A DNA stretch of 64,000 nt, taken from NCBI GenBank assembly GCA_965237415.1, contig CBDEFM010000002.1, positions 1,696,001 to 1,760,000 on the forward strand, in the 5' to 3' direction. The first letter of the stretch is position 1. Each line of letters begins with the position of its first letter. A model generated the notes under the pieces. It saw nothing but the letters and a program-made list of their open reading frames with translations. It did no database searches and was not told the origin of the DNA. Positions 1-64,000 of this stretch are shown here, piece by piece. The DNA comes from Alphaproteobacteria bacterium (lineage in GTDB: Bacteria; Pseudomonadota; Alphaproteobacteria; UBA828). The position numbers were made by a program, and so were the translations under genes.

Positions 1-56
1 AAGCCGCGGCAGACCGCGGCGCGAATCTCGATCATGTCTGAAGCCATGGTCTGCAT
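1..56 (-). CDS. Partial CDS (5' end only), possibly a Zn-dependent alcohol dehydrogenase
   Basis: In-frame ATGs at 56/47/35 read MQTMASDMIEIRAAVCRG and run off the window edge; IRAAVC resembles MDR-family N-termini. Confidence 0.35.
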   Translation of the reverse strand, partial: MQTMASDMIEIRAAVCRG

Positions 57-179
57 CGTCTCCGAGGCTGAAGGGCCGGTCATCGCTCCCCGATTGTCCG
101 ACACTTCCATCGCCGGTGGAACGCTGCGCCGGATCGGAGTATCACTGCGGGCGCGGGCTGCAGCGCGGGAGCGAGGAGC

Positions 180-629
180 ATGAAACGCGTCCACATCAAC
201 ATCACGGTGACCGACCTCGACCGCTCAATCGGCTTCTACACGACCCTCTTCGGCACCGGGCCAACGGTGCTGAAGGAGGACTACGCGAAGTGGATGCTTG
301 AGGACCCCCGTCTCAACCTCTCGATCTCGACAGGCTGCGGCGCCGCCGGCGTGGACCATCTCGGCATCCAGACAGAGACGGCCGATGAGCTCGGCGCCCT
401 CGCCGGGCGGCTCAAGGCGGCGGGCGAGCGCCACGTCGATCAGGCGGATGCACACTGCTGCTATGCGCGCGGCGACAAGACCTGGGTCTTCGACCCGGAG
501 GGCGTTGCCTGGGAGACTTTCCACACCACCGGCGCCATCACCCGTTACGGTGAGGACCTTGGGCCTGAAACAGGCACGGGCAAGCCGGCCACGGATGAGC
601 GGATCGCCGCGTCTGCGCCCCAGTCCTGA
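180..629 (+). CDS. ArsI/CadI-family VOC (glyoxalase-like) metalloenzyme
   Basis: Motifs RVHINITV, DYAKWMLEDP, GVDHLGIQ, vicinal CCYA and WVFDPEGVAWETF; RBS GAGGAG upstream. Confidence 0.85.
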   Translation: MKRVHINITVTDLDRSIGFYTTLFGTGPTVLKEDYAKWMLEDPRLNLSISTGCGAAGVDHLGIQTETADELGALAGRLKAAGERHVDQADAHCCYARGDKTWVFDPEGVAWETFHTTGAITRYGEDLGPETGTGKPATDERIAASAPQS

Positions 630-662
630 ACACGCATCTTCGTATCTTCCAGGGAGTTCCCC

Positions 663-2066
663 ATGTCCCAGTCGAATCCGGCCTTTCTCACCGCGACCGA
701 AGCGGCCGAGGCGATACAGGCGGGGCGGCTCAGCCCTGTCGAGCTTATGGAAGCCTTGCTCACCCGGATCGACGCGTACGACGAGAGGCTGCACGCCTTC
801 GCCGCGGTCTACCGCGAGGACGCGCGGGCCCTCGCCGAGGCGGCGCACAAGGCGATCCGCGCTGGCCACGCGGTCGGCCCCTGGCACGGGGTACCGATCG
901 CGCTGAAGGACATCATCGACATCGAAGGCCGCGTCACCACGATCGGCAGCAAGCATTGGGAGAACCGCATCTCGCCCACGACGGCGACGCTCGCGCGCCG
1001 GCTGATCGAGGCCGGGATGATCGTCATCGGCAAGGCCAACACCGTGGAATTCGCTATGGGCGGCTGGGGCACCAACCAGCACATGGGGACGCCGCGCAAC
1101 CCGTGGGATGCCGAGGTGCACCGTGCCCCCGGCGGCTCGAGCAGCGGCTCCGGCGTCTCCGTCGCCGCGCGCCTCGTACCGTGGGCGATCGGCACCGATA
1201 CCGGCGGCTCCGTGCGCATTCCGTCCGCCTGGTGCGGTCTGGCCGGCCTCAAGGTGACGATCGGGCAGGTCAGCGCTGCCGGCGTGGCGCCGCTCTCGCA
1301 CACGCTCGACACGCCCGGCCCCATGACGCGCTCGGTGGAAGACACCGCACACCTCTATACGGTGCTGCAGGGCCCCGACCCGGCCGATCCCTCGACGCGG
1401 CGCCATGTGCCCGCCGACCCGTTGCCGACGCTGCGCCGGGGCGTCGCCGGGCTTCGCTTAGGAATCCTGACCGACTCCGAGCGTCGCGGCGTGGATGGCG
1501 ACGTGCTTGCGGCCTACGACGCGGCCGCAGAGGTGCTGACCCGGGCCGGCGCGCATGTGGAGACCCTGGCGCTGCCGCGCTCTGCCGCCGCGTACGGCAC
1601 CGACGTGGGCCGGTTGATCGGCACGGAAGGCTACTTCCACGTGGGCGCGCTGGCGGACGATGAGTCGCTCCCCATCGACGAAGACGTACGCCCCCGCATC
1701 TGGCTGGGTCGGGGCGTCTCGGCGGCCGACTACCTCGCCCTGCTGCGCAGCCGCGAGGACGACAAGCGGGCGGCGATGGCGGCGATGGAGGGCTTCGACG
1801 CCCTGCTCACGCCGGGCACGCTGACTGCGGCGCCGGCCGTGGACGCGATCGACCAGAACAAGACGCCCGCCCACTTCACGCGCCTCGCCAACTGGCTGGA
1901 GTGGTGCGCCCTGGTGGTGCCCAACGGCGCGACCGAGGGCGGGCTGCCAACGTCGCTGCACATCATCTGCCGAGAACGCGACGAGGCGATGGCGCTCCGC
2001 ATCGGCTGGGCCTACGAGCAGGCCACCGACTGGCACCAGCGCGTGCCCCCTGGCTTGGAGGCGTAG
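663..2066 (+). CDS. Amidase signature family protein
   Basis: GVPIALKD, GGSSSGSG and IGTDTGGSVRIPS (Lys-cisSer-Ser triad). Confidence 0.93.
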   Translation: MSQSNPAFLTATEAAEAIQAGRLSPVELMEALLTRIDAYDERLHAFAAVYREDARALAEAAHKAIRAGHAVGPWHGVPIALKDIIDIEGRVTTIGSKHWENRISPTTATLARRLIEAGMIVIGKANTVEFAMGGWGTNQHMGTPRNPWDAEVHRAPGGSSSGSGVSVAARLVPWAIGTDTGGSVRIPSAWCGLAGLKVTIGQVSAAGVAPLSHTLDTPGPMTRSVEDTAHLYTVLQGPDPADPSTRRHVPADPLPTLRRGVAGLRLGILTDSERRGVDGDVLAAYDAAAEVLTRAGAHVETLALPRSAAAYGTDVGRLIGTEGYFHVGALADDESLPIDEDVRPRIWLGRGVSAADYLALLRSREDDKRAAMAAMEGFDALLTPGTLTAAPAVDAIDQNKTPAHFTRLANWLEWCALVVPNGATEGGLPTSLHIICRERDEAMALRIGWAYEQATDWHQRVPPGLEA

Positions 2067-2118
2067 CCTCCCCGCTCCGCCCCTCTCTGTGCGGAGTTAC
2101 GTGCGATAGCGTGTGTAC

Positions 2119-3264
2119 CTACAGGCGAAGGCCCGCTTGCCGCATCAGCGGCATCACCTTCTCGCCGAAGTATTTCAGCTCCTCGTAGTAGTCGAGCCAC
2201 GAGAGGATGAAGCCCTCGATGCCGATGTCGGCGATGGCCACCATCTTCTCCACCACCTGCTCCGGCGTGCCGACCAGGGGGTAGCCGCCCCAACCGGCAA
2301 TAAAGCGCTCGCCCATGGCCCGAATCTCCTCTTTGTTCGAGCCATAGGAATAGTTCTCGCCCAGCATGAGCTCGATGATCGTGTTCGTGGCACCCCAATC
2401 GCCCTCGTCCACGATGCGCTGGTAGAGCGCCTTGGCCTCCTCTTCGGTATCGCGGCAGCACACGAGGCCGTAGCTCATGACACCGCAGCGGCGCCCGTGC
2501 TTCGCGGCACGCGCGTGAATGTCCTTCACGATCTTTTCCGCCTTCTCCATCGTCGTGATCGAGAGGAAGTTGAAGTCGGCGAGCTTGGCGGAGAACTCAC
2601 GGCCGGCCGGCGACGAGCCCGCGTTGATGACGACCGGATGGGGCCGCTGGATCGGCTTCGGTGCCAAAAAACCCTGGTTGACCTTGTAGTACGTGCCCTG
2701 ATGGTCGAAGTCGTCCTCGGCCCAGAGCCGCTTCACGATGGAGAGCCATTCGTCGGCCATGACATAGCGCTCGTCATGGTCGAGCTGGTCCATGCCGAAC
2801 ATCTCGATCTCCGGCTTGAACCAGCCGCAGACGACATTGAGACCGAATCGCCCGCTGGAAATGTTGTCGATGGTCGCGGCCTGCTTTGCGGCGAAAATGG
2901 GATGCACCGTCGGCACGTGCGAGGTCGCGAAGACCATGATGTCCTTCGTGTGGCAGGCCATCGCAGCGGCCCAGGTGTAGACCTCCAGGTTATTTCCGTT
3001 GAACTGGGTCGATCCGCCGAAATGGCGCCAACGTCCGACGGGCACCAGCAGCTCGAAGCCGAGCCTGTCAGCAAGCTGGCTGATCTTCACACTATGCTCG
3101 TAAGTCGGCTCGAAGGTCGTTTCCGCATGCGTGATCGTGCAGCCGTTGGAGCAGTTCTGCCCGAACACGCCGAGCTTGAAGCGGTTGTCGTTGAAGACCG
3201 GCACGTTGCGTGCGCGCCAGTCGGCTGCGTCGTCAGGATGCATTGTCGCCCCTTCGGTGGACAT
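2119..3264 (-). CDS. LLM-class (luciferase-like) flavin-dependent monooxygenase
   Basis: FKLGVFGQNCSNG, AAKQAATIDNISSGRFGLNVVCGW, NAGSSPAGREF. Confidence 0.9.
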   Translation of the reverse strand: MSTEGATMHPDDAADWRARNVPVFNDNRFKLGVFGQNCSNGCTITHAETTFEPTYEHSVKISQLADRLGFELLVPVGRWRHFGGSTQFNGNNLEVYTWAAAMACHTKDIMVFATSHVPTVHPIFAAKQAATIDNISSGRFGLNVVCGWFKPEIEMFGMDQLDHDERYVMADEWLSIVKRLWAEDDFDHQGTYYKVNQGFLAPKPIQRPHPVVINAGSSPAGREFSAKLADFNFLSITTMEKAEKIVKDIHARAAKHGRRCGVMSYGLVCCRDTEEEAKALYQRIVDEGDWGATNTIIELMLGENYSYGSNKEEIRAMGERFIAGWGGYPLVGTPEQVVEKMVAIADIGIEGFILSWLDYYEELKYFGEKVMPLMRQAGLRL

Positions 3265-3407
3265 GGTCGCGTACCTCTAAGCATGCTGGGAAATGTGTCA
3301 ACGGCGACGGAATCGTATGCGAGCGGGGCGGCACTTGGTCGACACCGGTTGTCAGCGCCCACGCGCTCTCCTAGTCTCCGCGCCAATCAAGCCGAGAGGA
3401 GGTCGCG

Positions 3408-4313
3408 ATGGCCAAGAAGGAAATCTTCGTGGGGATCGGCGTGGACGTCGATTCGGTGGCGGGGCAGATCGGCTCCTATGCCGGCGGCGATTCGCCGAGC
3501 GACATTTCACGGGGCGTGTTCGCCTCCGAAGTCGGGACCCCCCGCATGCTCAAGCTCTTCGACCGGGTGGGCATCCAGACCAGCTGGTTCATCCCCGGCC
3601 ACTCGATCGAGACCTTCCCCAAGGAGATGAAGGCGGTCGCGGCGGCGGGGCACGAGATCGGGCTGCACGGCTACACGCACGAGAACCCGATCGCGATGAC
3701 GCCCGAGCAGGAGGCGGACGTCCTCGACAAGACCCTGGAGCTGGTTACCAAGCTCTACGGCAAGGCGCCCACGGGCTATGTCGCGCCGTGGTGGGAGATG
3801 AGCGCCTACACGCCCCAGCTCCTGATGGAGCGCGGCATCAAGTACGACCACAGCCAGATGCACAACGACTTCGAGCCCTATTGGATGCGGATCAACGAGG
3901 AGTGGACGTTGATCGACTATTCCAATCCGGCGAAGACGTGGATGAAGCCGATGAAGAAGGGCTCCACCTTCCCCATCGTGCAGATTCCGGGCAGCTGGTA
4001 CCTCGACGACCTGCCACCGATGATGTTCATGAAGAAGGTGCCGAACTCCGGCGGCTGGACCAACCCGCGCGACATCGAGGATTGGTGGCGCGATCAGTTC
4101 GACTGGGTCTATCGGGAGATGGACTACGCGGTCTACACGCTCACCATCCACCCCGACATCTCAGGCCGGCCGCAGACGCTGCTCATGTTGGAGCGGATCA
4201 TCGCCCACATCAGCGCCCACGAAGGGGTGATCTGGGCGACCTTCGACGAGATCGCCGACGACTTCATCAAGCGCCGGCCATTCAAGGGCAAGAGGCAAAC
4301 CAAGAAGAAGTAA
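3408..4313 (+). CDS. Polysaccharide deacetylase family (HpPgdA/PuuE-like cyclic amidohydrolase)
   Basis: [41 protein letters not shown]. Confidence 0.9.
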
Positions 4314-4328
4314 AGCCGCAGGCCCGCG

Positions 4329-4691
4329 ATGTGCGCGCTCTGCGGCGTGCTCACCGACGGCCCGCATTGGACTGAGGCAGGCACCGATGCGGGCCGGAGC
4401 ACCGCGGCGCCGACCGGCCGGGATCGCCACCTGGAGCGCACGCGCCGCCTCGCGCTGCTCAACCGCGTGCTCGCGGCTTACGGTTGCACCGCCGACGACT
4501 GGGCGGGCGCGCATTACATGGTGCACCGCCGGAGCGGCGGCGCGACCGAGTTGGCGACCGACCTGCCCGGGCTCTGGGTCGCGGTCGAAGGGCTGGTCGG
4601 GCGCGCGCCGGACCCGCTCGACCCCGCCCTGGTCGCGCAGCTGGAGAGCATGCCGCCAGCTAGGCCCAAGCCGCCCCGGCGGCAGGCGTAA
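4329..4691 (+). CDS. Small protein with N-terminal CxxCG motif
   Basis: Starts MCALCGVL..HW; fills the gap between deacetylase and CobW genes with 15 and 5 bp spacing. Confidence 0.7.
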   Translation: MCALCGVLTDGPHWTEAGTDAGRSTAAPTGRDRHLERTRRLALLNRVLAAYGCTADDWAGAHYMVHRRSGGATELATDLPGLWVAVEGLVGRAPDPLDPALVAQLESMPPARPKPPRRQA

Positions 4692-4696
4692 GGCCG

Positions 4697-5740
4697 ATGG
4701 TCGACTACGCTCGGCTCACCCCCGTCATCGTCGTCACCGGGTTCCTCGGCAGCGGCAAGACGACGCTGCTCAACCACATGCTGCGCCACCCCTCCCTGGC
4801 CGATGCCGCGGTGCTGGTCAACGAGTTCGGCGCCGTCGGCCTTGACCACTTTCTGGTCGAAGCGATGGACGAAAACACGGTGCTGCTGGAGAGCGGCTGC
4901 CTCTGCTGCACCATTCGCGGCGACCTCAAGGATTCGATCATCGCTCTCAACAGCCGGCGCGCCCGGGGCGAGATCCCGCCTTACCGGCGGCTGATCGTCG
5001 AGACCACGGGGCTCGCGGACCCGGCGCCGATCCTCTTCACCCTCAGCGCGGACACGGTGCTGAAGCACCACTACCGCTTGGGCTCGGTGATCACGACGGT
5101 GGACGGCGTGAACGGGCTCAGGCAATTCGACCGCCACCCGGAGTCGGTCAAGCAGGCGACGGTCGCCGACAGGATCGTGCTGACCAAGTCCGACATCGCC
5201 GACGCCGACACCCTCGCCCGGCTCCGCGCCCGGCTGACGCGGATCAACCGCTCGGCTGACCAGATCACCGCGGTGAACGGCAAGGTGGACGTGCCGCGCG
5301 TGCTGCGCGCCGATGTCTACGACGCCCGCACCAAGGGGGCCGAGGTGCGCCGCTGGCTCGCGGACGAGGCCGAGAAAGAGGCAGACGACGGCCACGCCCA
5401 CGGGCACGACGTCTCGCGGCACGACGAGCACATCCACTCCTTCACCCTCAGCTTCGACGGCGCGCTCGACTGGACCGCCTTCGGCATCTGGCTGACCATG
5501 CTGCTCCACACCCACGGGGAAAAGGTGCTGCGCGTGAAGGGCATTCTCAACGTCGCCGGCACGCACGCGCCGGTGGTGGTCAACGGCGTGCAGCACGTCG
5601 TCCACCCGCCGATCCATCTCGCCGCCTGGCCAAGCGACGACCGCCGCTCGCACATCGTCTTCATCGTCGACGACCTGCCGCGCGAGGCCATCGAGCGCTC
5701 GCTCGCCGCCTTCAACAGCATCGCCACCGAAGCGGCTTGA
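4697..5740 (+). CDS. CobW/COG0523-family GTPase metallochaperone
   Basis: GFLGSGKTT, NEFG, GCLCCT, ETTGLADP, His-rich linker, LRVKG. Confidence 0.93.
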   Translation: MVDYARLTPVIVVTGFLGSGKTTLLNHMLRHPSLADAAVLVNEFGAVGLDHFLVEAMDENTVLLESGCLCCTIRGDLKDSIIALNSRRARGEIPPYRRLIVETTGLADPAPILFTLSADTVLKHHYRLGSVITTVDGVNGLRQFDRHPESVKQATVADRIVLTKSDIADADTLARLRARLTRINRSADQITAVNGKVDVPRVLRADVYDARTKGAEVRRWLADEAEKEADDGHAHGHDVSRHDEHIHSFTLSFDGALDWTAFGIWLTMLLHTHGEKVLRVKGILNVAGTHAPVVVNGVQHVVHPPIHLAAWPSDDRRSHIVFIVDDLPREAIERSLAAFNSIATEAA

Positions 5741-5750
5741 GTAGATCCTT

Positions 5751-6695
5751 ATGCCCGACAAGATTGCCATCGTCGGCACCGGCCTGGTCGGCAGCGCCTG
5801 GGCGATCGTCTTCGCCCGTGCCGGCCACCGGGTCGCGCTCTACGACGGGACGGAAGGCCAGTGCGAGGCCGCGATCGCGCGCATCGAAACCAACCTCGCG
5901 GCGCTCGAAGGCCACGGGCTGATCGACGACCCAAACGCCGCACGGGCGCGTATTTCCATTTCAGCCGGCCTCGCCGATGCGCTGGATGGCGCGGCCTACA
6001 CACAGGAGAGCGTGTTCGAGCGTGCCGACGTGAAGCGCGAGGTCTACGAGCAGATCGACCACATTGCGGGCCCCGAGCTGATCGTGGCGTCCTCCTCCTC
6101 CGGCATTCCCGCCTCCACCGTCACGGAAGGCCTCGGCATCGGCCCGCGCTGCCTGATCGCCCATCCCATCAATCCGCCTTACGTCATCCCCCTGGTCGAG
6201 ATCGTGCCGGCGCCTTGGACCGAGGAGGAGGCGGTCTCACGCTGCTGGGCGCTGATGGAGGCCGCCGGCATGGAGCCGGTCAGACTCACGCGGGAGATCG
6301 ACGGCTTCATCGCCAACCGGTTGCAGGCGGCGTTGCTCTGGGAGGCCTTCCGCCTTCTCGAAGGCGGTTACGCCACGGCGAAGGACATCGACACGGCAAT
6401 CTCGGCCGGCCTCGGCCGCCGCTGGTCTTTCATCGGGCCGTTCGAGACCATCGACCTGAACGCGCCGGGCGGCCTCGCCGACTTCTGCGCCCGCCTGGGC
6501 GAAGGCTTCTACGAGTTCATCAAGCAGAGCGAGCCCGCCCAGCCCTGGTCGGACGCAGTCGTGGCCAAAGCGCACGAGGAGCGCCGCGGGCGGCTGCCGA
6601 TGGCGGAACACGGCGACCGTCAGGCGTGGCGGGACCGGCGCCTCATGGGCCTCGCCGCGCACCTCCGCGACGCAACGCGAGACATCGGAGACTAA
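5751..6695 (+). CDS. 3-hydroxyacyl-CoA dehydrogenase family (lambda-crystallin-like)
   Basis: GTGLVGSAWA, QESVFE, ASSSSG, AHPINPP, GFIANRLQ. Confidence 0.88.
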   Translation: MPDKIAIVGTGLVGSAWAIVFARAGHRVALYDGTEGQCEAAIARIETNLAALEGHGLIDDPNAARARISISAGLADALDGAAYTQESVFERADVKREVYEQIDHIAGPELIVASSSSGIPASTVTEGLGIGPRCLIAHPINPPYVIPLVEIVPAPWTEEEAVSRCWALMEAAGMEPVRLTREIDGFIANRLQAALLWEAFRLLEGGYATAKDIDTAISAGLGRRWSFIGPFETIDLNAPGGLADFCARLGEGFYEFIKQSEPAQPWSDAVVAKAHEERRGRLPMAEHGDRQAWRDRRLMGLAAHLRDATRDIGD

Positions 6696-6720
6696 GCCGG
6701 GCGCTCCCGCCCACCGACAC

Positions 6721-7566
6721 TTAGTAGCGATAGCCCGTTAGCGTCTCGCTCAGCTCCCACAAGCGCTGAGCGGTGTCCTCGTCGCGGGACGCGAGCGAGC
6801 TCGTGGCCTCACAGCTCTTGTCGAAATAGCGGCCAGAGACTCCTTCGACATCGGCGCTGGTCGCGACATGGACGCTGGTGCGCGCGCCGGCCTCCACGTC
6901 GATCGCGGAAAGCCGCATCAAGGCCTTCAGAAACGTGGCGAAGAGCCAACCGTTGTTCTGACCGAACCTGCTGGCGACGAAGCCGGGGTGCAGGCAGTTG
7001 GCCGTGACCGGCGTCCCCTCCAGCATTGCCGCGAGGCGATAGGTGAAGAGGATGTTCGCGAGCTTGCTCTGACTGTACGCGCGCCAACCGCGGTAGCGCC
7101 TCGTGCGCTGCGGGTCCTCCAGGTCCATCCGCCCGCTGCGATGGGCCTCGGAGGCGACGTTGACGATGCGGCCTGCGCCGCTCGCCTTCAGGCTCTCCAG
7201 CAACAGCCCGGTCAGCAGAAAGTAGCCCAGGTGGTTGAGGGCGAAGGTCATCTCGATTCCATCTGCGCTCTCGCGCCGGCGGGTGAATATGCCACCGACG
7301 TTGTTGACCAGCACGTCAATGGCCGTGCCGCCGGCGGTGAGGCGCTCCGCCAGCGCCCTGATCTCGGCCTGGCTGGACAGGTCAGCCTGCTCGAAGCGCA
7401 CGCGGTTGTTGCGCGACGAGCGGTGGATCGCCTTGCAGACCTCCGCACCCTTGGCCGCGTTGCGCCCGACGAGGACGACGTCAGCGCCCCGCTCGGCCAG
7501 TGCTCGCGCCGTGACGCGGCCGATCCCGTCCGTCGCGCCGGTGACGACGCAGAGCTTGCCTTCCAT
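6721..7566 (-). CDS. SDR oxidoreductase (retinol dehydrogenase-like)
   Basis: TGATDGIG, FALNHLG, YSQSK, NCLHPG. Confidence 0.9.
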   Translation of the reverse strand: MEGKLCVVTGATDGIGRVTARALAERGADVVLVGRNAAKGAEVCKAIHRSSRNNRVRFEQADLSSQAEIRALAERLTAGGTAIDVLVNNVGGIFTRRRESADGIEMTFALNHLGYFLLTGLLLESLKASGAGRIVNVASEAHRSGRMDLEDPQRTRRYRGWRAYSQSKLANILFTYRLAAMLEGTPVTANCLHPGFVASRFGQNNGWLFATFLKALMRLSAIDVEAGARTSVHVATSADVEGVSGRYFDKSCEATSSLASRDEDTAQRLWELSETLTGYRY

Positions 7567-8275
7567 CGCTCGTCTCCCCCTCCACCGTCCCTGCCGTTTT
7601 CCCTAGCTTGGCAGCCGGAGGTGGCGGGTCAAGCCGCGCACGCGTCTTCGGGAGCGTTCACCTACCTTGCGTCGCCGTGGTCATCTCCGCCACCATCGGC
7701 CTCGCGCCACGGGCTCCACCACCGGCCTCGCGTCGCCGTCATTGTTGAGGGCGTTGGGGTGTGGCCGCGGCATCGTCCCATGCGGACGCACAGGCATCGG
7801 CAGAAGGAAGGCTCGAGATGGTCCGTTACGGAAAACGCGTCTGGATTTTGTATCAAGTGTCAATGGCGATGGGATCGTAGCAGGGTATGGAGTCGGCTAG
7901 CGATAACGCCTTAGGCGTGGTGAGTGGGCGAGGGATTTTTTGACCGCACTTTCTCGCGGCTCACCCATTGCCTCAGCGTCTGATCGCGGAGAAACGGTCG
8001 CTGCTACAAAACGCTCGCCGGTAATGTAATCGCGATCACACAGCTCCGTATTCCGCAATTGCCTCGACATGGCGTTGAACGAATCGCCTAATGATGCTGG
8101 TCCACTGACCAGATGAAGCATTAGAAATTCCTATACGGACAGGCGCTCGGGATATATCAAAGTCGATGTCATTCCCGATATTGAGTATGCGCCACTTGAT
8201 ATGCCACAATATATGTCTCAGCAGGACCACACGGAAACATTTTACATTTGGATCACAAAAGTATACCACACTGAT

Positions 8276-9196
8276 ATGAGCAGCCGAGGGCCATATCGGA
8301 TACCGCCGACGAGCGTCTTGGTCGCCTTCGAGAGTGCCGCTCGGCACGGCAACTTCTCTCGAGCCGCTCGTGAGCTGCGCACGTCGCAATCCGCCATTAG
8401 CCGCCACATTGCCAGCCTCGAGAGGCAACTTTCGACACGACTGTTCGAACGGTCCCGGACCGGGGTGAGCCTGACCGACGCTGGAAACCGCTACCGTGAT
8501 GCCGTCGCCATCGGGCTCGGTGCCATCCATGCGGGTGCCGCGGAGGTCGCCGAACTATCGACTGAAGAACAGGTGGAGGTGGTGATCGCTTGCTCGGACG
8601 AAGCATCGCACCTCTTCTTGATGCCGCGATACGGTGCGCTCCAGAAAGCGCTCGGCGACCGGGTCCAGATACGCGTGCTGACCTATCAACACGACATACA
8701 GTATTTGCCCCCGCTTCCGCGTGCCGATGTCATCCTGAGCTGGGACTCTGAGCAGGCCGCCTCCGACGACCGCGTGGTTGTTATCGAGGAAGAGGTGAGG
8801 CCGCTTTGCTCGCCAGGCTATGCCGCCTTGCATGCCGACGTGTTGAACGGACCCGTGACAGGCTGGGGCGGGCTGACATTTCTCGGTGTCTCGCGGCCCA
8901 ATGAAGGCTGGTCGTCGTGGGAGGATTGGTTCGATGTTGTCGGACATCCGGTCCCCGCCCCCCGGCAATCGAGCTACGACAGCTATACATATGTGCTGGA
9001 ATCGGCCGCCGCAGGACACGGTATTGCCATAGGCTGGCGTCACTTCATAGAGCGCTATCTTGAGTCCGGGGCGCTGGTCGCTCTCACCGACGGGTTTCTG
9101 AAGACCGAGAATTGCTTATACGCCGTTGTCACCGAGAAAGGGCGACAAAGGTCCATCGCACGCAAATGCCTAACCATCTTCGAACGATTTGTGTAG
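8276..9196 (+). CDS. LysR-family transcriptional regulator
   Basis: HTH region FESAARHGNFSRAARELRTSQSAISRHIASLE..LFER; start could be 8201 or 8276. Confidence 0.9.
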   Translation: MSSRGPYRIPPTSVLVAFESAARHGNFSRAARELRTSQSAISRHIASLERQLSTRLFERSRTGVSLTDAGNRYRDAVAIGLGAIHAGAAEVAELSTEEQVEVVIACSDEASHLFLMPRYGALQKALGDRVQIRVLTYQHDIQYLPPLPRADVILSWDSEQAASDDRVVVIEEEVRPLCSPGYAALHADVLNGPVTGWGGLTFLGVSRPNEGWSSWEDWFDVVGHPVPAPRQSSYDSYTYVLESAAAGHGIAIGWRHFIERYLESGALVALTDGFLKTENCLYAVVTEKGRQRSIARKCLTIFERFV

Positions 9197-10172
9197 CGCA
9201 CCGGATATTGCGCAGGCAACGGCCCGTCGATCATCTCAAGCTGGAGCGATCTTCTAGGACTACAAGAGAGTATTTGTGACGTTCAATATTCCATTCACGG
9301 CGACGACGCGTGGCTTCAGACGCCAAGCAATCGAAAATTCAAGCGCAAATAGGCGACGTTGATGTTCGGCACGCGTATGGATGTCGAGCTTTTGGGTAAA
9401 CCGGTTATCATGAACAAGCAGACGCGGTGGACAATGGACCGCATCTTCTGAAGAGTGTCAGAAAAGTCGCGCAACCCCTTTGGTGACGTGCGATTCCCAG
9501 AGGAGGTTGGAGGCAAGGTAACGGTGCAGCCGGCAATCAGCATCGCCGCTACTGCAGAGACGCTCATTTTCGAAGCCGTGTTGCGTTTGGGCTAGAATGC
9601 TCCGGCGAACGGAGGGCAATGAGGACGGGAAGAAATTCAGCCGGTCCATATATGAGCTGCGTTGGAGGTTGAGGAACGACTCGCTCGCCCAGGACCTGAT
9701 GAAGGTCGCCCCCAGCATTGCGCCGGATGCGATTAGCGCCGCCGGTGAAAGGCTCTTAATGCCGAACTGGCACTCAATGGCAAAACGCGATGGAATGTCC
9801 CAGTGGCACTTAACCAGTCGGTGCACGTCGGAGAAAAAGGGACAACGCTGCCCGCAGGACCGGCAGGAGGGGCGCCGCGGCAATCAAGAGGGCCGGTCTC
9901 GGAATCGCCGAACAAAGCCGACCGGAAGGCATTCTCGCGAACGGTATGCGCCACCATCGGCGTGCCGAGCGGATGCGAGCTCTTGCGGATATTCCAGAAC
10001 GCGTACCCGTGTATGGGGCTGACCGCTGCACGCGCGTCGTCCGCGACGAAGCGAATTGCTTGCCGCGCACCCGACGCGATCGCCGGGCAGGACAGTCATC
10101 GTCAAAATGCCGGAGCCGAGGACGCCCGCTCCGGTCAGCGCAGGGCGGACGTGCCTCCCCGTAGCGCTCCGC

Positions 10173-10598
10173 TCAGCTCGGGGAAGCGCCGTGAATGCGG
10201 CCGAGCAACGGACTCTGATGCCAACAGACCTGAAGCCACTTGCCGTCGCTGTGGTACCAGGTTTGAGTGAAGCCCATGAACCGCTGCCTGAAGCCCGCGT
10301 CGCGTGGCTTGCCGCGAAAGGTCGAGAAGCCGCTGACATGGCCGGTGGTTCCCCAGACCCTGAAATTCAGCTCGCGCGGGATCCACTTGAAGTGCTCCCA
10401 CAGGCCGTCGCCGCCGGCGTGGAAGTCGATATGGTCCACGAACTCTTCTTTGGTCATCCGCCAGGGATAGTCCTCGTCCAGAATCTCGGCGCCGTCGTCG
10501 ATCGCGCTCCAGAAGGCATCGAGATCGCCTTCGTTGAGCCCGCGCGCCCATGCGTGAAAGGCAGCCTCCAACCCCGCCGCCGTGGCGTCCTGCGTCAT
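10173..10598 (-). CDS. NTF2/SnoaL-like fold protein
   Basis: N-terminal LNEGDLDA helix, C-terminal GKWLQVCWHQS; strong RBS GGAGGAG. Confidence 0.75.
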   Translation of the reverse strand: MTQDATAAGLEAAFHAWARGLNEGDLDAFWSAIDDGAEILDEDYPWRMTKEEFVDHIDFHAGGDGLWEHFKWIPRELNFRVWGTTGHVSGFSTFRGKPRDAGFRQRFMGFTQTWYHSDGKWLQVCWHQSPLLGRIHGASPS

Positions 10599-10765
10599 CG
10601 CTCTCCTCCTCCGGCCGTATGGCGTCACTGCCAGCGCACCTCACCATATCCGCGGCTGAAACGCCATTGCCGCCGCCATCCACTATTCGTTTCCGGCCCG
10701 CCCCCGACGCACGCGTGTACACGCCGAAGGCGGGGCGTCGGGGAGCTCGGCAACGCGGAAGCACA

Positions 10766-11374
10766 ATGACCGGGAAGGAGGTTATCGTCCTGACGGTAGG
10801 GCACTCCAATCATCCGCTGGAGACCTTCCTGGCGTTGCTGCGGCAGCACGGTGTCACCGTTGTCGCCGACGTGCGCTCGGCTCCCTACAGCCGCTTCAAC
10901 CCGCAGTTCAACCGCAAAGCCCTCGAAGACCGCCTGGAGACAATCGGCATCGAGTATGTGTTCTTGGGACGCGCCCTCGGTGGGCGCCCCGAAGACCGCT
11001 CCTGCTACGAGGACGGGCGGGTTCGCTACGACCGCCTGGCTCGAACGCCGCTCTTTCGCGAGGGGCTCGAACAGGTTGCCGAGGGCGCGGGGCGCCAGCG
11101 CATCGCACTGATGTGCGCGGAGAAGGAACCGCTGGACTGCCACCGCACGATCCTGGTGGGCCGCAGCCTGGTCGAGCGCGGGGTCGCCGTAGCTCACATC
11201 CTCGCCGACGGCTCGCTCGAGCCCCACGACGAGACGATGGACCGATTGCTGGACTCCATGGAACTGCCGAAGGGGGATCTCTTGCAATCGAGAGAGGAAC
11301 TGATCGAGGAAGCTATTGCCCATCGAGAGAGGCGGATCGCCTTTGCGGGCAAGACTGCCAAGGCGCGTCGATAA
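10766..11374 (+). CDS. DUF488 family protein
   Basis: TVGHSNH, DVRSAPYSR..PQFN, LGGRP, LMCAE..PLDCHR. Confidence 0.88.
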   Translation: MTGKEVIVLTVGHSNHPLETFLALLRQHGVTVVADVRSAPYSRFNPQFNRKALEDRLETIGIEYVFLGRALGGRPEDRSCYEDGRVRYDRLARTPLFREGLEQVAEGAGRQRIALMCAEKEPLDCHRTILVGRSLVERGVAVAHILADGSLEPHDETMDRLLDSMELPKGDLLQSREELIEEAIAHRERRIAFAGKTAKARR

Positions 11375-11449
11375 CGGTGGGGCGACCTGCCGGCCCGGCG
11401 GCCGCAGCGCTTGCGGGGGCCGGGGCAGGCTCCTATTGTCGCGACGTGG

Positions 11450-11523
11450 GCGGGTGTAGCTCAATGGTAGAGCAGAAGCTTCCCAAGCTTACGACGAGGG
11501 TTCGATTCCCTTCACCCGCTCCA
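11450..11523 (+). tRNA. tRNA-Gly (CCC)
   Basis: GCGGGTG acceptor stem, D arm GCTCAATGGTAGAGC, anticodon loop TTCCCAA, GGTTCGATTCC, encoded CCA. Confidence 0.96.
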
Positions 11524-11634
11524 TACCGCGCCCGGCCGATGTCGCGGATGCGGTTCGGTCCCCGGTCCCGGCAAACCGGCGAAACGTGAGGGCTGCCGGG
11601 GGCGCCTCGCCGGCGACCTGCGGCTGAGGACGCG

Positions 11635-12840
11635 ATGTCCGACCGTTCCCGCATTCTCTTCATCAATGTCGGGCACGGGCTCGACCATCTGTTCCTGCTT
11701 CTCTACCCCACGGTGGTGCTCACCCTCGAAGGGGTGTTCGGCCGCTCCTATGGCGAGCTTCTCTCCCTCGCCGTTCCCGGTTTCATCGCCTTTGCCGCCG
11801 GCACGCTGCCGGCCGGCTGGCTCGGCGATCGCTGGAGCCGGCCGGCCATGCTCGCGGTGTTCTTCGTCGGCGTCGGCGCATCGGCCATCCTCACCGGGTT
11901 CGCCCGCACGCCCTTCGAGCTCGCGGTCGGGCTCTCGCTGGTCGGCCTCTTCGCCTCGATCTATCACCCCGTCGGCATCGCCATGCTAGTCGAGGGGCGG
12001 GAGAAGGTCGGCAAGCTTCTCGGAGTCAACGGAGTCGCCGGCAATTTCGGCCTCGCGGCGGCGGCGATCGTCGCCGCGTCGTTGAGCGAGGCGATCAGCT
12101 GGCGCGCGGCATTCTTCGTGCCGGGCGCGGTCTCGCTGCTCGTCGGGCTCTGGTTCATCGCGGTTTGCCGGCAGTGGCGCAACGTCGCGGCAACCCCCTC
12201 CCGCCCCTCCGTGGGAAAGGCGTGGGGCCGGCCGTCGCGCACCATGCTGCGGGTGGTGCTGGTGATCGGCCTGGCAACGACGCTGACCGGCTTGACGTTC
12301 CAGACCACGACCATCGCACTGCCCAAACTCTTCGACGACGGGCTCACGGGAATCGCCGACGGCGCCCTCGGCGTCGGCGGGCTGGTCTCCCTCGTCATCG
12401 CCGTAGCCGCCTTCTCCCAGATCGGAGTTGGCTGGCTGATCGACCGCTACCCGACGAAGCCGGTCTGGATTGCGGTGCTGTTCGCCCAGGCGCCGCTTGT
12501 TGCCGCCGCCGGCCTGCTCGCGGGCCACGGGCTGATCGTCGTGGCCCTCGCAATGATGATGGTGGTGGTCGGCGAGATCCCGATCCAGGATGCGCTGGTC
12601 ACCCGCTACACCGCAGAGAGCTGGCGGGCGCGTATCTTCGGCGTCAAGTTCATGCTGGGCCTCGGCGCGAGCGCTGTGGCGGCGCCGCTGGTCGCGGGCC
12701 TGCATGGCGTCTCCGGCGGATTTCTCTGGCTTTTCGTCGGCCTCGGCGGGTCGGCGGCGCTGGTCGCAATCGTCGCCTTCTGGCTGCCGGGCGAGCAAGC
12801 GAGGGCGCCGCAGCAGGCCGTCGCCAAAGTCGAGGCCTGA
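11635..12840 (+). CDS. MFS transporter
   Basis: About 12 hydrophobic segments; GWLGDRWSR motif A; SIYHPVG. Confidence 0.9.
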   Translation: MSDRSRILFINVGHGLDHLFLLLYPTVVLTLEGVFGRSYGELLSLAVPGFIAFAAGTLPAGWLGDRWSRPAMLAVFFVGVGASAILTGFARTPFELAVGLSLVGLFASIYHPVGIAMLVEGREKVGKLLGVNGVAGNFGLAAAAIVAASLSEAISWRAAFFVPGAVSLLVGLWFIAVCRQWRNVAATPSRPSVGKAWGRPSRTMLRVVLVIGLATTLTGLTFQTTTIALPKLFDDGLTGIADGALGVGGLVSLVIAVAAFSQIGVGWLIDRYPTKPVWIAVLFAQAPLVAAAGLLAGHGLIVVALAMMMVVVGEIPIQDALVTRYTAESWRARIFGVKFMLGLGASAVAAPLVAGLHGVSGGFLWLFVGLGGSAALVAIVAFWLPGEQARAPQQAVAKVEA

Positions 12841-12986
12841 CGCAGCAACGGGTCGGCTTTGCTGTTGCGTTCCGTCCGCTGCCCTATGCTAAGCTTGCAT
12901 CAACAACTTCAAGACGCGGTCGGCGCGGCTCCCCGCCCGCCGGCAGTCGCGCGACCCTCGAACCAAACGCAATGGGAGGCGGCTCG

Positions 12987-14387
12987 ATGGAGTGGTTTCA
13001 TAAACGGAAGCAGACCAAGAAGCAGAAGTTCGACGAGGAGATCAAAGCCTCTGGCGGCATCGTCGATCCGCTGAACCCGTCGCGGCGCGGCTTCATGTCG
13101 ATGGCCGGCACCGCGGCCATCGGCGCGATGGGCGTGGCCGGGGCCAACACCCTCGTCGCGCTGAACAACGGCGCCAAGGCCGACGGCGAGCCGATCCCTG
13201 TCGGCGCCATGCTGCCCTACACCGGTTGGGGCGCGGAGGATTCGCGCAACTTCGAGGCCGGCATCAACTTGGCGGTCGAGGAGATCAACTCCTTCGGCGG
13301 CATCAACGGCCGGCCCATCGAGGTCCATTTCGAGGACACCAAGGGGATCACGGCCGAGACCGTGACCTCGGCCGCGCGGCGCCTGATCGACCGGCACGAG
13401 GTGCATGCCATCGTCAATGGCTACAACTCGCTCTCGGTGCGGGCCGAGTACGACACCATCGCGGATGCAGGCATTCCCTACATCCACGACAACACCCAGT
13501 ACGGCCACCAGTTCGCGGTCAGAGACAACATGGATCGCTACTGGTGCTGCTTCCAGGACGATCCGTCCGAGTACTATTACGGCTCGGGCCTGATCTACTT
13601 CCTGGACGAGCTGGAGAAGCTCGGCAAGTGGAAGCGGCCCAATAACCAGTTCGTGCTCTTCTCGGGCAGCATCGACTATGCAATCACCATCGCAGCGGCG
13701 ATCCGCGACACGGCGCCGCAGTTCAACTGGGAGCTCGCGATCGACGACGTCGTGACCCAGCCGGTCGACGACTGGGGGCCGGCACTGGTGCGTGCGCGGG
13801 AGGTCAAACCCGCCATCATCGCCGCGACTCACGGCTTCCCGACCGATCAGACGGGCCTGGTCACCGGCTTCGCCGAGAACCCGACCAACAGCCTGGTCTA
13901 CGTGCAGTACGCGCTGCAGCAGCGGGCCTTCCTCGACATCGTCAAGGAGACCGGCCAAGGCGTGTTCTGCTCGACCACGATCGGCACCCTGCAGGACGAG
14001 ATCGGCAACGCCTTCTCGCGGAAGATTCGCGAACGCTGGGGCGAGGACATGACCCCGATGGTCGCGGGGCAGGTCTACGATTCGTACTACCTGTGGGCGA
14101 TCGCGGCCTGCCGCGCCGGCGGCTCGGGCGTGCCCTATGACGGCATCGAGCAAAACAAGAAGGTCTGCCACTTCATCCGCGAATCGATCTATCGCGGCGT
14201 GGTCGGGACCATCAAGTTCATGTGGGGGCAGGCGGCGCAGCCCTATCCGGCGGAGACCAACGACCCGTCGCTCGGCATGCCGACGATCATGATGCAGTGC
14301 CAGGATTGGACCAAGGACGTGGTCTTCGTCGGACCGTCGCCTTACGACACGGCCGACTGGATGACCCCGCCGTGGACCACCGGCTAG
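12987..14387 (+). CDS. Liv-type ABC transporter substrate-binding protein with Tat signal
   Basis: SRRGFM twin-arginine motif; LAVEEINSFGGINGRPIE; RBS GGAGG before ATG 12987. Confidence 0.88.
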   Translation: MEWFHKRKQTKKQKFDEEIKASGGIVDPLNPSRRGFMSMAGTAAIGAMGVAGANTLVALNNGAKADGEPIPVGAMLPYTGWGAEDSRNFEAGINLAVEEINSFGGINGRPIEVHFEDTKGITAETVTSAARRLIDRHEVHAIVNGYNSLSVRAEYDTIADAGIPYIHDNTQYGHQFAVRDNMDRYWCCFQDDPSEYYYGSGLIYFLDELEKLGKWKRPNNQFVLFSGSIDYAITIAAAIRDTAPQFNWELAIDDVVTQPVDDWGPALVRAREVKPAIIAATHGFPTDQTGLVTGFAENPTNSLVYVQYALQQRAFLDIVKETGQGVFCSTTIGTLQDEIGNAFSRKIRERWGEDMTPMVAGQVYDSYYLWAIAACRAGGSGVPYDGIEQNKKVCHFIRESIYRGVVGTIKFMWGQAAQPYPAETNDPSLGMPTIMMQCQDWTKDVVFVGPSPYDTADWMTPPWTTG

Positions 14388-14439
14388 GCCCCATCACCCC
14401 GGAGGCATAAGAACAAGAGCCGGGATCACGGTCCAGCCG

Positions 14440-15246
14440 ATGGCTTCTGGGGAACGTGCACCGCTGCTGGCGTGCCGTAACGTCTTCAAGTATTTCGACG
14501 CGCTGGCGGCGGTGAACGACTTCGATCTCGACGTACACGCAGGCGACGTGGTTGGCATCGGCGGCCCGAACGGCGCCGGCAAGACCACCTTTATCGATGT
14601 GATTTCGGGCATCAACCCGGCCACCAGCGGCGAGATCAAGCTGGACGGGCGGGACATCTCCAAGGTCCGCCCCGATCTAATCTGTCATCGGGGGATGGCC
14701 CGCACCTTCCAGCTCAACGCAGGCTTCGATTCGCTCACGATTCGCGAGAATGTGCTGATCGGCTCGGCCTTCGGCCTCGGAGACCGCGGCGTGCCGGCGG
14801 TGACCTTCTCACGGGCGATGCGCGAGCGGGTGGACCGCGCCCTGGAGCTATGCCGGCTCACCGATCGCGCGGAGGCGGTCGCCCGCGACGTGCCTGTGCT
14901 CGAGCGCAAGCTCCTGATGCTGGCGAGCGCGGTTGCGACCGACCCCAAGCTGCTCCTTATCGACGAGCCGGTGGGCGGCCTAAACCCGCACGAAGTCGAC
15001 GACGTGATGGAGATCGTCCAAGGCCTCGCCGCCGAGGGCATGACGATCATCCTGATCGAGCATGTGATGCGCTTCCTGCTCCAGATTTCGACGCGGGTCG
15101 TCATCATGCATCACGGCGAGAAGATTTATGAGGGCAACACCCAGAGTCTGCTGAGCGACCGGCGCGTCGTCGAGGTCTATCTCGGCGAGGGCACGGCGGA
15201 TCGCCTGCAGCACATGCTGGCAGACCGGGCGACCGCCAATGGCTGA
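14440..15246 (+). CDS. ABC ATP-binding protein (LivG-like)
   Basis: GPNGAGKTT, GMARTFQ, LLLIDEP, IEH. Confidence 0.92.
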   Translation: MASGERAPLLACRNVFKYFDALAAVNDFDLDVHAGDVVGIGGPNGAGKTTFIDVISGINPATSGEIKLDGRDISKVRPDLICHRGMARTFQLNAGFDSLTIRENVLIGSAFGLGDRGVPAVTFSRAMRERVDRALELCRLTDRAEAVARDVPVLERKLLMLASAVATDPKLLLIDEPVGGLNPHEVDDVMEIVQGLAAEGMTIILIEHVMRFLLQISTRVVIMHHGEKIYEGNTQSLLSDRRVVEVYLGEGTADRLQHMLADRATANG

Positions 15247-15955
15247 GCCGCTCCTCACCGTTCAGAACCTACATGCGGGCTACGAAGGGCTGAGCGTCCT
15301 CAGGGACGTGTCATTCGACGTGCCCGAAGGAGGGCTCATCACCCTCCTCGGCCCCAACGGGCACGGCAAGACCACACTGCTGCAGTGCATCGCCGGTCTC
15401 CTCAGGCCGAGCGCCGGCCGGATTGAGTTAGCGGGACGGCGGATCGAAGGCGCCGAGGCGGAGACCGTCGTCGGACTTGGCGTCGTCCTGATCCCGCAGG
15501 GCGACATGCTTTTCCCGGACATGAGCGTCTACGACAATCTCAAGATGGGAGCCTACCTGCCCCGGGTGCGCAAGACATTCGAGCAGGAGGTCGAGAAGAT
15601 CTACACGATCCTGCCCCGGCTGAAGGAGCGCACGACGCAGCTCGCGCGCACCCTCTCGGGCGGTGAGCGCCGGATGCTCGCCATCGGCCGCGGCCTGCTC
15701 TCGGGCGGGCGCATCCTGATGATCGACGAGCCCTCGCTGGGCTTGGCCCCAATCGTCATCGACCAGATCTACGAGATCATCTCCGACCTCAAGGCATCGG
15801 GGCGCACGATGCTCCTGGTGGAGGAGAATGCGAGCCGGATCATCGACATCGCCGACCGCATCCATCTGCTCGACACGGGCCGGATCGTCTGGGCCGGCGA
15901 CGGCGAGGAGCTGCATTCGAACCAACAGATCCTCGAGACCTACCTCGGCGGCTGA
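15239..15955 (+). CDS. ABC ATP-binding protein (LivF-like)
   Basis: GPNGHGKTT, LSGGE, MIDEPSLGLAP. Confidence 0.92.
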   Translation: MAEPLLTVQNLHAGYEGLSVLRDVSFDVPEGGLITLLGPNGHGKTTLLQCIAGLLRPSAGRIELAGRRIEGAEAETVVGLGVVLIPQGDMLFPDMSVYDNLKMGAYLPRVRKTFEQEVEKIYTILPRLKERTTQLARTLSGGERRMLAIGRGLLSGGRILMIDEPSLGLAPIVIDQIYEIISDLKASGRTMLLVEENASRIIDIADRIHLLDTGRIVWAGDGEELHSNQQILETYLGG

Positions 15956-15973
15956 CGGCATCGGCGGCGCACA

Positions 15974-16867
15974 GTGAACTTCTTTATCCAGATCATCGTG
16001 AGCGGCCTCACTTTCGGCGCCATGTATGCGCTGGCCGCGGTTGGGCTCGCCCTCGTCTGGGGCGCGTTCAACATGCTCAACATGAGCCACGGCATCATCA
16101 TGACGCTCGGCGCCTACTTCGTGCTCGTCTGGGCCGAGGGGTGGGGATTCCCTCTCTGGTTCGCGGGCCCCTTCGCGTTCATCGCCGGCGGGCTCCTGGG
16201 TGTGGCGATCTATTTCGTCTCGGCGCACTGGATGCTGCGCCAGAAGAATTTCGAGGTGACGATCATCATCGCCACCTTCGGCCTCGGCATGGCGCTGGAA
16301 GCGGGTCTGATGAAGATCCTGCGCGAGTGGTTCCAGGCCTCGCCCTACGCGCAGCCGCTCTCCATGGGCGCCGATTCGTTCCTCGTCGGCGACGTCCCGG
16401 TCAGCTATCAGCGCATCATCATCTGGGCTGTGGCCGTGGTGCTCATCGTCCTCGTCGGGCTCTTCCTGACCCGCACCACCATGGGCCGCGCCATCCGCGC
16501 GACCGCGCAGAACCGCGACGCCGCGCGCCTGGTGGGCGTCAAGGTCAAGCGGATCTATGTCATGGTGCTCGCGCTCGCGAGCGCGCTTGCGGGCGTCGCC
16601 GGCATCATGCTGACCTCGTTCAAGGACGTCGTGCCGCTGATGGGCCAGACGCCCATGCTGAAGGCGTTCATCGTCATCGTGCTCGCCGGCCTCGGCAACA
16701 TGACCGGCGCGCTCTATGCCGCGCTCCTGATCGGCATGGTGGAGGCGGCGGTCAAGGTGCTCCTTGCCGACAAGTGGGGCTTCCTCGCCATGCTCGTCGT
16801 GGTGGTCATCGCGCTCATCTGGCGCCCCGCCGGGTTGTTCGGCAAGCACCAGGTCGCACGGCAATGA
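15974..16867 (+). CDS. Branched-chain amino acid-type ABC permease (LivH-like)
   Basis: YALAAVGLALVWG, GRAIRATAQN, KAFIVIVLAGLG. Confidence 0.92.
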   Translation: MNFFIQIIVSGLTFGAMYALAAVGLALVWGAFNMLNMSHGIIMTLGAYFVLVWAEGWGFPLWFAGPFAFIAGGLLGVAIYFVSAHWMLRQKNFEVTIIIATFGLGMALEAGLMKILREWFQASPYAQPLSMGADSFLVGDVPVSYQRIIIWAVAVVLIVLVGLFLTRTTMGRAIRATAQNRDAARLVGVKVKRIYVMVLALASALAGVAGIMLTSFKDVVPLMGQTPMLKAFIVIVLAGLGNMTGALYAALLIGMVEAAVKVLLADKWGFLAMLVVVVIALIWRPAGLFGKHQVARQ

Positions 16868-16877
16868 CGGCAGCACG

Positions 16878-17936
16878 ATGAAGAGCCGCGACTACATCCT
16901 CTTCGCCATCCTGCTGGCGGCGGCGGCGGCGTTCCCCTTCATGGGGATCCCCCGCTACATCATCGCGAGCGCGCTCCTGCTCTTTTGCTACGCGACCGTG
17001 GTCAGCCAGTGGAATCTGGTGTTCGGCGTCGCCGGCATCTTCTCGCTGGCGCAGCTCGCGATCTTCGCCTTCGGCGCCTACACGACGGCGCTGATGGGCC
17101 GCTACCTGGACTGGAGCCTGTGGCCCACCTTCCCCGTGGCCGGTGCCGCCGGCGTCGTGTTCAGCATCTTCATCGGCCTCGCCTGCCTGAGAATGCGGGG
17201 CATCTATGTGGCGCTGCTGACGCTCGCCATCTCGCAGACCATGTTCGTGCTGATCCAGACGGATTCGAACTGCAGCGCGCTCAACAAGGCGATCAATCCG
17301 TCAACCTGCGTCTCGTTCACCGGCGGCGCGCAGGGGTTGGGAGACTTCGGCAACTTCGGCTGGCGCGAGGTGCTGGGCGGGCGCAACTGGATGATAGGCG
17401 ACTACTACTCCATGCTGGGCCTGCTCATCGTCGCACTCGTCTTTACGGCGGCGATGACTCAGAGCCGCATCGGGCTTGCCTTCAAGGCGCTGCGCGACAA
17501 TGAGGAGCTGGCCACCTCGCGCGGGGTGAGCGTCTTCAAGTACCAGCTCATCGTCTTCGCGGCCTCGGCCTTCCTGACCTCCATGGCTGGCAGCTTCTAC
17601 GCGGCACACTTCGGCTCGGTCGGCTCCAACCTCGTGTCCTTCCCGCTCCTTCTATTCCTGATCTCGATGCTCGTGGTCGGCGGCATCGGGCGCACCTGGG
17701 GGCCTCTCCTCGGCGCAGGGCTGCTGATGGTCGCCGACGAGTTCTTCAAGGAGTTCTCCGACCTCAGGAATGTCGGCCTTGGGCTGGTGGTCCTGATCTT
17801 CATGATCTTCCTGCCCGAAGGCGTCGCCGGCGCGATCGAGTCGGTCAGCAAGTTCCTCCAGAGACTGGCATTTGTCCGATACATCCAACGGCGATTGGCC
17901 GGGGCCCTGCGACGAGACTCGGCCACGCCTGACTAG
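16878..17936 (+). CDS. Branched-chain amino acid-type ABC permease (LivM-like)
   Basis: WNLVFGVAG, GIYVALLTLA, ALRDNE, GG.G..WGP, FLPEG. Confidence 0.92.
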   Translation: MKSRDYILFAILLAAAAAFPFMGIPRYIIASALLLFCYATVVSQWNLVFGVAGIFSLAQLAIFAFGAYTTALMGRYLDWSLWPTFPVAGAAGVVFSIFIGLACLRMRGIYVALLTLAISQTMFVLIQTDSNCSALNKAINPSTCVSFTGGAQGLGDFGNFGWREVLGGRNWMIGDYYSMLGLLIVALVFTAAMTQSRIGLAFKALRDNEELATSRGVSVFKYQLIVFAASAFLTSMAGSFYAAHFGSVGSNLVSFPLLLFLISMLVVGGIGRTWGPLLGAGLLMVADEFFKEFSDLRNVGLGLVVLIFMIFLPEGVAGAIESVSKFLQRLAFVRYIQRRLAGALRRDSATPD

Positions 17937-17957
17937 GCTCACCGCGGAACGGACGCG

Positions 17958-19610
17958 ATGACGCGCCGAGAGAACCGCGTACACCCCGCTGCCACGCTTC
18001 TGGCCCTGCTCCTGTGGGCAGCCGGAACACACGGTGCCAGCGCGGCCGACCCGCAAGCGTTGCGGTTCGTCGATGTCGCCCTGGCGGCCGGGGTGGAGCA
18101 CGCTTATACCGGCGACTGGACGCACTATGTGGGCGGCGGCGTTGCCGCCTTCGATTGCGATCTCGACGGCGATTCCGATCTCTTCTTCGCAGGCGGCGCG
18201 TCCCCTGCCACGCTCTATCGCAACGACAGTGCGCCGGGCACGCTCCGCTTTTCGGCAGTGGTCGGCAGCGCGCTCGTCGAGACCGGCGTAACCGGCGCCT
18301 ATCCGCTGGACATCGACGGCGACGGCAACATGGACCTCGCCGTGCTGCGGCTCGGCGCAAATAAGCTTTACCGGGGGCTCGGCGAGTGCCGCTTCGCCGA
18401 CGCAGGCGAGGCCTTGGGCGTTCCCCGCGGCAACGCCTGGACCACCGCCTTCAGCGCGGTTTGGGAAGGCGACAACCGGCTACCGACTCTCGCCTTCGGC
18501 AACTACGTCGATCGCGACCTGTGGGCCGCCATGCACACGCCCTTCGGCGACTCAGGCACCGGCGCAGCGCCGACGCCGGCCTGCCCGGACAATCTCCTGT
18601 TCCGCCCGGCAGACGTGGATGCGGCAACTTACGCGCCGGCGATACCGCTCAGCCCCGGCCATTGCCCGCTCTCGATGCTCTTCTCCGACTGGAGCCGCGC
18701 GGGGCATCCCGACCTCCGGGTCAGCAACGACCGCTTCTATCATGAGGACACCGGCGAGGAGCAGCTCTGGCACATGGACGCCGAACCCCGGCTCTACGGA
18801 CGCGCCGACGGTTGGCCGCGGCTCAGGATCTGGGGCATGGGGATCGCGAGCCACGACCTCACCGGCGACGGGTTGCCTGACTACTTCCTCTCCAACATGG
18901 GTGCGAACCGGCTGCGCACGCTCGCCCTCGGCAGCATCGCTGGCCCCGAATTCCGCGAAATCGCCTTCGATCACGGTGTCGAGGCCAGGCGCCCGCACGC
19001 GGGCCTCGACGAGCGGCCCTCCACGGCGTGGCATTCGCAGTTCGCCGACGTGAACAACGACGGCTGGATCGACCTCTTCGTCGCCAAGGGCAATGTGGAG
19101 GAGATGGAGGAGGCCGCGGCGGACGATCCGAACAACCTGCTCCTGGGCGGCCCCGACGGGCGTTTCCGCGAGGCCTCCGTGGAGGCAGGCACGGCCAGCA
19201 TGCGGCGGAGCCGCGGCGGCGCCGTGATCGACCTCGACCTGGACGGCCTGCTCGACATCGTCGTCGTGAACCGTATGGCCAATGTCGAGATCCTGCACAA
19301 CCGGAGCCGCGACGGCGGCCACTGGCTTCAGGTCATGTTGCGCCAGGACGACGCCAATCGGAACGCCATCGGCGCATGGATCGAGGTGCGCGCCGCGGGC
19401 CGCATCCAGCGCCACGAGGTCGCGGTCGGCGGCGGCCATGCGAGCGGACAGGCCGGATGGATTCACTTCGGACTGGGCGCGGCCGATGCCGTCGAGATTC
19501 GTGTCCAGTGGCCCGATGGGAGTTGGAGCCCGTGGCGGCGCAGTGCCACCGATCGCTTCCTGCTGATCGAGCGCGGGCGTACACTGGCTGGCGTACGCCA
19601 GACCGGGTGA
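17958..19610 (+). CDS. CRTAC1/ASPIC-UnbV family secreted protein with FG-GAP/VCBS repeats
   Basis: Signal peptide; repeated DxDxDGxxDL motifs; C-terminal NRNAIGA..HFGLG..VQWPDG. Confidence 0.88.
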   Translation: MTRRENRVHPAATLLALLLWAAGTHGASAADPQALRFVDVALAAGVEHAYTGDWTHYVGGGVAAFDCDLDGDSDLFFAGGASPATLYRNDSAPGTLRFSAVVGSALVETGVTGAYPLDIDGDGNMDLAVLRLGANKLYRGLGECRFADAGEALGVPRGNAWTTAFSAVWEGDNRLPTLAFGNYVDRDLWAAMHTPFGDSGTGAAPTPACPDNLLFRPADVDAATYAPAIPLSPGHCPLSMLFSDWSRAGHPDLRVSNDRFYHEDTGEEQLWHMDAEPRLYGRADGWPRLRIWGMGIASHDLTGDGLPDYFLSNMGANRLRTLALGSIAGPEFREIAFDHGVEARRPHAGLDERPSTAWHSQFADVNNDGWIDLFVAKGNVEEMEEAAADDPNNLLLGGPDGRFREASVEAGTASMRRSRGGAVIDLDLDGLLDIVVVNRMANVEILHNRSRDGGHWLQVMLRQDDANRNAIGAWIEVRAAGRIQRHEVAVGGGHASGQAGWIHFGLGAADAVEIRVQWPDGSWSPWRRSATDRFLLIERGRTLAGVRQTG

Positions 19611-19614
19611 CGAC

Positions 19615-20580
19615 ATGGACGACTGGATCGCGCGCAAGGACCTGATCGAGGCGCCGCGGCTCAAGGCGCTGTCGCGGCGCTCGGACCTCCTGGGCTGGCT
19701 CCAGACGCTGAGCCAGCTCGGTGCCGCGGGGCTCACGGGCTACGCCATCCATGCGCTCTGGGGGAGCTGGTGGGTGGTGCCGGCGTTCCTGTTGCAAGGT
19801 GTCATCCTCTGGGGCTTCTGCTATGCGGGCCAGCACGAGTTGGGACATTGGACGGTCTTCCGCAACCGGACCCTCAACGACGCCTTCGGCCACCTGGCGA
19901 GCTTCCTGCGCGTCTACGCCCACAGCTATCAGCGCTTCTTCCATTTTGCCCATCACCGGCACACCAAGGTCGCCGGGCACGACCCTGAATTGTTGGCGCA
20001 GAAGCCGTGGACGCTCTGGGGCTACCTGAAATTCGTGGCCGGCCCGGCCTACTGGATCGCGCAGGTCCGCAAGACTGTGGAGCACGCCTTCGGCCATGCG
20101 ACCGAACCCTTCCTCCGGGAGAAGGAGCGGCGCATCGTGATCCGCGAAGCGCGTCTCTACCTGCTCGGCTATGCGGTCGTCGTCGCGCTTTCGGCCTATT
20201 TCGAGAGCTGGGCGGCGCTCATCTGCGTATGGGGGCCGATGATGGTCACGACGGCGTTCTATCGCCTCTATGTCGCGGCCGAGCACCACGGCATGCCCAA
20301 CGGGCGGGGCGTGATCGGGAGCACGCGCACGACCCGCGCCGGGCCGCTTCTACGCTGGTTGATGTGGCAGATGCCCTACCACACCGAGCACCATCTCTTC
20401 CCCGGCGTGCCATTTCATAAGCTCGGTGCGCTCTGCCGGGAGCTGCGCGCGGGGCCGGACTCCAAGCTCGCCGGGATCAACGAGGTCGCGCCGGGCTATG
20501 TCGCCGTGAACCTCAAGCTCCTCGCCATGCTCCGCCGCGGGGAGGACCCCACCTTCCTGGCCGAGGCAGCGCGGGCGTAG
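19615..20580 (+). CDS. Fatty acid desaturase-family membrane di-iron enzyme
   Basis: His boxes HELGH, HFAHH, YHTEHH. Confidence 0.88.
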   Translation: MDDWIARKDLIEAPRLKALSRRSDLLGWLQTLSQLGAAGLTGYAIHALWGSWWVVPAFLLQGVILWGFCYAGQHELGHWTVFRNRTLNDAFGHLASFLRVYAHSYQRFFHFAHHRHTKVAGHDPELLAQKPWTLWGYLKFVAGPAYWIAQVRKTVEHAFGHATEPFLREKERRIVIREARLYLLGYAVVVALSAYFESWAALICVWGPMMVTTAFYRLYVAAEHHGMPNGRGVIGSTRTTRAGPLLRWLMWQMPYHTEHHLFPGVPFHKLGALCRELRAGPDSKLAGINEVAPGYVAVNLKLLAMLRRGEDPTFLAEAARA

Positions 20581-20602
20581 AGGGCTAACGCGAGTCGAGA
20601 CG

Positions 20603-22387
20603 ATGGACGGCGTCCAGCTTGCGATCCTGAACAAGCGCTTCGAGGCCATCTGCCGCAAGATGGCCAATACGCTCTTCCGCACCGGGCGCTCGGGCGTGCT
20701 CAACACGGCGCGCGACTTCTCCTGCTGCATCGTCACCGCCGACTGCGAGCTGCTGGCGACCGCCGAGAGCCTGCCGATCCACGTGCTGAGCGGCCCCGAC
20801 CTGATGGCGGCCTCGATGAAGGAATTTCACCCCGACCTCGAACGCGGCGACGCCTTCCTGCACAACTCGCCCTATCACGGCTGCTCGCACCCGGCCGATC
20901 ACACGATCCTGGTGCCGGTGATCGACGATGCGGGCGTGCACCGCTTTACCGTCGTCGCCAAGGCGCATCAGGCCGATTGCGGCAATTCCATCGCCACCAC
21001 CTATCACGGCTCGGCGCGCGACGTGTACGAAGAGGGCGCGCTGATCTTCCCGGCGGTACAGGTGCAGCGCGGCTACGAGACGATCGAGGACATCGTCCGC
21101 ATGTGCCGGATGCGCATCCGCGTGCCGGACCAGTGGTGGGGCGACTTCCTCGCCATGCTGGGCGCCGCGCGGGTGGGCGAGCGGGAGCTGCTCGCGCTCG
21201 CCGAAGAGGCCGGCTGGGAGACCCTGGATCGCTTCTCGGCCGAGTGGTTCGACTACAGCGAGCGACGCATGGTCGATGCGCTCGAGGGACTGCCCGCCGG
21301 CAGCCTCACGGTCGCCAGCACCCACGATCCGATACCGGGGGCGCCGGAAGGTGTGACCGTGAAGGTCGCCGTGCGCGTCGACCCGGCCGCTTCGCGGATC
21401 GAGATCGACCTCCGGGATAACGGCGATTCCCTCCCCTTCGGCCTCAACATGAGCGAGGCCTGCGCGTGCACATCCGCGATGGTGGGCATCTTCAACGCGC
21501 TGCCCCACACCGTGCCGCCCAATGCCGGGGCCTTCCGCCGTATCGAGGTGAAGCTCAGGCGGGGCTGCGTCGTGGGCATCCCGGAGCACCCGACTTCCTG
21601 CTCGGTGGCCACCACCAACGTCGCCGACCACATCGCCAACGGCGTGCAGCGCGCTATCGCGGAGCTCGGCGACGGCCACGGCATGGCCGAGGTGGGCGGC
21701 GTGATTCCGCCGAGCTGCGGCGTGATTTCGGGCACGGATCCGCGCAGCGGCGCGCTCTTCGTGAACCAGATCTTCCTCGGCTTCGGCGCGGGCGCAGCGG
21801 CACCCGAAACCGACGCCTGGATCACCATCGCCCACGTGGGCAATGCCGGCCTCTGCTACCAGGATTCCATCGAGGTCGACGAGATGGTCTTCCCCCTCAC
21901 CGTGAAGGGGCGCCATTTCATCACCGACAGCGGCGGCGCCGGGCGCCAGCGCGGCGGAGCCGGAGCCTTCGTGGAATTCGGGCCGGTCGAAGGATGCCTG
22001 CTTGAGGTGGGCTACGTCAGCAACGGCGGGGTCAATCCCGCGAACGGCGCCCGTGGCGGCGGCAGAGGCGCCCTCGCCGGCCAGTACCGCCGCAAGCACA
22101 ACGGCGAGCTGGAGGCGCTCGCGGCGTGCGCACAGGTGGCGGTGGCGCCGGGGGAGACGATGGTCTCCATCTCCGCCGGCGGCGGCGGCTACGCCGAGCC
22201 CTGCGCCCGCGAGCCGGCGCGTGTGGCCCATGACGTGCGGGAGCGCTGGGTCTCGCCGGAGGCCGCCCGCGACATTTTCCGCGTGGCCCTCGATGCCGCC
22301 GGCAATGTCGACGAAGCCGGGACCCGCCGGCTCAGGGCAGACGCGCCTGCGGATGCAGGGGTCAGGGTGCAAGACGCCGCGGAGTGA
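20603..22387 (+). CDS. Hydantoinase B/oxoprolinase family protein
   Basis: RDFSC, HNSPYHG.SH..D, DSGGAGRQRGG, GGGGY. Confidence 0.92.
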   Translation: MDGVQLAILNKRFEAICRKMANTLFRTGRSGVLNTARDFSCCIVTADCELLATAESLPIHVLSGPDLMAASMKEFHPDLERGDAFLHNSPYHGCSHPADHTILVPVIDDAGVHRFTVVAKAHQADCGNSIATTYHGSARDVYEEGALIFPAVQVQRGYETIEDIVRMCRMRIRVPDQWWGDFLAMLGAARVGERELLALAEEAGWETLDRFSAEWFDYSERRMVDALEGLPAGSLTVASTHDPIPGAPEGVTVKVAVRVDPAASRIEIDLRDNGDSLPFGLNMSEACACTSAMVGIFNALPHTVPPNAGAFRRIEVKLRRGCVVGIPEHPTSCSVATTNVADHIANGVQRAIAELGDGHGMAEVGGVIPPSCGVISGTDPRSGALFVNQIFLGFGAGAAAPETDAWITIAHVGNAGLCYQDSIEVDEMVFPLTVKGRHFITDSGGAGRQRGGAGAFVEFGPVEGCLLEVGYVSNGGVNPANGARGGGRGALAGQYRRKHNGELEALAACAQVAVAPGETMVSISAGGGGYAEPCAREPARVAHDVRERWVSPEAARDIFRVALDAAGNVDEAGTRRLRADAPADAGVRVQDAAE

Positions 22388-22415
22388 CCCGGCTTTCAGC
22401 GAGAGGAGGGACAGG

Positions 22416-22820
22416 ATGAAGGCGCACGGCGCCTGCTTTTGCGGGCAAATCACCTACGAAGCGGAGCTCGATACCGACCGCATCCTTATCTGCAACTGTA
22501 CGGATTGTCAGACGCTCTCCGGCTCGGCCTTCCGCACGGTGGCATTCACCACGGAGAACGGCTTCACCCTGCTCTCCGGCGAGCTCAAGGTCTACGTCAA
22601 GATCGCGGACAGCGGCAATCGGCGCCAACAGGCCTTCTGCGGCAACTGCGGCTCGCCCATCTACGCGACCTCGGACCCGGCCGGGCCCTTCTACGGCCTC
22701 CGCGTCGGCACCATCGCCCAGCGCGATCAACTGGTCCCGAAGGTCCACATCTTCAACCGCTCGAAGCAGCACTGGCTCGACGAGATTCCGTCGCTCCCCA
22801 CCATCGAGGGCATGCCCTAG
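22416..22820 (+). CDS. GFA/CENP-V family Zn-binding protein
   Basis: GACFCG, CNCTDCQ, FCGNCGSP; RBS GGAGG. Confidence 0.92.
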   Translation: MKAHGACFCGQITYEAELDTDRILICNCTDCQTLSGSAFRTVAFTTENGFTLLSGELKVYVKIADSGNRRQQAFCGNCGSPIYATSDPAGPFYGLRVGTIAQRDQLVPKVHIFNRSKQHWLDEIPSLPTIEGMP

Positions 22821-24193
22821 CGGACGAAGCGCTCGTCGATCACCGTGAGCGATGCGTCGAGCGCGTCGGTCGCGATTTCGATTTCCTCTTGGGTGATGGT
22901 GAAGGGTGGGCCCAGCTTGATCGTGTTCGGCGAGAATCCGCTCATATAGACGCCGCGCTTCGCGTTCTCGGCCGCGACGATGGCGTTGGGATGCGCGCTG
23001 AGATCGCCGGTGAAGGGCGAGTAGCGGTCCTCGGGCACGATGGGCTCGCCGTTCCCGTTCACGAGATCGACCGTGTAGAAGAGGCCGCGCCCCGACACAC
23101 GGCCGACACAGGGGTGCCTCCCCCCGAGCGCGTCGAGCCGATCCTTGAGGTAGGCGCCGCGCTGGCGGACCTGCTGCATGATGTCGTGGGCCAGCAGGTA
23201 TTCGAGGTTGCCGACGATGGTCGCGCAGACGAGGGGATGGCCGTCCCAGGTGCTGCCGGTCCACCACCGGGCCTTCTCGAAATAGTCGGCGATCGGCGCG
23301 CTCGCGATCACCGCGCCGACCGGCAGCGCCGAGCCGTTGATGCCCTTGCCGGCCGCCATCAGGTCCGGCTTCACCCCCGGCCAGTGCATGTAGCCGAACC
23401 ACTCGCCGAGCCGGCCGAAGCCCGTGATCACCTCGTCGTCGATCCAGAGGAAGCCGTACTTGTCGCAGAGCGCGCGGAGGCCCGGCATGTAGTCCGCATG
23501 AGGGAAGGTGCCGCCCGCGCCCAGCATGGGCTCGGCGACTACCGCCGCGATGTTCTCGGCCCCGAGCGCGCGCACGATGTGCTCCGTCGCCTCAAGCGAG
23601 GGCAGCCGCCCGTTGCCCGCCCAGTCCTCATGCTCGGGCGGGGGAATCGGGATGTAGCCGTGCGGCGGGAAACCCGGCACATCCGCGACATCCCCAAAGC
23701 CGGCGTCGGTCGAGATGTTGTTGCGGTAGCCCCGCATCATCGTCGCGCCCACGGTCATGCCGTGGAAGGAATGGGCCTGGGTCAGGATGACGCTGCGCCC
23801 GGTGTAGAGCCTGGCCATCATGATGCAGCTCTCGACCGCCTCGGTGCCCGACGGCAGGATGCGGAGCCGCCCGGCCCACTCCTCGCTGCCCAGGACATCC
23901 GCGATCACGAGCTTCGCGGCCCGCGCGCGATACTCGTTCGCCATCGTATAGGTGACGTGGCCGTAGCGCTCCATGGCCTCGGCAAGCGCGCCATGGATCG
24001 CCGGATGGCGGTGGCCCAGGTTGTCCGAGATCAGCTGGCTCATGAAGTCGAGCAGCCGCGTGCCGTCGGCGAGCACGAGGTAGTTGCCCTCGGTCGCGTC
24101 GACGCCCGTGAAGCTGTGCTCGGCCTCCGCCTGCAGCCCGTGCAGATAGTAGGCCCGATCCCAGCGTTCCAGTTCGTCCCAATCGCGTGTCAT
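22817..24193 (-). CDS. Class III PLP-dependent aminotransferase
   Basis: SGTEAVE, SFHG, DEVITGFGRLG, PDLMAAGKG. Confidence 0.92.
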   Translation of the reverse strand: MTRDWDELERWDRAYYLHGLQAEAEHSFTGVDATEGNYLVLADGTRLLDFMSQLISDNLGHRHPAIHGALAEAMERYGHVTYTMANEYRARAAKLVIADVLGSEEWAGRLRILPSGTEAVESCIMMARLYTGRSVILTQAHSFHGMTVGATMMRGYRNNISTDAGFGDVADVPGFPPHGYIPIPPPEHEDWAGNGRLPSLEATEHIVRALGAENIAAVVAEPMLGAGGTFPHADYMPGLRALCDKYGFLWIDDEVITGFGRLGEWFGYMHWPGVKPDLMAAGKGINGSALPVGAVIASAPIADYFEKARWWTGSTWDGHPLVCATIVGNLEYLLAHDIMQQVRQRGAYLKDRLDALGGRHPCVGRVSGRGLFYTVDLVNGNGEPIVPEDRYSPFTGDLSAHPNAIVAAENAKRGVYMSGFSPNTIKLGPPFTITQEEIEIATDALDASLTVIDERFVR

Positions 24194-24343
24194 GACGCCC
24201 CCTCCAGGCCGGTCGCGGTACGCCTTCAGGTTAGCCCACCCGTGCCTGTCGCCCTACCCGCCCGCCGATTTGACCGCTCGGGCCTGCTGCATATCATGCG
24301 CGCCGTCCGGGCGCGGCCCGCAGAACGATGAGGAGATCAAGGA

Positions 24344-25399
24344 ATGGCGAAGGGTAAGGCGGTCGTCGTCGGCGGCCTCGGTATGATCGGGCGCAACATC
24401 ATTCAGGCACTCGAGGCCGAAGGCGGGTGGGATATCGTCGGGCTGTCGCGGCGGCCGGCGAACTTCGAGACCGAGGCCACCTTCATCTCCGTCGACCTGT
24501 TGGACGATGCCGGCGCCAAGGAGAAGCTCGCGGGGCTCACCGACGTCACCCACATCTTCTACGCCGGGCTCTCCGGCGGCGTCGAGGCCGAGAACGTGGA
24601 GGGCAACCTCGCGCTCGTGACCAACTCGGTCGGCGTGATCGAGCCCATCTCGCCCAGCCTGGAGCGGGTGCTGCTGGTGCAGGGCGGCAAGTACTACGGT
24701 GTCCACCTCGGCCCGCACAAGACGCCCTCCAAGGAGACCGACCCGCGCCACCTGCCGCCCAACTTCTACTATAACCAGCAGGATTTCATCGCCGACCTGC
24801 AGCAGGGGAAATCGTGGAACTACACCATCCTACGGCCGGAGGCGGTGGTCGGCTTTGCCGAGGGCATCCCGCTCAACACCGCCTCGCTCGTCGCGGTCTA
24901 TGCGTGCGTGTGCAAGGCCATGGACGTGCCGCTCAACTATCCGGGGCCGGAGGCGGCGTTTACCGCCTTCAACAAGTTCGTCGATGCCCGGCTGCTCGGA
25001 CGCTGCGCCGCCTGGGCCGCATCCAACCCCGCCTGCGCCGGCGAGGCGTTCAACGTGACCAACGCCTCGGGCATGCGCTGGTGCAACCTGTGGCCGGCCT
25101 TCACCGAGTATTTCGGCTGCCGGCCGGGCGTCTTGATGCCGATGAAGCTCGCCGACTTCATGGCGGACAAGGGCCCCGTCTGGGACGAGATCGCGCGCAA
25201 CCACCAGCTCAAGACGATGGCTTACTCCGACCTCGGCGATTGGGGCTTCGCCGACTGGAACTTCGGCCGCACCTGGGACACCATTCTCGAAGACACCAAG
25301 CGCCTGCAGTACGGCTTCACCGAAGCCATCGACACCGAGCAGAACTTCATCGAGATCTTTGACGACATGCGCGCCGCGCGCGTGATCCCGGCGGGCTAG
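24344..25399 (+). CDS. Atypical SDR, progesterone 5-beta-reductase/PRISE-like
   Basis: GLGMIG, GLSRR, QGGKYYG.H, PNFYYNQ. Confidence 0.85.
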   Translation: MAKGKAVVVGGLGMIGRNIIQALEAEGGWDIVGLSRRPANFETEATFISVDLLDDAGAKEKLAGLTDVTHIFYAGLSGGVEAENVEGNLALVTNSVGVIEPISPSLERVLLVQGGKYYGVHLGPHKTPSKETDPRHLPPNFYYNQQDFIADLQQGKSWNYTILRPEAVVGFAEGIPLNTASLVAVYACVCKAMDVPLNYPGPEAAFTAFNKFVDARLLGRCAAWAASNPACAGEAFNVTNASGMRWCNLWPAFTEYFGCRPGVLMPMKLADFMADKGPVWDEIARNHQLKTMAYSDLGDWGFADWNFGRTWDTILEDTKRLQYGFTEAIDTEQNFIEIFDDMRAARVIPAG

Positions 25400-25430
25400 A
25401 GAAATCGTGGTGGGGCCAAGCCTAACGCCG

Positions 25431-25543
25431 CCCCCACCTCACCCCGGCCCTCTCCTCTCCTGGGAGGAGAGGGAGAATAGGCGGCGCCGTCTACGTCCCC
25501 TCTCTGCCTCTTGGGGGCGGAGAGGGATAGGGAGAGGTGGGGG
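25431..25543. repeat. Inverted pair of REP-like palindromic units between convergent genes
   Basis: CCCCCACCTCACCCCGGCCCTCTCCTCTCCTGGGAGGAGAGGG (25431-25473) and a related inverted copy (25497-25543), each with an internal hairpin. Confidence 0.75.
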
Positions 25544-26422
25544 TTAGCCTCGGAAGCGGGGCTCCGGCAGGCCGCGACAGCCCGTGCCGGTGACGGCGAA
25601 GATGCTGCCGGCCTGCTCCTGCCCCGCGAGCGCGTCCTCGCTCAGGTTCACACGGGCGCCGGTCACATAGAGCACATCGAGGTCGGGGCCGCCGAACATC
25701 GGGCAGGTGACCTGCTGGAAGGGCATCTCGACGGTGCGATCCAGCGTGCCGTCCGGCGCGAAGCGGGCAACGCACCAGCCGTTCCAGCGCGCGTTCCAGA
25801 CGTAGCCTTCGGCATCGACGGTGGAGCCGTCGGGGATGCCGGGTGCGCTGCCGGGGCCGGCGAAGACTCGCTTGTTGGAGATCGCGCCGGACGCGGTGTC
25901 GAGGTCGTAGGCCCAGATCACATCCTGATCGAGATCGGCGAAATACATGGTGCCGCCGTCGGGGCTGAAGGCAATCGAGTTGGAGACGACGATGCCGGTC
26001 TCGGTCTTGTGCAGGCTGAGGTCGTGATCGAGCCGATAGAGGGAGCCGAGCGGGCGGCCCACCATCGCGTCGTCCATGCTGCCGGCCCAAAAGCGGCCTT
26101 GCCGGTCGCAACGCCCGTCGTTCATGCGGCTGTCGGGCACGTCCGTCTCGACCTCGTGGATGGTCTCGACCGCGCCGGTCTCCGGATCGAAGAAGCGGAA
26201 GCCGCCGTAGAAGGCGACCACCATGCCGCCCTGCTCACGCAGCACAAGGCAGCCCGGCTGTTCGTCCACCGGCACCTGCCTATATTCGCCTGTCCCCGGC
26301 GTAAACCAGCTGATCGACTGGCCCTTGATGTCGAGCCAATAGAGCCGCTGATCGACCGGGCACCAGACCGGGCTTTCGCCGAGCTCGTCCCGGCAATCGA
26401 CCACGAACGCGACCTCGACCAT
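25544..26422 (-). CDS. SMP-30/gluconolactonase/LRE family protein
   Basis: LGESPVW, RMNDGRCD..GRFWAGSM, SNSIAFSPDG, PDGSTVDAEG. Confidence 0.92.
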   Translation of the reverse strand: MVEVAFVVDCRDELGESPVWCPVDQRLYWLDIKGQSISWFTPGTGEYRQVPVDEQPGCLVLREQGGMVVAFYGGFRFFDPETGAVETIHEVETDVPDSRMNDGRCDRQGRFWAGSMDDAMVGRPLGSLYRLDHDLSLHKTETGIVVSNSIAFSPDGGTMYFADLDQDVIWAYDLDTASGAISNKRVFAGPGSAPGIPDGSTVDAEGYVWNARWNGWCVARFAPDGTLDRTVEMPFQQVTCPMFGGPDLDVLYVTGARVNLSEDALAGQEQAGSIFAVTGTGCRGLPEPRFRG

Positions 26423-26495
26423 CGCTCTCGCTCCCGATGAGTTGCCGCCGAACGGCATCGTTGGACCGCCGCATCGCGGTGCCGGCAGGCCGGGC

Positions 26496-26570
26496 TGGTG
26501 GGCGCTGCTGGATTTGAACCAGCGACCCCCGCCGTGTGAAGACGGTGCTCTCCCGCTGAGCTAAGCGCCC
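26496..26570 (-). tRNA. tRNA-Val (CAC)
   Basis: Minus strand GGGCGCTTAGCTCAGCGGGAGAGCACCGTCTTCACACGGCGGGGGTCGCTGGTTCAAATCCAGCAGCGCCCACCA. Confidence 0.96.
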
Positions 26571-26749
26571 GCCCGGCAGGCGATTAGAGAAACCGCGCCG
26601 GCCGCTGTCAAGGCGCCACGGACGATTCACGCCGGCGCAAGCCGGACGGCCGACAGTGCACGCGATGCGGCGAGACTACCCTTGGGCGGCGTTTCCCGAT
26701 ATTGAATGCGGCCGGGCCGTATGTGCCGATGTGTTCCAGGGAAGACGCA

Positions 26750-29473
26750 ATGCGCGATCGTTTCGAATTCGACCGGGTGGCCCGCGTGCCGGCAGAGGTC
26801 GACAATGTCGCGATCGCGACGCGACGCCTCGAGGCCGGCACCTCCGTTGCCGACGGCGGGGGCGAATTCCGCCTCCCCCATACCATGCTCGAAGGGCATC
26901 GCTTCGTCCGCGTGCCCGTCGAGGAGGGTGGGCGGCTCACCTCCTGGGGCCTCCCGTTCGGTGTCGCGACCCGTGCTCTGGAGCCCGGCGAGTACGTCTG
27001 CAACGACAGGATCCTGACTGCACTGGCGGCACGCGACATCGACTTCGCGCTGCCCGAAGCCGCCAACTTCGTGGACACTATCGAGACCTATGCGCTGGAT
27101 GAGGCTTGCTTCGCGCCCGGCGAGCAGGTCGCGCCTGCCGCTACCGGCGCGACCTTCGACGGCTTCCGCCGCCCCGGCGGACGCGGCGCCGGCACCCGGA
27201 ATTTCGTCGTGGTGCTGGCCACCACGTCTCGCGCCAACGGGTTCGTGCGCGCGGTCGCGGACCGGGCGGCGGCCAAGGCGCCCGCCGGGATCGACGGCGT
27301 GGTCGCGGTGACCCATACCGAAGGCGGCGGCAGCGGGCGGCTGAACAATCTGAGCCACGTGCTCAGGGTGCTCGCAGGCTTCATGGTGCATCCCAACGTG
27401 GGCGCGGTGCTTGCGGCCGACGACGGCGCGGGCGCCTACGGCAACGACGACGTGCGGCGGTTCATGGAGGACCGCGACGACCCGCTCGGCCACGTGCCAC
27501 ATGCGTTCTTTCGCATCGAGCGCGGGTTCGAGGAGGAGGTCGCCCGCGCATCCGAGCTGGTCGACGGCTGGCTGCCAGAGGTTGCCGCCGCCAAGCGCAC
27601 GCCCGAACCCGTCGGCGACCTCCGCCTCGCCCTGCAGTGCGGCGGCTCGGACGCGTTCTCCGGTGTCTCCGGCAACGCGCTCGCCGGCTGGGTGGCGAAG
27701 GAGGTCATCCGGCATGGCGGCTCCGCGAACCTGGCCGAGACCGACGAGCTGATCGGCGCGGAGCCCTACGTGCTGGAGAACGTGCGCGATGCCGCCACTG
27801 CCCGCGCGTTCCTGGAGAAGATCGAGAACTTCAAGCGCTACGCGGCGAACCACGGAGCCACAGCGGAAGGAAACCCCACGGGCGGGAACAATTTCCGCGG
27901 GCTCTACAACATCGCGCTGAAGTCTCTCGGCGCCGCCCGCAAGAAGGCCCCTGAGGTCCGGCTCGACTACGTCATCGACTACGGCGAGCCCATGCGCGCG
28001 CCCGGCTACTACTTCATGGACAGCCCGGGCAACGACCTGGAAAGCATCGCGGGCCAAGTGGCGGCAGGCTCCAACCTCATCCTCTTCATCACCGGGAACG
28101 GGTCGATCACCAACTTCCCCTTCGTGCCGACGCTCAAGTTCGTGACCACCACCGGCCGCTTCGAGTTGCTGGCGAACGAGATGGACGTGAACGCCGGCCG
28201 CTACAACGACGGCATGGAGATGGATGCGCTCGGCGCGGAGACGTTCGAGCTCGCGCTCGACATCGCCTCCGGCCAGCGCAGCAAGGGAGAGCTCGCGGGC
28301 CACGCCCAGGTCTCGGTCTGGCGCGACTGGCCGCGCACCGGCAAGGACGGGCTGGAGGAGATCGCCGGGCAGCCCGTCCCCGAGGGCCACCCGCTCACGG
28401 TGCGCGACGCCCCGCCTTTCGACCTCGCCTTCGATGCGGTGGTCACCGAAGAGGGCATCGCATCGGATCAGATCGCTCTGGTGATGCCGACGAGCCTCTG
28501 CTCCGGCCAGGTGGCCCGCCTCATCGCCGAAGAGCTCGATGCGAACCCGCCACCCTGGAGCGACGTGTCGCGCTTCGTCGCCCTCGTGCACACCGAGGGC
28601 TGCGGCTCGGCCAACGGCGCCGGCCTCTATCTCGACACGCTCACAGGCCATCTCGCGCATCGGAGCGTGCGCCACGCGGTCCTGCTGGAGCACGGCTGCG
28701 AGATGACCCACAACGACGCGGTGCGCAACCACCTCGCCGCGCGGGGCGTTGCGGCGGACCGCTTCGGCTGGGCGAGCGTGCAACTGGACGGCGGAATCGC
28801 CAGCGTGCAAGAGAAGGTGACCCGGCAGCTGGAAGAAATGGCGGCGGCCCGCGCTGGGAACGGCGACGGCGCGCCGGATGCGCCCGCCTTCGAGAGGCAA
28901 CGCGTGGGCGCGGCCGAGATACGCGTGGCCCTCGCCGCACACGGGCCGTTGGCGCCGGCGATGGGGGAGGCGTTCGGCCGGCTCGCCGTGGGCCTCGTCG
29001 CGGCCGGCGCAACCGTAGTCGTGCCCGACAACGAGGGCTTGCTGGGCAACGACGGGTTCCAGCAGGCGGTGTTCCCGGAGGGCGCCGTGCCCTCCGCCTC
29101 GCTCGCCTTCGGCCGGCCGGCGGAGCACGCCGGGTTCCACGTCATGGAGACCCCGACGGAGAATCCGGTGGAAGCGTTCGCGGGGCTGGGTGCCACAGGG
29201 GTCGACCTGATGCTCTGCCACATCGGGCAGACCCCGCTTCAGGGGCATCCCATGCTGCCCCTCGTCCAGGTGACCGCCGAAGCGGATATTGCCGCCGTGT
29301 ACGGCAGCGACCTCGACCGGGTTCTCGAGCCGCAACGGGGCATCGACGCTATCGTCGCCGAGCTCGCGGCGCTCGTGGCCGACGTTGCGTCCGGCCGCTA
29401 CCGGCCGACGCTCTGGTCGCGCGGGGTCACCGAGTTCCAGCTCACCCGCGGCCGGCTCGGCCTTTCGATGTAG
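26750..29473 (+). CDS. UxaA/GarD-family sugar-acid dehydratase, long internally duplicated form (about 907 aa)
   Basis: SAF-like N-terminus, GTRN, HTEGG, LQCGGSDAFSG..GN, GNPTGGN, MDSPGND, MDVNAG; second HTEGCG module in the C-terminal half. Confidence 0.85.
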   Translation: MRDRFEFDRVARVPAEVDNVAIATRRLEAGTSVADGGGEFRLPHTMLEGHRFVRVPVEEGGRLTSWGLPFGVATRALEPGEYVCNDRILTALAARDIDFALPEAANFVDTIETYALDEACFAPGEQVAPAATGATFDGFRRPGGRGAGTRNFVVVLATTSRANGFVRAVADRAAAKAPAGIDGVVAVTHTEGGGSGRLNNLSHVLRVLAGFMVHPNVGAVLAADDGAGAYGNDDVRRFMEDRDDPLGHVPHAFFRIERGFEEEVARASELVDGWLPEVAAAKRTPEPVGDLRLALQCGGSDAFSGVSGNALAGWVAKEVIRHGGSANLAETDELIGAEPYVLENVRDAATARAFLEKIENFKRYAANHGATAEGNPTGGNNFRGLYNIALKSLGAARKKAPEVRLDYVIDYGEPMRAPGYYFMDSPGNDLESIAGQVAAGSNLILFITGNGSITNFPFVPTLKFVTTTGRFELLANEMDVNAGRYNDGMEMDALGAETFELALDIASGQRSKGELAGHAQVSVWRDWPRTGKDGLEEIAGQPVPEGHPLTVRDAPPFDLAFDAVVTEEGIASDQIALVMPTSLCSGQVARLIAEELDANPPPWSDVSRFVALVHTEGCGSANGAGLYLDTLTGHLAHRSVRHAVLLEHGCEMTHNDAVRNHLAARGVAADRFGWASVQLDGGIASVQEKVTRQLEEMAAARAGNGDGAPDAPAFERQRVGAAEIRVALAAHGPLAPAMGEAFGRLAVGLVAAGATVVVPDNEGLLGNDGFQQAVFPEGAVPSASLAFGRPAEHAGFHVMETPTENPVEAFAGLGATGVDLMLCHIGQTPLQGHPMLPLVQVTAEADIAAVYGSDLDRVLEPQRGIDAIVAELAALVADVASGRYRPTLWSRGVTEFQLTRGRLGLSM

Positions 29474-29480
29474 CGGTCGG

Positions 29481-31103
29481 GTGGCGAAACGCGTGGCAGA
29501 CCCCGCGCCGCTCGACGGCCGCTACGACTACATCATCGTCGGCGCCGGCACCGCCGGCTGCGTGCTCGCAAACCGCCTCACCGAAGATCACGGTGTCAGC
29601 GTGCTCTTGCTGGAGGCCGGCCGCAGCGACGCCTACCACTGGGTCCATATTCCGGTGGGGTATCTCTACTGTATCGGCAACCCCCGCACCGACTGGATGA
29701 TGAAGACGGCGCCGGAGCCCGGCCTCAACGGGCGCAGCCTCGTCTACCCCCGCGGCAAGGTGCTGGGCGGCTGCACCTCGGTTAACGGCATGATCTACAT
29801 GCGGGGCCAGGCGGCGGACTACGATCACTGGCGCCAGCTCGGCAACCTCGGCTGGGGGTGGGACGACGTCCTGCCCTACTTCCTGAAGTCCGAAGACCAT
29901 TACGGCGGCGCGAGCCCGATGCACGGCACCGGTGGCGGCTGGAAGGTCACCACGCAACGGCTGCGCTGGGAGATCCTCGAAGCGGTGCAGGAGGGCGCGA
30001 AGGAGTTCGGCATCCAGCCCCGCGCCGACTTCAACGACGGCGACAACGAAGGCTCGGGCTTCTTCGAGGTGAACCAGTGGAAGGGCGTGCGCTGGACCAC
30101 GGCCAGGGGGTTCCTCAGGCCGGCGATGAAGCGGCCCAATCTGCGGGTGATCCTTGAGGCCGAGACCGAGCGGCTGATCCTCGAAGGCCGCGAGGTGCGC
30201 GGCCTCGTCTACCGGCACAAGGGGGCCCGCCGCGAGGCGCGCGCCGATGGCGAGGTGCTGCTGGCCGCAGGGTCGATCAACTCACCCAAGATCCTGGAGC
30301 TTTCCGGCATCGGCCAGCCCGAACGGCTCGCCGGCCTCGGCATCGACGTGGCCCACGAATGCCCCGGCGTGGGCGAGAACCTGCAGGACCACCTGCAGAT
30401 CCGCACGGTCTTCGGCGTGCAGAACGCGCGGACGCTGAACACGCTCGCGAACAGTACCTGGGGCAAGGCGGGCATCGTGCTCGAATACGCGCTCAGGCGG
30501 AGCGGCCCGATGTCGATGGCGCCGAGCCAGTTTGGCATGTTCACGAAGTCCGACCCCGCGCTCAGCACACCCGATCTGGAGTATCACGTGCAGCCGCTTT
30601 CCACCGACCGGCTCGGCGATCCGCTCCATCCCTACCCCGCCATCACGGTCTCGGTCTGCAATTTGCGCCCCGAAAGCCGGGGAACCTGCCACGTGACCAC
30701 CACCGAACTGGCGGCGCAGCCCGAGATCAAGCCGAACTACCTCTCGACTGCGCACGACCGCCACATCGCGGTCAGCTCGGTGCAGCAGGCCCGCCGGGTC
30801 ATGACGGCGGACGCGCTGAAGCCATACGCGCCGAAGGAGCTTCTTCCCGGCCCCGAGGTGCAGTCCGACGGCGACCTCGTGAAGGAGGTCGGTAACATCG
30901 CGACCACGATCTTTCACCCCGTGGGGACGTGCAAGATGGGCCAGGACGCCGACGCAGTGGTGGACGCGGACCTGCGCGTGCACGGACTGAAGGGTCTTCG
31001 GATCGTGGATGCCTCGATCATGCCCCGGATCACGTCGGGCAACACCGCGTCCCCGGTCATCATGATCGCGGAGAAAGCCGCCGACTTGATTCGCAGGCCG
31101 TAA
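29481..31103 (+). CDS. GMC-family oxidoreductase (choline dehydrogenase-like)
   Basis: DYIIVGAGTAGC, PRGKVLGG, GENLQDH, FHPVGTCKMG, GNT; GTG start approximate. Confidence 0.92.
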   Translation: MAKRVADPAPLDGRYDYIIVGAGTAGCVLANRLTEDHGVSVLLLEAGRSDAYHWVHIPVGYLYCIGNPRTDWMMKTAPEPGLNGRSLVYPRGKVLGGCTSVNGMIYMRGQAADYDHWRQLGNLGWGWDDVLPYFLKSEDHYGGASPMHGTGGGWKVTTQRLRWEILEAVQEGAKEFGIQPRADFNDGDNEGSGFFEVNQWKGVRWTTARGFLRPAMKRPNLRVILEAETERLILEGREVRGLVYRHKGARREARADGEVLLAAGSINSPKILELSGIGQPERLAGLGIDVAHECPGVGENLQDHLQIRTVFGVQNARTLNTLANSTWGKAGIVLEYALRRSGPMSMAPSQFGMFTKSDPALSTPDLEYHVQPLSTDRLGDPLHPYPAITVSVCNLRPESRGTCHVTTTELAAQPEIKPNYLSTAHDRHIAVSSVQQARRVMTADALKPYAPKELLPGPEVQSDGDLVKEVGNIATTIFHPVGTCKMGQDADAVVDADLRVHGLKGLRIVDASIMPRITSGNTASPVIMIAEKAADLIRRP

Positions 31104-31131
31104 CCGGTGGAGAGAAGCCTCGGCTAATCGT

Positions 31132-31632
31132 CTACAAGGCGGCGCCGCCGTCCAGGTTGATGGCCTGGCCGGTGACGTGAGGGGCGTTCACGAGATAGAG
31201 GGCGAGCGCGGCCATATCTTCCTCGGTCTGGGGTGTGCCCTGGGGAATGAAATGGTCGATGGCGCGCGCATAGACCTGCTCCGGTGTCTCTCCCGGTTCC
31301 GCAAAGGCATCGTTGAGATGTGTCCACATCTGCGTCCCCACGATGCCGGGGCAGATGCAGTTCACCGTGATGCCCTCGCGCGCGACCTCCTTGGCAAGCG
31401 CATTGGAGAATCCCACGACCGCGAACTTGGAGGCGCAATAGTGCGTGAGCGTCGCGGTGCCGAACTTGCCCGCGACCGACGAGATGTTGATGATCCGGCC
31501 GCCTCCGCCTTGCGCGCGCATCTGGATGACCGCCGCCTTGTTCACGAGGAACGTCCCCTTGGCGTTTACATCCATGATGTTGTCCCACTCCGCCTCGCTC
31601 ATCTCCTCGATCGGGCGGGCGGTGATGCCCCA
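31132..31632 (-). pseudogene. 5'-truncated SDR dehydrogenase
   Basis: Retains IINISS, YCASK, VNCICPG, TGQAINLDGG but lacks the TGxxxGxG and NNAG Rossmann region. Confidence 0.75.
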
Positions 31633-31732
31633 CATTGCGCTGCGCCCCGTTCCTACTCTGTCGGCCGGACAGCGCCGCGCAGACCATGACCTTGGTGAGA
31701 AATGCGGGCTAAGGTTCGGAGAAAGAGAGAAT

Positions 31733-31910
31733 GAAGTGGCCGACCGCATCTGCCGGTTCGTGAATGCAGTCGGCGACCGCGCGCGCGATCGCCGGTTGCG
31801 ACTGCGGCTTCTCGACCTTCGCCGGCTGGGTGATGGTGCCGGCGGACGTGGCGTGGAAGAAGATGCAGATGCTCACGGACGGCGCCTGCCGGGCAAGCGA
31901 TCGCCTCTAG
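31733..31910 (+). pseudogene. C-terminal remnant of a cobalamin-independent methionine synthase II (MetE-like) gene, frameshifted
   Basis: EVADRICRFVNAVGDRAR then frameshift to IAGCDCGFSTFAGWVMVPADVAWKKMQMLTDGACRASDRL*. Confidence 0.7.
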
Positions 31911-32013
31911 TGAACACGCGACGCTCGAATCGGGCCGGGTAGCCGATGGACGCGAGAGTGCTCGAACCATAGATTGGCGGCTTGGCGGAGACGGCCGACA
32001 GGGAGATTGGCTG

Positions 32014-32970
32014 ATGAGCGGATCGGACAGGGCGGTCAGCGTGCGCACCATTCACGCCGGCCATCAGCACATGACCTGGGACAATGCCCGCGAGCCGGCG
32101 GCGACCGTTGCGCCGGGGGAGACCGTTGCGTTCGCGGAGGTCGACGCAGTGTGCGGCCAGATCGCGCCCGATTCCGGCGTGGAGGCGATCGCCAATCTCG
32201 ACTTCGACCGGGTCAACCCCATCGCCGGGCCGATCTACGTCGACGGTGCAGAGCCCGGCGACACCATCAAGGCGACCCTGGTCGACCTCACGCCGTCGGG
32301 CTGGGCATGGACCGCTATCGTCCCGGGCTTCGGCCTGCTGGCGGAGGATTTTCCGGAGCCTTCGCTCCACATCTGGTCCTACGACACGAGCTTCCGCACG
32401 CCTGCGGCCTATTCCAGCATCGCACGCGTGCCGCTCAAACCCTTCTGCGGCACGATCGGCCTCGCCCGCGCGGAACCCGGTGGATTCAGCACCGTCCCGC
32501 CCTATGAGAGCGGCGGCAACATGGACATCCGCGACCTCACCATCGGCGTCGATCTCTATCTGCCGGTGCAGGTTCCGGGCGGGCTCTTCTCCATCGGCGA
32601 CCCGCATTGCGCCCAGGGCGATGGCGAGGTCTGCGGCACGGCGATCGAATCGCCGATGGCGCCGGCGGTCCGGCTCGACCTGATCAAGGGGGAGGGGTTG
32701 CGCTTCCCGCGCTTCGAGACGCCGGGCCCGGTCTCGCGCCATCTCGATGCCAGGGGCTACGAGGTCACCACGGGGATCGGCCCGGACCTGATGGAGGCAG
32801 CGCAGAACGCGGTGCGCGGCATGATCGACCGGCTCGGCGCCTCGCGCGGAATGGCGGCAGCCGACGCCTACATGCTGTGCAGCGTCTGCGCCGATCTGCG
32901 CATCAGCGAGATCGTCGACCGGCCCAACTGGGTCGTCTCCTGCTACCTGCCGCGCATCGTGTTCGAGTAA
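32014..32970 (+). CDS. Acetamidase/formamidase family protein
   Basis: GPIYVDGAEPGD, GGNMD, GDPHCAQGDGEVCGTAIE. Confidence 0.92.
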   Translation: MSGSDRAVSVRTIHAGHQHMTWDNAREPAATVAPGETVAFAEVDAVCGQIAPDSGVEAIANLDFDRVNPIAGPIYVDGAEPGDTIKATLVDLTPSGWAWTAIVPGFGLLAEDFPEPSLHIWSYDTSFRTPAAYSSIARVPLKPFCGTIGLARAEPGGFSTVPPYESGGNMDIRDLTIGVDLYLPVQVPGGLFSIGDPHCAQGDGEVCGTAIESPMAPAVRLDLIKGEGLRFPRFETPGPVSRHLDARGYEVTTGIGPDLMEAAQNAVRGMIDRLGASRGMAAADAYMLCSVCADLRISEIVDRPNWVVSCYLPRIVFE

Positions 32971-32980
32971 GCCGAAGCTA

Positions 32981-33412
<432 letters not shown>

Positions 33413-33573
33413 TTAGATCCTCTGCCCACACATAGGCGCAGTCTGGCCGTTTTCGGTCGCAATTCCGATAGTGCAGCGAACGCCGCGCGCCCACCCTTTC
33501 CCGAAGGGTGCGGCCGCGGGCAAACAACGATAGATTCCCAGCCATGGCAGCAGGTTCAGACGGCGGCGAAACC

Positions 33574-35109
33574 ATGACGAAGCGAGGCGGTCGCCGGGGC
33601 GGCGGGCGGGCGGCACGGCACGCGGAGCGGGTCGGCGGCAAGATCGAGCTTCTGCGTTACATCACACGCAACATTCCCTCGGTCGACCTCCTCAGCGATG
33701 AGGGGCTGGCGCTGATCGAGGAGAACGCGGAAACGATCCTCGAGGAGATCGGGATCGACTTCCGCGAGGATGCGGAGGCGCTCGAGCTCTTCAAGGATGC
33801 CGGCGCCGATATCGACGGTGAGCGGGTGCGCTTCCCGCGCGGGCTCGCGCGTCACCTGGTGTCGACCGCGCCTGCTTCCTTCACGCAGCTCGCACGCAAT
33901 CCCGAGCGATCGGTCGAGATGGGCGGCCGCAATCTCGTCTTCGCGCCGGTCTATGGCCCGCCCTTCATCTACGACATCGAGAAGGGGCGCCGCTACGCCC
34001 AGCTCGAAGACTTCGAGAACATCGTCAAGCTCGCCTACATGACGCCCTCGATGCACCACTCCGGCGGCACGGTGTGCGAGCCGGTCGACGTTCCGGTCAA
34101 CAAGCGCCATCTCGACATGGTCTACGCGCACATGCGCTATTCCGACAAGCCGTTCATGGGGTCGGTCACGCACCCCGAGCGCGCGGCGGATTCGGTCGAG
34201 ATGGCGAAGATCCTCTTCGGCGCAGACGTCGTCGATACCCAGACCGTGATGGTCAGCCTGATCAACGCCAACTCGCCGATGACCTTCGATGCCACCATGC
34301 TGGGTGCGCTCAAGGTCTATGCCCGTGCCAACCAGGGCAACCTCGTCACGCCGTTCATCCTGGCGGGCGCGATGGCGCCGGTCTCCCTTGCCGGCACGAT
34401 GGCGCAAACGCTGGCGGAGGCCCTGGCGGGCATGGCGCTCGTCCAGCTCTGCCGGCCGGGGGCGCCGGTCATCTTCGGCAGCTTCCTCAGCTCGATGTCG
34501 ATGCAGACCGGCGCACCGACCTTCGGCACGCCCGAGGCCACGCTCGCCATCTTCGGCCTCGCGGCGCTGGCCCGCCGGCTCGGCGTCCCGTTTCGCAGCG
34601 GCGGCTCGCTCACCGCATCGAAGTTGCCCGACGCGCAAGCGGCTTATGAAAGCGCCCAGACGCTATTGCCGACCGTACTGGCGGGCGCCAACTTCGTTCT
34701 CCATGGCGCCGGCTGGCTCGAAGGCGGACTGGCCAGCGGCTACGAGAAGTTCATCCTCGATGCGGACCAGATGGGCATGATGCAGGTCCTGGCGCGCGGC
34801 TACGACCTGTCCGCCAACGGCCAGGCGATGGACGCGATCAGAGAGGTCGGCCCGGGCAGCCACTATCTCGGCTGCAGCCATACGCAGGCGAATTTCGAGA
34901 CCGCCTTCTACCGCTCCGCTGTCGCCGACAATTCGAGCTACGAGCAGTGGCAGGCCGACGGCTCCAAGGATGCGACCGCGCGGGCACACGATATCTACAA
35001 GTCGATGCTGGCCAGCTACGAGGCGCCGCCCATCGACCCTGGGGTGGATGAGGCGCTCAAGGAGTTCATCGCCAAGAAGAAAGCGTCGATGCCCGACGCC
35101 TTCGCCTAG
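33574..35109 (+). CDS. Trimethylamine methyltransferase (MttB) family corrinoid methyltransferase, non-pyrrolysine type
   Basis: FAPVYGPPF, GGTVCEP.D, INANSP, GAPTFGTPE, DAQAAYES, LHGAGWLEGGL; no in-frame TAG. Confidence 0.92.
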   Translation: MTKRGGRRGGGRAARHAERVGGKIELLRYITRNIPSVDLLSDEGLALIEENAETILEEIGIDFREDAEALELFKDAGADIDGERVRFPRGLARHLVSTAPASFTQLARNPERSVEMGGRNLVFAPVYGPPFIYDIEKGRRYAQLEDFENIVKLAYMTPSMHHSGGTVCEPVDVPVNKRHLDMVYAHMRYSDKPFMGSVTHPERAADSVEMAKILFGADVVDTQTVMVSLINANSPMTFDATMLGALKVYARANQGNLVTPFILAGAMAPVSLAGTMAQTLAEALAGMALVQLCRPGAPVIFGSFLSSMSMQTGAPTFGTPEATLAIFGLAALARRLGVPFRSGGSLTASKLPDAQAAYESAQTLLPTVLAGANFVLHGAGWLEGGLASGYEKFILDADQMGMMQVLARGYDLSANGQAMDAIREVGPGSHYLGCSHTQANFETAFYRSAVADNSSYEQWQADGSKDATARAHDIYKSMLASYEAPPIDPGVDEALKEFIAKKKASMPDAFA

Positions 35110-35124
35110 TACGGTCCGGCCGGG

Positions 35125-35476
35125 CCCCCGGACCATGGTGCGGTGCAGGATGCGGGGCTTCTGCGCCAGGATCGCGCCATGCGTCGATTATTTTCCCGCG
35201 CGCGTATCCGCGCATCTTGCTCCCGCGCACGTAGCCGATCAGTTTGCCGCGCGCGTATCCGCGCGACGCAGTGCACGAACGAGCGAGCCGAGCCGGGCGC
35301 GATAGTCCGCAATTCTCACCAGGGTCGCGCCCCGCGCCTGGGGGGCGCGTCCCTTGATTCCGCGCGCACGACCCTGCGGGCGTGCGCGACATCCCACTCA
35401 TCCCACTTAATCCCGCTTAATCCCGGACAAGAATTTGTGTCTCGCCCGACGTGGAGGGGCAGAACCGGGCCGCGAC
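35125..35476 (+). repeat. Dispersed element copy 1 (palindromic box, short ORF, ATCCC decamer array)
   Basis: 5' box and 3' array shared with 44865-45625 and 49636-49938; 20-bp exact match ACCCTGCGGGCGTGCGCGAC (35371-35390 = 49762-49781). Confidence 0.85.
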
Positions 35477-35505
35477 CGTGGCGGGGGGATCGGCGTCAGG
35501 ACTGA
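35179..35505 (+). CDS. Putative element-borne small Arg-rich ORF (108 aa)
   Basis: ATG 46 bp after the CCATGG box, as in the other copies; reads in frame through TLRACAT and SHLIPLNPG. Confidence 0.35.
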   Translation: MRRLFSRARIRASCSRARSRSVCRARIRATQCTNERAEPGAIVRNSHQGRAPRLGGASLDSARTTLRACATSHSSHLIPLNPGQEFVSRPTWRGRTGPRPWRGDRRQD

Positions 35506-37502
35506 CGGCGGCGGCGATTGCGGCGGCGGGCAGCCGATGGCGCTGCCGTCTCTGCATCGGGCAGCGTGACGTGCTGCGGCAGATGGACGTACGCCGCCGT
35601 GCCGTGGGGAATCGCCATGGCATCGACGAAGTGACGCTGGAACGCGGGCTCGACGGCGGTCTCTACTTTCTCGATGGCACGCACCACGGTCTCGATCTCG
35701 TCGCGGGCCGCGCAATCGAGCAGGGCGATCAGCGCGCCCGTGCCCGCGGCGTTGCCCGCAGCAGACACCTTGTCGAGCGGGCAATCCGGGATCATGCCGA
35801 GGACCATGGCGTAGAGCGGGTCGATATGGCTGCCGAAGGCGCCGGTCAGCACGATCCGGTCGACCGTCGCGATCTCGAAGCGGTCCATGAGCAGCCTGGC
35901 GCCGGCCATGAGCGCCGCCTTGGCGAGCTGGATGGCGCGCACGTCGTTCTGATGGACGGAGATCGCAGGCTCGCCGGGGTAGAGCAGATAGCGGAAGGTC
36001 CGCCCCTCCTCCACGATACGCGCGGTGCGTGCCTGGGCACTGCCGGCGATCGTTCCGTCGGCGAGCAGGATGCCGGCGAGGTACATCTCGGCCAGCGCCT
36101 CGATGATCCCCGAGCCGCAGATGCCGGTGACGCCGGTGGCGGCGGTGGCCGCGGCGAACCCCTCCTCGTCGGACCAGAGGTCGCAACCTATCACCCTGAC
36201 CCTGGCCTCCAGCGTGTCCCGGTCGATACGCACCCGCTCGATCGCGCCGGGTGCCGCGCGCTGGCCGGCTTCGATCTGCGCGCCCTCGAAGGCCGGGCCG
36301 GTGGGCGACGACGCGGCCAGCAGCCGCTCCCTGTTGCCGAGCACGATCTCGGCATTGGTGCCGACATCGACGATCAACACCGTCTCCTCGGCCCGGTGCG
36401 GGGCTTCGGACAGAACGACGCCCGCCGCGTCGGCCCCCACGTGGCCGGCGACGCAGGGCAGCACGTAGACCCGCGCGCCGGCGTTGATATCGAGGTCGAT
36501 GTCGCCAGCCCTCAGCGTCAGCCCGTCCGACCGCGCGAGCGCGAAGGGGGCACCGCCCAGCTCGGTCGGGTCGATGCCGAGCAACAGGTGGTGCATGATC
36601 GGATTGCCGACGAAGGTCGCGTTCAGGATGTCGCCCCGCTCTGCGCCCGCCTCGTCCGCGACCTCGCCGATCAGCGCGTTTATCGCGCCACGCACGGCCT
36701 CGGTGAGCTCGGCCTCGCCGCCGGGGTTCATCATCACGTAGGAGACGCGGCTCATGAGGTCCTCGCCAAAGCGGATCTGAGGATTCATGCGCCCGGCGGA
36801 GGCCACGACCTCACCGCTCGAAAGCTCCGCCAGGTGGCAGGCGATGGTGGTCGAGCCGATGTCGAAGGCGGCGCCGAAGGCCCGGTCGCGGAAGCCGGGC
36901 CAGACGGCGACGATGCGCGTAGCCCCATGGACGGCGACCGTTACCGACCACTCGCCATCGCGAAGCGCGCGCTGGAGGCCTTGCAGGACGTGCAGGTCGC
37001 AGGCGAGATCGCTGAGCTCCCATTGGTCGCTGAGCGCATCGGCGAGGCGCTCGAAGTCGCCGCGCGGATTGTGCATGTCGGGCTCGGCGACCTCGACATA
37101 GTGCAGTCGGACGGCGGGATCGATGGTGAAGTCGCGCGCTTCGGCCCGCTTGCGCACGACCTGCTTGTGGACCTGGCTCTCGGGCGGCACGTCGATGACG
37201 AGGTCGCCCTGGATGAGCGCCGAGCAGCCCAGCCGGCGGCCCTCGGCGAGGGTGCGGCGGGAGGCATAGCGCGCCTCCTTCTCACCTGGCGGGCTCAGAT
37301 GGTCTGGCGCGCTCTCGATCCCGAACTTGGCGAAGTGGCCCGTGCCCGCCTCGACCTGACAGCGGCCGCAGAGGCCCCGGCCCCCGCACACCGAATCGAG
37401 ATCGACGCCGATGGAGCGGGCGGCATCGAGAACCGACGTGCCAATCGCGAACCGCCCGCGCTTGCCGGACGGGGTGAAGACGACGAACGCGGGTTCGGTC
37501 AT
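35496..37502 (-). CDS. ASKHA-domain reductive activator of corrinoid proteins (RACo/DUF4445) with 2Fe-2S domain
   Basis: CGGRGLCGRC, DIGSTT, VGNPIMHHL, GHVGAD, DVGTNAE, GPAFEG, GICGSG, GNAAG. Confidence 0.92.
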   Translation of the reverse strand: MTEPAFVVFTPSGKRGRFAIGTSVLDAARSIGVDLDSVCGGRGLCGRCQVEAGTGHFAKFGIESAPDHLSPPGEKEARYASRRTLAEGRRLGCSALIQGDLVIDVPPESQVHKQVVRKRAEARDFTIDPAVRLHYVEVAEPDMHNPRGDFERLADALSDQWELSDLACDLHVLQGLQRALRDGEWSVTVAVHGATRIVAVWPGFRDRAFGAAFDIGSTTIACHLAELSSGEVVASAGRMNPQIRFGEDLMSRVSYVMMNPGGEAELTEAVRGAINALIGEVADEAGAERGDILNATFVGNPIMHHLLLGIDPTELGGAPFALARSDGLTLRAGDIDLDINAGARVYVLPCVAGHVGADAAGVVLSEAPHRAEETVLIVDVGTNAEIVLGNRERLLAASSPTGPAFEGAQIEAGQRAAPGAIERVRIDRDTLEARVRVIGCDLWSDEEGFAAATAATGVTGICGSGIIEALAEMYLAGILLADGTIAGSAQARTARIVEEGRTFRYLLYPGEPAISVHQNDVRAIQLAKAALMAGARLLMDRFEIATVDRIVLTGAFGSHIDPLYAMVLGMIPDCPLDKVSAAGNAAGTGALIALLDCAARDEIETVVRAIEKVETAVEPAFQRHFVDAMAIPHGTAAYVHLPQHVTLPDAETAAPSAARRRNRRRRQS

Positions 37503-37506
37503 GCCG

Positions 37507-38430
37507 TCACGCGCTGACGGCGGCGCCCTCCCGCCGGCGCCGGCGCCCCTCGCGCCGGCCGCGCCTGCCCTCGCCGCCCTCGCCCACCGGCTCGCGGAAG
37601 CGGGTGAGCCAGCGCGCGCAGTCGGGATCGTTGCCGTTCATCATGTCGGCGGCCATGACGGCGGCGATCTCCGCCTCGTGCAGCGGGTTCATGATGGCGG
37701 ATGTCAGACCCGAGCGCGCCGCCATACTGAGGAACGCCGCGTTCACGCTCGGCCGGTTGGGCAGCCCGAAGCCAACGTTCGACGCGCCGCAGGTCGAGTT
37801 CACGCCGAGCTCCTCCTTGAGCCGGCGCATGATGGCGAAGGCCTGCACGCCCGCCGTGTTGATCGCACCGATCGGCATGACCAGCGGATCGACCACCACG
37901 TCCTCCTTGGGGATGCCGTGGTCCATGGCGCGTTCGACGATCTTCCTGGCGATCCCGAAGCGGACGTCCGGGTCTTCCGAGATGCCGGTCTCGTCATTGG
38001 AGATGGCGACGACGGCGCAGCCGTACTTCTTCACCAGCGGCAGCACGGATTCCAGCCGTTCCTCCTCGGCGGTGACCGAGTTGAGCAGCGGCTTGCCTTG
38101 ATAGACCGCGAGCCCGGCCTCGAGGGCCGCCACGATCGAGCTGTCGATGGAGAGCGGCAGGTCCACCAGCGACTGCACGAGCTGGATGCAATCGGCGAGG
38201 ATTTTGGGCTCGTCGGCGAGCGGCACGCCCGCGTTGACATCGAGCATGTGCGCGCCGGCCGCGACCTGTGCCAGCGTGTCCCTTTCCACCCGCGAATAGT
38301 CGCCCGCCGCCATCTCGGCCATCAGCAGCTTGCGGCCGGTGGGATTGATCCGCTCCCCGATGATGCAGAAGGGCTCGTCGAAGCCGATCACCACCTCCTT
38401 CGTGGCGGAACTGACGACGGTGCGGGTCAT
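37507..38430 (-). CDS. Pterin-binding methyltetrahydrofolate:corrinoid methyltransferase module
   Basis: IIGERINPTGRK, LDVNAG, LSIDSS, DPLVMP, GASNVGFGLP. Confidence 0.92.
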   Translation of the reverse strand: MTRTVVSSATKEVVIGFDEPFCIIGERINPTGRKLLMAEMAAGDYSRVERDTLAQVAAGAHMLDVNAGVPLADEPKILADCIQLVQSLVDLPLSIDSSIVAALEAGLAVYQGKPLLNSVTAEEERLESVLPLVKKYGCAVVAISNDETGISEDPDVRFGIARKIVERAMDHGIPKEDVVVDPLVMPIGAINTAGVQAFAIMRRLKEELGVNSTCGASNVGFGLPNRPSVNAAFLSMAARSGLTSAIMNPLHEAEIAAVMAADMMNGNDPDCARWLTRFREPVGEGGEGRRGRREGRRRRREGAAVSA

Positions 38431-39113
38431 GGCGCCTCTCGGTTCTCGCCGGCGGCGGCGGCGGCCTCGATGAAGTCCGCCAGCTCGCCATAGCCGACAT
38501 GACGATGGACATAGTTGAGCCCCAACCGTTCGGCCGCCACGCGGGCCTTGGCTTCGAGCGCCGCGTCGCGGACCTGGGAGATGTAGACGACGTTCGTGTA
38601 GTTGCCGAAATAGTCGTCCCGCAGCTCGGGCCAGCGGTCGAGGCCTAAGCCCTCGATGATCAGCCGGTCGAAGTGGCGCACCATGTAGTCGGTCAGGAAG
38701 AACTGGGTCGGGTCGTCGTCGGTGATGGCGGCGAACGCGTCCTGCCCGGTGTAGAAGGCGTAGCAGTGCGGCCCCTCGATGCGCTCCACACCCTCTTCCT
38801 CGATCACCTTGTCGAGCAGGCCGCCGGTGCCGCAATCGCCGTAGGCCACGAAGATGGCGCGATAGTCGCCCTTATTGGCCTGGATCTTCGCGCGCACCGC
38901 CTCCGGGATCAGGTGCGGCCGGTTATGCAGCTTGGCGGGCAGGCAGGTGATGTCGATGTGTTCGAAGCCATTGGCCGCGCGGAAGTCGACGATCTCGCGC
39001 GCCAAGGCCCCGCAGGCGATGACGAGGGCACGGGCCGGGCCGGCACTCGCGAATGCGGCCTCGTCGTCGACCGAGAGGTCGGCGTGCTCGGGCGGCGCCA
39101 TCCGGGCTGTCAT
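38427..39113 (-). CDS. DUF1638 domain protein
   Basis: IACGALARE, LPAKLHNRP, YGDCGTGG, GPHCY, FFLTDY. Confidence 0.85.
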   Translation of the reverse strand: MTARMAPPEHADLSVDDEAAFASAGPARALVIACGALAREIVDFRAANGFEHIDITCLPAKLHNRPHLIPEAVRAKIQANKGDYRAIFVAYGDCGTGGLLDKVIEEEGVERIEGPHCYAFYTGQDAFAAITDDDPTQFFLTDYMVRHFDRLIIEGLGLDRWPELRDDYFGNYTNVVYISQVRDAALEAKARVAAERLGLNYVHRHVGYGELADFIEAAAAAGENREAP

Positions 39114-39122
39114 AGGCAGGGC

Positions 39123-39833
<711 letters not shown>

Positions 39834-39973
39834 CGGTCCCCGTCCTGTCCCGCTCGTGCCTGCGCTGGATACCGAGAGAAGCGTGCGCTCGCCCCCGGCA
39901 CAGCCCGTCTTCCTGGGTCTCGGCTCAACGCCCGAACCCACTTGTCTATTCAATTACAGGCGCGTCTCAAGAC

Positions 39974-40010
39974 TGTTCCAGACTCGACGCCGGCTTGCCG
40001 GTTCACGACA
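39974..40010 (-). promoter_or_regulatory. Putative AraC/GbdR-type tandem operator upstream of the corrinoid operon
   Basis: Minus strand TGTCGtgaaccGGCAAgccggCGTCGagtctGGAAC: two GTCG half-sites 21 bp apart, next to a GlxA-type regulator gene. Confidence 0.4.
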
Positions 40011-40071
40011 AAGCGTCCGCTGTCGCCAGGCACGGCTGTCGGTCGCGCTTCGTCGCGGGTGGGAAGACGCG

Positions 40072-41085
40072 CTATGCGGGCCCGGATGCCGGCAACGCGT
40101 CGTCGATCGCCCAGGAGGGCGCCGCCATGGCGGTCAAGCGCTTCGTCTCCCGCGGCGCGTGGCCGAAGTGCAGACGATAGGACTTGGAGAAATGCGACGC
40201 GGACACGAACCCGGTCGCCAGCGCCACATTCGTCACCGACATGCAGGTCTGCTGCAGCAGAGCGCGCGCCCTGTTCAGCCGCATCTCCAGGTAATAGCGG
40301 CTCGGCGTGCAGTGCAGGTATTTCAGGAACAATCGCTCGAGCTGCCGGGTCGACAGTCCGATCTCGCTGGCCAATTCGGTCTGACTGAGCGGAGCCTCGA
40401 TATTCTCCGACATGACGCTAATCGTGGAGAGAAGTTTGGGCTGGCTGACCGCAAGACGAAGGCGCAGCGCCATTCTCTGATGGTCCTCTTCGCCCCTGAT
40501 GCGCTCGCAAACCAATGCTTCGGAAACGGACGCGGCGAGCTCGTAACCGTGATGGCGATTGATGAAGCTGAGCATCATGTCCGACGCCGCCATGCCGCCC
40601 GCGCAGGTGTATCGGTTGCGGTCGATGACGAATATGTCCTCTCTCACCTCGATGTCGGGAAAATCCTCGATGAAACCCGGCAAGTTCTCCCAGTGAATCG
40701 TGCAGCGATAACCGTCGAGCAGCCCGAGGCGCGCCAGAATGTGGCTGCCGGTGCAGAGAGAACCGATGTTGGTTCCGCGGCGCTCGATCTGTCGCAGCCA
40801 GCTTGCGAGCCGCTTGTCCTCGAAGAGGTGGGTCTCAATGCCGCCGCATACGAAGACAGTCGAGAGCCGGTCGATCGACGCGATCGACATATCGGCGGTG
40901 ACGCTCACTCCAGCCGATGAGGCCACCGCCTCTCCGTCCATGGAGACGGTACGCCATTCATAGAGTGTCTGACCGCTCATGTAATTCGCGAGCCGGAGCG
41001 GCTCGATCGCACTCGAGAACGCCCCGAGCGAGAATTTCGGGACCATCAGGAATCCGAATTGGCGTCCCGGGTCGGTGGTTCGCAT
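40072..41085 (-). CDS. GlxA-family (GbdR-like) AraC transcriptional regulator
   Basis: EPLRLAN, CTIHWEN, YTCAGG, LSTRQLERLF, ATGFVSASHFSK. Confidence 0.92.
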   Translation of the reverse strand: MRTTDPGRQFGFLMVPKFSLGAFSSAIEPLRLANYMSGQTLYEWRTVSMDGEAVASSAGVSVTADMSIASIDRLSTVFVCGGIETHLFEDKRLASWLRQIERRGTNIGSLCTGSHILARLGLLDGYRCTIHWENLPGFIEDFPDIEVREDIFVIDRNRYTCAGGMAASDMMLSFINRHHGYELAASVSEALVCERIRGEEDHQRMALRLRLAVSQPKLLSTISVMSENIEAPLSQTELASEIGLSTRQLERLFLKYLHCTPSRYYLEMRLNRARALLQQTCMSVTNVALATGFVSASHFSKSYRLHFGHAPRETKRLTAMAAPSWAIDDALPASGPA

Positions 41086-41316
41086 CGCATCGCCGCCGGT
41101 CAGGCGTCTCCCTGCAACGTCGAGCTCGGCGCAAACGCTATTCTCACATGCCGTCGCCCATTCTCTCCGCCGTGGACAACAAGACTACGACAAGTGAAGT
41201 CCGACCCCCAAGTCCGATCGGCCCGGACGCCAGTCGATCGACTCAGCCCCGGCCGTGGTCGCCAAGGGGCCGTTCTTGGCACCCGACTTCGTGGCCAGCC
41301 AGCTCGGACCCTGCTC

Positions 41317-42444
41317 TCATCGGCGCAGGCGGCCGGGGCCGAGGCGCTCTGCGGTGATACCGTGCGCGGCGACCGCCTCGGGCAGTGGCTCGCCGGTGAC
41401 GAGCGCTGCGGTGACCGCGCCAAGCGCCGGCGCGGTCATGATGCCGGCGCCCCCCTGGCCCGCCAGCCAGAAGAAGCCCTCGGCCGCGATGTCGAAGCCC
41501 GCCACCGGCTGCCGGTCGCGCACGAAGCTCCTGAGACCCGCCCACTTGTTGCGTATGTGGCGGATGTCGAGGGTCGTCGCCTGCATGATGCGGTCGGCGC
41601 CGATGGCGATGTCGAGCTCCTCGGGATAGACGTCGCAGGGTTCCGACGGGGTTTCGTCGGCGGGCGAGCCCAGAATCCGGCCGGCATCGGGCTTGAGGTA
41701 GAAGGCATCGTCGATGTCGTGCACCATCGGCCAGTCGTCGACGCCGCCGTCCGCCGGCCCGTCGAAGATGAACGCGGTCCGGCGTTTCGGTTCAAGACCG
41801 ATGGGCGCGAGGCCCGCAAGTGCAGCCACGGCGTCGCACCAGGCGCCGGCGGCGTTGACCACGACCGGCGCGCAGTAGGCGCCGGCCGGCGTCTCCGCGT
41901 GCCAGAGTCCGCGTGCACGCGCGAGCGCCGTCACCCCCGCCTCCGTCATCAACGTCCCGCCGCGCGCGCGCAGGCCCCGCAGAAAACCTTGATGCAGGGC
42001 AGCGACGTCGATCTCCTCCGCCTCCGGCTCCAGAACCGCGCCGGCGACATAGTCCTCACGCAACGGTACGGGCTGCTCCAGAGCCTGGCTGGCGTCGAGG
42101 CGCGCCAGAGTCGGCACACGTTGCCGGTTCTCCTCGTAGAAGCGATCGAGCATGTCGATCTGATCGGCGTGGCCGACATACAGTACCTGGCGCGGGCTGA
42201 GCAGCGGCGAGGCCGCGAAGCCGGACGGCGGGTCGGTGAGGAATGAGCGGCCCGTCACGGCCAGCCCCTTCGTCAGCGGGCCGCCATAGGTTTCCATGTA
42301 CATGGCGGCGGAGCGCCCGGTCGAGTGGTAGCCCGGCACGTCCTCCTGCTCGAGCACGACGACGCGCCCCCGCTCCGCAAGCCAGAATGCCGCCGAGGCG
42401 CCCGCCATGCCGGCGCCGACGACCAGGAAGTCGCAGCGTTCCAT
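41317..42444 (-). CDS. DAO-family FAD-dependent oxidoreductase (D-arginine dehydrogenase-like)
   Basis: VVGAGMAGAS, GYHSTGRSAA, VNAAGAW, WAGLRSF, GQGGAG. Confidence 0.9.
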   Translation of the reverse strand: MERCDFLVVGAGMAGASAAFWLAERGRVVVLEQEDVPGYHSTGRSAAMYMETYGGPLTKGLAVTGRSFLTDPPSGFAASPLLSPRQVLYVGHADQIDMLDRFYEENRQRVPTLARLDASQALEQPVPLREDYVAGAVLEPEAEEIDVAALHQGFLRGLRARGGTLMTEAGVTALARARGLWHAETPAGAYCAPVVVNAAGAWCDAVAALAGLAPIGLEPKRRTAFIFDGPADGGVDDWPMVHDIDDAFYLKPDAGRILGSPADETPSEPCDVYPEELDIAIGADRIMQATTLDIRHIRNKWAGLRSFVRDRQPVAGFDIAAEGFFWLAGQGGAGIMTAPALGAVTAALVTGEPLPEAVAAHGITAERLGPGRLRR

Positions 42445-42577
42445 CGCGCGCATTCTATGCGGCGCGCCCCCCGGCCGAAACGGCGCGGCTCCGCGTTTGC
42501 GGGTACGCCACCGCCGCTCTCGGCAAGCCGCGCCTGGGCCGCTAGTCTGGCGCCACCGAAGAGAGCGGGAGCGGACC

Positions 42578-43393
42578 ATGGAAATTTTGTGCGAGGGCCG
42601 GCGCGCGGTGGTCACCGCCGGCGGATCGGGGATTGGGCGTGTCATCGCGGAGACGCTGGCGGCCAACGGCGCTGCGGTCTTCACCTGCGACGTCCAGCCC
42701 GGACTGGTCGAGGACGTGCGGAGTGCTGCGATCGGCGCGACCCTGGCCGATGTCGCCGATCCCGCCCAGGTTGACTTGCTGTTCGAGGCCGCGGTGGAGG
42801 CCATGGGCGGCGTCGACATCCTCATCAACAACGCCGGGATCGCCGGACCCACCGCGCATGTGGAGGCGATCGAGCCCGCCGACTGGGACCGCACGATTGC
42901 GGTAAACATCTCCGGCCAGTTCTACTGCGCCCGCCGCGCGGTGCCCCTGATGCGCGCGGCCGGCCGTGGCGCCATCGTCAACATCTCGTCGACCGCAGGC
43001 CGCATGGGTTTCCCGCTCAGGCTCCCCTATGCGACATCGAAGTTCGCCATCACCGGCCTGACCAAGACGCTGGCGCTGGAGCTCGGCCCTGCCCAGATCA
43101 GCGTCAACGCCATTCTGCCGGGCTACATCCTCAACGAGCGGGGCGCGCGCGTGGTCCGCGCCAAGGCCGAGGCCGCCGGCCGTACGGTGGAGGAGATGCA
43201 GGCGATCATCCTCCGCAACATCGCCATGCGCAGCAGCATCGCGGAACAGGAGATCGCGGACCTCGCGCTCTACCTCTGCTCCGACTCCGGCCGCCACATC
43301 TCGGGCCAGCTCTTGGGCGTCGACGGTGCCTTCGACACCTACATGGGCATGGACAATCTCGACGACCCACCGGCGGTAACAGGCGCCTCGTGA
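42578..43393 (+). CDS. SDR oxidoreductase
   Basis: TAGGSGIG, NNAGIAGP, YATSK, VNAILPG. Confidence 0.92.
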   Translation: MEILCEGRRAVVTAGGSGIGRVIAETLAANGAAVFTCDVQPGLVEDVRSAAIGATLADVADPAQVDLLFEAAVEAMGGVDILINNAGIAGPTAHVEAIEPADWDRTIAVNISGQFYCARRAVPLMRAAGRGAIVNISSTAGRMGFPLRLPYATSKFAITGLTKTLALELGPAQISVNAILPGYILNERGARVVRAKAEAAGRTVEEMQAIILRNIAMRSSIAEQEIADLALYLCSDSGRHISGQLLGVDGAFDTYMGMDNLDDPPAVTGAS

Positions 43394-44133
43394 TCGTCCT
43401 CTTCACCGATTTCGGGCCGGGCGGGCCCTACACGGGCCAGATGAAGGCCGTGCTCGCGCGCGAGGCGCCGGGCACGCCTGTGATCGACCTCGCGGACGAC
43501 CTGCCCGCCTGCGAGCCCGAGCCCGCCGCCTATCTGCTCGCGGCGTTCGCGCCGGCGTTTCCGCCGGGCGCGGTCTTTGTCTGCGTGGTCGACCCCGGCG
43601 TCGGCAGCGCCAGGGCGCCGGTCGCGCTCAGTGCCGGCGGGCGCTGGTATGTCGGCCCCGACAACGGCCTTCTCGCCATCGTTGCCCGACGCGCCGGCGA
43701 TGCCCAGTGGTTCACCATCACCTGGAGACCGCCCACCCTCTCCGCCTCCTTCCACGGCCGCGATCTCTTCGCACCGGTGGCGGCCCGGTTGGCCCGCGGC
43801 GAAGCGGTGCCGGGAACGGCGATCGAGGGCGCCGCAACGGTCGGTGCCGCATGGCCGGAAGACCGCGCGGCAATCGTCTATATCGACCCCTACGGCAACG
43901 CGATGACGGGGATACGCGCGGCCCAACTGGCGGAGGACACGGTCGTCGTCGCGGGCGCCCGGCGGCTCGGGCGGCTCCGCACGTTCTCCGACGCGGCGCC
44001 GGGGGCGGCCTTCTGGTACGAGAACGCAAACGGGCTCGCCGAAATCGCGGTCAACCAAGGCCGGGCGGATCGGGTGCTGGGGCTCAGGGTGGGAACACCG
44101 GTCAGCATCGAGACGGCGGGTCGCGACGGATGA
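43390..44133 (+). CDS. DUF62 family SAM hydroxide adenosyltransferase (chlorinase/fluorinase superfamily)
   Basis: LFTDFG, VVDPGVG, GPDNG, SFHGRDLF, YIDPYGN, EIAVNQG. Confidence 0.9.
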   Translation: MIVLFTDFGPGGPYTGQMKAVLAREAPGTPVIDLADDLPACEPEPAAYLLAAFAPAFPPGAVFVCVVDPGVGSARAPVALSAGGRWYVGPDNGLLAIVARRAGDAQWFTITWRPPTLSASFHGRDLFAPVAARLARGEAVPGTAIEGAATVGAAWPEDRAAIVYIDPYGNAMTGIRAAQLAEDTVVVAGARRLGRLRTFSDAAPGAAFWYENANGLAEIAVNQGRADRVLGLRVGTPVSIETAGRDG

Positions 44134-44855
44134 CGGGCTGGCGGCCGAACGGGGACCAGATTCGCGCGGGCGCACTTGCCGGTGCCGACCTCTCGCGCTT
44201 CGACCTGCAGGGCTTTCACTTCCGCCGGGCCGACCTGCGCGGGGCGAGCTTCGCCGGAAGCATCCTTCGCGAGGTCGATCTCTGGTCCGCCGACCTCACC
44301 GGCGCCGACCTCACCGGCGCGAACCTGCGCCTGGCGACGTTCAAGGGCGCAAACCTGCAAGGCGCGCGGCTCGCCGGCGCGGACCTCTGGAGCGCCGATC
44401 TCAAGGTCGCCGACCTGGGCGGCGCCATTCTCTCGGAGTGCAATCTCGCTCAAGCCGAGCTCGCCGGCGCGAAGTGCCGGGGGGCGGACTTCAGCTGCGC
44501 TGAGCTCTACTGCGCCGACCTTCGCCTCGCCGACCTGGAGGACGCCAATCTCGGCCGCGCGGACGGGCGCCTCGCGAAGCTGGAGGAGGCGGTGCTGATC
44601 GGCGCCAACCTGCGCGATGCGAACTTCTCGGGCGCGAGCTTCAAGCGCGCGCGGCTGGCCACGGCCGACCTGGGAGGCGCCAACCTGCGCGAAGCGAATT
44701 TTCGCGAGGCCGACCTGATTCGTGCCGACTTTCGCGGGGCAGAGGTCGCCGACGCCTTCTTCGGCCAAGCCAATCTCGACGGCACCGTGATGCCGGACGG
44801 CACCATCGAATCGACCACCCTGCGTCACTGGGCGCCGCCCGAGGAAGACGCGTAG
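44130..44855 (+). CDS. Pentapeptide repeat protein
   Basis: Continuous A[D/N]LxG/xA repeats ending in LDGTVMPDG. Confidence 0.93.
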   Translation: MTGWRPNGDQIRAGALAGADLSRFDLQGFHFRRADLRGASFAGSILREVDLWSADLTGADLTGANLRLATFKGANLQGARLAGADLWSADLKVADLGGAILSECNLAQAELAGAKCRGADFSCAELYCADLRLADLEDANLGRADGRLAKLEEAVLIGANLRDANFSGASFKRARLATADLGGANLREANFREADLIRADFRGAEVADAFFGQANLDGTVMPDGTIESTTLRHWAPPEEDA

Positions 44856-44864
44856 GCGTCCGAG

Positions 44865-45625
44865 CCCCGCACCATGGTGCGGTGGAGGGCGCAGGCTCGG
44901 CGCGCCAGCATCGCGTCATGCAAAACGAAACCCAAAAGACAACGACAGCCGCGACGTTCGGGCGTTCCTCGATCGCGCGGCTGCCGCCGGAGCTTCGCGA
45001 GGCCGTCGATGCGGCCATCGCAGACGGCGCCACCATCGACGAAATCGCGGATCTCATCCGGGGCGAGGGCGGCGCGTGCTCGCGCTCGGCCGTCGGCCGC
45101 TACACCAAGAACGTCCGCGACCTGATTCGCCAACAGCAGGAGGCCGACCGCGCCAACGAGGCGTGGGTGCGCGCGCTCGGCGAGCGCGCCGAGGGTCGGG
45201 CCGGGCTCATCCTGATCGAGACCCTGCGGACTTTGACGCTCTCCACCCTGGCCGAACTCAGCAAGCGCGAGACGCCGCCGACGCCGGAAGAGCTTGGCCG
45301 TCTCTCGCTGGTCCTCAAGCGCATCGAGGGCACGGACAAGCTCCGCCTCCAGCGGGAGCAGGCGGCGGCGAAGGCAGCCAGGGCCGCGCCCGGCGCGGGG
45401 CAGGCACCGGGGCAGGCACCGCCCAGGAAGGGCCTCTCGCCCGAGGCCGTCGCCGCCATCCGCGAGGTCGTCGAGGGGAGGCCCCGCCCGCCTGGGCGGG
45501 CCGTCTCATCGGCGCCGGTCGACCCGTGGAATCCTTCGGAATCCCACTTAATCCCACTTAAACCCGGCGAATCCCGCACAGGAATTGAGTTTGGCCCGAG
45601 TGGGATGGCGGAGCCGGACAGCGAC
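44865..45625 (+). mobile_element. Dispersed element copy 2, carrying a Mu-like Gp27/DUF3486 gene; mobility inferred only
   Basis: Perfect palindrome GCACCATGGTGC (44869-44880); decamer array 45521-45580; 3' tail aligns with copy 1 up to GCGAC. Confidence 0.6.
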
Positions 45626-45697
45626 AGTCGCGAAATTGCGGGCTACGCGCCCACGTCGACGATGGCCACCACTGGGCCGCCGCCCTGCGGGCCCTGA
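44918..45697 (+). CDS. DUF3486 / Mu-like phage Gp27 family protein
   Basis: [32 protein letters not shown], helical middle region, [13 protein letters not shown]; low-complexity tail overlaps the convergent gene. Confidence 0.78.
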
Positions 45698-46737
45698 TGC
45701 ATCGCATCGACCGAGACGAACACGGCGGGATCGCCGATCGCCGCCGCCGCGACACCGCCCACGGCGCCCTTGGAATGGCGGTGATGGTGGACGTCGGAAT
45801 CGTCCAGCATGATCTGGCGGCGCCCGCGCAAGCGCGCGGTGCGGTCGGCCTCGCACTTGATGAAGCAGTTGACGAGCTTGTCGCCGAGATCGGCGGCGCG
45901 CGGGCGCTCCGGCAGGTTGAGGCCGGCGTTACGGATGCCGTCGTAGATGCCGTCGATGTCGAGGGCGTCCTGCATCACGCCGTGGCCGATGCGGAAGCGC
46001 CCGCCGGCCCCCGGCGCGTTGCCGAAGAGGACGATCTGCCCGCGGTCGAGCTCGACGCCAGAGGAGCAGGAGGCGACCGAGGAGTAGAGATCAAGATTGC
46101 GGCAGATTTCGTGGGCCGCCGGCATGCCGACTTCGCCGAGCGCGACGGCAATGCCGAGGCCGGTGGTGCCGTTGGAGACCCCCATCGATTCATGGACCTC
46201 GCAGGCCACGGTCTCGCCCCGCCCGTGCGCGTCCTGCACCGTGTCGATGGTGAGCAGCGGCGTCTTGGTCTGCACGTAGTGGACATTCGCAGGGTCGCCG
46301 ATGCCCGCATCGGCCATCGCCGCGCGCACGCTGTCGGCGATCTTCTCCACCATCGCCGGCCGGCCGATGTCCTCGGGCAGGATTGGCGCGCTCATGGCGG
46401 TCCCCATGGCGAGGCGCAGCGTGTCGTCGGGCCCGCTCTCATCGTTGCGGGCGAAGACGGTCGCATGGGGGGTGAGCACGCCATCGCAGCCGCCCGACCA
46501 GACCATGGGGATTTCGCCGACCTCGACTTCGCTGCGCGTGCCGTGCTTGAGGAGGACGCCGCGGAAGGCGCTGTCCGACAGGATGCGGGTGAAGTCGTTG
46601 ACCCCGCCGTTGCCCTCCGTCTTACCGATGACGGCGACGACGGAATCCGCCGCCATGCGGCCCGACGCGATGAGTTCCTCCAGGCCCGAGGCATCCGCGA
46701 CCGATTTGATCTCGATCTTCGCAACGTCGATCGCCAT
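45643..46737 (-). CDS. Ring-opening cyclic amide hydrolase (AtzD/barbiturase family), barbiturase-like
   Basis: [43 protein letters not shown]. Confidence 0.9.
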
Positions 46738-46777
46738 GTCTCTCTCCCCTCCGGCGGCAGAGCGCCGCCCGCCACTC

Positions 46778-48031
46778 TCAGGACCAGGCGGTGCGCCGCT
46801 GGGTCACGGTTTCGGCGACGACGCGGCCGCGCTTGATCACGTGGGTGCGGTCCGCACGCCTGGTCAGCGCTTCCAGCGGGTCGGCCGCGTCGATAACCAC
46901 CAGATCGGCGACGCAGCCGGGCGCGGCGCCATAGTCGGTGAGGCCCATGGCGCGCGCCGCGGCGCCGGTCTGCATGTCGAAGACCGTCTCGATCTCCTGC
47001 GGGCGGCTCATGTGCGCCGCGTGGGTCGCGAGGAACATCACCTCCAGCGGATCCCCGCGCCCGAAGGGGTAGAAGGGATCGCGGATGCAATCCTGGCCAC
47101 AGGAGACGTTGACGCCGGCCTCCAGCAGTTCCTTCACGCGGGTGATGCCGCGCCGCTTCGGCTGCGCGTCGCCGCGACCCTGGAGCATCAGATTGGTCGC
47201 CGGGTTCGCGATCATGTGGATGCCCGCGTCCCTCACGAGGCCGATGACCCGGTTGGCGTAGTCCTCCTCATAGCCCGCGAGCGCGCAGGTGTGGCCGGCG
47301 GTGACGCGCCCCTGCCAGCTCTGCGCCATCGTCTGCTCGGCCAGCACTTCGAGAGTCTTGGCGTCGGGGTCGTCGGTCTCGTCCACGTGCATGTCGATGT
47401 CGGCGTCGTGGTGCGCCGCGATCTCGAAGGCGAGCGCAATGTGGCGCGCGCTGTCCGCCGGCGTCGCCTCGTTGAAGGGCATGCCGCCCACCAGATCGGC
47501 GCCCGCCTCCATCGCCTTCCACATCAGATCGTCGGTGCCCTTGTCCTTGAAGATGCCCTCCTGCGGGAAGGCCACGATCTGAACGTCGGCGATGTCGCGG
47601 GTGCGCTCGCGCGCCTCAAGGACGCCTTCGAGCGGACGCAGGCCGCCGATGCTGTCCACATCGACATGGCTGCGAATTCGCGTGACCCCGTGAGCAACGG
47701 CGGACCGGATGGTGCGCGTCGCCCGCGCGGCGATCTCCTCCACGGTGTAGGCGCGCTTCCGCTCCCAGATGATCTCGATGGCCTCGTCGAGGGTGCCGGA
47801 GCGATTGGGCCTGACATCGTCGTTGATCTGCGCCTTGTCGAGGTGGATATGCGGCTCCAGAAAGCCGGCCACGCAAAGGCGCCCGCCGGCATCGATGGTG
47901 CGCTCGGCCGCGGCCGCACCCCCTGGGGGTGGGGCGACGAAGCGGCCGTCGTGCACGAAAAGGTCGCGCGGCGCTTCCTCCCGCCAGAGATGCGCACCCG
48001 TGATCGCCAGGTCGACCCGATCGTCCGTCAT
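46778..48031 (-). CDS. Cytosine deaminase-like metal-dependent amidohydrolase
   Basis: [45 protein letters not shown]. Confidence 0.9.
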
Positions 48032-48063
48032 CGTTCGCTCCTCCCTCAGACTCAGGCGCCTGC

Positions 48064-49509
48064 CTATGAGGCGCCGTCTCCCGCCGTGTCCGGCATGGTT
48101 GCCGACGCGACGACGCCCAAGCGGGCCAGCGTCTCCTCCCGGCCCAGCGCAACCATGACGGCGAAGATCCCAGGAGACGCGTGCGCACCCGTCAGTGCTG
48201 CCCGGAGCGGCTGCGCGATGGCGCCGAGCCCGACGTCCTCGTCCTCGACAAAGCCGCGGACGGCGCCTTCGAGAGCCGACTCGTCCCAGGCCGCGTTGTC
48301 CTGCAGGGCGGCTTTCAGACGGCTAAGGCGGGCCCGCGCCTCGCTGCCGCCCTCGCCGAGCAGCCGCGCCGCCTTGGGCGTCATGGCGAGCGGCCGATCG
48401 CACACCAGAAACGACAGATTGTCGGCAAGCTCGGGCAGCGTCTTCGCACGCGCCTTCGCCTCGGGCAGCAGGGCCGCGATGCGCCTGCGCCCTTCGTCCG
48501 TGGCGGCCGCCGGGTGGCGCTCGGCGAGTCGCTGCTCGACGCCGGCCAGCAGTTCAGAATCGGCGCTCTCGCGAATGTAATGGCCGTTGAGGCTCAGCAG
48601 CTTCTCCATGTCGAAGCGCGCAGCGCCGCGGTTCACCGCATCGAGGTCGAACCAGGCGACGGCCTGGGCGGTGTCGATGATCTCGTCGTCGCCGTGACTC
48701 CAGCCGAGCCTGAGCAGCGCGTTGCGCATGGCGGCGGGCAGAACGCCGAGCTCGGCATAGGCGCCGACGGCGACCGCGCCGTGCCGCTTGGAGAGCTTCG
48801 CGCCGTCGGGGCCGTGGATCAGCGGGATATGGGCGTAGGCCGGCGGCTCCCACCCAAGCGCGCGGAAGAGCTGGGTCTGGCGAAAGGCGTTGGTGAGGTG
48901 GTCGTCCCCCCGGATGGCATGGGTGATCCCCATGTCGTGGTCATCGACGACGACCGAGAGCATGTACGTCGGCGTGCCGTCGGCCCGTAGAAGCACCATG
49001 TCGTCGAGAGCGCTATTGTCGATCTGGACATCACGCTGTACCAGATCGGATATGATTAGTTCCCCCTCCTGCGGTGCCCGGAAGCGGATGACAGGGGCGA
49101 CGCCGGGCGGCGCCTCCGCCTCATCGCGGTTGCGCCAGCGCCCGTCGTAGAGCGCGGCCCGGCCCTGGGCGCGTGCCTCGGCGCGCATGACCTCCAGCTC
49201 CTCCGGCGTGCAATAGCAGCGGTAGGCCCCGCCGGCGGCGAGGAGCCCGTGCGCGACCTCGACATGGCGCTGCCTGCGCTCGGACTGGCGCACGATTTCG
49301 CCGTCCCATTCGAGGCCGAGCCAAGTCAGCCCGTCGATGATCGCGGCGATTGCCTCGGGCGTCGAGCGCTTGCGATCAGTGTCCTCCAGCCGAAGCCGAA
49401 ATGTGCCGCCGTGGTGGCGGGCATAGAGCCAGTTGAAGAGGGCGGTCCGCGCGCCACCGAGATGCAGCATGCCGGTTGGCGATGGCGCGAAGCGCGTGAC
49501 GACGCTCAT
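48064..49509 (-). CDS. gltX: Glutamate--tRNA ligase
   Basis: [15 protein letters not shown] (HIGH), IRGDDHL, KLSKRHG (KMSKS). Confidence 0.96.
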
Positions 49510-49635
49510 CTGCGGTCTCACCCCCGGCGGATAGCACTGCGGTTGGCCACGGATCGGAACGGTCGAGCGTTTAGCATATCGCCCGGCTGCAGGCGACCGG
49601 CCGCGGAGGAGGAAAGGCGGTCTCCCCTCTCTACT

Positions 49636-49938
49636 CCCCCGGACCATGGTGCGATGTGCAGTGCCAGGCTCCTGCGTCAGGCTCACGCCATGGAGCGCCA
49701 AACTGGGTTGGTCGCGGTGGGCACGTTGAGCGAGCGGGCGGGAAACGATCTCGCGCTCAACACCCTGCGGGCGTGCGCGACCCGGGTCCGGGCCGCGGCC
49801 GCCAGCAACAACTGTCTGCCGGGCCATCCAGTGGGAGGCTTCGCCGTGAACGCTCCGTCGGGCCGCCGGCACCGGTCCGGCGGAACCCCACTCATCCCGC
49901 CTATCCCACTTAATCCCGCTGAATCCCGCCTCAAATTA
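49636..49938 (+). repeat. Dispersed element copy 3, in the gltX/comEC divergent intergenic region
   Basis: CCCCCGGACCATGGTGCG identical to copy 1; ATG at 49690; five CCC tracts at 49886-49927. Confidence 0.85.
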
Positions 49939-50106
49939 ACTCAAAGGCTTATCCCCTTGCTTCCGGTTCGTCTAGATATTGACCTACGCAATGCAACGGT
50001 TTCAGCCGGCGGACTCAGAAAATCACAGCGCAGCCCGTGCCTTATCCGGGCCTTCCAGCAGTGGGAAGGCACGCAACATCATGCGCTCCCGGAGCCAAGG
50101 GGATAA
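49690..50106 (+). CDS. Putative element-borne small ORF (138 aa)
   Basis: ATG 46 bp after CCATGG; in-frame [12 protein letters not shown] and IPLNPAESR. Confidence 0.35.
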
Positions 50107-50155
50107 GCCTTTTAACTCATTCCCGCATCGAGCGGGATGCCGGTGGAGCGCCCGC

Positions 50156-52264
50156 GTGCTGAGGAACGTGGACGGCGTGCGCGCCCATCTCGGCGCGGCA
50201 TGGGCCGCCGAGCGTCAGCGTGTGTTCCTCTGGGTGCCGGTCCTCTTTGGCGCGGGCGGCGGCCTCTATCTCACGCTACCGGTGGAGCCGATCGGATGGA
50301 TCGCGCCGGCCGCCGCGGGGCTCTTCGCGCTCGCGGCGCTGCTGCTGCGCCGACACACTGCTCCGGCTCTCGGACTCGCGGCGCTGGCACTGCTCGCCGC
50401 CGGGGTCGCCGCCGCCGACTGGCGCACCGACCGCGTCAGCGCGCCGGTGCTCGCCGGCCCCATCGGCCCGACCGACGTTTCCGGGCGTGTGGTCTGGGTC
50501 GGTGCCGGCGACGGCCCTCAGCGTTACCTCCTGGATCGCGTGAGCATCGGGGGCCTGGCAGCGGCGGAGACGCCCGCGCGCGTGCGGATCAGCGCTCGCA
50601 GCACGGTCCCGGACGACGTGGGCGTGCCGGGATCGTGGCTCACGGCGCGCGCTTCGCTCAGGCCGCCGCCGGCACCGGCCGAACCCGGGGCGTGGGACTT
50701 CGCGCGGCAGGCGTGGTTCCAGCGGATCGGCGCCGTCGGCTTCGTTTACGGTGCGCCGACGCCGATGGCCGCGCCTGAGGGTGAAGGCGGCGGCTTGCTC
50801 TCGCTGCTGTCGCAAGCCCGCCACTGGGTCTCCGCGCGGATTCTCGCTCACACCGCACCGTCGGCCGGGCCGTTCGCGACGGCGCTACTCACCGGCGATC
50901 GGAGTTCCATCGAGAAGAAGACGCTGAGCGCGATGCGGGATTCCGGCCTCGCCCATCTTCTGGCGATCTCGGGGCTTCATGTCGGCCTCGTCGCCGGGTT
51001 CATCTTCTTCGCCGCACGCGGCCTGCTGGCGCTGATCGAGCCGGTCGCGCTCAGGATGCCGATCAAAAAATGGGCGGCGGGATGCGCACTGCTCGGCGCT
51101 GCGGCCTATCTGCTGCTATCCGGCATGAGCGTGCCGACACAGCGGGCGTTCCTCATGGTTTCTGTCGTGCTGCTCGCGATCATGCTGGACCGCGCGAGCC
51201 TTTCAATGCGCCTGATCGCCTGGGCGGCGCTCCTGGTGCTTGCGATCGCGCCCGAGAGCATGCTCGGGCCGAGCTTCCAGATGTCCTTCGCTGCGGCGAC
51301 TGCGCTGATCGCGACCTACGAAGCGGCGCGTGGCACCTTCGCCCGCCTGGCGGCGCGCGGCGGTCTCGCGCTCCGCCCCCTCGTCTACGCGGCAGGCGTG
51401 TTGCTCACCTCCCTGGTCGCTGGCATCGCCACCGGCCCGTTCGCGGTCTACCACTTCAACCGTATCGCCGACTACGGCCTCCTCGCCAATCTGGGCGCGG
51501 TGCCGATCACCGGTTTCTGGATCATGCCCTGGGGGCTGGTTGCGCTTCTGCTCATGCCGTTCGGGCTCGAAGGGATAGCGCTCGCTCCGATGGGGTGGGG
51601 AATCGACGCGGTGGTGTGGATCGCCCGCCAGGTGGCCGCGCAGCCGGGGGCGGTCACGCTCGTACCGGCGATGCCGGCGGCGGCCCTGCTTGCGATCGCG
51701 GTGGGCGGCCTGTGGCTCTGCCTCTGGCGAAGCCGCTGGCGCTTTCTCGGCATCGCAGTCATTGGCTGCGGGATGGTGATCGCGGGCCTGGAACGCCGGC
51801 CAGACATCTTGGTCGACGGAGACGCAAAGGTGATGGCGGTGCGCGGCGAGGACGGGGAGCTTTGGCTCTCCACCCGTCAACGGGGGCGCTTCGTGAGCAA
51901 CGTCTGGCTCAGGCGGGACGGGCAGGCGGAGACACCGACCTGGCCGCGAGACGGCGAAGGCGCGCCTGCTGCCGGCCTTCGCTGCGATACGCTCGGGTGC
52001 ATTCAGCGGCGCGGGGAGAGAACCATCGCGTTCGTGCGCGATCCGCGCGCTTTCGACGAAGACTGCAGCCAAGCCGATCTCGTCGTCAGCACCGTCCCGG
52101 CCTGGAACCTTTGCCCCGGTCCCGAGACGGTGGTGGACCGATTCGACCTTTGGCGCGGCGGCAGCCACGCGATATGGCTCGCGCCGGACGGGGTCCGTGT
52201 GGAAAGCGTGGCTGAGTCGCGCGGGAAGCGGCCGTGGGTCGCCCGCCGCGGTTCGCCTCAGTAG
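50156..52264 (+). CDS. comEC: ComEC/Rec2 family competence protein
   Basis: [34 protein letters not shown]; start approximate. Confidence 0.92.
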
Positions 52265-52965
52265 CGGCGAAGGATGCCCTTGAGCTGCCCCTGAACCTTG
52301 ACCCGGCCGGGGCCGAAGATTCGCGTCTCGAAGCGCTTGTTCGCGGGCTCCAGCGCGATCGACTCGCCCTTCCGGCGCAGCCGCTTGAGCGTCACCTCGC
52401 TGTCGTCGACCAGGGCCACGACGATGGCACCGTTCTCGGCTGTCTCGCACCGCTCGATCACGGCGGTATCGCCATCGAGAATTCCGGCTTCGATCATCGA
52501 ATCGCCATCGACTTCCAGCGCGTAATGCTCACCCGCGCCCAGCATCGTGCCGGGGACATCGGTATGGTTGGTCTCGTCGCGCAATGCCTCGATGGGCGTA
52601 CCGGCAGCGATGCGGCCATAGAGCGGTAGCGCCACGCTGGCCCGATCGTCGGACGGGCGCTCGGTCCCCCGCCCGGAGCGGAAATCGCCCTTGATGACGC
52701 TCGGCCGAAAGCGCCGGCCCGGCTGCCGCTCCGGCCCGCTGGCGGCTCGCGACGGCGGCGGCCGCAATACCTCCAGCGCCCGCGCCCGATGCGGCAACCG
52801 TCGCAGGAACCCACGCTCCTCAAGCGCCTTGACGAGCCGGTGGATGCCGGATTTGGACTTGAGGTTGACCGCTTCCTTCATCTCTTCGAACGAGGGTGCG
52901 ATCCCCCGGCTGTCGAGATAGGAATCAATGAACAGCAGGAGCTCTTTCTGTTTCTTGGTCAGCAT
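52258..52965 (-). CDS. lexA: SOS repressor LexA
   Basis: [29 protein letters not shown] (Ala-Gly cleavage site), GDSM, VTLKR. Confidence 0.97.
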
Positions 52966-52984
52966 CGCAAGATCTCCATAGGCC

Positions 52985-53039
52985 GAACAAAGGGGCAACT
53001 GGCGCTTTTTGTTCTAGTTTGGTTCGCCAGCCATGTCAA
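52985..53039 (-). promoter_or_regulatory. lexA sigma70 promoter with alphaproteobacterial SOS boxes
   Basis: GTTC-N7-GTTC at 53011-53025 and near-consensus GAAC-N7-CAAC at 52985-52999; minus strand TTGACA-17 bp-TAGAAC (53039-53011). Confidence 0.88.
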
Positions 53040-53182
53040 GAGGCGTGCCTGACCGTTCTCCCACAGGGCCAACTCCATCGACAGAAGCGGTCAATCAATG
53101 CGCTACCAAGACGACCCAATGCACTTGCTGGCGACAGTCCGGTCAGCCCGGAATGCCCGCCAGGATCATGATCCGCAAGGAA

Positions 53183-53686
53183 TTATCTCTGCCAGGTGCA
53201 GTCGGCGATCATGACGACCCAGTTGTCAGGCAAGTAGTCGACGTCGTAGGTGCAACTTCCGCTGATGCCCTCATAGGCACCGGTGCCGCCCAGAATCTCC
53301 ATTGTGCCCGGGCCGCCGCTGCCTGCTTCGACGTCGCCCTCGCGCCGCTTCGAGAGCGTGTACCACTTGTCGCCCGACGGGGCGGTCGTCTCGCACGGCA
53401 CCTCCAGCTCGAAACCCGCCTCCGAGCGCTTGATGTTGACCACGCAGGTCGCGCGGTCGTGCGTGCCCTCGACGAAGGGCTCGCCGCTGCTCTGGAGGAT
53501 GGTGACCGCGCCCTCCAGGGCGCCGCCGGTGACGCGTACGCCGCCATGGTCGATCGTGGTGTAGTCCTGGACGTAGGTGCGAATGATGCGGAGGGCTCCG
53601 CTCTCCTCGGCTGTGGCCGTGTGCGCCACGCACATGATCCCTGCCCCGACGACCAGCGCTGCGGCCGCTTTCTTCGCCGAAACCAT
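53183..53686 (-). CDS. Secreted hypothetical protein, predicted beta-rich, four Cys in the mature part
   Basis: Signal peptide ending ATA; ILGGTGAYEGISGSC motif. Confidence 0.7.
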   Translation of the reverse strand: MVSAKKAAAALVVGAGIMCVAHTATAEESGALRIIRTYVQDYTTIDHGGVRVTGGALEGAVTILQSSGEPFVEGTHDRATCVVNIKRSEAGFELEVPCETTAPSGDKWYTLSKRREGDVEAGSGGPGTMEILGGTGAYEGISGSCTYDVDYLPDNWVVMIADCTWQR

Positions 53687-53833
53687 CCTGGTCCTCGCCT
53701 GACGGATGATGAGTGGCGGAATGGCATGAGCGTGCGCGCCACCGGCGCAACCGCAACCGGAGGTGGCGGCGGGTGCAGGCTGAGCGGCGGCGCATGTCGC
53801 GCGTCCACGCGGGCAGGGGCGCGCAATGCGCCG

Positions 53834-54451
53834 TCAGCCGTCGTCCGCAGACTTTCGGGGGCGACCGCTCAGGGCATCGAGCTGAGCCTGCATCTTGTCG
53901 AGCCTGTCGAGGACGGCGCCGACATCGGCCTCATCCTCGCCGCCCGTCTCGGGCTTCGGCTCCGTCCGCCGCTCGCCGGGGGGAACGCCCGCGAACATCT
54001 CCATGGTGCGCTGCATCAACGCAATATTGCGCTCGGCCATGGCCTCGAATTCGTCGACCGGGAATATGCCGCCGAAGGTCTCGTTCATCCGCTCGCGGAT
54101 GTCGCCCCGATTGCGGACGAAGGTCTCCATGGCGACTTCGAGATAGCGGGGAACGAACGCCTGGACGTTATCGCCGTAGAGCTGGATCAGCTGCCGAAGG
54201 AAGCTGAGCGGGAGCATATTCTGCCCCTTGGCCTCCTGCTCGACGATGATCTGGGTGAGCACCTGGCGGGTGATGTCGTCGCCGGTCCTCGCGTCGCGGA
54301 CGACGAAATCCTCGCCGCTCCGCACCATGTCGCAGAGCTTGTCGAGGGTCACATAGCTGCTGGTGGCGGTGTTGTAGAGCCGCCGATTGGCGTACTTCTT
54401 GATGGTGACGATTTCGGGGGCAGCCTCGCCCGCTCCGTCGCTCTCAGCCAT
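53834..54451 (-). CDS. phaR: Polyhydroxyalkanoate synthesis repressor PhaR
   Basis: IKKYANRRLYNTATSSYVTL, DITRQVLTQII, LPLSFLRQLI. Confidence 0.94.
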   Translation of the reverse strand: MAESDGAGEAAPEIVTIKKYANRRLYNTATSSYVTLDKLCDMVRSGEDFVVRDARTGDDITRQVLTQIIVEQEAKGQNMLPLSFLRQLIQLYGDNVQAFVPRYLEVAMETFVRNRGDIRERMNETFGGIFPVDEFEAMAERNIALMQRTMEMFAGVPPGERRTEPKPETGGEDEADVGAVLDRLDKMQAQLDALSGRPRKSADDG

Positions 54452-54471
54452 CTCGCTCGCCCTCGCTCGGG

Positions 54472-56211
54472 CTATTCCGCAGCCTCCGGCAGCGGCGCGT
54501 CCTCGCCGTAGCGCGCAACCCAGGACGGCTCGTAGCCGTAGTCTCGCGCCGCAGCCTCGGCGCTGACATAGCCCTCCAGCACGTCCTCGACCACTGCACG
54601 CGGGTCGCGCTCGCGCGGCTCGCCGTAGCCGCCTCCGCCCGGCGCCTTGACCGAGACCCGCTCGCCGGGGCGGATTGGCACATTCGAGTACTTGCTGGTG
54701 GAGATCTTGCCAAACGCCGCGCCGACCGTGGTCCAGCGGTTGGCGCCTTCCTCCCGGTAGAGGGTGGCGCCCGGAATGCCGGAACCGCCCCCGTAGAGGC
54801 CCCAGGCGACCTTTTTGTGCTTGTTGGTCATCTGGCTGATCGTCACCTCGCCGGTGCAGAGCATGGTCTTGGAGATGCTCAAGCCCCCTCGATGCGCTCC
54901 GGCGCCGCCCGAATCCGGACGCAGCGCATATTCCTCGACGATCCACGGGAACCGCGTCTCGAACACCTCGGTCGGCGTGTTGGCACAATTGCCGTTGATC
55001 GAATCCGTGGCGTCGTTGCCATCGGCAAAGCTGCGCCCGCCATAGCCGACATAGGAGAAATCGAAGGCGCCGATGGGCTCGTCGTTGCGCTTGTCGTAGC
55101 CGCCGAAGACAAAGCAGCCGTGGGTGGTGCCTTCCGAGGCCATTACGCGGTCGGGCGCCGCCGGCGCCATGGCGCCCAGGATGATGGCGACGATGAGCGG
55201 ATGGGTCTCGGTATTGCCGCCCACCTCGGAGCCGGGATAGTTCACGTTCATCACGGAGCCGGCCGGTGCAATCACCCGGATCGGGCGGAAGCACCCCGAG
55301 TTCTTCGGAATTGTCTGGTCGGTGAGGTGCAGCATGGCGTTGTAGGAGGCCGACCAGGCGACGCCGAGGGTGGCGTTGATCGGCCCCAGTGCCTGCGCCG
55401 AGGAGCCGGTGTAGTCGATCACGACTTCGTCGCCCTGGACGTGAACGGCGCAGCGGATGGTGAACTCCTTGTCCTCAATGCCGTCATCCTCCAGCCCGTC
55501 CTCGAAGCGGTAGCAGCCGTCGGGGAAGGCCCCGATCTCGGCCCGCATGCGAGATTCGGAATAGTCCATGAGGTCGATGACGGTGCGGCGGAAGGTCTCG
55601 CGGCCGTACTTGCCGATCAGCTCCTTCATCCGCGCCTCGCCGAGATCGACGGCGGAGATCAGCGCCCGGATGTCGCCATAGTTCTGGCGCGGGGTGCGGA
55701 CGTTGGCGAGCATCAGCTTCCAGACCTCGACCACGTCCTCGCCGCGCTTCTTGATCTTGACCGGGGGCACGCGCAGCCCCTCGTGGAAGATCTCGGTGGC
55801 CTCGCCGGGGAAGCCGCCGGGCACCATTCCGCCGGTCTCGACGAAGTGGCCGATGGCGACGGCGAAGCCCATTGGCTCGCCGTCGACGAAGATCGCCTTG
55901 AACATAGTGTGCTCGGGCGTATGCAGGCCGCCCCGGTAAGGATCGTTGTGGACGATCACGTCGCCCTCGTCGATCTCGGAGAGCGAAATCTCCTTCACCA
56001 TCGAGCGCACGAGCAGGGGCACGCCGCCGATCTGCGCGGGGCAGAATTCGGCTACGGCGATCATCTCGCCTTCGGTGTTGGCCAGCGCGCAGGTGAAATC
56101 TTCGGCTTCGGAGAAGATCGTGGAATAGGCGGTCTTCTGCACGTTGACGCCCATCTCGCGGCAAATCGCGACCATGGCGGATTCGATGATGTTCATCGTG
56201 ACCATGTCCAT
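54472..56211 (-). CDS. Hydantoinase B/oxoprolinase family protein
   Basis: TAYSTIFSE, HNDPYRGGLH, EIFHEG, DSGGAG.HRGG, PGGGGYG. Confidence 0.92.
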   Translation of the reverse strand: MDMVTMNIIESAMVAICREMGVNVQKTAYSTIFSEAEDFTCALANTEGEMIAVAEFCPAQIGGVPLLVRSMVKEISLSEIDEGDVIVHNDPYRGGLHTPEHTMFKAIFVDGEPMGFAVAIGHFVETGGMVPGGFPGEATEIFHEGLRVPPVKIKKRGEDVVEVWKLMLANVRTPRQNYGDIRALISAVDLGEARMKELIGKYGRETFRRTVIDLMDYSESRMRAEIGAFPDGCYRFEDGLEDDGIEDKEFTIRCAVHVQGDEVVIDYTGSSAQALGPINATLGVAWSASYNAMLHLTDQTIPKNSGCFRPIRVIAPAGSVMNVNYPGSEVGGNTETHPLIVAIILGAMAPAAPDRVMASEGTTHGCFVFGGYDKRNDEPIGAFDFSYVGYGGRSFADGNDATDSINGNCANTPTEVFETRFPWIVEEYALRPDSGGAGAHRGGLSISKTMLCTGEVTISQMTNKHKKVAWGLYGGGSGIPGATLYREEGANRWTTVGAAFGKISTSKYSNVPIRPGERVSVKAPGGGGYGEPRERDPRAVVEDVLEGYVSAEAAARDYGYEPSWVARYGEDAPLPEAAE

Positions 56212-56253
56212 GACGGGTTCCTTTCCCTCCCGCGCGTGGGCCTGGATCGGGGC

Positions 56254-58293
56254 TCAGGCCTGGCGCGCGATCTCGCCGATCAGGATGTTACCGTAACGAT
56301 CGATCCATACCGGCTGGCCGGGGCGGACGACGGTGACCGAGGCGGGCTCCTCGATCAGCGCAGGGCCCTCGAAGCTGTGCCCCTCGCGGAGCGCGGCACG
56401 ATCATGGATCGGGGTCTCCACCCAGCCCTCCTCAAAGAGCACCCGCCGCCTGCTCGCCGGCGACGGCTCGCCCTCGGCCGGGCCGACTTCGGCAAGCCGC
56501 GGCTTATCGGTCACCGAGACGGCCGTGACCTTGACCGATGTCATCTCGATTTTCTCACCCGGAATATCGAAATTGAAGCGATCCCGGTGCGCCCGATGGA
56601 AGGCCTCCCATAGCCCCGGCAACGTGGTCTCGTCGAAGCGGTCGAAGGCGATGGGCACGTCGAGCTCGTGGTTCTGCCCGAGATAGCGCATCTCCAACGA
56701 CCGGAGGATCTCGATGTTCTCGGTGTAGCCCTGTTGCTCGAGCGCGGCGATGCCTTCGCGGATCAGGTCCGAGAGCACGCGATTGGCATGGTCCTCGTCG
56801 AAGGCGGCCGAGGTCATCTGCGCTGTCCGCTCCAGGTCGACCCGCGCGTCGGTCATCAGAAAACCGAAGGCCGAGAACTGGCCAGGATGGTTGGGCACGA
56901 TGCCGCTCGGAATGTTGGCGTGGACCATGAGGTCAGCGACGTGGACCGGCCCCGCGCCGCCGAATGCCAGAAGCGTGAAGTCGCGCGGGTCGAGGCCACG
57001 CTCGGTCAGCACCGAGCGCAGCGCGCCGATCATGTTGTTGTTGGCGATCTGCACCATGGCGAGCGCGGTCTCTTCGACCGGCTTGTCGATGGCGCTTGCG
57101 ACCACAGCGATCGCCGACTCTGCGGCATCCGGGTCGAGCGCCATGGCACCGCCGAGAAAGTTCGCAGGATTGATGCGGCCGAGTGCGAGGTTGGCGTCGG
57201 TCGCGGTCGCCTGGGTGCCGCCGAGGCCGTAGCAGGCGGGCCCCGGGTTGGCGCCGGCGCTTTCCGGCCCCATGCGCAGCATGCCGCCCTTGTCGATCCA
57301 GGCGAGCGAGCCGCCGCCCGCGCCCATGGTGCGGATATCGATCATGGGGATCTGGATCGGCAGGCCGAACTCGATCTCAAAGCTCGTGGTAAAGCTCTCC
57401 TGGCCGCCCACCACGGTGGAAACGTCGGTGGACGTGCCGCCCATGTCGAGGGTGACCAGGTGATCGACGCCGACGCTGCGGGCGATCTGCTTGGCGCCCA
57501 CAACGCCCCCGGTGGGGCCGGAGAGGGTCATCTGAATGGGGTGGCGGGCGGCCTCCTCCAGAGTCATCTCGCCGCCGTTGGACTTGATCGCGGCGACCTG
57601 ACGGGTGATGCCCTTCTCGTCGAGCCGCGACCGCATGGTGCCGAGATGGCGGCCCACGACGGGCTTGATGTAGGCGTCGGTGATGGTGGTGGAGGAGCGT
57701 TCGAACTCCTTCCACTTGGGCAACACCTCGTAGGAAATGCTGACCGGCAGGCCCGGACATTCCTCGGCGAAGATCGCTTGAGCGGCGCGTTCATGGTCGG
57801 GCGTCACGAAGGAGAAGAGGAAGTTGATGGCGACCGCCTCGACACGGCCATGGGCCTTGATCTCGCGCGCGATGGCGCGCACCCGGTCGGTATCCAGCGC
57901 ACGATAGACCTCGCCCCTGGCCAGGATCCGCTCATCCACTTCGTAGCAGTGGCGCCGCTTCACCAGCGGCTTGGCCTTGACCCAGGTGATGTCGTAGTGG
58001 CTCTTGCGCTTGCCCCGCTGGATGAAGGGCACGTCGCGAAACCCGGTCGTGGTCAGGTAGGCGACCGTGGCGCCCTTGCGCTCGAGGATCGCGTTGGTGG
58101 CGATTGTCGTGCCGAAGCGGATGTTGCCGATGGCGCCCACATCGCCGGAGCGATCGAGGCCGTCGACGATGCCGTCCATCGGGTCGGCCGGTGTGGAAAG
58201 GGTTTTCCAGACGTCGACTGCCTGGGTTTCAGGGTCGTAGCGGACGAAATCCGTGAAGGTTCCGCCCACATCGATCCCGACCAGATCGCTCAT
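56254..58293 (-). CDS. Hydantoinase A/oxoprolinase family ATP-binding subunit
   Basis: GIDVGGTFTD, LSGP.GG, DMGGTSTD, GAGGGS, FGGAGP. Confidence 0.93.
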   Translation of the reverse strand: MSDLVGIDVGGTFTDFVRYDPETQAVDVWKTLSTPADPMDGIVDGLDRSGDVGAIGNIRFGTTIATNAILERKGATVAYLTTTGFRDVPFIQRGKRKSHYDITWVKAKPLVKRRHCYEVDERILARGEVYRALDTDRVRAIAREIKAHGRVEAVAINFLFSFVTPDHERAAQAIFAEECPGLPVSISYEVLPKWKEFERSSTTITDAYIKPVVGRHLGTMRSRLDEKGITRQVAAIKSNGGEMTLEEAARHPIQMTLSGPTGGVVGAKQIARSVGVDHLVTLDMGGTSTDVSTVVGGQESFTTSFEIEFGLPIQIPMIDIRTMGAGGGSLAWIDKGGMLRMGPESAGANPGPACYGLGGTQATATDANLALGRINPANFLGGAMALDPDAAESAIAVVASAIDKPVEETALAMVQIANNNMIGALRSVLTERGLDPRDFTLLAFGGAGPVHVADLMVHANIPSGIVPNHPGQFSAFGFLMTDARVDLERTAQMTSAAFDEDHANRVLSDLIREGIAALEQQGYTENIEILRSLEMRYLGQNHELDVPIAFDRFDETTLPGLWEAFHRAHRDRFNFDIPGEKIEMTSVKVTAVSVTDKPRLAEVGPAEGEPSPASRRRVLFEEGWVETPIHDRAALREGHSFEGPALIEEPASVTVVRPGQPVWIDRYGNILIGEIARQA

Positions 58294-58350
58294 GGTGCCC
58301 CGCCCCGTCGGCCGCTCGGTTGATCGGATGCGTGGAGCGGCGGTGCGCGC

Positions 58351-58566
58351 TCAGCCGGTCTCGTGGATGCCCTGCTTCGGCAGCGGTATGCGGGGCTGCT
58401 CGACACCGTCGGCCCGCGCCGTGAACCATTGGATGCACCAATCGGAGCAGAAGAGCTGATCGTTGCCCTTTACAGCGGCGGAGATGCCCTCGTCATAGAT
58501 GAGCACGCCGCAGTTGTCGCACTTCACATAGCGCTCGATGTAATACCCATTGTCTGAAAAGCGCAT
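58351..58566 (-). CDS. Small TRASH-like Zn-binding protein (71 aa)
   Basis: CDNCG..LFCSDWC; RBS GGAGGG upstream; precedes the hydantoinase A/B pair. Confidence 0.7.
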   Translation of the reverse strand: MRFSDNGYYIERYVKCDNCGVLIYDEGISAAVKGNDQLFCSDWCIQWFTARADGVEQPRIPLPKQGIHETG

Positions 58567-58714
58567 GCCACACCCCTCCCCGTCCGGCTCTCTCCGCCGG
58601 CCCTCAGCAAGCGCCCGGAGTGTGGAGACGATGGCCGCGCGAGTCAACGTTGCGAGGAGCGCTCCCGGCGGTGACGGTCGGCGTGTTGCAGCGCGGCGGA
58701 ACCGGACTGCAGCG

Positions 58715-61700
58715 TCACTCCGCCGCTTCGTCCGCGCCGGGCTTGTAGCCGTAGTCCCGCGCCGCCTCGGCCTCAGTGAGATAACCGCGGCTGAGGTCGG
58801 CGGCGACGCGCTGTCGGGAGCGTTCGCGCGGATCGCCCAGGCCGCCGCCGCCGGGGGTCCGCACCTGCACCGTGTCGCCCGGCGCCAGATGATAGCCCTC
58901 GCCCTTCGAGAGATGCGGCGGCTCCTCCACTTGGTTGCCGCGGCGGACCTCGATGCGGTTGACCGCGCCGGGCAGACCGCCCGCGAGGCCATGCGGGCCG
59001 GTGCGCCCGTGGTCCATCATGAACGACGCCTTCGCCTCGCCCCGTAGCAGGCGGACGCGGTAGCTCACCCCGAAGCCGCCCCGGTGCCGCCCGGCGCCGC
59101 CCGAGCCCTCCCTCAGCGCATATTCCTCGAACAGGATCGGGTAGTGCTGTTCCAGGATCTCCGCCGGCTGGGTCTTGGAGATGCCGACGGACGAGCAGCC
59201 GTTGGTGAGGCCGTCGTCTTCCCACCAGCCGCCGTAGCCGCCGCCGGAGAAGATGTACATCACGTAGCGGCGTCCCTCCTCCGGGTCGTCGCCGCCGAGG
59301 CTGAAATTGCCGCTGGTCCCGGCGGGGGCCGCGAACATGCGCTCCGGCATGGCCTGGCCCAAAGCGCCGAACACCGCCTCCATGATCCGTTGCGCCGTCT
59401 CGGCCGCGCAGCCCGAGACCGGCCTTGGGTACTCGGCATAGAGGAAGGTGTCGTGGGGCGGCGTCACGGTGATCGGGCGGAAGCAACCAGCGTTGATCGG
59501 CACGTCCGGGAAGATGTGCTTGATCGCGCAATAGACCGAGGCCAGCGTCGTCGCCCAGACCGAGTTGACCGGCCCGCGGCAGGGTGGGCTGGAGCCCTCG
59601 AAGTCGACGGAGAGGTTGCTGCCCTCCACCGTGACCCGCACACGAACCTCGAGGGGCTTATCGTCGACACCGTCGGAATCCATGTAGCTGGAGAAGACGT
59701 ACGCTCCGTCGGGAATGGACGCGATGTGAGCGCGCATCCGGCGCTCGGAACGCTCCTTGAGCACCTCGATGGCGGCGTTGACTGTCGCCTCGCCGTGCTT
59801 GTCGAGGAGTTGGGTCAGCCGCCGCTCGCCGACCGAGAGCGCTCCGATCTGGGCGCGGATGTCGCCGATGCGTTCCTCCGGCACCCGGATATTGGCGAGC
59901 ACGATCTGCAAGATGTCATCGTCGAGCACGCCGCGCCGGTGCAGCTTGACCGGCGGCAGCCTGAGCCCCTCCTGCTGGATCTCGGTCGCCTGGGAGGGGA
60001 AGCCGCCCGGCACCATGCCGCCGGTATCGGGCCAGTGGCCGGTGTTTGAGAGATAGGCCCAGAGCCGACCCTTGTAGAAGAAGGGCCGCACCATCTTCAC
60101 ATCCATCAGGTGGGTGCCGCCAAAATAGGGGTCGTTGACCAGCACGATGTCGCCGGGCTCCAGGTCGTCCCGCGCCTCGATCACCGCCTGTGTGGTGGAT
60201 TGCATGACACCGAGGAAGATCGGCAGACCGAGCTCGCCTTGCGCGATGATCTGGCCCGTGTCGGGCGCATAAATTCCGTTGGAGCGGTCGTAGGCCTCCG
60301 AGATCACCGGCGAGAACGAGGTGCGCTGATGCACCAGGTCCATCTCGCTCGCGACCTGCTCGAGGCCGCTCTCGATCACCGCAAGGGTGACCGGGTCGAG
60401 ATCGCGCTCGCCACCCTCTCCCGCCTCTTCGGCAGCCCGCGGCACAGTCAGCACGAGGTTGCCGAGGGCGTCGGCACGGGCCTCGGAGCCCGGCTCCACC
60501 AGGATCGTGGTGTCGAGCTGCTGGATGACGGCGGGGCCTGCGATCGTCGCATCGCCGGGCAATGCCTCGCGCCGGTAGATCGGCGTCTCCGCCCAGACGC
60601 CCTCGAAATAGACCGGCCGCGTCTCGATCAGAGCCGCTTCCAGCGTCGCCCCGCCGTCCTCTGGCGCGAGCGTGAGGTCGAGCGGCGGGCGGATACCGCG
60701 CACGGTGGTCCGCAGGTTGACCAGGATGGGCTGCATCTCCGGCAGCACGATGTCGAACCGCTCGCGGTAGAGCGCCGCGAAGGCATCGCGGACGGTTATC
60801 GCCCTGAAGCCCTCGTCGCCCACCGGCACGCGGAACACATGACTCTGGCCGCGGTAGAAGAGGTCCGCCTCGTGCTCGACCTCCACCCTATCGACCGTGA
60901 CTCCCTCTTCTGCGAGCAGCGCCCGGCCCTCCGCCGCCTGGTCCGCCAGGATGCTGTCGGCCGCCCCCGCGTCCACGTCCTCCAGCGGCTGATGCAGGGT
61001 GCGGACGAAGTCGTGGCGCACGTCCGCGAGCACGCAGCCGAGTGCCGACGTGATGCCGGGGAAGCGCGGCACCAAGACGTGAGGCACGCCGAGCTCGCGG
61101 GCGATGGCAGTGGCGTGCATCGGCCCCGCGCCGCCGAAGGCGAAGAGGGCGAAGTCGCGGGGGTCGTGCCCCTTGTCCACCGAGACGAGCCGCGCCGCGC
61201 CCGCCATCTGATGGTCCACCACCTTGAGGATCGCGGCGGCGGCCTCCGCCTCGTCGAGGCCCAGCGGCGCGCCGATCCGTTCGCGGACGATCCGGCGCAC
61301 ATCGTCGATATCAGGCGGGCTGTCGAGGCCGCCAATGGCGCGTGCATCGATGCGGCCCAGCAGCAGGTTGGCATCGGTCACCGTGGGCTCGCGCCCGCCC
61401 TTGCCGTAGCAAATCGGACCCGGCGCCGCGCCGGCACTCTCGGGCCCGACGCGCAGGATGCCGCCTTCGTCGACCCGTGCGATGCTGCCGCCGCCGGCGC
61501 CGATGGTCTGGATGTCCACCATGGGCACGCGGAGCGGCATGCCGTAGGCGATGTCCTTCTCCGTCGTCGTGGCCGGCACCCCACCCCGCACGATGGCGAT
61601 ATCGAAGCTGGTGCCGCCCATGTCGCAGCTGATGAGGTTGGGGAAGCCGGCGGTGGCGCCCAAACGCGCGGCGGCGATGACGCCCGCGGCCGGCCCCGAC

Positions 61701-62482
61701 ATGACCGTCTGCACCGCCTTCTCGCCCGCGATGCCGGCGGTCATCATGCCGCCGTTGCCCTGCATCACCAGCAGCTCGGACTCGACCGCGCCTGCCTTGA
61801 GCCGGGCCGCGATGCGGTCGAGATAGCGGGTCATGATGGGCTGGATGTAGCCGTTGAGCGCGGCGGTGCTGCCGCGCTCGAACTCGCGCACCTCGCGCAG
61901 GATGTCGGAGCCCAGCGTGATCGGGATTTCAGGCCACACTTCGCGGGCGATGTCGCCGACGCGGCGCTCGTGGTCGGGATTGAGATAGGCGTGGATGAAG
62001 TGGATGACGAGCGCTTCGGCGCCAGCCGCGCGCGCCGCCTGGACCGCCGCCCTCACCTCCTCCTCGTCGAGCGCTGTCACCACCGCGCCCGAGGCGTCGA
62101 TCCGTTCCGTTACCTCGAAGCGTCTCTCGCGCGGCACGATGGGCTCGAAGCTGCCGAACATGCCCCACGGGTTGGGCCGTGTGCGCCGGCCGAGCTCCAG
62201 CGTATCGCGGAAGCCCTGGGTGGTGATGAGCGCGCAGCGCACGCCCTTGCGCTCCAGCACGGCGTTGGTGCCGACCGTGGTGCCGTGGACGACCGTCTCG
62301 AATCCATCCGCCGCCTCGCCGAGAACGGCGAGGCCCGCCATGAACCCGTCCGACTGATCCGCAGGCGTCGACGGCACCTTGGCGATGCGCATGGCGCCGG
62401 AGGCTTGATCCACCAGCAGCAGGTCGGTGAAGGTGCCGCCGACATCGACTCCGAGCCGGCCACGCGCGCGGGGCTCGCTCAT
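58715..62482 (-). CDS. Fused hydantoinase A+B (5-oxoprolinase-like) protein, about 1255 aa
   Basis: GVDVGGTFTD, SGPAAG, DMGGTSFD, then NDPYFGGTHLMD, EIQQEG, TPGGGG in one ORF. Confidence 0.93.
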   Translation of the reverse strand: MSEPRARGRLGVDVGGTFTDLLLVDQASGAMRIAKVPSTPADQSDGFMAGLAVLGEAADGFETVVHGTTVGTNAVLERKGVRCALITTQGFRDTLELGRRTRPNPWGMFGSFEPIVPRERRFEVTERIDASGAVVTALDEEEVRAAVQAARAAGAEALVIHFIHAYLNPDHERRVGDIAREVWPEIPITLGSDILREVREFERGSTAALNGYIQPIMTRYLDRIAARLKAGAVESELLVMQGNGGMMTAGIAGEKAVQTVMSGPAAGVIAAARLGATAGFPNLISCDMGGTSFDIAIVRGGVPATTTEKDIAYGMPLRVPMVDIQTIGAGGGSIARVDEGGILRVGPESAGAAPGPICYGKGGREPTVTDANLLLGRIDARAIGGLDSPPDIDDVRRIVRERIGAPLGLDEAEAAAAILKVVDHQMAGAARLVSVDKGHDPRDFALFAFGGAGPMHATAIARELGVPHVLVPRFPGITSALGCVLADVRHDFVRTLHQPLEDVDAGAADSILADQAAEGRALLAEEGVTVDRVEVEHEADLFYRGQSHVFRVPVGDEGFRAITVRDAFAALYRERFDIVLPEMQPILVNLRTTVRGIRPPLDLTLAPEDGGATLEAALIETRPVYFEGVWAETPIYRREALPGDATIAGPAVIQQLDTTILVEPGSEARADALGNLVLTVPRAAEEAGEGGERDLDPVTLAVIESGLEQVASEMDLVHQRTSFSPVISEAYDRSNGIYAPDTGQIIAQGELGLPIFLGVMQSTTQAVIEARDDLEPGDIVLVNDPYFGGTHLMDVKMVRPFFYKGRLWAYLSNTGHWPDTGGMVPGGFPSQATEIQQEGLRLPPVKLHRRGVLDDDILQIVLANIRVPEERIGDIRAQIGALSVGERRLTQLLDKHGEATVNAAIEVLKERSERRMRAHIASIPDGAYVFSSYMDSDGVDDKPLEVRVRVTVEGSNLSVDFEGSSPPCRGPVNSVWATTLASVYCAIKHIFPDVPINAGCFRPITVTPPHDTFLYAEYPRPVSGCAAETAQRIMEAVFGALGQAMPERMFAAPAGTSGNFSLGGDDPEEGRRYVMYIFSGGGYGGWWEDDGLTNGCSSVGISKTQPAEILEQHYPILFEEYALREGSGGAGRHRGGFGVSYRVRLLRGEAKASFMMDHGRTGPHGLAGGLPGAVNRIEVRRGNQVEEPPHLSKGEGYHLAPGDTVQVRTPGGGGLGDPRERSRQRVAADLSRGYLTEAEAARDYGYKPGADEAAE

Positions 62483-63435
62483 GGGCTGCCGTCTGCGCCG
62501 GCATCGGGCGCGGGCAACCCCAGGCCCTCCAGCGCGTCGCGCATCAGCTCCAACGCCATTCGCAGGAGGCGGGCGGAGGCCTCCGCGGTCATGAAGGCTG
62601 CGTGGGGCGTCAGCGTCGCGTTCTCCAACGCCGCCAGGGGATGGTCCCCGTCGATCGGCTCGTCGGCGAAGACATCGAGACCCGCTGCCCGAATCGTGCC
62701 GCCCTTCAGCGCCTCGACCAGGGCCGGCTCGTCGATGATTGCGCCGCGCGCGGTGTTGATCAGCATCGCGCCCCGGCGCATCAGGGCGAGGCGGCGCGCG
62801 TCGATGATGCCCCTGGTCTCGTCGTTGAGGCCGAGATGGAGCGACACCACATTGGCCTCGCCGAGCAGTGCGTCGAGGGTCTCGGCCGGGGTACAGGGGA
62901 GGTCGGACGGCACGCCGCTCCGGTTCCAGGCAATGACGTTCATGCCGATCCCGTTGCCGAGGCGCACCATCTCGCGGCCGACGCCGCCGGTGCCGACCAC
63001 CCCGAGGGTCTTGCCCGCGAACTCCACGCCATCGAGCGTGCGCCACGAGCCGGCGCGCAGCGCGCGGTCCATCCGCGCGGTCTGGCGGCCGCAGTCGAAC
63101 ATCAGCGCGAGCGCGTGCTCGGCAACCGTGACGTCGCCATAGCCCTTGATGGTGCGCACCTCGATGCCGAGCCGCTCCGCCGCCGCCACGTCGATGTAGC
63201 TCGACGCGCCGGTGCCCATGAAAACGATCACCTTGAGGGCGCGGCAGGCGGCAAGCACCTCCTCCGGCATGTAGGTGTGGTCGTTGATGACCCCGACCGC
63301 ATCGCCGACGTAGGCCGCCGCGTCGTCGCCCGGCACGTCGTCGACGGTCATGGCGAGGTCGGGAACGATCGCTCGGAGCTCGTCGTCGTAAAGCTCGGCC
63401 AGAAATGACGGACAGTCGAAGAAGATCGCGCGCAC
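62479..63435 (-). CDS. D-isomer specific 2-hydroxyacid dehydrogenase family
   Basis: TVAEHA, GVVGTGGVG, INTARG, GLDVFADEP, LTPHAA. Confidence 0.92.
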   Translation of the reverse strand: MRAIFFDCPSFLAELYDDELRAIVPDLAMTVDDVPGDDAAAYVGDAVGVINDHTYMPEEVLAACRALKVIVFMGTGASSYIDVAAAERLGIEVRTIKGYGDVTVAEHALALMFDCGRQTARMDRALRAGSWRTLDGVEFAGKTLGVVGTGGVGREMVRLGNGIGMNVIAWNRSGVPSDLPCTPAETLDALLGEANVVSLHLGLNDETRGIIDARRLALMRRGAMLINTARGAIIDEPALVEALKGGTIRAAGLDVFADEPIDGDHPLAALENATLTPHAAFMTAEASARLLRMALELMRDALEGLGLPAPDAGADGSP

Positions 63436-63512
63436 CGTTTGCCTCCGGATTGGCTATGGGTTACCGATTGTAGCAGGCGCCGCCGCCGGCGCGCCGGAAC
63501 CTTCAGCGCGGG

Positions 63513-64000
63513 TCACGAGCCGCCGTCCGCACCGCGGGAGGCGGCGGCCGTGCGGCGCCGGGCGCCGGTGTTGACCAGCCAGAGGCCGACGACCATGCAG
63601 GCAAGAGCCGCCCATACCCAGAGGCCGAGCGTCTCGTCGAAGATCAGCAGCGCCCAGAAGATGCCGGCTGCGACCACCAGATAGTTGAACTGTGCGAAGA
63701 AGACCGCGCCGGCGCGCCGTGTGACCTCCTGGAAACAATAGAAGGTGACGCAGTGGATCGCCGCAGCCCAGGCCATGCCGGCGATACCTTGCCATCCCGC
63801 GTCCGCGAAGAGATAGGGGCCGTCCGCCACCAGCATCACCGGCAGCATGACGGCGGCGGCGGCGAGCAGAATGCCGCAGGCGAGCGCGAGCGATTGCGTC
63901 TGCGGCGGCCTGTAGGCGGCGGCGACAACATTTGAGCCGGCGGCCGCGACCGCGGCCACCAGCGCCACCAGCATCCACACCCAGGCGCCGGCATCGGGCA
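63513..64000 (-). CDS. DMT/EamA-family transporter (partial; 5' end outside window)
   Basis: Hydrophobic helices; AGAVFFAQFNY..GIFWALLIFDE. Confidence 0.8.
   Translation of the reverse strand, partial: PDAGAWVWMLVALVAAVAAAGSNVVAAAYRPPQTQSLALACGILLAAAAVMLPVMLVADGPYLFADAGWQGIAGMAWAAAIHCVTFYCFQEVTRRAGAVFFAQFNYLVVAAGIFWALLIFDETLGLWVWAALACMVVGLWLVNTGARRRTAAASRGADGGS

Follow-up and report, generated by a model that had tools for sequence, protein, structure and literature searches.

Promoters named Plys and PI lie ahead of the lysis unit and of the protease/head unit of phage Mu, the SaPI/PICI satellites carry their own small terminase with its own pac site, and MITEs that have a CTAG target and duplicate TA show IS630/Tc1-like behaviour. 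The Mor dimer is described as binding a 16-bp element centred at -43.5, in place of a -35 hexamer (PMC4390567), and the Mu late promoters, with Plys and PI among the Mu promoter names, as having -10 but no -35 hexamers (PMC2582627). Within a window of 64,000 nucleotides of an alphaproteobacterial genome we found three cassettes that share with the Mu Mor/C promoters (Pm, Plys, PI, PP and Pmom) a 16-bp inverted repeat, the -43.5 geometry and a recognisable -10 (PMC4390567, PMC2582627). The features of the three copies, as read from the sequence, are the following:

35110..35495, + strand: copy 1, an internally deleted mosaic cassette in the spacer of two convergent genes (stop of the upstream gene 35107-35109, stop of the downstream gene on the minus strand 35496-35498)
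35128..35143, + strand: 16-bp dyad box of copy 1, CCGGACCATGGTGCGG, whose centre lies 43.5 bp before the A of ATG 35179
35167..35181, + strand: -10-like CAGGAT (35167-35172), spacer and conserved ATG (35179-35181) of copy 1
35306..35330, + strand: internal TIR-like sequence TCCGCAATTCTCACCAGGGTCGCGC of a CTAG-targeting MITE family in copy 1, with ATAG before it
35362..35390, + strand: REP-like hairpin module H of copy 1, which gives the translation TLRACAT
35391..35425, + strand: 9/10-bp repeat array of copy 1, units ATCCCACTY A
35440..35495, + strand: 3' tail of copy 1, which carries the decamer core in inverted form (GTGGAG) and a degenerate TIR-like sequence as its right end
44865..45642, + strand: copy 2, a full cassette (promoter module, TerS gene, repeat block, 3' tail) flanked by convergent genes (stops 44853-44855 and 45643-45645)
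44867..44882, + strand: 16-bp perfect dyad of copy 2, CCGCACCATGGTGCGG, whose centre lies 43.5 bp before ATG 44918
44906..44911, + strand: -10-like hexamer CAGCAT of copy 2
44918..45697, + strand: TerS-like ORF of copy 2, 259 aa to the first stop (PF11985, PHROG 426)
45540..45577, + strand: decamer array of copy 2, coding for the C-terminal tail of the protein
45590..45642, + strand: 3' tail of copy 2, with inverted decamer core GTGGGAT, right TIR-like end ..GAAATTGCGGG, then CTA
49619..49942, + strand: copy 3, an internally deleted cassette with an upstream C/T-rich module, dyad box 49639-49654, CAGGCT 49678-49683, ATG 49690, a hairpin-like module at ~49753-49781 (approximate, by eye), repeats 49884-49931 and a short tail
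49943..50111, no strand assigned: young 169-bp MITE just after copy 3, TSD TTAACTCA

The common layout that a sequence-only reading had seen at these sites was confirmed: each site has the box and, 46 bp past the first C of CCATGG, the ATG (35133 to 35179, 44872 to 44918 and 49644 to 49690), and the frame of the ATG is open into the C-rich repeats at 3/3 sites (in copy 1 as ..SHLIPLNPG..). The fixed distance to the ATG holds as part of a conserved 57-bp module that contains both box and ATG; box and ATG region are at the same time the 5' and 3' arms of an imperfect inverted repeat, so that a hairpin in RNA or ssDNA is a possible, if improbable, reading of the module. When boxes were called with at most 3 mismatches to a 20-mer, the genome (4.75 Mb, 2 contigs) contained 83 boxes and 67 decamer arrays. 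Genome-wide, an array follows on the same strand, 108-1217 bp downstream (within 1.3 kb), for 63 of the 83 boxes, and these pairs take in 60 of the 67 arrays; an array was found upstream of one box only and on the opposite strand for four. Random placement of the boxes gave 0.7 pairs on average and 4 at most (200 trials) versus the 63 observed, and reversed-pattern controls gave 0-1 matches per genome. The co-occurrence of box and array is real and far above chance, and the many more copies that had been foreseen exist: the three sites are members of a genus-wide repeat family with ~60 copies per genome, in which the order and orientation of the modules are constant, gene-bearing and internally deleted members are both present, and 46 of 56 elements run in the same direction as the upstream gene.

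In the full cassettes the dyad is the 16-bp CCGSACCATGGTSCGG, with its centre 43.5 bp before the conserved ATG; a -10-like CAGGAT follows at -12..-7, and there is no -35. The position matrix shows an xAxxxT hexamer, with A at -11 and T at -7 each in 50 of 55. A sigma-70 scan, which is not informative for an activator-dependent promoter, gave no match, and coverage of the element by RNA-library contigs is proportionally no higher than by those of DNA libraries. Between TerL leaders the dyad covaries as a DNA palindrome (GGACC..GGTCC versus GCACC..GGTGC), in keeping with a protein that binds DNA as a dimer. As a reading of the box, a promoter is more likely than the end of a transposon. A Mu Mor/C-type promoter with a bound activator would drive each full cassette, and transcription starting at the conserved ATG would make the mRNA leaderless. 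The latter would be a difference from Mu, if the geometry holds and the start site is as predicted; in addition, the dyad sequence has no known relation to that of Mu, and unlike in Mu there are ~60 extra copies of the promoter module outside the prophage.

We also found the box upstream of several genes of a Mu-like prophage in this genome, namely TerL (C2:1226412), the portal gene (1229535), the head protease (twice) and a DUF5675 lysis-region gene, and the same promoter module heads the tail unit. A cassette-type module thus stands before the lysis and the protease/head units, as Plys and PI do in Mu. TerL is preceded by a box in 12/13 genomes read and the portal gene in 14/15, and TerL adjoins the same host gene in nine genomes. 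The TerL, portal, protease-scaffold-capsid, tail and lysis units are single-copy and vertically inherited in the genus. The prophage also keeps repressor, Gam, GemA and a Mor-family activator, the gene of which follows GemA, another likeness to the Mu promoter system. The suggestion of a domesticated, scattered regulon is thus supported in part, by the box at the head of these units and by the presence of the activator. Of the phage genes expected elsewhere in the genome, the Mor-family activator and TerL were found and a Mu transposase was not; its absence is shown weakly, because the PF02914 search also matched no control genome. The prophage is an old, degraded or domesticated Mu-like one, conserved across the genus.

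Over 20 genomes of the genus, TerL was found in 16, the portal gene in 17, the capsid gene in 16 (92-98% aa identity), the Mor-like gene in 15, PF11985 in 17 and the box in 17 (12-80 matches each), although these genomes are related and not independent observations. Three of them (G012, G015 and G016) lack box, TerS, TerL, portal, capsid and Mor genes altogether. The exceptions are G013, where the TerS copies are accompanied by matches of only 70% for TerL and 52% for the portal gene, G018, which lacks a capsid match, and G007 (67% complete), which lacks TerL. Intact phage-derived head, tail, terminase and lysis genes that are single-copy, syntenic across the genus and spread over several loci under one common regulatory element are reminiscent of gene transfer agents (RcGTA). 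Unlike these, the head genes are of Mu type, an early remnant (repressor/Gam/GemA/Mor) is kept, and TerS is multi-copy, dispersed and accompanied by a repeat array; the prophage may simply be defective.

The assignment of the copy 2 gene to the Mu gp27 family proved correct, with a match to PF11985 of 85.3 bits (cut-off 28; residues 19-187) and one to PHROG 426 (terminase small subunit) at E = 4.9e-28. The conserved part of the ORF stops at about 45585. The gene is not a lone one, as had been thought: the genome has 10 PF11985 genes, all within cassettes, of which three are paralogues of copy 2 with 86-87% nt identity. In the cassettes the TerS gene starts at the conserved ATG of the promoter module, and the 3' block consists of ATCCCACTT(A) repeats that encode the conserved C-terminal tail and continue into a non-coding tail with one inverted repeat unit. 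Among 31 TerS copies from several genomes, 29 are intact over 200 codons, with a dS of about 0.3 and a median dN/dS of 0.43, which is relaxed for a host-essential function. A TerS remnant upstream of TerL was seen in G003 (truncated, 42% identical and without repeats), and no TerS in G018 or in G000 (6% estimated contamination and a segmental duplication). The native TerS beside TerL has been lost from the prophage.

Copies 1 and 3 derive from such cassettes by internal deletion and rearrangement. What they retain is the promoter module, the opening codons of the long-type gene and the block of C-terminal repeats; REP-like hairpins and pieces of MITEs have been acquired. The ERA..TLR traces that had been taken for TerS remnants in these copies are the translated REP-like hairpin module (GCGCGCACGACCCTGCGGGCGTGCGCGAC).

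The search for empty orthologous sites was successful at all three loci (8 to 19 related species per site), and since the sites are empty in related species the cassettes of the window are insertions. At the copy 1 locus the right TIR-like end lies directly against the stop codon of the convergent neighbour; in 8 species the orthologous spacer measures no more than 13-33 bp, in 6 further species it holds other insertions, and the ortholog in G004 falls at a rearrangement junction. Of 20 related genomes, 15 have no insertion at the copy 2 site, with flanking genes that overlap or spacers of 2-54 bp (junction sequence read in 8 of these); in G004 a short element takes the place of copy 2, the 3' part being common to both. 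For copy 3 the site is empty in 19/20 (~27-110 bp between the flanks) and filled in G004, the junctions having been read in 4 empty sites and in G004. The 169-bp MITE beside copy 3 is a separate insertion and no member of the cassette family, and is absent from the G004 ortholog; 100% identical copies lie at two other genome loci and a 97% copy at a third.

A co-resident MITE family of ~263 bp has TIRs CCCGCATTTCTCAC.. flanked by YTAG..CTAG. Like MITEs, the cassettes are multi-copy, have internally deleted derivatives and show insertion polymorphism between species, and 21/63 elements end in a TIR of this ~263-bp family, then with YTAR in 13. Both TIRs are present in only 3/63; unlike MITEs, most cassettes lack one or both TIRs, their left boundary is the promoter module and their master copies bear a terminase gene, not a transposase. 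The 15 transposase loci examined in this genome yielded neither an IS whose ends match nor an autonomous partner element, and TerS cassettes of other species have different 3' end sequences. The cassettes entered short intergenic spacers where genes end, in many cases at a CTAG where two convergent genes have their stop codons, and would have spread probably partly as cargo or neighbours of the TA/CTAG-targeting TIR-MITE family and partly via recombination between copies, which would explain the spread only in part. The idea of a mobile but non-autonomous family that goes back to a Mu-like late unit is supported in part, by the ~60 copies, the gene-bearing and deleted members and the empty sites. 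The position of the cassettes, extragenic at gene 3' ends, and their ordered mosaics of short palindromic units, with H/h hairpins in tandem inside and beside them, recall REP/BIME elements; the promoter-like module, the ORF and a master copy that codes for a protein set them apart.

Taken at a probability of about 0.6, the best explanation is that of dispersed late-promoter/TerS cassettes and their MITE-like derivatives, which would provide TerS in trans to the prophage and would have spread via MITEs and recombination. A serious though doubtful alternative is a selfish or decaying repeat of no use to host or prophage, in which a late promoter and terS were captured by a TIR transposon and amplified, the shared box reflecting no more than descent from one Mu-like phage. 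It would account for the MITE-like pattern of retained ends and lost interiors, for the fact that some elements, a minority, have MITE TIRs and YTAR flanks, for the mosaicism with other repeats and for the relaxed dN/dS. The copies are also mutually divergent (A modules by ~10-20%, by eye in the copies read; the four TerS copies 86-87% identical), which suggests old activity. It does not sit well with 29/31 intact TerS copies at such a dS, with cassette TerS being the sole PF11985 genes of a genome where no TerS adjoins the conserved TerL, or with a presence/absence that follows the particle genes over 20 genomes, and random insertion does not predict the co-orientation with the upstream gene.

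It is unlikely that the arrays are pac/cosB-like sites for the adjacent TerS, with headful packaging by the conserved Mu-like terminase from ~60 chromosomal sites and short copies that are pac-only. In several pac phages the pac site lies in or beside terS, and here arrays are found at the TerS 3' end in 4/4 mid-size copies and at most of 28 loci elsewhere. Their 9/10-bp periodicity, with one inverted unit downstream, is like that of multi-site binding arrays, and they are linked to the cassette (60/67 paired with a box) and not to MITE ends (TIR on 21/63 elements). However, the arrays are also coding, with tail residues invariant in 23 aligned proteins, so that their conservation has another possible cause; the same decamer is common to two TerS subfamilies with different N-terminal regions, and neither the truncated native TerS of G003 nor the canonical TerS of the G013 prophage has such repeats. 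The arrays are a speculative candidate packaging signal. A terS that travels with a candidate recognition site, apart from the terL of a helper, resembles the SaPI/PICI satellites, but the cassette is a unit of 0.7 kb versus an island of roughly 15 kb, lacks integrase and replication genes, is present in many copies per genome and has a putative function.

An RNA-level element, in which the 57-nt module is a hairpin that masks the start codon (comparable in idea to the Mu com/mom leader) and the C-rich repeats act in RNA after read-through from upstream, would be in line with arms that pair at ~10/12 positions, a G:T excess over A:C (122 vs 8 oppositions) that favours the + strand, a long hairpin in most copies (mean MFE -27.9 on the + vs -23.8 on the - strand), the co-orientation with the upstream gene and short leader ORFs from the ATG that overlap the TerL and portal starts. 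It is nevertheless quite improbable, as there is no compensatory change (own-partner pairing 9.93 vs 9.95 with shuffled partners), the G:T excess depends on two nearly fixed positions, RNAalifold gave no consensus long stem, no Rfam family matched and the dyad covaries as DNA.

For the late-promoter/TerS cassettes, the same promoter at the head of the particle genes and the loss of the prophage TerS beside TerL make supply in trans the most likely role. A Mor-like activator would co-induce the cassettes with the particle genes, and the cassettes would probably provide the prophage with its TerS.

Three sites in the window share the layout that the sequence-only reading had given them, in which a box (found here to be a 16-bp dyad) lies 5' of a conserved ATG and is followed by an array of 9/10-bp decamer repeats, box and array together forming an element, or cassette:

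35125-35476, + strand: copy 1
44865-45625, + strand: copy 2, with a small terminase gene (terS; Mu gp27/DUF3486)
49636-49938, + strand: copy 3

The source genome (G000, in which the window spans C2:1696001-1760000; 4.75 Mb in two contigs, 66.7% G+C, with an estimated contamination of 6% and one inverted segmental duplication) contains many more of them. Scanning the whole genome with at most three mismatches to a 20-mer we found 83 boxes, next to 67 arrays of the ATCCCACTTA unit. The two motifs indeed co-occur, as had been anticipated: of the 83 boxes, 63 have an array 108-1217 bp downstream on their own strand, and 60 of the 67 arrays take part in these pairs, whereas placing boxes at random produced 0.7 pairings on average and never more than 4 in 200 trials. 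Only one box has an array upstream and four have one on the opposite strand, and controls with reversed patterns yielded 0-1 matches per genome. The elements include 52 short ones (108-425 bp), four of mid-size (664-676 bp), five long ones (~1.2 kb) and two others. An Rfam search at gathering thresholds returned only two tRNAs and PYLIS_3, leaving the elements without any match, and we found no description of the family in the literature on Mu gp27/small terminases, on Mu-like gene transfer agents (GTAs) or on sponge-symbiont/Rhodospirillales repeats (supplements aside); DUF3486 itself led to one phage paper, which was unrelated. The PYLIS_3 match (window 34609-34711; 48.7 bits vs a gathering score of 38) falls within an uninterrupted 533-aa ORF (33508-35109) just 5' of copy 1, which looks like a non-pyrrolysine MttB-type gene because it has no in-frame stop.

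The elements are ordered mosaics of constant orientation, composed as follows:

5' part: optional REP-like hairpin, then a 57-bp 5' module (box to ATG), then an optional 30-bp F module
middle: terS, whole or as remnants, then REP-like hairpins H/h (0 to 4)
3' part: 9/10-bp repeats, GGCGAATCCCGC, AT-rich spacer, inverted repeat unit (GTGGGA)
terminus: a 25-bp end in 21 of 63 elements

The short elements retain the first codons of the long-type TerS (ATG CAG YGC GAG AGC GAG CGG) together with its C-terminal block and are therefore internal-deletion derivatives. The 'TLR' traces that had been taken for remnants of the protein turned out to be the translated H hairpin. Relative to the repeats, 31 of 55 elements have their ATG in frame with TerS (27 of these open throughout) where one third is expected by chance, an excess that shared descent could explain in part. 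Among the 56 elements with ORFs called on both sides (flanking genes by a GC3 heuristic), 46 have a co-oriented gene upstream and 29 have convergent genes on their two sides; inspection by eye revealed no bias of orientation by replichore.

Comparison with 20 further genomes from the genus (G001-G020) revealed empty sites for all three window loci, as one would look for in a mobile family:

copy 1 site: empty in 8 species, with 13-33 bp separating two convergent stop codons
copy 2 site: empty in 15 of 20 genomes, where the two stop codons either overlap or have 2-54 bp between them (junction read in 8)
copy 3 site: empty in 19 of 20 genomes, judged from the distance between the flank matches; G004 has it occupied

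At the copy 1 site the spacer holds other repeats in six further species (G001, G002, G009, G011, G013 and G018; loci L074-L079). Across species it was struck independently by at least four repeat types, mostly with CTAG-like tetranucleotide brackets, and one of the insertions is a 247-bp MITE whose right end is that of the cassette family. At the copy 2 site G019 and G020 carry other insertions, the upstream flank was not found in G007, and G004 has a short element that shares its 3' part with copy 2, the upstream gene having been relocated. In G004, the closest relative, inversions/translocations with breakpoints within elements have split the flanks of copies 1 and 2 (G004:C1:2316-2414 kb; loci L055, L080, L081, L108 and L109), and the states of G004 at these two sites point to inter-copy recombination. 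Directly after copy 3 (window 49943-50111) we observed a young 169-bp MITE, unrelated to the cassette family, with TIR AAGGCTTATCCCC.. and the 8-bp duplication TTAACTCA; it recurs with 100% identity at C2:3413055 and C2:2568473 (C2 being the contig of the window), at 97% at C2:356087 and at 96% in G013, and is absent from the G004 ortholog.

How the cassettes spread is only partly explained. Part of the spread may have followed a TIR/CTAG transposition route, since the 25-bp end is one TIR of a separate MITE family (~263 bp) whose copies are flanked by YTAG..CTAG: this right TIR is present in 21 of 63 elements, with YTAR after it in 13 of the 21, three elements have both TIRs (in three the left TIR is internal), copy 1 is bracketed by CTAG..TCAG and its site is a CTAG hotspot for several repeat families. 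As a general route it is disfavoured by the lack of TIRs in most copies, by copy 3, which has no CTAG, by the cassettes of other species, which end in different sequences and adjoin another 165-nt repeat, and by the lack of a matching autonomous IS in G000. Transposase domains are present there (11 DDE_3 and 18 DDE_Tnp_1 matches), but the ends of 15 IS630-like and IS4/5-like loci are unlike the MITE TIR (CCCGCATTTCTCAC..). Thus, compared with MITEs and other non-autonomous TIR transposons, the cassettes show insertion polymorphism, but neither TIRs at both ends as a rule nor an autonomous relative among these 15 loci.

The TIR-MITE family itself (CCCGCATTTCTCACCACGGTCAYGG) is abundant genome-wide, with a lone TIR at window 31684-31708; it gave 113 TIR matches and ~24 close TIR pairs spanning 122-448 bp, roughly twelve of them measuring 262-264 bp, with flanks of YTAG..CTAG. 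These flanks fit a TA duplication within CTAG, and the G..C ends of the MITE would restore overlapping convergent stop codons. The ~165-nt repeat (..TCCCTCAACGGCGGGCGCTCGCTCCGCTCGCTTGCCTACGCGCC..) has 27-30 copies and borders TerS cassettes upstream or downstream, e.g. 5' of C2:1398607 and 3' of C2:2014212(-), both in G000 and in other species.

The protein of copy 2 matched the PF11985 profile (DUF3486/Mu Gp27) with 85.3 bits, above the curated cut-off of 28, covering profile positions 1-171 of 173, which bears out its earlier assignment, and it also matched PHROG 426 (terminase small subunit; E = 4.9e-28). It is not the lone Gp27 gene it had been thought to be: PF11985 matches at 10 places in G000, every one inside an element, comprising the four mid-size copies (86-87% nucleotide identity) and five or six long-type ones (~300 aa; one long-type copy scored 37.6 bits to PF11985). 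Of 31 mid-type copies from several genomes 29 are open across the first 200 codons; the median dS is 0.32 and the median dN/dS 0.43. A protein search gave 789 relatives, with PF11985 in all of the 120 listed; their lengths differ widely because the reading frame extends into whatever borders each element. Small terminases have an N-terminal helix-turn-helix; for this the copy 2 protein gave just sub-threshold matches, to HTH_32 and Sigma70_r4_2, and searching the PDB by sequence returned no relative. No clear covariation was seen between decamer sequence and TerS subfamily; mid and long types have ATCCCACTTA in common. In three of five long-type genes, e.g. at C2:1504644(-), 1763542(-) and 3920196(+), a REP-like hairpin lies in frame with the ORF unbroken, read as ..LIPRARRCARARP...

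When 55 elements were aligned on the ATG, a palindrome ACCATGGT was found centred at -43.5, the ATG offset being 53 in most of them; in all three window copies the centre of the dyad is 43.5 bp 5' of the A of the ATG. The hexamer at -12..-7 reads CAGGAT; 50 of 55 elements have A at -11, T at -7 is equally frequent (50 of 55), and the A of the ATG coincides with the expected transcription start position. According to PMC4390567 the Mor dimer binds a 16-bp element centred at -43.5, in place of a -35, and according to PMC2582627 Mu late promoters have a -10 and lack typical -35 hexamers. A scan of copy 2 for sigma-70 promoters and intrinsic terminators found no sites and no sigma-70 consensus pair. 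Boxes without an array stand 5' of phage genes in G000:

before the large terminase gene terL (Terminase_6C, PHROG 2)
before the portal gene (PF06074)
before a head maturation protease gene (PHROG 976), with scaffold and major head protein next
before a second head maturation protease gene (PHROG 976), followed by connector, major tail, chaperone, short tape measure and J-like protein
before a DUF5675-holin-DUF2730 unit

Nearby prophage genes encode an S24 repressor, Gam, GemA and a 115-aa Mor-family protein, the last (C2:1212934-1213281) right after GemA, with a C-terminal HTH and 26.5 bits to PF08765 (cut-off 24.9). Of the Mor/C activators, Mu transposase and terminase that were to be looked for elsewhere in the genome, a Mor-family gene and TerL are thus present; for Mu transposase, PF02914 gave no match in G000, nor in control genomes, and Terminase_6N had no match either.

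The box is best read as a predicted Mor/C-type promoter because its geometry matches, a Mor-family gene is present and it stands ahead of lysis and protease units, as do Plys and PI in Mu. The alternative that the box pairs with the ATG region as an RNA hairpin, to which complementarity at ~10 of 12 positions and an excess of G:T (122 vs 8 A:C) lend support, is less likely; comparison of own with shuffled arm partners showed no covariation and RNAalifold on 63 5' modules gave no consensus long stem. In two metatranscriptome runs copy 2 is covered by contigs with a repeat-bin summed depth of ~50-70x relative to the flanks. Two further runs whose library type is unrecorded, but which are probably DNA, match this (~64-70x), so the coverage gives no evidence of copy 2 transcription. 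A box variant was also seen 5' of a 308-aa ORF without Pfam or PHROG match (G000:C2:642562-643500; locus L086).

The predicted Mor/C-type promoter and the genes of the prophage remnant are conserved over most of the genus, although the counts are not independent because the genomes are related.

Conservation among the 20 genomes G001-G020
TerL: 16/20, orthologues 78-95% identical (aa)
portal: 17/20
major head protein (capsid): 16/20, 92-98% (aa)
Mor-like gene: 15/20, in none of the 3 box-free genomes
PF11985: 17/20, up to 15 matches
box: 17/20, 12-80 matches each

All six are lacking in G012, G015 and G016. Among the exceptions, G013 has TerS copies with TerL and portal matches that are only prophage-like, G018 has no capsid match and G007 (67% complete) no TerL. 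Among the genomes read, a box was found ~85 bp 5' of terL in 12 of 13, and 14 of 15 have one ~104 bp 5' of the portal gene; in the terL leaders the half-sites change together (GGACC..GGTCC vs GCACC..GGTGC), so that the palindrome is kept. The same host gene adjoins terL in nine genomes. Between terL and the portal gene, G000 has an RTX calcium-binding repeat gene (PF00353; C2:1228074-1229426) where other genomes have a spacer of 130-140 bp. The inverted segmental duplication (G000:C2:18000-25900 and C2:1132000-1140000) ends inside the head protease gene, one copy running into the scaffold and capsid genes and the other into the tail genes, and may be a genuine rearrangement or else an artefact of the assembly.

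In canonical Mu-like prophages of the relatives terS overlaps the start of terL, without box or repeats, and the two adjoin in G013, G002, G006 and G010. The copy 2 gene, by contrast, sits amid two host genes and not directly 5' of terL; the sole conserved terL of G000 is at C2:1226498, ~514 kb away. No intact terS was found at the conserved terL locus: its place is taken by a host gene in G000 and by 600 bp of repeats in G018, and G003 has a truncated remnant (42% identity, no repeats). The dispersed cassettes are thus the only source of TerS left for the conserved TerL. As they also have the same predicted promoter, we infer that they supply TerS in trans. The cassettes could be minimal 'packaging hitch-hikers', consisting of TerS and its own candidate recognition repeats, induced by the Mor-type activator of the prophage and steering the conserved TerL, a tentative reading to which we give a probability of roughly one in five. 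The Mu-like TerL/portal machine would then start headful packaging at ~60 chromosomal sites, by which a domesticated prophage would become a site-programmed GTA, while the short copies would act as pac-only parasites or as landing pads at which recombination exchanges cassettes. Gene transfer agents are characterized by vertically inherited, conserved phage structural genes and by particles that are filled with host DNA and do not pass on a genome of their own; the first of these features is seen here, in an organism known through assemblies only.

Transposons and MITEs usually carry transposases or nothing. If this view of the cassettes is true, a phage late promoter and a small terminase gene have been amplified as a MITE-like family, which would place dozens of activator-type promoters in host intergenic regions, so that induction of the prophage remnant could reach many host loci. 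It would also point to a Mu-type particle system that is conserved in an uncultured alphaproteobacterial genus and may be a new type of GTA. For GTAs the choice of packaging sites is still to be explained, and this system would have a built-in candidate for it.

Follow-up and report, generated by a model that had tools for sequence, protein, structure and literature searches.

The window analysed here, a 64 kb stretch of alphaproteobacterial DNA, carries an open reading frame (ORF) for a protein of the Mu Gp27-like family (DUF3486), which lies between a pentapeptide-repeat gene and a convergent gene for a barbiturase-like amidohydrolase. Both neighbours had been named in an earlier, sequence-only reading of this DNA, and both names stand after profile searches. 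The ORF belongs to a cassette of approximately 0.72-0.78 kb that consists, in order, of a near-palindromic 16-bp box, a leader, the Gp27-like gene and a variable array of decamers (Table 1). We have compared this cassette with a small and incomplete sample of ten related loci (L001-L010); the copy numbers given for relatives are lower bounds.

Table 1. Positions in the window of the cassette, its parts, its neighbours and its gene-less derivatives
Feature	Position	Strand	Remarks
Pentapeptide-repeat gene	44142..44855	+	Upstream neighbour, outside the unit; Pfam PF00805, E 4.9e-50
Near-palindromic 16-bp box, CCGCACCATGGTGCGG	44867..44882		Left end of the conserved unit
Conserved leader, box to ATG, ~35 nt	44883..44917	+	From alignments
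Gp27-like (DUF3486) ORF	44918..45697	+	259 aa from the ATG
PF11985-matching region	44972..45478	+	Residues 31-199 of the 271-aa reading
Family-specific C-terminal extension	45479..45535	+	Ends ...SAPVDPWNP
Decamer array	45531..45580	+	Five 10-bp units in register, ATCC(C/T) core; the ORF reads through
Post-array module	45581..45640	+	Common to mini-cassette A and L001; extends as far as the convergent gene's stop codon
AtzD/TrzD-type ring-opening amidohydrolase gene	45643..46737	-	Convergent, outside the unit; PF09663, E 1e-135; TIGR02714, NF052395 (NCBIfam)
Gene-less mini-cassette A	35124..35483	+	Box 35128-35143, leader and ATG, array 35391-35430, post-array module
Gene-less mini-cassette C	49635..49933	+	Between gltX and comEC; box 49639-49654, array ~49884-49933

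Boundaries, ends and gene-less derivatives of the cassette

By blastn, the DNA similarity to all ten loci is confined to the interval from 44860/44930 to 45534/45590, beyond which the flanks are unrelated; against two copies it extends to approximately 45640. The left boundary is sharp and falls at the box (copies that match through the box have left limits of 44860-44867), whereas the right boundary is approximate. The box occurs in all 11 gene copies, that is, in the window and the ten loci, at a constant distance from the ATG, and the sequence just 5' of it shows no conserved target across copies. The box is invariant, and its fourth position spoils the palindrome in 10 of 13 sequences. RNAalifold analysis of the box and leader of 13 sequences gave seven pairs with essentially no covariation, the invariant box being uninformative in this respect, which speaks neither for nor against an RNA or ssDNA hairpin, and Rfam at its gathering thresholds returned no match in the cassette, the window or seven of the loci.

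At the opposite end, the pattern ATCCCRCTNA has nine matches in the window where 0.86 are expected, a count reached by none of 100 shuffles, and Tandem Repeats Finder places the array at 45540-45565. A phased ATCCC array lies 3' of the gene in seven of the eight copies with a readable 3' flank, the eighth (L005) being degenerate, and the number of units differs among copies from approximately 3 to approximately 12. The suggested association of the gene with repeats of its own is supported both by the box (11/11 copies) and by the array (7/8), and the Gp27-like protein may bind both. By eye, some array units read ...TCCCGGAC(A/C) and the left half of the box reads CCCCGGACC. The two ends of the cassette are unlike, with a palindromic box on the left and a direct-repeat array on the right, and are not mutual inverted repeats. 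We considered the array as a coding repeat of a decapeptide and rejected this, given its period of 10 bp, its freely varying number of units, the stop codons that interrupt the arrays of L007 and L008, the existence of arrays without the gene and the loss of codon-position GC bias, GC3 falling to 0.57-0.63 within the array.

In the post-array module the decamer recurs in inverted orientation (arms at 45534-45548 and 45599-45613), and the interval 45541-45632 is 71% identical by blastn to 35400-35483. A second, different post-array module is common to L002, L004, L006 and L008.

Two further cassettes in the window lack the gene and share only their two ends with the gene-bearing unit, and all three have the same orientation. 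Following its leader and ATG, mini-cassette A contains an unrelated stretch of approximately 200 bp that includes a 27-bp tandem repeat, and mini-cassette C a stretch of approximately 190 bp, the two having an exact 20-mer in common (at 35371 and 49762). Copies of the leader, with ...GCCATG at the end, lie at 35144-35181, at 49655-49692 and in L002 (10953-10990), each followed by unrelated DNA, and boxes without a gene are found at 35128 and 49639 as well as in L001, L002 (twice) and L004. The two gene-less cassettes, together with the multi-copy family and its concerted evolution within genomes, go beyond what the sequence-only reading had described.

The Gp27-like gene, its product and its neighbours

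The ORF is intact on the + strand and runs to 45697 either from the ATG at 44918 or from a GTG at 44882, which sits inside the 16-bp box and gives a product of 271 aa; both peptides picked out earlier are present in its translation. As had been noted from the letters, it continues without interruption through the decamer array and overlaps the convergent AtzD-like gene by 55 bp, the first base of the latter ORF being 45643. The Pfam domain has a GC3 of 0.91, similar to the 0.87-0.91 of the neighbouring genes. A consensus scan of positions 44000-46000 found no sigma-70-like promoter and no intrinsic terminator.

The assignment of the protein to the Gp27/DUF3486 family with a helix-turn-helix (HTH), made originally by inspection, is confirmed by a match to Pfam PF11985 (Phage_Mu_Gp27; E 9.1e-24, 85.2 bits vs a cut-off of 28), which spans model positions 1-171 of 173 and is the only Pfam family above cut-off in the protein, and by a match to PHROG 426, "terminase small subunit" (E 5.4e-28). 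The gene copies at the related loci also match PF11985 where they are intact, and 29 of 30 feature matches in the ESM Atlas fall in the PF11985 set, the neighbours being viral PF11985 clusters. The AlphaFold2 model (mean pLDDT 81.6, rising to 95-98 over residues 21-70) has the predicted PF11985-type build, with an N-terminal HTH at approximately residues 18-49 (helices 24-35 and 40-49) followed by long helices at 56-90, 94-116 and 123-156, with a short one at 175-185. In BFVD, a phage DUF3486 protein is its top structure match (E 6e-4). A Foldseek search of the PDB returned nothing at E <= 0.001, with ArdK on a direct-repeat element at rank 3 (E 0.95), and in a PDB profile search the HTH was weakly similar to StbA of plasmid R388 (7pc1, E 0.0019). 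Any oligomeric state of the protein is something that we infer: the long helices of the monomer model are compatible with oligomerisation, and a homo-oligomer prediction with four copies of residues 14-195 (score 0.16, mark 0.42) speaks neither for nor against it.

A C-terminal extension of approximately 20 aa is kept in 9 of 9 aligned copies, with synonymous changes at third positions. Phage-type relatives, of approximately 175-190 aa, lack the extension and align only as far as query residue ~185-195. A conserved stop is lacking, and the tail of the ORF beyond VDPW measures 7-176 aa (median 89) among 117 proteins. With Pfam, the cassette showed neither a transposase nor a recombinase nor any further catalytic domain, and no Y1 or HUH family matches its protein. 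A Rosetta-stone search for fused catalytic domains found none, 25 of the 26 longer relatives having PF11985 alone in precomputed Pfam annotation and the remaining one no domain. For the Gp27-like protein and its two upstream neighbours, PADLOC-DB 2.0 gave no family at E <= 0.01. In the literature, as far as the search excerpts extend, the only mention of DUF3486 found was in a phage genome description.

The location of the gene outside any prophage, as originally claimed, is upheld: families of phage structural proteins or large terminases match none of the 40 window ORFs scanned (64 kb) and none of the 84 flanking ORFs in the ten related loci, and within the sequence examined none of the 11 loci (the window and L001-L010) has large-terminase and portal neighbours. 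The gene had also been called an orphan, which is correct as to the missing large-terminase partner but not as to copy number, since relatives in uncultured Alphaproteobacteria have two to three or more copies per assembly. A collection of 50,697 phage records yielded only two weak matches (38-42% identity), and a plasmid collection no match. In two phage homologues, the DUF3486 gene directly precedes a gene of ~520 aa, and in YPCBV-1 a DUF935 gene is next.

The pentapeptide-repeat gene has no similarity to any related locus. Integration linked to tRNA genes was rejected, as a tRNA lies near one of ten loci (L004) and none near the window cassette, and an analysis of replication-strand bias was dropped because the GC skew of the window is too weak for strand assignment. 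Other dispersed repeats crowd the intergenic regions that hold cassettes, and IS elements are found nearby.

Copy number, synteny and selection in related genomes

A search at E <= 1e-3 returned 804 proteins, the best 120 of which are all 71-100% identical. Among the matches listed there are seven cases of two or three different proteins on contigs of equal size, namely three proteins each for contigs of 5457807 and 4781976 bp and two each for contigs of 1096153, 40695, 172291, 1575262 and 2564898 bp. Among the sampled loci, L001 and L002 share a chromosome; L007, L008 and L009 share an assembly, as do L003 and L010. Three pairs of loci are syntenic across assemblies (L005/L006, L008/L010 and L002/L003), with the cassette present in both members, and these pairs argue that many copies have been stationary since the species diverged. 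The copies group by genome (99-100% support), not by syntenic locus, and evolve in concert within genomes.

The dN/dS of the gene is 0.2-0.7 and below 1 in all 36 pairs, values that the strong GC3 bias may distort, and indicates weaker constraint than in most neighbours. The L005/L006 gene, intact in both members, has a dS of 0.347 and an omega of 0.285; six neighbours of this pair have dS 0.18-0.44 and omega 0.06-0.37, the dS of the cassette gene being housekeeping-like. An uninterrupted core of 200-209 aa is present in 117 of the best 120 matches. With its paralogues and these dN/dS values, the gene is not a single, neutrally decaying copy, a case that the sequence-only reading had itself raised. 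Individual copies are nonetheless lost, L001 by a TGG to TGA change at codon 83, L009 by truncation and L008 through lack of a start, and others by IS-element truncation or internal deletion. Many database proteins are frameshifted, though many of these 'proteins' may be long-read assembly errors and not real decay.

Origin of the cassette and comparison with known systems

We favour, with a probability of about one half, the view that this is a repeated cassette derived from a phage small-terminase (TerS)/pac module, which persists by selection at the level of the element and is not a prophage remnant. The argument is that the unit is multi-copy, homogenised within genomes and accompanied by degenerate and gene-less copies, which therefore suggests an escaped TerS module. 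The Gp27-like protein, built like TerS recognition proteins in general with an N-terminal HTH ahead of long helices, would bind DNA sequence-specifically and have the flanking repeats of its own cassette as its cognate sites. The palindromic box would serve as an operator and the direct-repeat array as a multi-site landing pad, its sites all facing the same side of the helix. TerS and its recognition sites would have escaped their phage as a module, and the cassette would now be a self-perpetuating genomic repeat among the housekeeping genes of an uncultured alphaproteobacterial clade. Its copies would persist and spread through trans-acting mobilisation or gene conversion. Weighing against this view are the absence of any catalytic domain from the unit, ends that are unlike each other, the three syntenic pairs, a constraint weaker than in most neighbours, the possibility that many frameshifts are assembly errors, the lack of a PDB match at E <= 0.001 and of a promoter or terminator around the gene, and the small sample of ten loci. 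The original interpretation, of a DNA-binding protein that could recognise the repeats of its own element or interfere with phage packaging, is partly supported, namely in the family of the protein, the location of the gene and its association with the repeats.

It is unlikely, though conceivable, that the cassette is instead an active packaging module, whose small terminase would treat the array as a pac-like site, bind it and recruit a large terminase in trans, the source being a resident prophage of the Mu-like type, a different phage or a gene transfer agent (GTA). Packaging of chromosomal DNA would then start at the cassettes, diverting capsids and so interfering with phage, transducing the cassette along with its neighbours, or doing both. 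The protein does belong to the same family as what is presumed to be the small terminase in Mu-like phages, and the phage homologue is found directly upstream of a gene of large-terminase size, followed in YPCBV-1 by the DUF935 gene. Phased short repeats in or beside the gene are, moreover, the usual layout of the pac and cosB sites of SPP1, P22 and lambda. The common direction of the three window cassettes, the homogenisation of copies within lineages and the position of copies between conserved housekeeping genes, where homologous recombination would reinstall them after transfer, are all to be expected of such a module. However, genes for a large terminase, portal or capsid are absent from the window and the ten loci, no PADLOC defence model is matched, and the 50,697 phage records hold only the two weak matches. 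Furthermore, neither the conserved C-terminal extension nor the lack of a fixed stop is seen in the phage homologues; small terminases contact the large subunit via their C-termini, so that the extension may mean that the partners have changed.

We regard as distinctly improbable a selfish form of the same idea, a 'packaging driver', in which the minimal TerS-plus-pac unit would lead the terminase of a helper phage or GTA to begin headful packaging at the cassette. Transduction would then favour the cassette and its housekeeping neighbours, which homologous recombination would put back at the same locus in related cells. If true, it would explain the lack of a transposase, the syntenic sites between conserved genes, the homogenisation within lineages, the recognition sites in cis and the gene-less, site-only derivatives, which could be served in trans.

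There is also little likelihood that the genes form a domesticated family, their products acting in the host as regulators or as nucleoid-associated proteins and the copies being maintained as ordinary paralogues. The box would then be an operator for autoregulation, and the arrays would have a regulatory or architectural role for the host close to the ends of genes. Such a family would fit the syntenic retention across species, the housekeeping-like dS, the omega below 1 and the host-like codon usage (GC3 0.91). The palindrome immediately upstream of the start codon, an arrangement typical of autoregulated HTH genes, and the weak HTH profile match to StbA, which binds arrays of direct repeats, point the same way. 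Against this, the copies within a genome are near-redundant and homogenised, with no divergence of specificity, single copies are lost to nonsense mutation, IS truncation and internal deletion, gene-less cassettes retain the ends alone and the tail has no conserved stop. Redundancy, loss of copies, ends-only derivatives and the unfixed stop fit a selfish repeat better than a family of regulators.

Finally, functionless debris, whether decaying remnants of old Mu-like prophages or of a dead repeat family, in either case with unrelated intergenic REP-like repeats beside them by chance, is very improbable, for although there are broken copies (L001, L008, L009 and the frameshifted or internally deleted database proteins), other dispersed repeats in the same intergenic regions and an ORF tail of variable read-through, such debris is hard to reconcile with dN/dS below 1 in 36 of 36 pairs, an uninterrupted core in 117 of the best 120 relatives, L005/L006 orthologues that are intact at dS 0.35 (omega 0.285), a box and an array linked to the gene at fixed positions (11/11 and 7/8) and the absence of any other prophage gene from the window and the loci.

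Small-terminase-like proteins are known from phages and phage satellites. A TerS-like family outside phage, as we propose here for chromosomal copies that each come with a palindromic box and a phased array and are accompanied by gene-less derivatives, would mean that a DNA-recognition module of phage origin can persist in a new manner. Should the protein bind its own repeats, the cassette would represent a compact natural pair of protein and site; if it still communicates with a terminase, the cassettes would mark preferred starts of transduction in little-known environmental Alphaproteobacteria.

The closest known relatives of the protein, Mu Gp27 and the other DUF3486 proteins, match it in profile over the whole domain and share its predicted build of an HTH and long helices. 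The phage members differ in their length (~175-190 aa) and in the ~520-aa gene, of large-terminase size, that directly follows, with a DUF935 gene next in YPCBV-1, neighbours for which the cassette family has no counterpart at 11 of 11 loci; the cassette family, in turn, is multi-copy and has the ...PVDPWNP extension, the read-through of the repeat array and no fixed stop. The role of Mu gp27 as small terminase is an assignment by gene position, and a literature search at the level of listings found no experimental paper on it. For Sf6 gp1, similarity to the cassette protein does not go beyond a generic HTH (Foldseek against the PDB, rank 28, E 3).

The StbA-stbS and ArdK systems of R388 resemble the cassette in that an HTH protein is encoded beside phased direct repeats, with weak similarity of the HTH. 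The matches are below or near significance and cover the HTH only, and the cassette is chromosomal and multi-copy, unlike a plasmid partition or regulation locus. With element/MITE pairs and REP-RAYT systems the cassette shares its multiple copies, its ends-only, gene-less derivatives and solo end fragments, its clustering by genome and its intergenic sites near repeats and IS elements. It differs from both in having no transposase or HUH/Y1 domain, in ends that are not mutual inverted copies and in the stability of some copies across species; its one REP-like feature is the dispersed palindromic box.

By analogy, the cassette may be likened to the TerS genes of SPP1 (G1P-pac), P22 (gp3-pac) and lambda (gpNu1-cosB), in which the gene for a recognition protein has phased repeats within it or adjacent to it, and to the PICI/SaPI phage satellites, which carry their own TerS and in which, as would be the case here, that gene is uncoupled from the phage's own genome. 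In contrast to the satellites and the pac systems, the cassette is without integrase, replication or capsid-remodelling genes and without a large terminase, and it is a unit of only ~0.75 kb, present in many chromosomal copies at partly syntenic sites.

The gene and its setting

Over residues 31-199 the Gp27-like ORF scores 85.2 bits (cut-off 28, E 9.1e-24) with Pfam PF11985, Phage_Mu_Gp27, and its product also hits PHROG 426 'terminase small subunit' (E 5.4e-28), in agreement with the Mu-like Gp27 (DUF3486) identity assigned by the sequence-only reading, all of whose quoted peptides are present in the translation. That reading had also placed the gene between a pentapeptide-repeat gene and a barbiturase-like gene, here an AtzD/TrzD amidohydrolase, and outside any prophage, and this is borne out: a scan of 40 ORFs in the window gave no phage family, the gene content being metabolic genes together with gltX, comEC and lexA. 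The frame does run through the decamer array and share its last 55 bp with the convergent gene, as had been described. GC3 is 0.91 over the Pfam domain, like the neighbour genes, and 0.57-0.63 from about 45510 on, so that the last third of the ORF looks non-coding and open by chance.

Features of the window
Feature	Position	Strand	Remarks
Hydantoinase/oxoprolinase A and B genes	20510-22387	+	
MttB-family gene	33472-35109		Pfam MTTB E 1e-232
Rfam PYLIS_3 (pyrrolysine insertion sequence, mttB)	34609-34711	+	48.7 bits, gathering score 38; inside MttB-family gene
Mini-cassette A	35124-35483		gene-less; box at 35128
27-bp tandem repeat	35192-35264		fills interior of A; 2.9 copies; consensus TTTCCCGCGCGCGTATCCGCGCAC
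ATCCC array of A	35391-35430		same orientation, about 250 bp beyond leader
Corrinoid-protein, RACo activase and DUF1638 genes	35496-39953		near MttB-family gene
Pentapeptide-repeat gene	44142-44855		upstream neighbour
Gp27-like ORF	44882..45697	+	271 aa from GTG; 259 aa from ATG 44918
Decamer array	about 45531-45580		inside ORF, read through
AtzD/TrzD ring-opening amidohydrolase	45643-46737		downstream, convergent
Mini-cassette C	49635-49933		gene-less; box at 49639
ATCCC array of C	about 49884-49933		same orientation, about 250 bp beyond leader
Hydantoinase/oxoprolinase A and B genes	54472-58350	-	
Hydantoinase/oxoprolinase A and B genes	58715-63460	-	

An AlphaFold2 model from a 58-sequence alignment (mean pLDDT 81.6) has a three-helix HTH region at about residues 18-49, long helices at 56-90, 94-116 and 123-156, a short helix at 175-185 and a low-confidence tail, so that HMM and structure prediction, two of the checks proposed earlier, returned both the PF11985 match and an HTH. 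Among viral structures it is closest to a DUF3486 protein (E 6e-4), and the ESM Atlas neighbours are viral PF11985 clusters; a PDB fold search gave nothing significant, and a PDB profile search returned solely StbA, matched weakly over the HTH (E 0.0019). Defence-system models did not match the protein, nor was a second domain found in the longer relatives. Of the 725 clusters that an exhaustive representative search gave at E <= 1e-3, 39 reach <= 1e-30, and the phage-type members (about 175-190 aa) align only up to about query residue 190; the ...RPxxPxRxVTSxPVDPWNP extension is therefore specific to the chromosomal family, and synonymous third-position differences within it indicate that it is protein-coding. 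Within its known family, the Gp27-like protein represents a new subfamily.

Elsewhere in the window, the MttB-family ORF is uninterrupted over 545 codons stop-to-stop and thus has no in-frame TAG to recode, despite its PYLIS_3 match; it is probably a non-pyrrolysine MttB homologue. One 1581-codon open frame among the hydantoinase/oxoprolinase genes fuses HyuA and HyuB domains, and, taken with the amidase, the AtzD-like gene and further amidohydrolase genes, this suggests a region specialised for cyclic amide and N-heterocycle catabolism.

The cassette and its gene-less derivatives

A word-indexed protein search returned 804 proteins at E <= 1e-3, of which the top 120 each share 71-100% identity with the query yet are 223-435 aa in length, their similarity spanning the N-terminus through ...PVDPWNP into the translated array and diverging thereafter. 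The 200-209-aa core is uninterrupted in 117 of these 120, and in those the tail after VDPW measures 7-176 aa (median 89), which describes a family without a conserved stop codon. A genome scan found at least 10 related loci, all in MAGs of uncultured 'Alphaproteobacteria' or 'Rhodospirillales', and blastn of window positions 44000-46500 against ten of them (L001-L010) gave matches confined to 44860/44930..45534/45590, with unrelated flanks. The left boundary is sharp, nothing being conserved 5' of the invariant box CCG(G/C)ACCATGGTGCGG, which precedes the conserved MQ(N/D)E start by about 35-75 nt in all 11 copies. On the right, conserved coding sequence passes into 10-bp units in perfect register with an ATCCC core, numbering from about 3 (L001) to about 12 (L004); the array in L005 is degenerate, and the 3' arrays are not readable in L003 and L010, which stop at contig ends, or in the truncated L009. 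The array is followed by one of two alternative short modules: the window type (to about 45640), which holds an inverted copy of a decamer, is common to L001 and 35400-35483, and the second to L002, L004, L006 and L008. Gene and repeats are strictly linked, and the Gp27-like gene, rather than being a lone relic, belongs to a discrete unit that occurs repeatedly; the earlier label 'orphan' holds only in that no terminase partner was found.

The box recurs twice in the window, in mini-cassettes A and C, followed each time by the same leader down to ...GCCATG. The two align well at their ends only and have one exact 20-mer in common, at different internal positions. Leader plus box without the gene occurs in L002 at 10937, and bare boxes in L001, L002 and L004. 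Since the ends are found without the gene, both are conserved dispersed modules in themselves. Mini-cassette C occupies the divergent promoter region of gltX (-) and comEC (+), the latter followed closely by lexA, and could affect these genes if the repeats are protein-bound.

The cassettes are located in repeat-rich intergenic DNA. Other dispersed repeats crowd their flanks (L002 5470-5520 and 5840-5880; L007 and L009 about 5870-5930) and such modules also show up in the translated tails that many of the family's proteins carry; in L002 a GIY-YIG gene is adjoined by a palindromic element with ...GCCCGGACTTGTTCCGGGCAT..., and a module translated as ...ISLNGGRSLRSLAYAPFGAA... comes after the array in many copies. 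The unrelated loci L004 and L005 have in common GGGAG(A/G)G..GGCCGGGGTGAGGAG..GGGCGTTCCC..CTCGG about 60 nt upstream of the box (upstream alignment A1), which is another REP-like element, adjoining the cassette's left end. In P0129, a 394-aa relative of 54% identity, the C-terminal module apparently occurs twice (...GISPE...PVTSVPIDPW... and ...GLSPE...PLISAPIDPRNPAESHFIP...), which suggests tandem duplication or recombination between cassettes.

Copy number, descent and genomic partners

Several copies occur per assembly: L001 and L002 lie on one 6.17-Mb chromosome, L007, L008 and L009 in one assembly and L003 and L010 in another, and in 7 cases two or three different family members in the protein tables come from contigs of identical length. 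Three locus pairs are syntenic across assemblies: L005/L006 (DUF3179, cassette, hydrolase, metK, trmB, rimP, nusA), L008/L010 (FMN oxidoreductase, GMC oxidoreductase, cassette) and L002/L003 (class II aldolase about 3.4 kb upstream of the cassette). At 0.347, the dS of the L005/L006 gene is in line with that of its six neighbours (0.18-0.44), which vertical descent at that site would predict; the gene has an omega of 0.285, and the same neighbours range from 0.06 to 0.37. Compared pairwise, nine copies (36 pairs) give dN/dS ratios of 0.21-0.73, all below 1, which reads as relaxed but real purifying selection on the family, although strong GC3 bias can distort dS. The paralogue count and dN/dS proposed earlier as a check thus describe a multi-copy family and not a single neutrally decaying copy. 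The maximum-likelihood tree, with window+L001+L002 and L007+L008+L009 each at 100/100, groups copies by genome and not by syntenic locus; this concerted evolution indicates gene conversion or turnover inside genomes. Individual copies decay: in L001 codon 83 has changed from TGG to TGA, L009 lies in an IS-rich region and breaks off after about 107 residues, and frameshifts or internal deletions affect many of the database proteins, though assembly errors may account for some of the frameshifts.

Among 84 flanking ORFs from the ten loci, Pfam scans identified housekeeping and metabolic genes along with some IS transposases, and no large terminase, portal or capsid genes. A plasmid collection gave no match to the protein, and 50,697 phage records gave 2 (38-42% identity), in both of which the DUF3486 gene (about 175 aa) directly precedes a gene of about 520 aa, followed in the Chromohalobacter phage by a DUF935 gene. 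With no terminase neighbours at these loci, the family no longer has the genomic partner that defines TerS, the phage small terminase.

Origin and possible role

In the literature searched, DUF3486 appears in a phage genome description and Mu gp27 small terminase only in unrelated phage-collection work, no mention of 'Phage_Mu_Gp27' was found, and the cassette organisation and multi-copy chromosomal lifestyle are apparently undescribed. We rank first, at a probability of roughly one half, an escaped TerS-plus-site cassette persisting in the form of a genomic repeat, since a self-perpetuating repeat accounts for the evolutionary pattern better than host regulators or plain debris do. An active packaging-recognition role, with terminase supplied in trans, comes second and is unlikely. 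Rather less probable is a domesticated regulator or nucleoid protein, third in rank, against which that pattern counts, and we hold the boldest reading, a selfish packaging-driver cassette, to be similarly doubtful. Functionless decay, last and most improbable, fits the pattern less well than a self-perpetuating repeat.

In the escaped cassette, the HTH protein would recognise the repeats of its own cassette, the palindromic box immediately before the start serving as a putative operator and the direct-repeat array, with one site per helical turn, as a putative multi-site platform. No catalytic domain was found in the unit and its two ends are unlike each other. A gene-bearing cassette with gene-less, end-only copies is the pattern of autonomous element/MITE pairs and, alternatively, that seen for sites retained for use by a trans-acting protein. 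Small terminases at pac/cosB sites combine a protein with the repeats that it recognises, and StbA is an HTH protein acting at direct-repeat arrays; by analogy, the same logic may apply to the cassette protein and its array.
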